This document shows positions 1 to 20,000 of a stretch of 20,000 nt of DNA, piece after piece (the first letter of the stretch is position 1; each line of letters begins with the position of its first letter). The notes below the pieces were generated by a model, which had not been told where the DNA came from, did not search any database, and saw only the letters and a list, made by a program, of their open reading frames with translations. Source of the stretch: an uncultured virus (IMG/VR IMGVR_UViG_3300011862_000002) (Duplodnaviria; Heunggongvirae; Uroviricota; Caudoviricetes). Both the position numbers and the translations under genes were made by a program. The stretch is taken from IMG/VR virus record IMGVR_UViG_3300011862_000002, one strand, 5' to 3'.

Positions 1-822
1 TGCTTGTTTAGCGGCACGTAATCCTGCCATACCTGTTGCCCCCATCATGGCTCCTGATTTAGCACCATCCCAGAAGTCTCCACCTTGCATCGACTCAACA
101 GTACCTCCAGCAAGACCACCGATAGCGGCACCTTGAACGGCACCACGACCGACACCACCCCAGCCCCCGTTTCCTTTGAAACGAGTACCGATATCTTCTT
201 TCATCATGCCTAGTTGTTTTTCTTCGCTCATACCAGCACCAGAACGAGCCCCACCTCCACGAATATGGGTTTCCATACGAGAGGCATTGATTTGGTCTTT
301 ATATCGCTGAACCTGATTGATTGGTTTTAAACGTTCAGCTTCAGCGTTTGCCGCATCGATTCGTTTTTGTTCTTTTCGCTGTTGTCGGTTTTCTTGACGC
401 CGGTCTTTTTTCTTTTGTTTTTTTTCGTCTAAGCGGTCAAAATACTTTTCACGTGCTTCATCTGCTGTTTGCTGACGTGTATTATGGAATTCTTCATAAG
501 CATCTTGACTTTTTTGTGTTCTTTTATACTGTGTTCTTGGATTTTTTGCAACTTCATAATCAGATGGAAGTTGATTAAAAGCACTGTTTTTTGCCAACTG
601 TTCTTCTTGCACAGTTCCTCTAGTACGAACAGTTGGGTTATGACGATTTTGGGCATTTTGATAACTATTAACCCGCCCATTTCGTCCTAACTGTTCATAA
701 TTACTAGGAAGAGAATTGAAGGCACTACTTTCTGCTTGAAAGTTTCTGTTAACATTAACATTACCCTTTTTTAAACTCGCTCCTGATAATTTGCGAGGCA
801 TATGAAAATTAATCTTTGCCAT
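1..822 (-). CDS. Hypothetical protein, 3'-truncated by the window edge; Gly/Ala-rich glycine-zipper-like segment, probably virion-associated
   Basis: Not in the ORF track because it lacks a stop in the window. Open frame from ATG at 822 (AGGAGA SD at 836-831) to base 1: MAKINFHMPRKLSG...GAVQGAAIGGLAGGTVESMQGGDFWDGAKSGAMMGATGMAGLRAAKQA. Internal repeat SAFNSLPSNYE / SAFNQLPSDYE. Confidence 0.85.
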   Translation of the reverse strand, partial: MAKINFHMPRKLSGASLKKGNVNVNRNFQAESSAFNSLPSNYEQLGRNGRVNSYQNAQNRHNPTVRTRGTVQEEQLAKNSAFNQLPSDYEVAKNPRTQYKRTQKSQDAYEEFHNTRQQTADEAREKYFDRLDEKKQKKKDRRQENRQQRKEQKRIDAANAEAERLKPINQVQRYKDQINASRMETHIRGGGARSGAGMSEEKQLGMMKEDIGTRFKGNGGWGGVGRGAVQGAAIGGLAGGTVESMQGGDFWDGAKSGAMMGATGMAGLRAAKQA

Positions 823-835
823 CTATTATTTCTCC

Positions 836-1879
836 TTACTGGAATCTAGAATCGCCCATTTTATAGTGCCCTGTCCGTTGTTCGAACATTTCAAAGGCAA
901 TACTCCCCATGGTCGGGTTGTTGTATCCATAATCCCTATTTTTTTGCTTCTGTTCCCGTTTCTCTAAACGGATTTTCTTTTCCCCGTCGTCTTTGATGTC
1001 TTCAACATCTCCGCTTCGCTTCATCCCATGTAGGGCAGAAAGGACTCCTCCGACAGCGATAACGCCCATACCAATTCTCCCAGCCTTCATCATCTGCTTG
1101 CCTCGTTTGACGACCCGGTCCTCATGGGACAAAGGACCTTTCCCATCTGCCGTTAACGTCCGCTTCAGACGTTCTTCTTTGGTTTCAAGGTTCTTACGCT
1201 TACGGATTTCTTCGCCTTTTTCTTCTCCGTATTTCTTTTTCAGTTCATCAATCTTTTTCTGGTCCCCGGAAGCGGCGGTTTCAAAGCGTTCCGATTGATT
1301 GCGGTACAACTTCTCTTTCTTTTGCGCTTCATCGACACCATCTAAGTATTTCTTTCCTGCAAAGACGGCTCCTGTGATACCTCCAGCGTAGACGGAGGAC
1401 GTAATTAGCGTCGACATCACCGTATCATCATCATTATCAAGGGTGCTGTGTGTGACTCCTAGCTTGAGTCCTAAAGCCGCTAGCGTTCCCACCCGGCTTT
1501 TCCCTGACATTTTATTGATACGGCTTCTGACACCCATCAACGCTTCTTTCCCTGCATTTATTTCTGCTTTTTGCAGTCCTTTTTGCGCTCGACGGTATTG
1601 GTTCCCAGAAACAGAACCTCGTATCGTGCGTTCACCTCCTTTAGGCGGTTCTGGTGGTTTCGGTGGACCTCCCGCCGGGGAACCTCCTTTTTGTTGTTTC
1701 TCAATCTCATGGGCACGATGATAGACATTATAATTTGGAAAAGCCCCTAGGAATTCATCGAGTTTAAAAGCGGCAGGAGGTGTAATTATCTTTCCGCCAT
1801 TAACCTTTGGGGATTTCTTTGGCTTTTTTTCAAAGTCATTGATTATATCTGGGATAGTAGGTTTTTCGAACTCACTCAT
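836..1879 (-). CDS. Hypothetical protein (347 aa), charged with short Gly/Ala hydrophobic stretches, possibly virion/ejection protein
   Basis: Long ORF, overlaps the upstream stop (ATGA coupling at 1876-1879), co-directional with neighbours; function is inference only. Confidence 0.85.
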   Translation of the reverse strand: MSEFEKPTIPDIINDFEKKPKKSPKVNGGKIITPPAAFKLDEFLGAFPNYNVYHRAHEIEKQQKGGSPAGGPPKPPEPPKGGERTIRGSVSGNQYRRAQKGLQKAEINAGKEALMGVRSRINKMSGKSRVGTLAALGLKLGVTHSTLDNDDDTVMSTLITSSVYAGGITGAVFAGKKYLDGVDEAQKKEKLYRNQSERFETAASGDQKKIDELKKKYGEEKGEEIRKRKNLETKEERLKRTLTADGKGPLSHEDRVVKRGKQMMKAGRIGMGVIAVGGVLSALHGMKRSGDVEDIKDDGEKKIRLEKREQKQKNRDYGYNNPTMGSIAFEMFEQRTGHYKMGDSRFQ

Positions 1880-2604
1880 TCGTTATCAGCTTCTTCAGGT
1901 AGTCCTTCTCCTAGTAATTCATCCAAGTAATCGCCGTCGATGATTTCACCCGGCGCCGCATTGATTTCTTTCAACAAGCTTGCCGCATAACTCGATGGGT
2001 CCATGCTGACTTGGACTTTTGCACCACTCTTATCTTTACGGGTACTGTTCATCAGTTCTAATACCTTATGACGTTTATTCGTAATCTTCTCTTTGTATTC
2101 GGTTGCCTTCGAGAGTTGTTTGTTTGTGATTTCGTCGCCATTCTCTGTGACAGTGACTACAACGTCCTCAACGAAGTCGCCATCGATTGCCATCTTGTTC
2201 TCTGCTCGCATGAGCTGAACATCGTAGTCAATGAGGTCTTTAATAAGAGACATATCAACGAAGTCATCGTCACTGGCTCCAAACTCTTCTTTATAGTCCT
2301 CATAGCGTGTCATAATCAATGAGATTTCCAATGGACAGCGTTCCCCGGTCGGGTCATACCCTTGGTCTAGAATTGGACAGACGGACGCATACTGGCATTC
2401 CTCGCCTTTACAGAGCATAGGAATAGAAGCATACATACCATGTTTCGTCTTATTCATCGCAACACCGAACTTAATCGCTTCAATGCCTTTCTCACTAATC
2501 TTCCATGAAGACGGTAATGCTTCTTTCTTGATGTTCATATACTTCTTAGGAGCTAACAAAGAGAGCTCTTCTTTACGTTTTTGTTGTTCTTCCACGTTCA
2601 ACAT
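1876..2604 (-). CDS. Putative terminase small subunit-like protein with a Cys cluster
   Basis: KHGMY motif, Cys cluster CKGEECQYASVCP...RCPLE, helical middle, LELMNSTRKDK near the C-terminus, and first position in a leftward operon, all reminiscent of small terminase subunits. The true start may be GTG at 2595 given SD spacing. ORF is secure; the function is tentative. Confidence 0.5.
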   Translation of the reverse strand: MLNVEEQQKRKEELSLLAPKKYMNIKKEALPSSWKISEKGIEAIKFGVAMNKTKHGMYASIPMLCKGEECQYASVCPILDQGYDPTGERCPLEISLIMTRYEDYKEEFGASDDDFVDMSLIKDLIDYDVQLMRAENKMAIDGDFVEDVVVTVTENGDEITNKQLSKATEYKEKITNKRHKVLELMNSTRKDKSGAKVQVSMDPSSYAASLLKEINAAPGEIIDGDYLDELLGEGLPEEADNE

Positions 2605-2792
2605 CCTTTCTTTTTCCTGACCTTTTTAGCACGCTACGGTCTAGGGTTACCATTCATTTATGAATCGAATTTTTACAGGATTATTTTCCTGACATTTGTG
2701 CTTATTACGGTCTGATGCCTAAGCATAGAGAAGTTCTGCCTGAAATGTAACCATTTATGCGTCAAATCTCAAGAGAAAGTGCTGAAGACGGC

Positions 2793-2832
2793 AAAAAGAC
2801 GAAGCTCCGGGTTAGATATCTCCGGCTTCGCC
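2793..2832 (-). terminator. Probable intrinsic terminator for the small leftward genes
   Basis: Minus strand reads GGCGAAGCCGGAGATATCTAACCCGGAGCTTCGTC followed by TTTTT. Confidence 0.55.
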
Positions 2833-3042
2833 TACTACTAGGGTAATGAAGTTCTAGTACTTCTCTCTCTATAGAGGTATCTCCCTATAGACTCTTATTA
2901 CTCTCTACTCCTATTAGATAAGGGATAGGAGGGCTAACGCCCCACATACAAAGAGTATGTTCCCGCCGCCAACTGGTTTTTCTATAGGGACTCTGTACTA
3001 ATCAGGTCTTTCTCCCTGTCTCTCTTACTCTCTTAATAAGTA

Positions 3043-3150
3043 TTACTTGAAGATGTCGGTGATTAAGATAAAACAGGTGACGCCGCCGACACTTCCCATT
3101 CCAATTAACATCAATTTAAACAAGGTGATGTCTTTGAGTCTTTCTTTCAA
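3043..3150 (-). CDS. Small membrane protein (35 aa)
   Basis: Below the ORF-track cutoff. TTG start after GGAGTGAG SD; MKERLKDITLFKLMLIGMGSVGGVTCFILITDIFK, one hydrophobic helix. Confidence 0.6.
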   Translation of the reverse strand: MKERLKDITLFKLMLIGMGSVGGVTCFILITDIFK

Positions 3151-3156
3151 GGGAAC

Positions 3157-3336
3157 TCACTCCTTTAATAAGCAAAGGACGGCTCCATGGATACAGAAGA
3201 ACCCTATCCAAAGGAATACCGCCCGCCACTTCGATATTTTCGCGGGATTTTCCTCTAAGACGTAAATAGACGTCTCTTGATAGAGATAAAATACACTACA
3301 TATCAGAAATACACCATACCAGTCATACATTGTCAT
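3157..3336 (-). CDS. Small membrane protein (59 aa)
   Basis: Fills the gap between neighbours; MTMYDWYGVFLICSVFYLYQETSIYVLEENPAKISKWRAVFLWIGFFCIHGAVLCLLKE, two hydrophobic segments; weak SD. Confidence 0.55.
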   Translation of the reverse strand: MTMYDWYGVFLICSVFYLYQETSIYVLEENPAKISKWRAVFLWIGFFCIHGAVLCLLKE

Positions 3337-3342
3337 CGAATC

Positions 3343-3630
3343 TTAAGCACTGACCACTTCTTGTGGTGCTTTTTGGGCTTTTTCGCGGGTATACCGCATT
3401 CTCTTAAATTGAATGTAATAGATAAAGGCAGAATGCTCTTTTTTCCATCCGACAATCTCAATATCAAAGAACTCATAGTGGGTTCCTTCATAATTAAAGA
3501 ATAAATCTTCTAAATCTCCGATTAACCCGCCGACATCGATGCGATGCATGTACAATAAGACCCCATTTGACTCATCTGGCTTCTTTTGGTACCGAACATC
3601 GAACGCATCATCCAACAACACACTCATCAT
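3343..3630 (-). CDS. Hypothetical protein (about 95 aa)
   Basis: ORF coupled to the upstream stop codon; AGGTGA SD-like sequence upstream. Confidence 0.7.
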   Translation of the reverse strand: MMSVLLDDAFDVRYQKKPDESNGVLLYMHRIDVGGLIGDLEDLFFNYEGTHYEFFDIEIVGWKKEHSAFIYYIQFKRMRYTREKAQKAPQEVVSA

Positions 3631-3818
3631 TTAGCTTCACCTACCTGACGTGCCCGTAATACGCTATCTACAGCGTTTGAACAGGTCCCGCAAAGTCTTA
3701 CTATCTCTTGACTCTCTTCAATCTTATACGACGTGTAGCGGCTTCTTAACACCGTATCACAGGAAGCACAGCGGCGCCCTTCGATGACGGCAAAATGTAA
3801 ATGAACAGACTCTTTCAT
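3627..3818 (-). CDS. Small putative zinc-ribbon protein (63 aa)
   Basis: CASC and CGTC pairs; GGAGAGGAG SD upstream. Confidence 0.7.
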   Translation of the reverse strand: MKESVHLHFAVIEGRRCASCDTVLRSRYTSYKIEESQEIVRLCGTCSNAVDSVLRARQVGEAK

Positions 3819-4255
3819 GACTATGCTCTCCTCTCCTATCCTGTTGTCTCAATCCTCTAGTTGTCTTGCCTTTATCCTATCATCTCCTATCAATAAATAC
3901 CATATTTTACTTCCTAACTTGTGCCTTATCACTCTTATTTTTTAATTAAATTTTATTTTGAGAATGTGTGTTTGTGTTTTAGAGGGGAGGGGTCTTTATT
4001 TCCGCCCACCCCCCCTTAGAATGTGGGATTTTATCGTGCTCTTAGCGGGTGGAGATGGAAACTGGGAGAGATGGAGGAGAAAAGATAGCAAGCCCGAACA
4101 CTTTGTCAGCGGCACGGAGCAAGAGTCGAGAAAAAGGTTACATATGGTGGAATTGACAAAAAATTCTCAGCGGCATGGTAAGTGTATATGGATAAAGTGG
4201 ACATCTTTCGGCGCCCACCCCCATCTACGAATATGAATAGGAGGTGTTCATTATT

Positions 4256-4831
4256 ATGAACCCGATGCACGAAGCAATCTATGACTCTCTCCAGAGTCAC
4301 AAAGAGGACATGGCCAGTCTTCTTGGATTGAAGCTTCCTGTCAAACTTGAGGTTTGGTTTGACGAAACATCAGGAGGCTTTTTAGCAACACAACCAATGG
4401 AAGTACAAGGCCTACACTTCCAACCGTCACTAGCATTCCCTATGCATACAGTATGTGTGCGTATGAGTGGGGATGTAGTAGATGTTATCAACTCATTAGC
4501 TCATGAGATGCGTCATGCGTATCAGTATGAGAATGGGTTGAACGAGCATGTAGTACGTAATAAGCTACATGCATTTGTAGTTAATACTGTAGCTAAGGTG
4601 AATAAAGATGTCGCCGCACTACAGTATGTGAACAAATGGGTAGAGGTAGACGCACGTGTATATGCCGCATGGTATGTATCTGGTGCTGATACAGAATGCC
4701 CATATGTACCGATGATAGAGGATATGCGCGCCCTCTATCCACACCTCAGTGATGGGGAGTTGCGTGTATTACGTACACGTATGGCATATGAGTATGAACG
4801 TACTGGTATGCCTAACGATGTCATCAACTGA
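4256..4831 (+). CDS. Zincin-like metallopeptidase-motif protein (HExxH)
   Basis: LAHEMRHAYQ plus downstream EVDAR as a candidate third ligand; start moved to ATG 4256 behind AGGAGGTG SD. Confidence 0.75.
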   Translation: MNPMHEAIYDSLQSHKEDMASLLGLKLPVKLEVWFDETSGGFLATQPMEVQGLHFQPSLAFPMHTVCVRMSGDVVDVINSLAHEMRHAYQYENGLNEHVVRNKLHAFVVNTVAKVNKDVAALQYVNKWVEVDARVYAAWYVSGADTECPYVPMIEDMRALYPHLSDGELRVLRTRMAYEYERTGMPNDVIN

Positions 4832-4917
4832 CATCCTGTATTGGTAGCACTCGCTTATATAGGGGTGTAGGCAATAGGGCACAGATAGTGCATGAGCCAT
4901 AGAGGGGAGTAGTTGTC

Positions 4918-5109
4918 GTGTCAGTATTAGTATTCAAGCAGGTAGGTGTATACACGTACGTATACACAGGCAATCAAGATGTTGAGCTTGAGGTAGGTAT
5001 TATCGACCTATTCAAGCAACAGTATCCTGACAAAGGGTACTGTTTGTACGATGTAGTAGTAGATGGTGAGGAGATTATCCTCATCGCCTATCCTACATCG
5101 GAGTATTGA
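4918..5109 (+). CDS. Hypothetical protein (63 aa)
   Basis: GTG start after GAGGGGAG SD. Confidence 0.7.
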   Translation: MSVLVFKQVGVYTYVYTGNQDVELEVGIIDLFKQQYPDKGYCLYDVVVDGEEIILIAYPTSEY

Positions 5110-5115
5110 CCAGTA

Positions 5116-5258
5116 TCCCTATATAGGTAGGCCCTCATATGGAGGGGTGCTTATATAGGGTGCTGTATATGGGTGCCTCTATATAGGGGTGCCTATAGCA
5201 AGGCCTCTATATAAGGCCCTCTATAGAAGGGGGTCTATATAGGGGGTGTTATATAAGC
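5116..5258. repeat. Array of about 10 degenerate quasi-palindromic units, consensus near GGGGTGCCTCTATATA
   Basis: CCCTATATAGG, CCCTCATATGGAGGG, CTTATATAGGG, CTGTATATGGG, CCTCTATATAGGGG, CCTATAG, CCTCTATATAAGG, CCCTCTATAGAAGGG, TCTATATAGG, TTATATAAG in tandem; one outlier TTATATAGGGGTG near 4855. Confidence 0.85.
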
Positions 5259-5328
5259 CGGTCTTGGCGAGGACCTTAAACTACGACATCGAGGGCGCTC
5301 ATACGCAAATTGAAAGGGGTAATTAATC

Positions 5329-8300
5329 ATGAAAACAGCAACAGCAACAGTAAACGCATTGGCAACAGAAGTAGCAGTAGCGAAAGCACGTCTTGTTGAA
5401 TTGCAAGATGCTTCAATCCGCGTTTCAAAACGCGAAAAGAAAGTCGCTAAAGCTGTCTTGCGTGTACGTCGCGCAGAGAAAGCGCTTAAGAAAGGGGTCT
5501 TGACTGTGAAAACAGCTGAGAAGAAAGAGCGACGTGCAAGCAACAAACAAGCACGTCAAACAGCCTTGGCACCGGCTCAAAAACGTGCTCGTCAACTTCT
5601 TTTGATGTTGACGCAAATGGCAGAAGTGGAAATCCCGAACTTCTTGTCACAATATAAGCTTGGTCTTCGTATCCAATTCTTCGCAAAAGCACCAAAAGCG
5701 AAGTTTGAGAAAGCGAAACCAGCAAAACAACCGAAAGGACGACTCTCTATTGCTGAGTTGTTCAAACGGTCTGGCTTGAAGAAAACGACAGGTCCGAAGA
5801 AACCGTCGTTCAACTTATCAGCCGATAACGTGAATCTTGCATTCTTCGATGCAAAAGGCAAATTCACGAGCCTTGAGCCTAAAACACTCAAGCACCTGTT
5901 GAAAACAGATGACATGAACCAGTTGACAATCGATGAGTCGGTTCAATTGTTCATGTTCCTACGTGGTTCTACACGCGTAGAAGATTCTGTCATGAACGAG
6001 AATACACTCGTTCAACGCAACAGTGAAAGTATGTTGGTCCGTGATACGGCGAAAGTCTTAACGACATTCCCTATCACAAAGAAAGACCCGTTAAACCGGG
6101 AAGATGTCATCGTCCAAGAAGTAGAAGGATATGACAACACGAAGCAACTCAACCTCAAAGTATCACTTGTGGTTGAGAAGCTGACAAACATCTTCACATC
6201 AAGCACTGTCGTCAATCAATTTGGCACAGTGTCGGAAGATGCGCTTGATGCTCTTATCAAGAACACTATCTTAAACGGTGTGCTCTTGCTTGATGAGAGT
6301 CAGAAGAAAATCAAGGTCTTTACCTTGAACAGTGCGGCTCCTTCCCAAACGCGTAAGGGAGAGGCGGCATTTTGGCAATACGGAGAGCAAGAAGGGTATG
6401 CAAACATGCATAAACTCTTGTTCAACGAAGCCGCACGTTCGCTTGCGGTGTATGGCCGCTTTGTTGCAACGTATCGTATGCATGAATACGGTAAATTGAA
6501 CAAAGCAATGAACAAACGGGTCTTCAAAATGGATAAAGACCCTAAGCGTACAGACATGCCAGCGTCTGGTTCGCGTCCATCGAATGTGATGGGCAAATTG
6601 TTCGGTCAGCTTGAAATCACAGACCGCTTCCCTTATCAAGATGATGAGAACAAAGATAAAGAGGGAATCGAGCTAACATCTGTCAATAAAATGATGGGTG
6701 GCGTTAAACGTAACATCCTTATCATCGAAGACCCTATCCATCTTGTTCGTGCGACTGCTAAGGTCGTCAACAAATTGGATGAAGCAACAGGGAAACCGGC
6801 GATTACTACTGTTACACGAGACTTCGAAAAGAACCTCGTTGACGGTGGTATCTTGGTGTCTCCTGAAATCACTCAATTCCTTGTAGCTGAAGGGATTTTG
6901 GAGCATGAAGGACAATCGTTCCAAGGACGAGGTGTCGCCGGTGTTAAACCGTTCGCATACGGTACACCAATGCTTAAAGAAGAAACAGGATATGACATGA
7001 TTCTTATGTCTGGTGCGTTGAAACTTGACGTGCTTCCTGCTTTGCTCGAAGGACGCTTCGAGTTCGCGGTCGTACAAGGGTCGCGTAAAGAGTTCAAAGA
7101 GGATATCGCGCCTGTAGCAACACAGGCTCTTTTGGCGACAGGAACGCCGAAGAAGAACCTCAAACGTCTTCACCAGATTTCAAAAGGACGCATTCAAGCA
7201 TCGTTGTTCTCTGCATCGAAAGCTTTGAAACTCCTTGGTGTTACAGACGAGTTCGATGAGTCAAAACTCGAAGAGTTAGATGCGAACGAAGAGTTCAATG
7301 ACATCATCGAAGGAGAAACAGGTGTCAAAGCCGTTCTCAAACAAGCACCACGTGCACTGAAAGATGGTGTACAGAAACAACGCCTTGCGAGTCTCTTGAC
7401 GAAATCACTTGAGAAAATCGTATTAGGTAACGTCTTGGTTGACGACGCTAAGATGCGTCATATGGGCTTTGACATCTTCATGGTGATGTCAGCGGTGAAG
7501 TCCATCAACCGTCAACGTAAAGAAGGCGTCGCAGTACCGAAGATGGAATGGGTACCGTCTATTCCAGCTGGCTGTGCAGTCGTTGTCGATGCAGATGGCA
7601 ACTTACGTGTAGGAGAGTTCATTGCCGCACGTTATCCTGCATTGAAACGCGAAGAGATTCGTAAAGTCTTCGCAACCGACAAGTTCGGCTCAGAAGAAGC
7701 ACGAGCTTACTATGAGAAAGCCGCGAAAATGGGCTTCTTCAAAGGACTCGTGTTGTTTAACTCTGTTGACATGACAACAGAGGCGATGTCAGGGGCTGAC
7801 TTCGATGGAGATACATGTCTTGTCATCTTCAACTCGTTAATGGTTCAACCATTCGAGAACAAGACACCAATCCTCGATTTCTTCATCACTGAGAGTGGTG
7901 CCATTAAAGGCGGATGCCCGTGGGCCGCACCGAAAGAAGCAGTCAACTTACGTCGCTTCGTTGATATCCCAGAAGGCCTTGAAGTCGTACAACGTACAGA
8001 CGAAAACGGTCGCACATGGGAGCTTGAATTCAACGAAGAAGATGTATTAAACCGTCCACAAGACGTGTACTATGTCTTCAACCGGATGGCGGCACTCCAC
8101 ATCGTCGAGACTTCAAAAGCATCATCAATCGGTTTGTGGACGAACCGTTTAATGAACATCGAAGACATCCAGCTTGAGATTCAAGCAGAGTACGAACTAG
8201 CTGTTCGTCTTCAGCATGCAGAGAAGCAACGTTATCTTCTTGCAGAAGGTCGTTTCTACGATGACCTCGCAACATGGTTAACGTGTGTTGTCCGTTGGGC

Positions 8301-8439
8301 AATCGATGAAGCAAAACACGGTGGTGCGTTCGCTCGTGAGTTAACACACGTGCTCAGCGTATTCACAGATGCTCCATCGCCAACGAAAGTCCGCGAAGAT
8401 ATCAAAGCAGGTATCTTCAAAATGGGTCGTATGTTCTAA
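5329..8439 (+). CDS. Single-subunit two-barrel RNA polymerase of the YonO / eukaryotic RNAi RdRP-like family
   Basis: Motifs in the order of the cellular RdRP family: DGGILVS, FQGRGVAGVK, ARYPAL, GLVLFN, MSGADFDGDTCLV (catalytic DFDGD at 7798-7812), SIGLWTN, AIDEAKHG. AAAGGGG SD. About 160-aa Lys/Ala-rich N-terminal extension. Confidence 0.9.
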   Translation: MKTATATVNALATEVAVAKARLVELQDASIRVSKREKKVAKAVLRVRRAEKALKKGVLTVKTAEKKERRASNKQARQTALAPAQKRARQLLLMLTQMAEVEIPNFLSQYKLGLRIQFFAKAPKAKFEKAKPAKQPKGRLSIAELFKRSGLKKTTGPKKPSFNLSADNVNLAFFDAKGKFTSLEPKTLKHLLKTDDMNQLTIDESVQLFMFLRGSTRVEDSVMNENTLVQRNSESMLVRDTAKVLTTFPITKKDPLNREDVIVQEVEGYDNTKQLNLKVSLVVEKLTNIFTSSTVVNQFGTVSEDALDALIKNTILNGVLLLDESQKKIKVFTLNSAAPSQTRKGEAAFWQYGEQEGYANMHKLLFNEAARSLAVYGRFVATYRMHEYGKLNKAMNKRVFKMDKDPKRTDMPASGSRPSNVMGKLFGQLEITDRFPYQDDENKDKEGIELTSVNKMMGGVKRNILIIEDPIHLVRATAKVVNKLDEATGKPAITTVTRDFEKNLVDGGILVSPEITQFLVAEGILEHEGQSFQGRGVAGVKPFAYGTPMLKEETGYDMILMSGALKLDVLPALLEGRFEFAVVQGSRKEFKEDIAPVATQALLATGTPKKNLKRLHQISKGRIQASLFSASKALKLLGVTDEFDESKLEELDANEEFNDIIEGETGVKAVLKQAPRALKDGVQKQRLASLLTKSLEKIVLGNVLVDDAKMRHMGFDIFMVMSAVKSINRQRKEGVAVPKMEWVPSIPAGCAVVVDADGNLRVGEFIAARYPALKREEIRKVFATDKFGSEEARAYYEKAAKMGFFKGLVLFNSVDMTTEAMSGADFDGDTCLVIFNSLMVQPFENKTPILDFFITESGAIKGGCPWAAPKEAVNLRRFVDIPEGLEVVQRTDENGRTWELEFNEEDVLNRPQDVYYVFNRMAALHIVETSKASSIGLWTNRLMNIEDIQLEIQAEYELAVRLQHAEKQRYLLAEGRFYDDLATWLTCVVRWAIDEAKHGGAFARELTHVLSVFTDAPSPTKVREDIKAGIFKMGRMF

Positions 8440-8464
8440 GAATCAAATCGTAACAGCGAATGTG

Positions 8465-8489
8465 GAGGGGTGAGATGCCCTCTTTTTTT
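8465..8489 (+). terminator. Probable intrinsic terminator after the polymerase gene
   Basis: GAGGG-GTGAGATG-CCCTC followed by T7. Confidence 0.55.
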
Positions 8490-8564
8490 GTTGATTATTT
8501 ACTGCCAACAAGACGGAAAATACCGTATGAGGCCCTGCACATGCAGGAGAACAGGGGAAAAATC

Positions 8565-10508
8565 ATGTCTAACACTAACAACGCTAACAACACTAACACT
8601 AATGTCACTGCTGATAAGGTGTGGTCGCTCGAAGAAGCACAACAGGCAGTACAAAACATCTTCGAAAACGGAGAAGCATGGGCAGTTTCTTCTCTGGAAG
8701 CAACAACGTATCAAAATACGCAAGTGGTCTCTCCACAACGTGAACTCGTCTTACTTGCTGTTAAAGAGCTCCGTGCGAAGTTTGGTCCGTCAATGCAGTT
8801 CATCCATGGTCAAACGGAAAAAGATTTGAAGGACTTCTACAAAGCTGTTGAAGCTTTTGTAGAAGCTGGGGAAATGGAATGGCATAAGGATGTTGACTCT
8901 GATATCTTGTCATGGGAAACAGAGAAGGACGAGCTGACGTTCCAAGTATTCAAGGGGCAAGTGCGTCGTACGTCTCAGCTCGAAGTCGAGCCAAAAGAAC
9001 GTGTGACGTATCGTAACGTCTGGCAAGAGACAATGGAGCGGGTTGATTTCCATCTCTCTGTGAAAGCAGAGAAGATGCCCATCTTACGTCCAGCTTTCAT
9101 TGCTGGTCAGAAGATGGAAACGGGCGTACGCGTCGTCCGTCGTCATTCTTCTGTTCAACTCTCTACGGAGTTTGGCGGATTCGTCATTCGTGAGCTTCAG
9201 TCGATTGGGCAAACGTTCAAGCGCTCGATGAACATGCTCACAGAGTTCATGGCGCTTGAAGAGCGCCTTGAAATTCCAGAAGCAGAGAAAGAGTTGCTTC
9301 TACAACGTGGTGCTACCTTGCTGTCGTACTCGAACAACGCAATGGAGCAAATCCGTGCGTTTAAGCGTGCGATTGAGCCACGTGCGAAAGAAATGTTAGG
9401 AGAGCGTAACCTAACAAACGATGCTCAGTTCAAGTTAGACCGAGCAACAGGTAATTACACGTTCCAACAATTGAAGGAGATGCATTGCCTTCGCATCGGA
9501 CACGATGTTTGGAACAACCAGATGACAACATCTGGTAAGCGCAACGCGGCGTTGCGTAAAGCCATGACGATGGCTGAGAAAGACCGCTTGGCTATCCTAA
9601 ACCAAGACATGAACACAGAGCTCGCTTCTGTGATGCATGAATGGACGAAAGGTATTCCAAATGGGATGGTGAAGATGGCAACGCTTATGTATATCCAGCA
9701 ATACAGCATCGAGAAATCCGGGCTTGAAGGATTGTCAGTGTTCTGGAATGCATTTGAACAAGGCTTGGTCCTTGCTTTGAAAATGATGGGGGAAGAAGGC
9801 GAGCTTCCTGTTTACGTCCCATCAAGCAAACCAATCTATTTCTTGTTCGAGCCAATGCTAGGTAACATGGCATTGGTTCCAACAGCGCATGCTGAGCTGA
9901 CAGCACGTGGCATCTTGAATCAAGACATCGACATTGTAACTGTCAATGACGAAGTCGGGATTCAACTTGAATGTGGGTTCTTCCCACTTCAGAAACGAGC
10001 AGACCGTATGAAGTGGCTACCAGCCGGTCGTTCGTATGTGGCGAAAGTCACAGCCTATAACAACACTGTAAAAGCAGGTCTATCTCTTCAGCTGTCCGAC
10101 ATTCGGGCAGTTGAGGAGCCACCTGTCTTTACAGAGGAAGACATCAAGGAGAACATCGTCGATGCTCCAGTCGAAGAGCAAGACGTATGGGATGGTTTCG
10201 ATGCATCAGACGAAGGGTTTGTCTTCCCTTCTGACGAAGCTGATGCATTATTCGACACAGCTTCTGAAGACGTCGAAGAAGCGGCACCACAGCCTGTTGT
10301 TCTTGCAACAACACCGGTGATTGATGCAACGCTGAAGACGTATTCACCGGAGCAATTGCTCACTCAAGAGTTTGAGATGAAAGTCTCACCACTTGGTACG
10401 CAAGTCTATATCGTACTGGGTGGACAGAAACACCTTGCATTTACGACGGATGTTGAGTTGTCATCGCTTGACGGTATGCGTCACGATGGCATGAACTTCA
10501 TCATCTGA
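8565..10508 (+). CDS. Large hypothetical protein (647 aa), possible polymerase partner subunit
   Basis: Start moved to ATG 8565 (MSNTNNAN) behind AGGGGA SD; acidic low-complexity linker near the C-terminus; adjacent to the polymerase gene. Confidence 0.85.
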   Translation: MSNTNNANNTNTNVTADKVWSLEEAQQAVQNIFENGEAWAVSSLEATTYQNTQVVSPQRELVLLAVKELRAKFGPSMQFIHGQTEKDLKDFYKAVEAFVEAGEMEWHKDVDSDILSWETEKDELTFQVFKGQVRRTSQLEVEPKERVTYRNVWQETMERVDFHLSVKAEKMPILRPAFIAGQKMETGVRVVRRHSSVQLSTEFGGFVIRELQSIGQTFKRSMNMLTEFMALEERLEIPEAEKELLLQRGATLLSYSNNAMEQIRAFKRAIEPRAKEMLGERNLTNDAQFKLDRATGNYTFQQLKEMHCLRIGHDVWNNQMTTSGKRNAALRKAMTMAEKDRLAILNQDMNTELASVMHEWTKGIPNGMVKMATLMYIQQYSIEKSGLEGLSVFWNAFEQGLVLALKMMGEEGELPVYVPSSKPIYFLFEPMLGNMALVPTAHAELTARGILNQDIDIVTVNDEVGIQLECGFFPLQKRADRMKWLPAGRSYVAKVTAYNNTVKAGLSLQLSDIRAVEEPPVFTEEDIKENIVDAPVEEQDVWDGFDASDEGFVFPSDEADALFDTASEDVEEAAPQPVVLATTPVIDATLKTYSPEQLLTQEFEMKVSPLGTQVYIVLGGQKHLAFTTDVELSSLDGMRHDGMNFII

Positions 10509-10514
10509 TTTAGG

Positions 10515-10544
10515 AAGGCCCTCTTCGGAGGGTCTTTTGTTTTA
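10515..10544 (+). terminator. Intrinsic terminator
   Basis: AAGGCCCTC-TTCG-GAGGGTCTT then TTGTTTT; cUUCGg loop. Confidence 0.8.
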
Positions 10545-10590
10545 TCATTGTCCGTCACTCAATCCACATACAAAAAGGAGATTATTAATC

Positions 10591-11589
10591 ATGAAAATCC
10601 AAAACAAAATCAACCGTTATGCAGTCAACGCAACAGCAGTCAACTTTGAAGCACAAGTCCGTAAGATGCAAAAAGCTATTGCATTAGCAGAACAAGAATT
10701 ACAGCAAGCACATGAGACGTTTGCTGAGTTCGTCGCAACACCGATTTTACCAGAGAAGAAAGAGGTCGCTCCTTTGGTTCTCGAATTGCCTCAGACAGAG
10801 GAAGTCGCTCCTTTGGTTCTTGATTTGCCTGTTGCAGAAGAAAAAGAGGTGGCGCCGTTGGTCTTGAACTTACCAGCAGAAGAAACACCGAAGGCACGTG
10901 TTGTCGACAAGGTGAAGCAGAACATGCCACCGAAAACGGCACCGAATCCTCAGACTGGCTTCATTGCTGGTCCAGCTCAACCGGGCATTATCTTAAACAG
11001 TGCCCGTATGAGTCATAAGCACCAATCATTAGAGTACTTGGAGAAGCTACGTGTCTTCATGTACTCAGGTATTCTGAAACTTGCGGAAGCTGGCGTCCGT
11101 GAGTTACACGTAGCAGAGCTAGATGGCATTGAGTTCTTGATGCCACTCATCTGGGAGAGCGTGCTCGTTAAGTTCCCAGATATGAAGTTGGTCTTGTTCT
11201 CTAATGGCAAGAATAACTTCGAGAAGTACAAAACCGAAGAGTATGAGGAATCGTTCAAGATTCACTCTCCTTATCGGTTGCAACAACAACTACGCAAGAT
11301 TGCAACGCGCGTAGTAATGGTCGAAGGGAATGCTTTCGCTGTCCGTCGTGCGGTAGCGAAGGATACCAACGGCTATGTTCGTATCTCTCCATTTAAGATG
11401 CAGGATGCGACGACACCACTGTACAAAGGTAAGTCTCTATGTGTGCAAATCTGCCCATGGACACTTGCCGTCGAAGTCGGTGGTGGGCTTCAACGTCTCT
11501 CGAAACCGGGAGATGGCAATGATTACCGCCCGACGCACGTGAAGAAGGCGGCAGAAGGGAAACCGGTGACAGGGGCGCCGACTCATTAA
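10591..11589 (+). CDS. Hypothetical protein (332 aa): coiled coil, three EVAPLVLxLP repeats, possible degenerate SLOG/YspA-like domain
   Basis: ATG 10591 behind AAGGAG; repeats visible in the translation; GILKLAEAGVRELHVAELDGIEF...KFPDMKLVLF resembles the YspA/DUF1273 pattern. Confidence 0.8.
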   Translation: MKIQNKINRYAVNATAVNFEAQVRKMQKAIALAEQELQQAHETFAEFVATPILPEKKEVAPLVLELPQTEEVAPLVLDLPVAEEKEVAPLVLNLPAEETPKARVVDKVKQNMPPKTAPNPQTGFIAGPAQPGIILNSARMSHKHQSLEYLEKLRVFMYSGILKLAEAGVRELHVAELDGIEFLMPLIWESVLVKFPDMKLVLFSNGKNNFEKYKTEEYEESFKIHSPYRLQQQLRKIATRVVMVEGNAFAVRRAVAKDTNGYVRISPFKMQDATTPLYKGKSLCVQICPWTLAVEVGGGLQRLSKPGDGNDYRPTHVKKAAEGKPVTGAPTH

Positions 11590-11606
11590 GAGTGGGCACC
11601 CTTTTT
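11571..11606 (+). terminator. Possible terminator overlapping the stop codon
   Basis: Imperfect stem GGGGCGCCGACTC-ATTAA-GAGTGGGCACCC followed by T5. Confidence 0.45.
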
Positions 11607-11656
11607 CTATACGGTTGGCTATTGGGCCTTCGGCTAGGGGTTTTAAACCCTTACAG

Positions 11657-11672
11657 GCGGGGGCCTACGGCC
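11657..11672 (+). promoter_or_regulatory. Hairpin element copy 1 (no TGATT)
   Basis: GCGGG-GGCC-TAC-GGCC; compensatory stem variant. Confidence 0.65.
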
Positions 11673-11711
11673 ATCTTGCTTAGGTACTACAACTAGAAAG
11701 GAGTGACAACG

Positions 11712-11945
11712 ATGTCACGAGAGTTTATTGTTTCTTTATTGCGTTTGGTATTACCGTACCCGTTACACTGGTACGAAAGTAAGTCCTTGCACCAATTGAA
11801 CGGAATGTACGCGGAATACCGGGGAGCCATTTCCCGGAAACGTGTACAGTTGGCATTTGAAGCCGACGACCGCCGCTTGCAAGAGCGGTTAAAGAAAAAA
11901 CCATTCGTTCCTCCGAAAGAGGACAATGGATTGCCCTTCTTTTAG
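11712..11945 (+). CDS. Hypothetical protein (77 aa)
   Basis: ATG 11712 behind GAAAGGAG SD. Confidence 0.75.
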   Translation: MSREFIVSLLRLVLPYPLHWYESKSLHQLNGMYAEYRGAISRKRVQLAFEADDRRLQERLKKKPFVPPKEDNGLPFF

Positions 11946-11965
11946 GGCAAGTTCAAAAGCAAAAG

Positions 11966-11996
11966 GCGGGGGGCATACGCCCTTCTTTTGTTGATT
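11966..11996 (+). promoter_or_regulatory. Hairpin element copy 2
   Basis: GCGGG-GGGC-ATAC-GCCC-N9-TGATT. Confidence 0.75.
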
Positions 11997-11999
11997 CAA

Positions 12000-12253
12000 T
12001 GAGGTTGCACGAACTGATGTGCCTTCGGGTGCAGAGGTCTGTCCGCCCCTGATTGAGTTGTTTTAGAGCAAAACGGACAGACTTCCTGTTCGTACTCCTA
12101 TGTGTTGGGGGTACGAACGGTCAGGGGTCTATAAGTCCTCCAACACACATCAATTCTCTTCCTAACAGGAGGGTTGATGGAGGCACAAGCTTTACCCTTA
12201 ATTGTTAGGTCTCCCCCGTTCCACCGGGTAGGAGGGATTTAGGTGTAGTCTCG
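12000..12253 (+). ncRNA. Candidate large structured ncRNA with three pseudoknots; not assignable to a family I recognise
   Basis: Closing helix 12001-12010/12243-12252; cUUCGg hairpin 12018-12033; stems 12034-45/12074-85, 12086-98/12108-20 and 12148-58/12169-79; perfect 7-bp loop-to-downstream pairings; G-U pairs favour the plus-strand RNA; no credible ORF. Confidence 0.75.
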
Positions 12254-12262
12254 CGCAGGAGT

Positions 12263-12276
12263 GCGGGGGCTACGCC
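12263..12276 (+). promoter_or_regulatory. Hairpin element copy 3 (degenerate)
   Basis: GCGGGGGC-TAC-GCC; one G short, 3-bp stem, no TGATT. Confidence 0.45.
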
Positions 12277-12340
12277 AGTGGATATTGTGTGACCGGGGGC
12301 TTACTCACCCTCCGGCACATAGTAAATATTTAATGTTAAA

Positions 12341-12371
12341 ACGGGGGGCTACCGCCCTTCTACATATGATT
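12341..12371 (+). promoter_or_regulatory. Hairpin element copy 4
   Basis: ACGGG-GGGC-TACC-GCCC-N9-TGATT. Confidence 0.75.
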
Positions 12372-12401
12372 GATAATCTCATACTGAAGGGAATGGTTCA
12401 A

Positions 12402-12680
12402 ATGTTACAATATGATTATTCTGATGGTTTACATCGCTTGGCTCTATCTATTAATACACTGGTTGATGCCCACCGGGCAAATGCTTTAACTAATCAACAT
12501 CCTGCTCTTCTGTCTTATAAATCTGAATTACTTGTTCCCGGGTATCCTCATTTTGGGGCAATGGGAACATGGGCAATTACTGCTGTTGAATCCATGGTCG
12601 GTACACATGATGAATACGATGAATCCTATATGGACGCATGGGACGTTTACCATGGTAATCCTGTTGGTTCTTGGCGTTAA
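12402..12680 (+). CDS. Hypothetical protein (92 aa)
   Basis: Start moved to ATG 12402 (MLQYDYS) behind GAAGGGA; followed by a terminator. Confidence 0.7.
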   Translation: MLQYDYSDGLHRLALSINTLVDAHRANALTNQHPALLSYKSELLVPGYPHFGAMGTWAITAVESMVGTHDEYDESYMDAWDVYHGNPVGSWR

Positions 12681-12681
12681 T

Positions 12682-12706
12682 GGGGCCTTCGGGCTCCTTT
12701 TTTTTT
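12682..12706 (+). terminator. Intrinsic terminator
   Basis: GGGGCC-TTCG-GGCTCC followed by T9. Confidence 0.9.
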
Positions 12707-12714
12707 AATCCCGA

Positions 12715-12775
12715 ACACATCCCCAGTAGCCACACACATCCTTCGGCTATACATATCCAATTGCTATACATATCC
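12715..12775 (+). repeat. Four ACAYATCC boxes
   Basis: At 12715, 12734, 12751 and 12768 (spacing 19, 17, 17). Confidence 0.7.
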
Positions 12776-12788
12776 TTTATGATGAAGG

Positions 12789-12819
12789 GCGGGGGCCATA
12801 CGGCCTTCTGCTCTTGATT
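12789..12819 (+). promoter_or_regulatory. Hairpin element copy 5
   Basis: GCGGG-GGCC-ATAC-GGCC-N9-TGATT; lies after a strong terminator, where re-initiation would be needed. Confidence 0.75.
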
Positions 12820-12845
12820 CTAATCTATGCAAAGGGGAGATTTAC

Positions 12846-13028
12846 ATGAACATTTCTGAACTACAAGTTTTACATTCTAATGCTGGTTATTACCTTGGAC
12901 GGACATGCGAAGATGAAGTCGATGGCATGGTCTTCGATGTTCCCTATGACCGTCAGTCCGGCTACTATAAAACACAGGCACAAGCGGAGCAAGCGCTTCG
13001 GTTCGAACAACTGCATCAACAAGATTAA
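12846..13028 (+). CDS. Small phage protein (60 aa) with an SxAGYYxG...PYxRxSxYY pattern
   Basis: AAGGGGAG SD; pattern recalled from conserved phage hypothetical proteins; function unknown. Confidence 0.8.
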   Translation: MNISELQVLHSNAGYYLGRTCEDEVDGMVFDVPYDRQSGYYKTQAQAEQALRFEQLHQQD

Positions 13029-13030
13029 AA

Positions 13031-13061
13031 GCGGGGGGCTACAGCCCTCCTTTCTTTGATT
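13031..13061 (+). promoter_or_regulatory. Hairpin element copy 6
   Basis: GCGGG-GGGC-TACA-GCCC-N9-TGATT. Confidence 0.75.
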
Positions 13062-13090
13062 ACAACTTTATATGAAAAGGAGCGATTCAC

Positions 13091-13417
13091 ATGTATGAAC
13101 AAATTGAACGGGAAGTCGAAATGGACAAATTCTTCCGTCGGGGGAAATACACATCCAATGTTAACCCGGCAACTGGGGAATTCATCGAATCCCCACCTTC
13201 AGCGGATAAGCCTCACCGCTGTCATGTCATCAAACGGTTATGCCCGAAAATGACGATGAACACGGATATGGCTGTCATCACGCAAGATGTGAAGTTGGCT
13301 TATCAAGGAAAACAGTTTTGGCATACGGTTGAACTTGCAACATGCAAACGGGAAGACGTTGCTCGTGAGTATCAGAAATATGCTCAAGCGTGGCGCCTAG
13401 AGGAGGAAAGCAAATGA
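13091..13417 (+). CDS. Hypothetical protein (108 aa)
   Basis: AAAGGAG SD; coupled to the next gene. Confidence 0.8.
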   Translation: MYEQIEREVEMDKFFRRGKYTSNVNPATGEFIESPPSADKPHRCHVIKRLCPKMTMNTDMAVITQDVKLAYQGKQFWHTVELATCKREDVAREYQKYAQAWRLEEESK

Positions 13418-13593
13418 ACGACCAATTGCTTTTCTTCATGATGGCATCCATGTATCTCGTGTTTTGTGCGTACGTCGTCGGTATCGCGTATATTGCGCGG
13501 TACCTTCTGCTTCGCGATTGTTTCAAGTTAGCCTTCTCTAGTTTCTTCGTCGGTGTCGGCGGTCTTATCTTCGTTTTAAATACATTATTCTAA
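13414..13593 (+). CDS. Small membrane protein (59 aa)
   Basis: ATG 13414 behind GAGGAGG; two hydrophobic helices. Confidence 0.75.
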   Translation: MNDQLLFFMMASMYLVFCAYVVGIAYIARYLLLRDCFKLAFSSFFVGVGGLIFVLNTLF

Positions 13594-13607
13594 GGGAGCG
13601 ATTCATT

Positions 13608-13793
13608 ATGAAAAAAGTTGGTAAATTATTACTTAAAGGTGCTATTCTCTATACGTTTGCGATGTATGTCGCCGCTTACTCGATTGTCCAAGAAAAACGG
13701 AAGACCGACGCTCAGATTGATGAGCTCACGAAACAGTACGAAGCACGTCAAGCTGGTTTCAAAAAAACTCTTAAACAATTGGGGGCTATCTAA
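13608..13793 (+). CDS. Small membrane-anchored coiled-coil protein (61 aa)
   Basis: AAGGGAG SD; N-terminal hydrophobic helix. Confidence 0.8.
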   Translation: MKKVGKLLLKGAILYTFAMYVAAYSIVQEKRKTDAQIDELTKQYEARQAGFKKTLKQLGAI

Positions 13794-14068
13794 TGTTATT
13801 CTATGACACGCATTCTTCTAAAATGGTAGAACGTCCGCTCGTCGAAGTTATGTTAGAAAATGGTCAGCGCGGGGTATTCGTTAATAACAATATCTCGTGC
13901 ATCAACGCTTTTGACTTTGAGAAGAAAGTCTTAAGCCAGCAATCGATTGCGGGGAATGTCGATACACGGCACACGCCTCTCGATGAAGCTGTCGTTAAAT
14001 ATAATGAAACATGCATTCCATCAAAACGTATTGTCACATTCCATATCCTAGAGGAGGCAATAGCATGA
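13793..14068 (+). CDS. Hypothetical protein (91 aa)
   Basis: TAATG coupling with the upstream gene. Confidence 0.75.
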   Translation: MLFYDTHSSKMVERPLVEVMLENGQRGVFVNNNISCINAFDFEKKVLSQQSIAGNVDTRHTPLDEAVVKYNETCIPSKRIVTFHILEEAIA

Positions 14069-14352
14069 ACCCTGTCATCCAACCAACTACTACTATCAAA
14101 CCACTTCCACATGAAGATACGACGGAGACGCGCGAATACTCTGCTATCTACGCTGATGGTGTCCGTTACGAGGGCATCACCGCGATTCGTCTCGTTACCT
14201 TCAACAACGAAGGTCAGCGTCTTTACGAAGTCTCTGTCGACCCAGAAGAAAAGGTCTTCTATAAGATTCCTTATGGGTTTGATGTTCATTATGAGCATGA
14301 AGGTAAAGACATCAACATGATGATTACGCACGCTAAGTTCAAACAATATTGA
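14065..14352 (+). CDS. Hypothetical protein (95 aa)
   Basis: ATG 14065 behind GAGGAGG; ATGA coupling. Confidence 0.8.
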   Translation: MNPVIQPTTTIKPLPHEDTTETREYSAIYADGVRYEGITAIRLVTFNNEGQRLYEVSVDPEEKVFYKIPYGFDVHYEHEGKDINMMITHAKFKQY

Positions 14353-14375
14353 GGGCCTTCGGGCTCTCTTTTTTT
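14351..14375 (+). terminator. Intrinsic terminator
   Basis: GAGGGCC-TTCG-GGCTCTC followed by T7. Confidence 0.9.
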
Positions 14376-14381
14376 ATGGAC

Positions 14382-14425
14382 ACACATCTCCAGTGAGAAC
14401 ACACATCCAAAAGGAGGACACATCC
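14382..14425 (+). repeat. Three ACACATCY boxes
   Basis: At 14382, 14401 and 14418 (spacing 19, 17). Confidence 0.7.
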
Positions 14426-14426
14426 A

Positions 14427-14630
14427 ATGTCTACTTTCACCATCATTTGTTTAGTAGTGTTGTTCGTATGCCTCATTGTAAGCATACACAATTACCGCAA
14501 AGCCCTTCGGCTCATTCAAGAGCATGGGACCAGCCAACAACTTAAAGGGAACTTGAAGGTCCAGCGATTCAATCTCTTACTTCAATTCGTTTTATTCTTC
14601 GGCATTCTATTCCTTAATCTATTCTTTTAA
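14427..14630 (+). CDS. Small membrane protein (67 aa)
   Basis: AAGGAGG SD; two hydrophobic helices. Confidence 0.8.
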   Translation: MSTFTIICLVVLFVCLIVSIHNYRKALRLIQEHGTSQQLKGNLKVQRFNLLLQFVLFFGILFLNLFF

Positions 14631-14640
14631 AAGATAAAGG

Positions 14641-14670
14641 GCGGGGGGCTACGCCCTCCTCTTAATGATT
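14641..14670 (+). promoter_or_regulatory. Hairpin element copy 7
   Basis: GCGGG-GGGC-TAC-GCCC-N9-TGATT. Confidence 0.8.
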
Positions 14671-14714
14671 CTCAGTGCCTGTAGCCATTCACCTTATAGA
14701 AAGGAAGATTATCC

Positions 14715-15020
14715 ATGGAAGAACAAATCTACGCGTATCAGCACATCCTCAACAACACAAAGAAGTTCGATGACATCACTGTCGGGTTAGCCTCTGTCGT
14801 CAACGGTCTTGTCAATGACCTCATTGCGAAGAATCAAGACTTCATTCGTATGAACAGTGAACAGCGGTTGTATTCGGCTGTCGCCAAAGCTCGTATCTTG
14901 GAAATGCAATTGGCGTACACGATTGACTATAGTCATACGCCGTTGCTTCCAGAGATTCTTCCGCTCGACCCTATCAAGGTCAATGCGCTACAGGAGGAAT
15001 ACGAAGCCCAGTTCCAATAA
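14715..15020 (+). CDS. Hypothetical protein (101 aa)
   Basis: GAAAGGA SD. Confidence 0.8.
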   Translation: MEEQIYAYQHILNNTKKFDDITVGLASVVNGLVNDLIAKNQDFIRMNSEQRLYSAVAKARILEMQLAYTIDYSHTPLLPEILPLDPIKVNALQEEYEAQFQ

Positions 15021-15060
15021 GAGCCTTCTGGCTCTTACATACCCAAAGGAGGAGATACTC

Positions 15061-15420
15061 ATGAAAAACGCACAGGAAATGTACACCATCACACAGGAAG
15101 CTACGAAACGACGTGCCAAACAAATTGCTACCAAAAGAATCGTCACGGCTCTTGCCGGCTTAATTGAAACAGAAGCCAATAAAGGGATGACCTATGTGAA
15201 AGTTCCTATCAGCGATTTGCCTTTTGACAACAACTTCTTCGCAAGCTTAGGAAACTTAGAGGCGGTTGCGCTGGAACTCCGTAAGTTCGACTACAAAGCC
15301 CATGTCATCCTTGACAACCATACCGGTTCTATCTTCTTACATGTTGATTGGACACCTGATGAACTCGAAGAAGTCTTCAAAGAATTGGGTGCGGTCATAC
15401 GCGCTTCCTCCCAATTCTAA
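15061..15420 (+). CDS. Hypothetical protein (119 aa), probable paralog of the next gene
   Basis: Start moved to ATG 15061 behind AAGGAGGAG. Confidence 0.8.
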   Translation: MKNAQEMYTITQEATKRRAKQIATKRIVTALAGLIETEANKGMTYVKVPISDLPFDNNFFASLGNLEAVALELRKFDYKAHVILDNHTGSIFLHVDWTPDELEEVFKELGAVIRASSQF

Positions 15421-15429
15421 GAACAAAGA

Positions 15430-15460
15430 GCGGGGGGCGTACGCCCTCCTGTTCTTGATT
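15430..15460 (+). promoter_or_regulatory. Hairpin element copy 8
   Basis: GCGGG-GGGC-GTAC-GCCC-N9-TGATT. Confidence 0.75.
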
Positions 15461-15478
15461 ATGAGAGGAGAGATATCC

Positions 15479-15796
15479 ATGATGTCTACAGAAGCAGAAA
15501 TCTTTCGTTTTATGGCAAACGAACGGAATCTTCAGAAACAACATGAGGACGCCGTACTCAATGTAAAAATCATCAACGCCGCAGAAGAGATGATAGCGGA
15601 CTGCATGCCACGTGCCGCACGAGGCTTATACTCGCACCATATCTCATTGTCTGACTATGAATTCCTTTTCTCAAACATTCATGCTTACGATGAAGCCATT
15701 ATGGAACAATTGACCTATCGTGGGTTCACTGTCCATCAAACGCATCCCGCGCATCTTCTTATTTCATGGAAGGCAGAGGCAGGTGAAACCCCTTGA
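15479..15796 (+). CDS. Hypothetical protein (105 aa), probable paralog of the previous gene
   Basis: Start moved to ATG 15479 behind GAGGAG. Confidence 0.8.
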   Translation: MMSTEAEIFRFMANERNLQKQHEDAVLNVKIINAAEEMIADCMPRAARGLYSHHISLSDYEFLFSNIHAYDEAIMEQLTYRGFTVHQTHPAHLLISWKAEAGETP

Positions 15797-16296
15797 AAAT
15801 TGGTGTCATCGGCATGCGGATGCGGAAACACCATCCGTACTACAACCGCAACAGCCCAAAGCTTGATGATATCTGGAAGTGGCAAGAAGACATCCTCAGT
15901 GCTCTTGCACCCCAAGGACATACGTTCTTAATCGGGTGTGCGGACCACTGGGACAGTCGTGCCATGAAATGGTTATTCTATAACGGATACGCCGACCAGA
16001 TTCAGCTCATCTTACCTTTCCCGGGCTTCGGGCATAAACAGGGAGAAGATTGGCGGAAGGTGCGGGAACAACTGGAACTTCGAGGGCAAGCCCTCTATAT
16101 CCATGACAACCCGACCTCTGACCAATACCAAATGCTCAACCAACGAAACCGGACGCTCATCCATGAAAGTGACTGGATACTCTGGTTATGGGACGGAACC
16201 CAGAAAGACGCTTACAGTGGGCTCATCCTGAATAAGAAACCCGGCTATACTTTCCCGTGGAAGACCTACGTGGAAAGCCATCGCGTCACTCAATGA
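15793..16296 (+). CDS. SLOG-superfamily protein, YspA/DUF1273-like
   Basis: MKIGVIGMR start, FLIGCADHWD, LILPFPG and QRNRTLIHESDWILWLWDG match the YspA/DUF1273 pattern; TTG start behind AGGTGA. Confidence 0.75.
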   Translation: MKIGVIGMRMRKHHPYYNRNSPKLDDIWKWQEDILSALAPQGHTFLIGCADHWDSRAMKWLFYNGYADQIQLILPFPGFGHKQGEDWRKVREQLELRGQALYIHDNPTSDQYQMLNQRNRTLIHESDWILWLWDGTQKDAYSGLILNKKPGYTFPWKTYVESHRVTQ

Positions 16297-16333
16297 CCAT
16301 AACTCAATCGCATACAAAAAGGAGACTATTATC

Positions 16334-16702
16334 ATGACTACGTCTATCAAACATTTTAACTTCGAGGATACTATGACAATCGAGGGGCAAGACGTCATCG
16401 TCGGCGCCACTCCCACTGTCCTTTCTAAAATCAAAGAGTTTGGGTTAAGCGTCTATGAAATCGTGGCGGACTTACAGCTGACTGCACCGGAAGCCTTCGA
16501 CCTTCCAAACAACACGAGCTATGCTGTCGTCAATCCATTCATGAACACGTGTGCCCTCGCCCGCGTCTACAGTGATGACGGCAACATCTGCATCGATTGC
16601 TTTGATGTCCGCAATACCATCCCATACGGCAACGTCCGTAATGATGGCACGCAAGGCTATCGTCTAGGGGCTATCAACAAAGTCCTGACGGTGGTGCAGT
16701 GA
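16334..16702 (+). CDS. Hypothetical protein (122 aa)
   Basis: AAGGAG SD. Confidence 0.8.
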   Translation: MTTSIKHFNFEDTMTIEGQDVIVGATPTVLSKIKEFGLSVYEIVADLQLTAPEAFDLPNNTSYAVVNPFMNTCALARVYSDDGNICIDCFDVRNTIPYGNVRNDGTQGYRLGAINKVLTVVQ

Positions 16703-16806
16703 TGAAACGCAAACATCCGCATTATCACGATATCATGGAAAGTATCAGTATCGCCGTCGGCTTATTAGCGATGGCGTACTTTACTTTATCGTTCGCTTTT
16801 CATTAA
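16702..16806 (+). CDS. Small membrane peptide (34 aa)
   Basis: TGATG coupling, GGTGGTG SD; MKRKHPHYHDIMESISIAVGLLAMAYFTLSFAFH. Confidence 0.6.
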   Translation: MKRKHPHYHDIMESISIAVGLLAMAYFTLSFAFH

Positions 16807-16824
16807 GACCTTAAAACCTTAAGA

Positions 16825-16840
16825 GCGGGGGGCTACGCCC
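16825..16840 (+). promoter_or_regulatory. Hairpin element copy 9 (no TGATT)
   Basis: GCGGG-GGGC-TAC-GCCC followed by TCCTTCTTA-TAGGG. Confidence 0.7.
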
Positions 16841-16888
16841 TCCTTCTTATAGGGCTCACTACTCCCACATTAGAAAGGAAGTTATCCC

Positions 16889-17449
16889 ATGCAACTCAAC
16901 CAATTCGTACAAGAATATTATCAGCGTCCTCAGGACAAGCCTTTAATCCAACGTGTCGGTGGCATGCTCCCGGTATCGAAAACTGTCTTCAACGATGAAA
17001 TCTCGAACCTGAAAGTGGACATGGCAGGACATGCCATCCTCTTGCAACAAATTGCTTCTCACATTGGTCTTGAACTCCAAGACGTCCAGCACTCTGCTGT
17101 CGAAGTCGCCGGCATGAAACAAGAAGCCCGCAACTTCGAGAAGAAAGTCCAAGCGTATGAGCACCGGGAACACCAGTATGCGAACGGTTCTCTCTTAGAG
17201 AAGGCTCGTCGCTTCATGGGTGCAGACCCAGTCGACCCACGCTCTACGGTTAAACCCGACCAACAACCGGTCATCAACATCCAATTACCGGAAGGTCTGA
17301 CGGGTGATAACAGCATGCAAGAACGCATGGCTCGTAACGAACAAACGCTCCAAGAACTAGGCACGCAAATGGCATCATTGCTTTCTGTGCTCAATCAAAA
17401 TTTCGAAGCGAAACAAGCAGAAGCGGAAACTTCTGAAGTAAAAGCGTAA
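16889..17449 (+). CDS. Coiled-coil hypothetical protein (186 aa)
   Basis: GAAAGGA SD; Q/E-rich heptad-like segments. Confidence 0.85.
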   Translation: MQLNQFVQEYYQRPQDKPLIQRVGGMLPVSKTVFNDEISNLKVDMAGHAILLQQIASHIGLELQDVQHSAVEVAGMKQEARNFEKKVQAYEHREHQYANGSLLEKARRFMGADPVDPRSTVKPDQQPVINIQLPEGLTGDNSMQERMARNEQTLQELGTQMASLLSVLNQNFEAKQAEAETSEVKA

Positions 17450-17501
17450 GGTACGCGGGGAGTACGAGCCCGCTCCCCTTACATATAAGGAGGTCATCCC
17501 C

Positions 17502-17687
17502 ATGGCATCAGATGAACTAGAACTCGTCAAATCATTCTTGTATCTTATCGGTTTATGCATCATCGCTCTAGGGGCATTGTTCTTGAAGATTGCTTACATC
17601 GATAGACGGGTCATCGACCACTCTCTGCTATGGGGTGGCGTCATGGCCATCGGCATCATCTTTATCTACAAAGTCAGTCAAATGTAG
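17502..17687 (+). CDS. Small membrane protein (61 aa)
   Basis: AAGGAGGT SD; two hydrophobic helices. Confidence 0.8.
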   Translation: MASDELELVKSFLYLIGLCIIALGALFLKIAYIDRRVIDHSLLWGGVMAIGIIFIYKVSQM

Positions 17688-17698
17688 GAGGAAACCTC

Positions 17699-17914
17699 AT
17701 GTCCATCTTAGCGGTCCTATTCGTCACATTCTATGCCGTAGTGTTATTAAACATGTGGCGCTTAACCTTGATTGTCATAGGCAAGTGGTGGCGCGTCCGA
17801 TACTCGAAAGACACCGTCAAACGCTCTTTTGCTTTCGAAGAAATGATGAAATGCATTGGTATGACAGTATTCGCTACTGTCTTTTTTGGCTCCATTCTTT
17901 ATGAAAACCTTTAA
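17699..17914 (+). CDS. Small membrane protein (71 aa)
   Basis: Start moved to ATG 17699 behind AGGAGG; two hydrophobic helices. Confidence 0.8.
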   Translation: MSILAVLFVTFYAVVLLNMWRLTLIVIGKWWRVRYSKDTVKRSFAFEEMMKCIGMTVFATVFFGSILYENL

Positions 17915-17916
17915 GA

Positions 17917-17946
17917 GCGGGGGACTACGTCCTTCTTTTAATGATT
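17917..17946 (+). promoter_or_regulatory. Hairpin element copy 10
   Basis: GCGGG-GGAC-TAC-GTCC-N9-TGATT; compensatory G-C to A-T change. Confidence 0.8.
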
Positions 17947-17949
17947 ACA

Positions 17950-18010
17950 TGCCGAAACGTCGAGAGACGTCATCTACGGGTACCCTCCGTAGGTCTGATG
18001 ATGGCAGGGA
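17950..18010 (+). ncRNA. Type II hammerhead ribozyme
   Basis: TGCC-GAAA-CGTC(GAGA)GACG-TC-ATCTACGG(GTACCCT)CCGTAGGT-CTGATGA-T-GGCA-GGG: complete core (GAAA, GUC triplet, CUGAUGA), stems III, I and II paired; predicted cleavage 3' of C17971. Confidence 0.92.
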
Positions 18011-18039
18011 AAAGCGGAAAACCCTAAAACCTTTTAAAG

Positions 18040-18069
18040 GCGGGGGGCTACGCCCTTCTTTTCTTGATT
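18040..18069 (+). promoter_or_regulatory. Hairpin element copy 11
   Basis: GCGGG-GGGC-TAC-GCCC-N9-TGATT. Confidence 0.8.
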
Positions 18070-18153
18070 CAGAGAACACTCCATCCTTTTTGGTGACGGG
18101 AGTTCTTCTGGGTACACAAATTGTCCACGTGACGTTAAAAGGAGGAATTACTC

Positions 18154-18753
18154 ATGCAAATCCAAGGACTCGTACTCGACCAATCGAAAGTCAACGACAC
18201 AAAAGGACCGCTCTGGTATCTTCAAGACGAAAAGTCTACAGACGCTTCTTCTAACGCTGACCTAGGTATCGAAAACATCGTCATCGTTCCAGCTTCTTCT
18301 GAGGCGCAAGCGAAATCCGGTGTCATCGGTCAGGTACAATTGCACACTGTCGTTGGTTCGTTCTACTTCTCAGCTTTCCGTGGGAAACAAGACGCGAACT
18401 CTGTCCGGCTCGTCTTCCCTTCTCGTGAGTACATCGAGAACGGGGAAAAGAAATACCGTGACGAATACCGTCTGAATCAGTCGGTGCGCGCACAAGTACT
18501 CAAACATGTTCACTCGAAATGTAAACAAGCTTCTGTCGAGCAACAAGCTCAGGCACAAGCTCAAGCGAATCCGGCTCTCGCCGCTCTTGCTGGTCTTGAC
18601 GCTAACACTATCGCCCTCCTCGTCGCCGCTCTAGGTGGCGCAGGTGGCGCTGGTGCTGTTCAACCGCAAGCGCAAGCTCAGGTTCAAGAACAAACAGCGG
18701 GTGCGACGGAGACTCCAACGGTTCCGCCAATCATCAGCGACAAAGCGTTTTAA
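18154..18753 (+). CDS. SpoVG-like nucleic-acid-binding protein with a low-complexity tail
   Basis: RLVFPSREYIENGEKKYRDEYRLNQSVRAQVLKHV aligns by eye with the SpoVG C-terminal pattern (VAMPS...GEFRD...INSxTRxKIQDAV); AAGGAGG SD; A/Q/G-rich tail ending SDKAF. Confidence 0.6.
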   Translation: MQIQGLVLDQSKVNDTKGPLWYLQDEKSTDASSNADLGIENIVIVPASSEAQAKSGVIGQVQLHTVVGSFYFSAFRGKQDANSVRLVFPSREYIENGEKKYRDEYRLNQSVRAQVLKHVHSKCKQASVEQQAQAQAQANPALAALAGLDANTIALLVAALGGAGGAGAVQPQAQAQVQEQTAGATETPTVPPIISDKAF

Positions 18754-18761
18754 GGTCAAAG

Positions 18762-18791
18762 GCGGGGGGCTACGCCCCTCTTCTTTTGATT
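18762..18791 (+). promoter_or_regulatory. Hairpin element copy 12
   Basis: GCGGG-GGGC-TAC-GCCC-N9-TGATT. Confidence 0.8.
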
Positions 18792-18813
18792 GATTCGTTA
18801 TCTCAGCGTCCTC

Positions 18814-18885
18814 AACGGAGCGGGCGTTGTCACGGCGTAAGGAGCCTTCCCCTTCTCCTTATTCCGCGACAGCGTCTGCTCTGTT
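18814..18885 (+). ncRNA. Candidate small hairpin RNA with a C/U-rich loop
   Basis: 31-position stem with two mismatches and several G-U pairs; loop CCTTCCCCTT; intergenic. Confidence 0.55.
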
Positions 18886-18911
18886 TCCATCTTTTTATGA
18901 TACATACCTAG

Positions 18912-18998
18912 ACACATCCGCGATGGCTTCCCTGTGGGACTTTTTCTAAAAAAGGAGAAACACATCCGTGATGGCTTTTCTCTAGGGATTTTTTTAAA
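18912..18998 (+). repeat. Degenerate 48-bp tandem duplication starting ACACATCCGYGATGGCTT
   Basis: ACACATCCGCGATGGCTTCCC at 18912 and ACACATCCGTGATGGCTTTTC at 18960. Confidence 0.7.
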
Positions 18999-19026
18999 CT
19001 CTAGCCGTAAGAAAGGAAGATGTACT

Positions 19027-19500
19027 ATGTTCACAGTCGGAGACTTTTATCTATACCGGAATCCATTAGGACAACCCCGTTACATCGCCGTCACCATCCA
19101 AAAGAAATCGATGATTCCTTCAAAGAAAGAAGTCCGTACCCTCGTGCTCGCCGGAGACTCAGAAGACATCTTTGACTTAAACTTCTGTATCACAAGAGGG
19201 ACTATCGAAGAACAAGAACAACTCATTGCCTACATCAAACAGATGCGTGCCTCTGGTTCTGAAGAACACTTTGATAAGAAACGGTTCGCCCGCATCGAAC
19301 ACGGAACACAAAAAACAACTCCTACCTGTGCCCGCCTCGACATGAAACGGTGCACGCCCATCCGTTCCCTTGAAGACCTAGAAGAAGCGTTACAAGACTT
19401 CTTACCCATGCAAGAATATCAGCACGCTTCCGTCATCCGCTTCTTCAAATCCATTCACATGGAATTCAAGTCCACACAACCACCGAACTTATCTCTCTAA
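19027..19500 (+). CDS. Hypothetical protein (157 aa)
   Basis: Start moved to ATG 19027 (MFTVGDF) behind GAAAGGA. Confidence 0.8.
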   Translation: MFTVGDFYLYRNPLGQPRYIAVTIQKKSMIPSKKEVRTLVLAGDSEDIFDLNFCITRGTIEEQEQLIAYIKQMRASGSEEHFDKKRFARIEHGTQKTTPTCARLDMKRCTPIRSLEDLEEALQDFLPMQEYQHASVIRFFKSIHMEFKSTQPPNLSL

Positions 19501-19514
19501 GAAAGGAGAAACCC

Positions 19515-19709
19515 ATGAAGAAGAAGTATACCATCTCTAAAACCAAACATGGCGGATTCATTGTCACCGACAAAGACACTGACCTCAAACGCAAACTCAA
19601 ATCCCGTCACCTCAAGAACCCGCACACCGTCGTCGACCTCTCTAAAAGCATCCGACACATGAAACAAAAACACCACAACGCTATTCGACGCTTCTTTGAT
19701 TCCCCCTAA
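19515..19709 (+). CDS. Small basic protein (64 aa)
   Basis: GAAAGGAG SD; K/R/H-rich. Confidence 0.75.
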   Translation: MKKKYTISKTKHGGFIVTDKDTDLKRKLKSRHLKNPHTVVDLSKSIRHMKQKHHNAIRRFFDSP

Positions 19710-19861
19710 TATGCAACAATCTTGCATAAACGAGAAAGGGTATGCAACTACCCCGGGAATTTTGAACACTTTCTGCATAAGTATACAATACCAGTGAATA
19801 ACGACTGACCACTTATCCTTCGAAACGCTACTCTGACCACCAATTATTTGGGGGCGTGATA

Positions 19862-19975
19862 CCATATTTATAGGAATGTAGGTATTTTTTCATCAGATGT
19901 GAGTGTTTCTAGACCATATTTATTAGGATTAAGGTGTTTCTAAGCCATATTTCATCAAATGTAGGTGTTTTTACA
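19862..19975. repeat. Degenerate 31-bp-period repeats in an AT-rich intergenic region
   Basis: GTGTTT at 19903, 19934 and 19965; CCATATTT at 19862, 19914 and 19945. Confidence 0.6.
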
Positions 19976-20000
19976 GGTATTCTACTCTTTCTAATCTTTA

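What the first reader, a model, noticed from the sequence alone, without database searches (positions are those of the whole stretch)
11657..18791. Twelve-copy intergenic hairpin element: candidate N4-style DNA-hairpin promoter for a YonO/RdRP-like phage polymerase
Seen: GCGGG-[stem]-TAC-[stem] occurs 12 times, always intergenic, on the same strand, and only downstream of the polymerase gene. The stem covaries (GGGC/GCCC, GGCC/GGCC, GGAC/GTCC). In 9 copies TGATT lies exactly 9 nt after the 3' arm whether the loop is 3 or 4 nt, so spacing appears set by the structure rather than by linear distance. On the template strand the loops are c-GTA-g, c-GTAT-g, c-GTAC-g, c-GGTA-g and one exception, c-TGTA-g. 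Established: cGNAg, cGNABg and cGNNAg are exceptionally stable DNA hairpin loops, and coliphage N4 virion RNAP promoters are template-strand GC-GNA-GC hairpins followed by an A-run; the template N9 here is also purine-rich. Inference: these are extruded-hairpin promoters, plausibly read by the 5329-8439 enzyme. N4 vRNAP is T7-like, and I know of no two-barrel polymerase using such promoters. Alternatives are RNA processing sites or regulated terminators, since the plus-strand RNA can extend the stem with G-U pairs.
Basis: partly seen in the sequence, partly recalled or inferred. Interest (0 to 1): 0.92.

Follow-up and report, generated by a model that had tools for sequence, protein, structure and literature searches.

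The report
Hairpin-plus-TGATT promoter cassettes of a giant phage
Eleven copies of a tiny GC hairpin followed at a fixed distance by TGATT sit in front of the genes downstream of an RNAi-type RNA polymerase gene in an uncultured, probably very large phage; they are most likely that phage's own promoters, and would be the first promoter signal described for this polymerase family.

Summary
The window has 11 clear copies, not 12. Two sites are atypical: 12263 lies inside an ncRNA helix, and 17455 has a different hairpin. The motif is AAGAGCGGG-GGNC-(N)TAC(N)-GN'CC-YYCT-N5-TGATT. All copies are on the + strand, intergenic and downstream of the polymerase operon; chance expects 0.00.

Two related phage contigs, with polymerases 65% and 44-47% identical, carry 13 and 10 copies in the same place. 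They show compensatory stem changes and the same 9-nt spacing. In the more distant phage the loop is TTC instead of TAC. The motif is absent from 388 kb around 22 distant homologues and SPbeta.

The same phages also have ordinary terminators with UUCG loops and T7-9 tails, sometimes about 100 nt upstream of an element. A conserved ncRNA has its terminal helix starting at the G of TGATT.

I read the elements as phage-specific promoters: about 0.7 for any promoter, about 0.45 for the full statement with a structurally recognised DNA hairpin read by the neighbouring QDE-1-like polymerase. A PeSL-like terminator-plus-promoter cassette is the main rival. No transcript ends were available, so nothing is proven.

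The parts
5329..8439 (+). Gene of a 1036-aa two-barrel RNA polymerase of the QDE-1/RDR/YonO kind, the candidate reader of the elements
   Evidence: DFDGD at residues 824-828. Pfam RdRP PF05183 scores E 0.0016, 17.7 bits, below the 23.8-bit cut-off; 25 of 34 aligned homologues hit RdRP at E<=0.01. The AF2 model has pLDDT 82.6. Best Foldseek matches are QDE-1 at 2.7e-11 and RDR2, then crAss-like phi14:2 gp66 at 2.4e-3.
11657..11686 (+). Element copy 1: GCGGG GGCC TAC GGCC ATCTTGCTT AGGTA. It has no TGATT; the next ATG is at 11712.
   Evidence: (33.0 bits). The orthologous first copies in G001 (GGTAT) and G002 (GGAAA) also lack TGATT.
11966..11996 (+). Element copy 2, loop ATAC, TGATT at 9 nt; followed by a conserved ncRNA
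   Evidence: 29.9 bits. The ncRNA's terminal helix starts at the G of this TGATT.
12341..12371 (+). Element copy 3, 5' flank ACGGG, loop TACC, TGATT at 9 nt; ATG at 12402
   Evidence: 23.2 bits. The G001 orthologue has GGCC/GGCC instead of GGGC/GCCC.
12789..12819 (+). Element copy 4, loop ATAC, TGATT at 9 nt; ATG at 12846. It lies about 100 nt after a canonical terminator.
   Evidence: 30.1 bits
13031..13061 (+). Element copy 5, loop TACA, TGATT at 9 nt; 2 nt after the stop at 13028; ATG at 13091
   Evidence: 30.7 bits
14641..14670 (+). Element copy 6, loop TAC, TGATT at 9 nt; ATG at 14715
   Evidence: 37.4 bits
15430..15460 (+). Element copy 7, loop GTAC, TGATT at 9 nt; the SD GAGGAG starts 5 nt after TGATT and the ATG comes 18 nt after it
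   Evidence: 20.3 bits
16825..16854 (+). Element copy 8, loop TAC, with TAGGG in place of TGATT at 9 nt; ATG at 16889
   Evidence: 33.4 bits. The same variant sits at the matching sites in G001 (TACGG) and G002 (TAGGG).
17917..17946 (+). Element copy 9, stem GGAC/GTCC, TGATT at 9 nt; followed 3 nt later by a hammerhead-like ribozyme
   Evidence: (39.2 bits)
18040..18069 (+). Element copy 10, loop TAC, TGATT at 9 nt; ATG at 18154
   Evidence: 42.2 bits
18762..18791 (+). Element copy 11, loop TAC, TGATT at 9 nt; followed by a conserved 235-nt non-coding stretch and then the gene at 19027
   Evidence: (41.3 bits)
12682..12708 (+). Canonical intrinsic terminator GGGGCC-TTCG-GGCTCC-T9, a separate class from the elements
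   Evidence: -11.1 kcal/mol. Relatives of this class are window 10513 and 14351, L002 17868, 18299, 20535 and 20841, and L001 19224 and 19548.
14351..14377 (+). Canonical intrinsic terminator GAGGGCC-TTCG-GGCTCTC-T7
11992..12340 (+). Structured ncRNA bounded by copies 2 and 3; it contains the site '12263'
   Evidence: MFE -145.2 kcal/mol, z -4.86. Conserved in G002 with 16 compensatory pairs, and the P1 helix begins at the G of TGATT. No Rfam match there at E<=1.
17950..18013 (+). Hammerhead type II-like ribozyme between copies 9 and 10
   Evidence: Rfam RF02276 scores 33.6 bits, below the gathering score of 37, E 0.0017. The core is almost identical in G001.
17455..17473 (+). Atypical hairpin GCGGG-GAGTACGAG-CCCGC; not a family member
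   Evidence: Not found by model R1 at E<=1.

Best explanation
The elements are phage-specific promoters that mark the starts of transcription units in the cluster of small genes downstream of the polymerase operon.

Each unit is about 35 nt. It has an A/G-rich 5' flank ending in GCGGG, a 4-bp GC stem (GG-N-C / G-N'-CC) closed over a T-A/T-C loop, an invariant C-T at positions 3-4 after the stem within a 9-nt pyrimidine spacer, and TGATT.

I infer that transcription starts at or next to the G/A of TGATT. I also infer that the hairpin is part of the recognition signal as a structure. Most likely it is a template-strand DNA mini-hairpin whose loop reads G-N-A, which gives a sigma-less polymerase a fixed landmark and access to single-stranded template. 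This is the logic of phage N4's virion polymerase.

The most likely reader is the neighbouring QDE-1-like polymerase (5329-8439). In the window and G001 the same sequence in RNA can also form a 7-bp G-U-containing hairpin with a T-rich tail, so it may in addition dampen read-through from upstream.

Shown: the family, its strand and position, stem covariation, fixed spacing, co-variation with the polymerase clade, and separate canonical terminators. Inferred: promoter activity, the start site, the DNA-hairpin form, and which polymerase reads it.
For: 1. Non-chance family. 11 of 11 window copies are on the + strand against 0.00 expected. Model R1 finds 45 hits at E<=1 in 103,037 bases of the three related phages, all on the + strand. 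It finds 1 weak hit (16.6 bits) in 388,489 bases of 22 distant polymerase loci plus SPbeta.

2. Structure.
- In 21 three-nt-loop copies the third stem pair is CG 13, GC 5, AU 2, other 1, and the loop-closing pair is CG 18, GC 3. The covariation score is 0.318 against 0.143 for shuffles, reached by 0 of 500.
- 32 of 34 copies have a perfect 4-bp core (one row corrected).
- Five orthologous window/G001 pairs differ by a full compensatory change at that position (12346, 13036, 14646, 15435 and 16830 against G001 27171, 28862, 30974, 31764 and 33196).

3. Spacing. TGATT is exactly 9 nt from the 3' arm in 23 of 34 copies, TGATA in 2 and TAGGG in 2. There is one 1-nt indel in the spacer, while 10 of 34 loops carry an extra base on either side. 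Spacer positions 3 and 4 are C and T in all copies.

4. Loop. TAC (window, G001) and TTC (G002) keep T and C and vary the middle base, which is G-N-A on the template strand in 24 of 34 copies. d(GNA) triloops with a C-G closing pair, and GCGNAGC mini-hairpins, are unusually stable in DNA (abstracts of PMC3201870 and PMC13037366).

5. The elements are not the phage's terminators.
- The same genomes have canonical UUCG-loop terminators with T6-9 tails.
- One of these lies about 80-110 nt upstream of an element at window 12682/12789 and at three G001 junctions.
- In G002, 5 of 9 copies fold at only -6 to -7 kcal/mol as RNA, and the flanking 'extension' pairs are not kept there.

6. Position. Seven of the eight copies that precede a protein gene have TGATT (or its variant) 18-44 nt before an SD-led start codon; the eighth is at 84 nt. 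The other three precede a conserved ncRNA, a ribozyme and a conserved non-coding stretch.

7. Start site. The ncRNA's terminal helix begins at the G of TGATT in both the window and G002.

8. No sigma-70-type -35/-10 lies at any element.

9. Link to the polymerase.
- The cluster begins right after the polymerase operon in all three phages.
- The loop and 5' flank differ only in the phage whose polymerase is 44-47% identical.
- Exact-pattern scans of 2.9 million viral contigs find the TAC type only in G001. They find the TTC type only in G002, plus two single sites in seemingly coding DNA.

10. Background. The related crAss-like gp66 transcribes single-stranded but hardly double-stranded DNA, and no promoter motif was found for it (passages of bioRxiv 10.1101/2020.03.07.982082). 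YonO's promoter was undetermined in 2017 (passages of PMC5467207).

11. Both imperfect cores (L016:1833 GGAC/GCCC and L002:18403 GGCC/GACC) are mismatches on the + strand but G-T wobbles on the template strand. That is 2 of 2, which chance gives 1 time in 4.
Against: - No transcript ends were seen. The only runs holding the sequence are kept as contigs, and the one labelled RNA-Seq is probably DNA.
- In the window and G001 the + strand RNA folds into a 7-bp stem at -8 to -14 kcal/mol, as stable as the canonical terminators, with 3-7 T in the next 8 nt. The simple terminator scan flags many copies.
- Seven of 11 copies start 2-20 nt after a stop codon (one of these counts a 34-aa ORF read by eye), which is where terminators sit.
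- The A/G-rich 5' flank is loosely complementary to the T/C-rich spacer, as in terminators with A- and U-tracts.
- With nearest-neighbour DNA parameters the template-strand hairpin is weak, -2 to -6 kcal/mol.
- The conserved stem is 4 bp, shorter than N4's 5-7 bp.
- Ten of 34 loops have 4 nt, and four of these (template TGTA, CGTA) fit no stable DNA loop class that I recall.
- Three G002 copies have a G-C rather than a C-G closing pair.
- A distant group of RdRP-like-polymerase phages has a hairpin-less TTGATATTT motif in front of SD sequences. A TTGAT-type core may therefore work without any hairpin.
- Any co-evolving phage factor, not only the polymerase, would explain the clade-specific loop.
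- Only 20, 54 and 26 kb of genomes estimated at about 230 kb are visible.
Confidence: 0.45

Rival explanations
1. A composite terminator-plus-promoter cassette, as in the PeSLs of T4-like phages. The hairpin works in RNA as a terminator or insulator for upstream transcription. A short linear promoter (3' arm, YYCT, TGATT) that overlaps its tail restarts transcription. The hairpin is not itself read by the polymerase.
For: - The RNA stems in the window and G001 are as stable as the canonical terminators and have T-rich tails.
- Copies abut stop codons.
- PeSLs are repeated promoter/stem-loop cassettes that flank orphan genes in hyperplastic regions, with tested promoter and terminator activity (abstract of PMC4122927; abstract and passages of PMC2839356).
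- The hairpin-less TTGATATTT motif in distant polymerase-bearing phages suggests that a TTGAT core can stand alone.
- Genome-specific stem preferences (GGGC in the window, GGCC in G001) fit homogenisation among copies.
Against: - The spacer admits almost no indels although its sequence is free, while the loop admits them. Two independent modules would not need that.
- The loop keeps T-N-C across the clade, although the same phages use UUCG for real terminators.
- In G002 most copies are too weak as RNA hairpins: 5 of 9 fold at only -6 to -7 kcal/mol.
- A canonical terminator sits about 100 nt upstream of an element at four junctions, which makes a second terminator redundant.
- No sigma-70-like boxes are present, unlike PeSLs.
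Confidence: 0.27
2. Terminators or attenuators only. The elements stop or dampen transcription between genes and are read through by an antitermination-modified or hairpin-insensitive polymerase. TGATT is part of the release or recognition signal.
For: Hairpin plus T-rich tail on the coding strand, right after stop codons. Sequence-specific termination signals are known for some phage and viral polymerases (recalled, not checked here).
Against: - Conservation extends 9-14 nt beyond the stem and includes alternative 'initiator' variants kept at orthologous sites in three phages.
- The ncRNA helix starts at the G of TGATT.
- Genes that follow a canonical terminator still need a promoter, and the element stands just before that gene's start (window 12682/12789/12846).
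- The RNA stems in G002 are weak.
Confidence: 0.12
3. An RNA-level site for processing, stability or protein binding. A phage or host factor recognises the small hairpin in the polycistronic transcript and cuts near UGAUU, or protects the mRNA ends.
For: - Strand-specific and intergenic, with a conserved loop.
- A hammerhead-like ribozyme sits between two copies, and next to copies in G002, which shows that RNA processing occurs in this region.
- G-U-compatible flanks in two of the three phages.
Against: - Canonical terminators inside the cluster would break any long precursor.
- A 4-bp stem with a triloop is a small RNA target.
- The flank pairs are not kept in G002.
- No nuclease or RNA-binding domain was recognised in the window: Pfam on 7 proteins and PHROGs on 32 gave no informative hit.
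Confidence: 0.1
4. DNA recombination or mobility sites (attC-like, REP/RAYT-like or homing signals) that bound exchangeable gene cassettes.
For: Same-orientation hairpins bound small orphan genes. Contigs of relatives break or join at elements, for example 12813 to 13056 and the loose ends at 15460 and 17919. These joints have short sides and count only as a weak hint.
Against: - No integrase or HUH gene was recognised.
- The hairpin is far smaller than attC sites.
- The fixed distance to SD and start codons, and the TGATT-ncRNA junction, point to transcription.
- Homologous recombination between any 30-bp repeats would give the same joints.
Confidence: 0.03

Closest known systems
Early promoters of coliphage N4 read by its virion RNA polymerase
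   Same: A short GC-rich inverted repeat with a 3-nt loop that is G-N-A on the template strand. Conserved bases sit beside free but complementary stem positions. A purine-rich template 'ruler' lies between the hairpin and the start. The signal sits upstream of small early-type genes (N4 features from passages of PMC4496689).
   Different: The N4 enzyme is T7-like, whereas the polymerase here is a two-barrel QDE-1-like enzyme. N4 stems are 5-7 bp and centred at -11; here the conserved stem is 4 bp and the loop centre lies about 16 nt from the G of TGATT. N4 has three promoters, whereas here there are at least 11 per 7 kb. Extrusion, SSB dependence and the start site are untested here.
PeSL promoter/stem-loop cassettes of T4-like phages
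   Same: Repeated, same-strand intergenic cassettes that combine a stem-loop with a promoter. They flank small orphan genes in a variable region and are possible recombination points (PMC2839356, PMC4122927).
   Different: PeSLs carry sigma-70-type -35/-10 boxes for the host polymerase. None is present here. The hairpin-to-TGATT spacing here is rigid and the loop is conserved.
Rho-independent terminators
   Same: A GC stem plus a T-rich tail on the coding strand after stop codons. RNA stability in the window and G001 is comparable to the phage's own terminators.
   Different: The sequence is conserved in the flanks, the loop and a downstream pentamer. The tail is interrupted. Stems are weak in G002. 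A distinct canonical terminator class exists in the same genomes.
Promoters of other two-barrel phage polymerases (P23-45 gp96/gp64, crAss-like phi14:2 gp66, SPbeta YonO)
   Same: A phage-encoded, sigma-less two-barrel enzyme with its own signals near its gene.
   Different: [quoted passage not shown] No motif was found for gp66. YonO's promoter was undetermined. Those passages mention no promoter hairpin, and four full-text searches found no paper reporting one for a two-barrel phage polymerase.

Membership tests
N4-type DNA-hairpin promoter | Inverted repeat whose complementarity, not sequence, is kept at variable positions | tested here: met
   Pairs 8-14 (CG 13, GC 5, AU 2, other 1) and 9-13 (CG 18, GC 3) in 21 copies; covariation reached by 0 of 500 shuffles. 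32 of 34 cores are perfect.
N4-type DNA-hairpin promoter | 3-nt loop of G-N-A type on the template strand | tested here: inconclusive
   24 of 34 loops are GTA or GAA on the template strand and 21 of these have a C-G closing pair. 10 of 34 have 4-nt loops.
N4-type DNA-hairpin promoter | Stem of 5-7 bp | tested here: not met
   Only 4 bp are conserved across the family. The three flanking pairs are G-U/G-C in the window and G001 but are often broken in G002, and they show no change on both sides.
N4-type DNA-hairpin promoter | Start site at a fixed distance from the hairpin (loop centre at -11) | not testable with these tools
   No 5' ends are available. The spacing to TGATT is fixed at 9 nt, and an ncRNA helix starts at its G, which would put the loop centre near -16.
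N4-type DNA-hairpin promoter | Read by a T7-like single-subunit virion polymerase, with gyrase-driven extrusion and SSB | tested here: not met
   The only polymerase seen is two-barrel, QDE-1-like. Extrusion and SSB dependence are not testable here.
Rho-independent terminator | Stable GC-rich RNA stem directly followed by a U-tract | tested here: inconclusive
   Window and G001 copies average -11.3 to -12.5 kcal/mol with 3-7 T in 8 nt. G002 averages -8.4, and 5 of 9 copies fold at only -6 to -7. Canonical terminators reach -11 to -16 with T6-9.
PeSL composite cassette | Sigma-70-like -35 and -10 boxes next to the stem-loop | tested here: not met
   The consensus scan finds no promoter-like site at any element: 21 sites in the window against 27.7 expected, none at the copies.
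PeSL composite cassette | Repeated cassettes flanking small orphan genes, same orientation, in a variable region | tested here: met
   Genes of 60-200 aa; 29 of 32 predicted proteins have no PHROG match. Gene content differs between the window and G001 at some units.
Two-barrel RdRP/QDE-1/YonO-like RNA polymerase (for the 5329-8439 product) | DxDGD catalytic motif and the double-psi-barrel fold | tested here: met
   DFDGD at 824-828 is invariant in 34 homologues. Foldseek gives QDE-1 at E 2.7e-11 and RDR2 at 1.3e-8. The Pfam RdRP score is below the cut-off for this protein.
Hammerhead ribozyme type II (for 17950-18013) | Rfam gathering score and the conserved core CUGAUGA...GAAA...GUC | tested here: inconclusive
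   33.6 bits against a gathering score of 37, E 0.0017. The core letters are present and almost unchanged in G001.

The most novel reading that the evidence does not exclude
A two-barrel, RNAi-type (QDE-1/YonO-like) phage RNA polymerase finds its genes through extruded template-strand DNA mini-hairpins (C-GNA-G triloops on a 4-bp stem) placed a fixed 9 nt before a TGATT initiator. This would be the N4 promoter principle evolved independently in an unrelated polymerase fold. It would also be the first promoter defined for this polymerase family, and it would explain why such enzymes prefer single-stranded templates in vitro.
Probability: 0.37. Interest if true: 0.9.

Novelty: new variant of a known kind. 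Interest (0 to 1): 0.74.

Why it matters
Single-chain two-barrel RNA polymerases of phages (YonO, crAss-like gp66 and their relatives) are evolutionary cousins of both cellular RNA polymerases and eukaryotic RNAi polymerases. How they find promoters without sigma factors is open. YonO's promoter was undetermined in 2017, and no motif was found for gp66.

This finding gives a compact, testable 35-nt candidate signal with natural variants:
- three stem types;
- two loop types that track polymerase divergence;
- two or three initiator variants.

Together with the gene of the likely reader, it can be tested directly in vitro with synthetic oligonucleotides. If the hairpin is read as DNA structure, it shows that structure-based promoter recognition arose twice in unrelated polymerases. 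If not, it is still a clean example of a promoter/insulator cassette system that organises an orphan-gene region in a dark, probably giant phage.

Tried and rejected
- **RNA evidence.** No RNA holder was listed. Of 24 runs, 18 hold parts of the stretch and all are kept as contigs. Laying 4 runs gave no molecule starts or ends, and the 'RNA-Seq' run is probably DNA.
- **Own genome.** None is held.
- **Phage databases.** INPHARED gave no match by blastn of 11500-19000 or by tblastn of the polymerase.
- **More relatives.** The metagenome scan gave one 7-kb contig without elements. The genome-contig scan gave none. P0005 in viral contigs gave none.
- **Generality of hairpins.** The 22 distant polymerase loci have no R1 hits and no enrichment of GNA mini-hairpins. 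Hairpins were not shown to be general for the wider family.
- **SPbeta.** I read the 1.7-kb yonN-yonK region. I saw no such element, but I could not place the published start site in that record, so this is not a test.
- **The 677-aa neighbour.** No Pfam, PHROG or usable Atlas hit.
- **RNA stem extension.** The slid controls pair 69-71% of cells and there is no change on both sides, so the extension is not established.
- **Site 12263.** Rejected as a copy or an RNA 'decoy' of the element. It is one strand of a long conserved ncRNA helix.
- **Sigma-70 promoter using TTGATT as -35.** There is no -10 at the right distance, and the SD follows within 5 nt in copy 15430.
- **Earlier notes of this scan.** None for this genome or for the polymerase sequence.

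Full report
**What is there.** The window is phage-like and almost wholly unannotatable. Of 32 predicted proteins, 29 have no PHROG match and the other three match families of unknown function. The divergent left part is followed by a + strand operon (4256-11589) that holds a 1036-aa protein with the motif SGADFDGD.

From 11657 to 18791 a repeated element occupies most of the larger gaps between + strand genes. The degenerate pattern CGGGGGNC-N3-4-GNCCNNCT matches 11 times, always on the + strand, where 200 shuffles give none. The consensus is AAGAGCGGG / GGNC / (N)TAC(N) / GN'CC / YYCT-N5 / TGATT.

- Eleven copies are clear, including one at 12341 with ACGGG.
- The site at 12263 is one strand of an ncRNA helix.
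- The site at 17455 is a different hairpin with a 5-bp stem and a 9-nt loop.

TGATT lies exactly 9 nt after the 3' arm in 9 of 11 copies, whether the loop has 3 or 4 nt. The other two have AGGTA and TAGGG at that place.

**The polymerase.**
- Pfam gives only a sub-threshold RdRP hit.
- An exhaustive profile-free search finds 83 homologues. Of 34 that I aligned, 25 hit Pfam RdRP, and DFDGD is invariant.
- An AlphaFold model (pLDDT 82.6) matches QDE-1 (E 2.7e-11), plant RDR2, and more weakly the crAss-like phage polymerase gp66 (2.4e-3).

**Relatives.** Three related contigs exist in the collections searched.
- G001: 53.7 kb, polymerase 65% identical.
- G002: 26 kb, polymerase 44-47% identical.
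- One 7-kb metagenome contig that ends before the cluster.

CheckV's completeness estimates of 23% and 11% imply genomes near 230 kb. Gene order is shared with the window.

G001 has 13 copies, all on the + strand and all within 9 kb downstream of the polymerase operon. A related hairpin lies 13 kb further on.

G002 has 10 copies in the same place, plus a weaker one upstream. These have loop TTC, 5' flank GCG(C/G/T)AG and stems GGCC/GGCC or GGCG/CGCC. They keep the same YYCT and the same 9-nt distance to TGATT, TGATA or TAGGG.

A covariance model built from 21 three-nt-loop copies finds 45 hits at E<=1 in 103 kb of these phages, every one on the + strand. It finds one 16.6-bit hit in 388 kb from 22 distant polymerase loci and SPbeta.

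Exact patterns scanned over 2.9 million viral contigs hit only G001 for the TAC type. For the TTC type they hit G002, plus two single sites in what looks like coding DNA of contigs in which no polymerase was found.

**Is the hairpin real?** Across 34 copies, 32 have a perfect 4-bp core (the L043 row was mis-set in that script and I corrected it from the sequence printed).

In the 21 gap-free copies:
- the third pair is C-G 13, G-C 5, A-U 2, unpaired 1;
- the closing pair is C-G 18, G-C 3;
- the other two pairs never vary;
- no shuffle of 500 reaches the observed covariation score.

Five orthologous sites differ between the window and G001 by a double, compensating change. A protein dimer on a duplex palindrome would not demand complementarity at a position it does not read, so intrastrand pairing in DNA or RNA is the simplest reading.

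They show no change on both sides, and the slid controls pair almost as well (69-71%). They are also often broken in G002. They are therefore not established as a selected structure.

**Terminator or promoter?** In favour of a terminator:
- The + strand RNA of window and G001 copies folds at about -8 to -14 kcal/mol with a T-rich tail, like the phage's own terminators.
- A simple terminator scan flags many copies.
- Seven of 11 copies begin 2-20 nt after a stop codon, counting a 34-aa ORF at 16702-16806 that I read by eye.

Against a mere terminator:
1. The same genomes hold a distinct, textbook terminator class (GAGGGCC-TTCG-GGCTCTC followed by T6-9). It occurs at window 10513, 12682 and 14351, four times in G001 and twice in G002.
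2. Such a terminator stands about 80-110 nt upstream of an element at window 12682/12789 and at three G001 junctions. A second terminator there would be redundant, whereas a promoter would be needed.
3. In G002, 5 of 9 copies are only -6 to -7 kcal/mol as RNA.
4. Conservation runs past the tail into a pentamer at fixed distance. Positions 3-4 after the stem are C-T in every copy. The variant pentamers (none at the first copy, TAGGG-like at another) are kept at orthologous sites in all three phages.
5. The 9-nt spacer varies freely in sequence but has one indel in 34 copies, whereas 10 of 34 loops carry an extra base.
6. Seven of the eight copies that precede a protein gene have the pentamer 18-44 nt before an SD-led start, the eighth 84 nt. 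In copy 15430 the SD starts 5 nt after TGATT, so any start site must lie at or just after TGATT.
7. The other three copies precede non-coding products:
   - a 350-nt structured RNA (z -4.86) that is conserved in G002 with 16 compensatory pairs and whose terminal helix begins at the G of TGATT in both phages;
   - a hammerhead-like ribozyme that begins 1-4 nt after TGATT (Rfam 33.6 bits, below the gathering score) and is almost invariant between the window and G001;
   - a conserved non-coding stretch.
8. No sigma-70-type boxes accompany the elements.

Together these make 'promoter of some kind' the best reading, at about 0.7.

**DNA hairpin or linear promoter?** For a structural, template-strand reading:
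- The loop keeps its outer T and C while the middle base changes between clades. That is G-N-A on the template strand in 24 of 34 copies, 21 of them closed by C-G. GGGC-GTA-GCCC contains the mini-hairpin word GCGNAGC.
- d(GNA) triloops and GCGNAGC/GCGNNAGC mini-hairpins are exceptionally stable in DNA (abstracts only, PMC3201870 and PMC13037366). In RNA the same phages choose UUCG for real terminators.
- The spacing is counted from the stem base, not from the 5' arm.
- Both imperfect stems are G-T wobbles on the template strand and A-C mismatches on the RNA strand (2 of 2, weak).
- The related gp66 enzyme transcribes single-stranded but hardly double-stranded DNA and has no known promoter motif (passages).
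- N4's virion polymerase offers the precedent: a hairpin centred at -11, a sheared G-A loop, four template A's as a ruler, and gyrase- and SSB-dependent extrusion (passages of PMC4496689).

Against it:
- The stem is only 4 bp.
- Nearest-neighbour DNA energies are -2 to -6 kcal/mol.
- Four of the ten 4-nt loops fit no stable class that I recall. The classes cGNABg and cGNNAg are recalled from the literature and were not checked here.
- Three G002 copies have a G-C closing pair.
- The geometry is about 5 nt longer than in N4.
- A distant group of RdRP-like-polymerase phages carries a hairpin-less TTGATATTT. The 28 copies listed for three of its four loci are all on the + strand, and about 40% stand directly before an SD. 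That hints at a TTGAT-type core that needs no hairpin.

I put the full statement (promoter, hairpin read as structure, neighbouring polymerase) at 0.45. A PeSL-like terminator-plus-linear-promoter cassette gets 0.27, with PeSL properties taken from PMC2839356 and PMC4122927.

**Who reads it?**
- The cluster starts immediately after the polymerase operon in all three phages.
- The element type tracks polymerase divergence.
- The exact element was found only in contigs that carry this polymerase clade.

This is co-occurrence, not proof. Any co-evolving phage factor would fit, and only a tenth to a quarter of each genome is visible.

**Comparison with what is in print.** Full-text searches turned up only N4-type enzymes for hairpin promoters. 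They found no report of a hairpin promoter for a two-barrel phage polymerase. The term sets were YonO/promoter/hairpin; YonO/RNA polymerase/transcription start; hairpin promoter/phage/RNA polymerase; and two-barrel/phage/promoter/hairpin.

An earlier AI note of this scan (e1-6053061, another genome) reports template-strand mini-hairpins with an RdRP-like cyanophage polymerase. I did not test it, and it is not independent evidence.

**Verdict.** The promoter reading is well supported by comparative anatomy. The N4-style DNA-hairpin mechanism is plausible but unproven. It is a new variant of a known kind (phage-specific promoters; hairpin promoters) and can be tested in vitro with one protein and a few oligonucleotides.

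Noticed in passing
window 17950-18013 (+); L016 about 1742-1805; L043 about 400-420: A hammerhead type II-like ribozyme lies between element copies 9 and 10 (33.6 bits, gathering score 37, E 0.0017). Its core is almost identical in G001 although proteins there are 50-65% identical. G002 has AGCCGAAACGTCC just after a tandem pair of elements.
   Followed up: partly
window 11992-12340 (+); L001 16724-17095: A roughly 350-nt structured ncRNA (z -4.86) with no Rfam match, conserved between the window and G002 with 16 compensatory pairs. G001 has a small gene at the matching place instead.
   Followed up: partly
window 12715-12775, 14380-14425, 18912-18967 (+); G001 27948-27974, 28398-28422, 30941, 35678-35732: Direct repeats of ACA(C/T)AT(C/T)C, partly as GACACATCCGNGATGGCT. 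Nearly all are on the + strand. They typically lie between a canonical terminator and an element, or before an SD. They may be a second promoter class or regulator sites.
   Followed up: partly
window 10513-10538, 12682-12708, 14351-14377; L002 17868, 18299, 20535, 20841; L001 19224, 19548: A second repeated hairpin family: near-identical canonical terminators GAGGGCC-TTCG-GGCTCTC with T6-9 tails.
   Followed up: partly
window 18792-19026; L016 2565-2795: A conserved 235-nt non-coding stretch follows the last element. It has a long imperfect hairpin ending in a T-run and then two ACACATCC-type repeats before the gene at 19027.
   Followed up: no
L001 928-1511 and 86-431 (-); L002 493-1082 (-): Group I introns (Rfam 91, 56 and 65.7 bits, all above the gathering score of 50) lie in the relatives about 9 kb upstream of the polymerase gene. 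None was found in the window.
   Followed up: no
L024, L027, L028, L039 (IMG/VR contigs with distant RdRP-like polymerases): TTGATATTT occurs 7-11 times per locus. All 28 copies listed for L024, L027 and L039 are on the polymerase strand, and about 40% of them stand 3-10 nt before an SD and start codon. This is a possible hairpin-less promoter that shares the TTGAT core.
   Followed up: partly
window 16702-16806 (+): An unlisted 34-aa hydrophobic ORF overlaps the stop of the previous gene (TGATG) and fills most of the apparent gap before copy 8. I read it by eye.
   Followed up: no
window 5329-5750 (polymerase residues 1-140): The polymerase has a basic, helical, low-confidence N-terminal extension. 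The 34-48% identical homologues align only from about residue 150.
   Followed up: no
window 12813/13056, 15460, 17919, 18001/18120: Contigs of related phages in public runs break or join at or near elements. One carries a TTC-type element joined to window sequence at 15460. The sides are short, so this is only a weak hint that elements are mosaic boundaries.
   Followed up: no

Follow-up and report, generated by a model that had tools for sequence, protein, structure and literature searches.

The window analysed here is a 20-kb stretch of DNA from an uncultured virus, in whose intergenic spaces a cassette recurs: a G-rich hairpin with a 3-4-nt loop, a pyrimidine/T run and the sequence TGATT. 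About ten intergenic copies were found, all on the plus strand (at 11645, 11955, 12330, 12778, 13019, 14629, 15419, 16813, 17905, 18028 and 18750, and also 8468), with a fixed spacing of 13-14 nt between hairpin loop and TGATT; two copies, at 11645 and 16813, lack TGATT. Between 11500 and 13100 we counted nine intrinsic-terminator-like sites against 1.6 expected, several of them being cassette copies. In some cassettes TGATT lies ~20 nt ahead of a start codon and is therefore likelier to belong to a start signal than to be a -35 box. The cassette probably joins a terminator to a start signal that is specific to this phage and serves its own polymerase.

Exactly between two of these cassettes (11955-11996 and 12343-12371) lies the subject of this study, an RNA spanning ~11997 to 12330-12360. 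The upstream cassette comprises a G-rich hairpin (11968-85) with a terminator-like score, a pyrimidine/T run and TGATT (11992-96); the RNA starts directly after it. This cassette probably combines the preceding gene's terminator with a start signal specific to the phage. The downstream cassette, also on the plus strand, consists of a hairpin (12343-60) and TGATT (12367-71). It likely marks the 3' end of the RNA; its hairpin has no T run and is absent from the list of terminator-like sites, and the transcript may therefore extend into the gene that follows, a 95-aa ORF with its own ribosome-binding site (12393-12680, plus strand).

PHROG or Pfam families were assigned to almost none of the 20 ORFs tested, and blastn comparison of the window with deposited phage records and with plasmids returned no matches. 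A 1036-aa ORF (5329-8439, plus strand) matched the eukaryote-type RNA-dependent RNA polymerase family PF05183 weakly and under the cut-off (E = 0.0016). The protein collection contains 14 relatives, encoded on contigs of up to 237 kb; the closest, on the 237-kb contig, is 97% identical. The motif GADFDGD, which we take to be the metal-binding signature shared by YonO and other two-barrel RNA polymerases, is invariant across the 15-sequence alignment. This alignment matched nothing in the PDB by sequence, and tblastn of the polymerase against phage records was likewise empty. On this evidence the protein is a candidate single-chain two-barrel (YonO/RdRP-like) RNA polymerase.

Searched against viral contigs, alone or as the 15-sequence alignment, the polymerase identified two syntenic loci, L018 (polymerase 44% identical; 26 kb, CheckV completeness 11%) and L019 (65% identical; 54 kb, completeness 23%). 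Together, these sizes and completeness values imply genomes of ~235 kb. Among metagenome contigs the alignment found ten loci, of which only one (L021) is close, on a contig that stops short of the RNA slot; among genome contigs it found two, both distant. A 682-aa neighbouring protein had no matches among viral contigs, and an alignment of a conserved 167-aa neighbour matched only the L018 contig. The 167-aa protein (15793-16296, plus strand) has a weak YpsA/SLOG match (E = 0.003) and is 64-77% identical in L018 and L019.

The genome is mosaic. The majority of the window's proteins are nearer to L019 than to L018, and those at 13793-14068, 14011-14352 and especially 15479-15796 are nearer to L018. 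The last, a 105-aa plus-strand protein with an empty family search, is 90% identical to its L018 counterpart and 31% to that of L019, a pattern suggestive of allelic exchange between lineages. In two of three genomes it is found together with the RNA.

The slot that holds the RNA differs among these relatives. In L019 it is occupied, between the same flanking genes and cassettes, by an unrelated 104-aa ORF (16794-17108) rather than by the RNA; the encoded protein has no Pfam family, the ORF shows no similarity to the RNA region, and a C-terminal CxC...HxC-like motif was seen. The downstream cassette is present in L019 behind this gene (86% identical over 36 nt), and the cassette hairpin that plays the same role in L018 has another sequence, GGGCCTTCGGCC. 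The 95-aa downstream protein, which has no Pfam family, is 29-33% identical to its homologs in L018 and L019. Its gene occurs whether or not the RNA precedes it, and in the window, L018 and L019 alike it retains a cassette and ribosome-binding site of its own. Because L019 carries a protein gene in the slot and retains the downstream cassette, the RNA is exchangeable and not needed in cis, and the comparison argues for an accessory unit rather than an obligatory leader.

A conserved non-coding structured element on the plus strand

Searches with nhmmer and blastn found one full homolog of the RNA, at the syntenic site of the L018 contig. Its alignment with the window falls into three zones: a 5' end (TTGATTCAATGAGG) that is identical in both; a middle part, ~12010-12200, that is hardly alignable and in which L018 has a 15-nt insert after GAGG; and a 3' zone from 12203 to ~12340 that is ~88% identical and continues well past position 12253, where the earlier note had ended a 250-nt RNA. 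That 3' end does not stand: conservation and structure extend to ~12330, giving an RNA of ~335-365 nt. Short contigs of relatives from four runs also cover parts of the RNA, with differences; X4 carries the L018-type 5' insert, and X10 spans 12080-12179 with 13 differences. A search with three patterns from the 3' domain matched only the L018 contig, and a covariance model of that domain (R1), run over 15 sources plus the two whole viral contigs, matched the window (166 bits) and L018 (170 bits) and revealed no paralogs in that material. A 17-mer from stem 2 gave 17 loci in viral contigs; the similarity was limited to the seed in each, and these were set aside as chance matches. Sequence from 10500-13500 was present in 20 runs of 13 studies (6-21% of words), none of which is recorded as RNA.

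The conservation is not protein-coding, since all six frames contain stops in both the window and L018 (2-9 per frame) and a 1-nt indel in the most conserved part breaks the sole long frame (12261-12680). On the plus strand, 12000-12253 folded at -103.1 kcal/mol (z = -4.61; 0 of 200 shuffles as good), compared with a weaker z of -2.82 on the minus strand, and the longer segment 11997-12372 reached z = -5.52. Across the window and L018 phages the fold z-scores ranged from -3.4 to -5.8, with minimum-free-energy (MFE) folds of the middle part varying from run to run. Three of the helices, S3, S4 and Hb, contain G-U pairs that would read as A-C on the opposite strand. The earlier note had proposed a compact folded non-coding RNA with pairings between loops and downstream strands. 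A pairing check recovered every helix it named at the positions given, and the overall proposal holds up, in that known families are unmatched, no reading frame is conserved, and in L018 the stems persist along with two of the three pseudoknots. These results show a conserved non-coding structured element on the plus strand, ~335-365 nt long, with a variable pseudoknotted body and a conserved three-hairpin domain. The two full sequences lead us to conclude that it is a genuine structured RNA of the phage and represents a new family.

The conserved 3' domain folds into three hairpins. RNAalifold, applied to the window and L018, predicted 42 pairs, of which 3 show compensatory and 6 one-sided changes and none is broken (counts from a comparison of two full sequences). 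Hairpin Ha (12210-12235) has the conserved loop UUCCAC and 8 of these pairs, one of them compensatory and one changed on one side. Hb (12242-12276) has 11 + 4 bp under an apical GGAG tetraloop; among its 15 pairs there is one compensatory change (G-C to A-U) and two one-sided ones (G-U to A-U), with none broken, and it occurs in the MFE structure of both extended RNAs. Hc (12278-12329) is a long bulged stem with the invariant 9-nt loop CUUACUCAC, and contributes 19 pairs, of which 1 is compensatory, 3 are changed on one side and none is broken; its stem bulge contains a 1-nt indel. As the genome is mosaic, part of the high identity of this domain could stem from exchange between lineages.

Hb bears on the helix that had been thought to enclose the whole RNA. 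In the earlier note, P1 (12001-10/12243-52) was said to pair fully; its 10 pairs exist, and the pairing is full only when wobbles are counted, 3 of the 10 being G-U. As an enclosing helix P1 was rejected: bases 12243-52, assigned to its 3' strand, belong to the covarying hairpin Hb, and forcing the closing helix costs ~10 kcal/mol in the nested fold (-134.9 versus -145.1 kcal/mol when free). In L018 its 5' strand is broken up after GAGG by the 15-nt insert, and pairing by hand shows that a G-to-A change in its 3' strand produces a C-A mismatch; the double change from G-C to A-U that preserves Hb would break P1 in L018.

Stem-loops and pseudoknots of the 5' body

Despite its diverged sequence, the 5' body of L018 has the same helices in the same order. 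The first is a hairpin capped by cUUCGg (12018-12033), with 6 pairs in the window and 4 in L018, whose loop is identical and whose stem letters differ. It is followed by S2 (12034-12085; 12 pairs at 12034-45/12074-85), which encloses the 28-nt loop 2 and corresponds to a 9-bp stem of different sequence at 16779-87/16815-23 in L018. S3 (12086-12120) has 13-15 bp, 15 when paired as 12086-12100/12106-20, and carries loop 3; its L018 counterpart, at 16829-41/16846-58, has 13 bp and again a different sequence. S4 (12148-12179), with loop 4, has 11-13 bp (13 as 12148-60/12167-79) and is represented in L018 by 7 bp around a 20-nt loop (16895-901/16922-28).

The loops of these three stems each have a Watson-Crick partner downstream. 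For PK1, loop 2 (12046-52) forms 7 pairs with UCAGGGG after S3 (12121-12127); for PK2, loop 3 (12101-08) forms 8 pairs with CCAACACA (12140-12147), which abuts S4; and for PK3, loop 4 (12161-67) forms 7 pairs with UGUUAGG (12203-12209), which abuts Ha. In L018 the equivalent places of PK2 read UGUCCA/UGGACA (16841-46/16890-95), and those of PK3 read CCUGAUGC/GCAUCAGG (16909-16/16948-55). Only CCU/AGG is common to the two versions of PK3, the other 4-5 pairs being changed on both sides.

Perfect complements of at least 6 bases are frequent in RNAs of this size: the window RNA contains 25 such helices and its L018 counterpart 20. A lone 7-mer therefore proves little, and position and conservation must carry the significance. 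In anchored shuffles, run for 50000 rounds, the loop was shuffled while its 3' partner had to lie within the 10 bases flanking the next helix. The observed length was reached for PK2 in 405 rounds for the window and 190 for L018, and for PK3 in 41 and 40; for PK1 the figures were 31 of 50000 in the window and 7215 of 50000 in L018. We also tabulated, for each hairpin loop, its longest Watson-Crick match within the 10 bases flanking every later helix. The same diagonal stood out in both RNAs: loop 2 with the strand after S3 (7 in the window, 5 in L018), loop 3 with the strand before S4 (8 and 6) and loop 4 with the strand before Ha (7 and 8). Off-diagonal values were mostly at most 4 and never above 5, the one exception being the match of loop 2 to the 5' end.

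Two of the three pairings that the earlier note had read from the window are thus borne out in the second phage: PK2 and PK3 are perfect in the window, recur with other letters at the equivalent places of L018 and are supported across species by this sequence comparison. Both show the pattern of an H-type pseudoknot, a loop that pairs with a strand outside it and is kept by covariation. For PK1 the 7 perfect pairs of the window were confirmed, and the pairing in L018 is weak (5 bp); clear conservation of PK1 is not supported by the two sequences. Complementarity read by eye can hence find real tertiary pairings, two of three having survived the cross-species test.

The exception in the table involves the invariant 5' end, UCAAUGAGG (11996-12004), which is complementary to the 5' part of loop 2. 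This pairing, PK0, has 9 of 9 Watson-Crick pairs in L018 (16726-34/16789-97) and 8 of 9 in the window, with one G-G mismatch (11996-12004/12048-56). The loose end of the short contig X10, a third variant, reads CTCATTGG and resembles L018. In L018 PK1 conflicts both with PK0 and with 6 bp by which its 3' strand can extend S3 locally. By complementarity, then, loop 2 has two mutually exclusive potential partners, the 5' end (PK0) and the strand after S3 (PK1).

Relation to known RNAs and possible roles

The Rfam scan recommended for this locus gave no match at the gathering score for any of 4,227 families over the whole window, in line with the earlier description of the RNA as unrecognized. 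When E values up to 10 were admitted for 11500-12800, six weak matches appeared, none covering the RNA credibly; the only one inside its body, SCARNA11, scored 14.1 bits where the gathering score is 37. We take Rfam 15 to include pRNA, ROOL, GOLLD, HEARO, OLE, raiA, 6S, RNase P, SRP, T-box and ribozyme families. The reported absence of tmRNA, RNase P and SRP signatures was also upheld: ARAGORN found no tRNA or tmRNA genes in the 20-kb window, Rfam gave no tmRNA family even at E up to 10, and neither RNase P nor SRP was matched in the Rfam 15 scan. Nothing on this RNA was found in the titles and abstract openings surveyed. We rate it, from sequence comparisons, as a new family within a known kind, the phage-encoded structured RNAs. 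To our knowledge, phage-encoded structured RNAs this large are rare, and the few large ones known (pRNA, ROOL and GOLLD) have unusual architectures.

Among established systems, tmRNA resembles this RNA in size (~350 nt), in its consecutive H-type pseudoknots of variable sequence and in having a conserved terminal domain; by inspection, however, our RNA has no acceptor stem joining its ends, no CCA end and no tag frame. Like the pRNA of the phi29 family it is a structured, putatively stand-alone RNA encoded by a phage, and in pRNA, too, loop pairings covary while the primary sequence drifts. It differs from pRNA in being about twice the size, in lacking an Rfam match, in having pairings that fit intramolecular pseudoknots and in belonging to a phage with a ~235-kb genome and, putatively, its own two-barrel polymerase. 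ROOL and GOLLD are structured RNAs of roughly 600-800 nt with many pseudoknots, carried by phages and prophages; the present RNA shares phage carriage and a structured, multi-pseudoknot fold with them, but is smaller, has no Rfam match and has no tRNA genes nearby. Finally, the put RNAs of phage HK022 are ~70-nt elements of two hairpins that act in cis on the host polymerase. Our RNA resembles them in being encoded directly after a probable phage promoter, in a genome rich in terminator-like hairpins; it differs in being five times larger and in being missing from the equivalent place of L019.

Our leading reading, to which we give slightly less than an even chance, is a stand-alone plus-strand non-coding RNA gene of ~335-365 nt that occupies a phage cassette slot and whose role in trans we infer. 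The RNA would be transcribed from the upstream cassette. Its 5' body, the UUCG hairpin and the three long stem-loops, would be the fast-evolving part, in which loops 3 and 4 would pair with the strand just ahead of the next helix to give stacked H-type pseudoknots and the partner of loop 2 would be either the invariant 5' end or the strand after S3. The slow-evolving 3' domain, with its three hairpins and the invariant loops UUCCAC, GGAG and CUUACUCAC, would be the surface that binds a phage or host partner, protein or RNA, and the pseudoknotted body may serve as a compact nuclease-resistant scaffold. The likeliest roles would be those of a binding or decoy RNA in counter-defence or host take-over.

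The chief alternative is that the RNA is the 5' leader of the 95-aa gene at 12393-12680 and that its structure controls read-through or translation in cis. The hairpin at 12343-60, with no T run and not scored as a terminator, would allow this, as would the cassette behind the RNA in L018, which has neither TGATT nor a T run, and the two exclusive partners of loop 2 look switch-like. We nevertheless consider a cis leader unlikely: L019 has the downstream gene and its cassette behind a protein gene without the RNA, the downstream protein is only 29-33% identical while the RNA 3' domain is ~88%, and riboswitch, T-box and leader families were unmatched in Rfam. That the element does not function as RNA at all, and instead reflects DNA-level signals such as protein-binding sites or promoters, or recent recombination, with its complementarities arising by chance, seems quite improbable to us. 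Such an origin would suit the frequency of perfect complements of at least 6 bases and the mosaic genome, in which the 3' domain may be exchanged DNA as the gene at 15479-15796 appears to be (90% identity to L018 versus 31% to L019). It would leave unexplained that the differences in the 3' domain keep 42 of 42 predicted pairs intact, that the middle part is unalignable yet has the same stems and loop-flank partners, and that the fold z-scores lie between -3.4 and -5.8 in both phages.

Two further alternatives accept a functional RNA and concern how it works. The loops could pair between molecules and so assemble the RNA into dimers, or into bigger rings or cages like those of phi29 pRNA or ROOL/GOLLD; they do match distant single strands and the pairings covary, as intermolecular loops of pRNA do. 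When linkers were counted by hand, though, PK2 and PK3 looked sterically like ordinary H-type pseudoknots (L1 of 2 nt, L2 of 0-1 nt, L3 of ~20 nt), and the pRNA, ROOL and GOLLD models were unmatched in the Rfam scan, which makes an intermolecular arrangement very doubtful. Less probable still is a ribozyme, self-cleaving or otherwise catalytic: the compact multi-pseudoknot fold with invariant loops and junctions would be in keeping with one, but no known ribozyme family was matched at E up to 10 and we recognized no catalytic-core motif.

Returning to the stand-alone RNA acting in trans, we also considered a broader proposal, which we regard as rather unlikely, namely that the RNA represents a new class of jumbo-phage RNAs that combine a factor-binding three-hairpin head, a rigid pseudoknot body, a loop-2 switch and an exchangeable cassette. 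Candidate partners of the head, from host or phage, would include the ribosome, a defence protein and the phage's own YonO-like polymerase; by changing its pairing from the 5' end to the strand after S3 and back, loop 2 would act as a built-in conformational switch; and the RNA would be carried as an accessory cassette, by analogy with anti-defence genes. The RNA comes from an unstudied giant-phage lineage with a candidate single-chain two-barrel polymerase, in a slot that holds a protein gene in a relative. Were a binding or decoy role true, an RNA-based tool would be added to those of phage host take-over or counter-defence, and structural biologists would gain a small natural RNA of stacked pseudoknots.

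Other elements of the window

Complements of at least 10 bases elsewhere in the window or L018, as candidate antisense targets of the RNA, included none common to both phages. A 15-nt exact inverted repeat links 12150-12164, in the S4 5' strand and loop, with 705-719 inside the minus-strand gene at 1-822. It was discarded as an antisense target; the RNA has the same sense as the mRNA of that gene, and the repeat is absent from L018.

The intergenic motif ACAYATCC occurs in nine copies, all on the plus strand, against 1.06 expected (12715-12775, 13149, 14401-14425 and 18912-18967). The copies are often 17-19 nt apart and lie behind a GGGCCTTCGGGCTC terminator and ahead of a ribosome-binding site, an arrangement also seen in L018 (19549-19630). 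A link between this motif and Hc was rejected, nine of nine plus-strand copies lying outside the RNA and none within it. Directly upstream of the polymerase gene, 5138-5259 is a tandem array of about eight 14-nt units resembling TATATAGGGGTGCC, to which CTCTATAG motifs at 2867-2890 are related.

Two ORF-less units accompany cassettes near the end of the window. One, of ~85 nt (17943-18030, plus strand), lies between two cassettes that are 123 nt apart and folds no better than its shuffles (z = -1.3). The other, directly after a cassette at 18788-18935 (plus strand), is a near-perfect long hairpin of ~72 nt with a fold z-score of -5.5 (0 of 200 shuffles as good), and is possibly another RNA unit.
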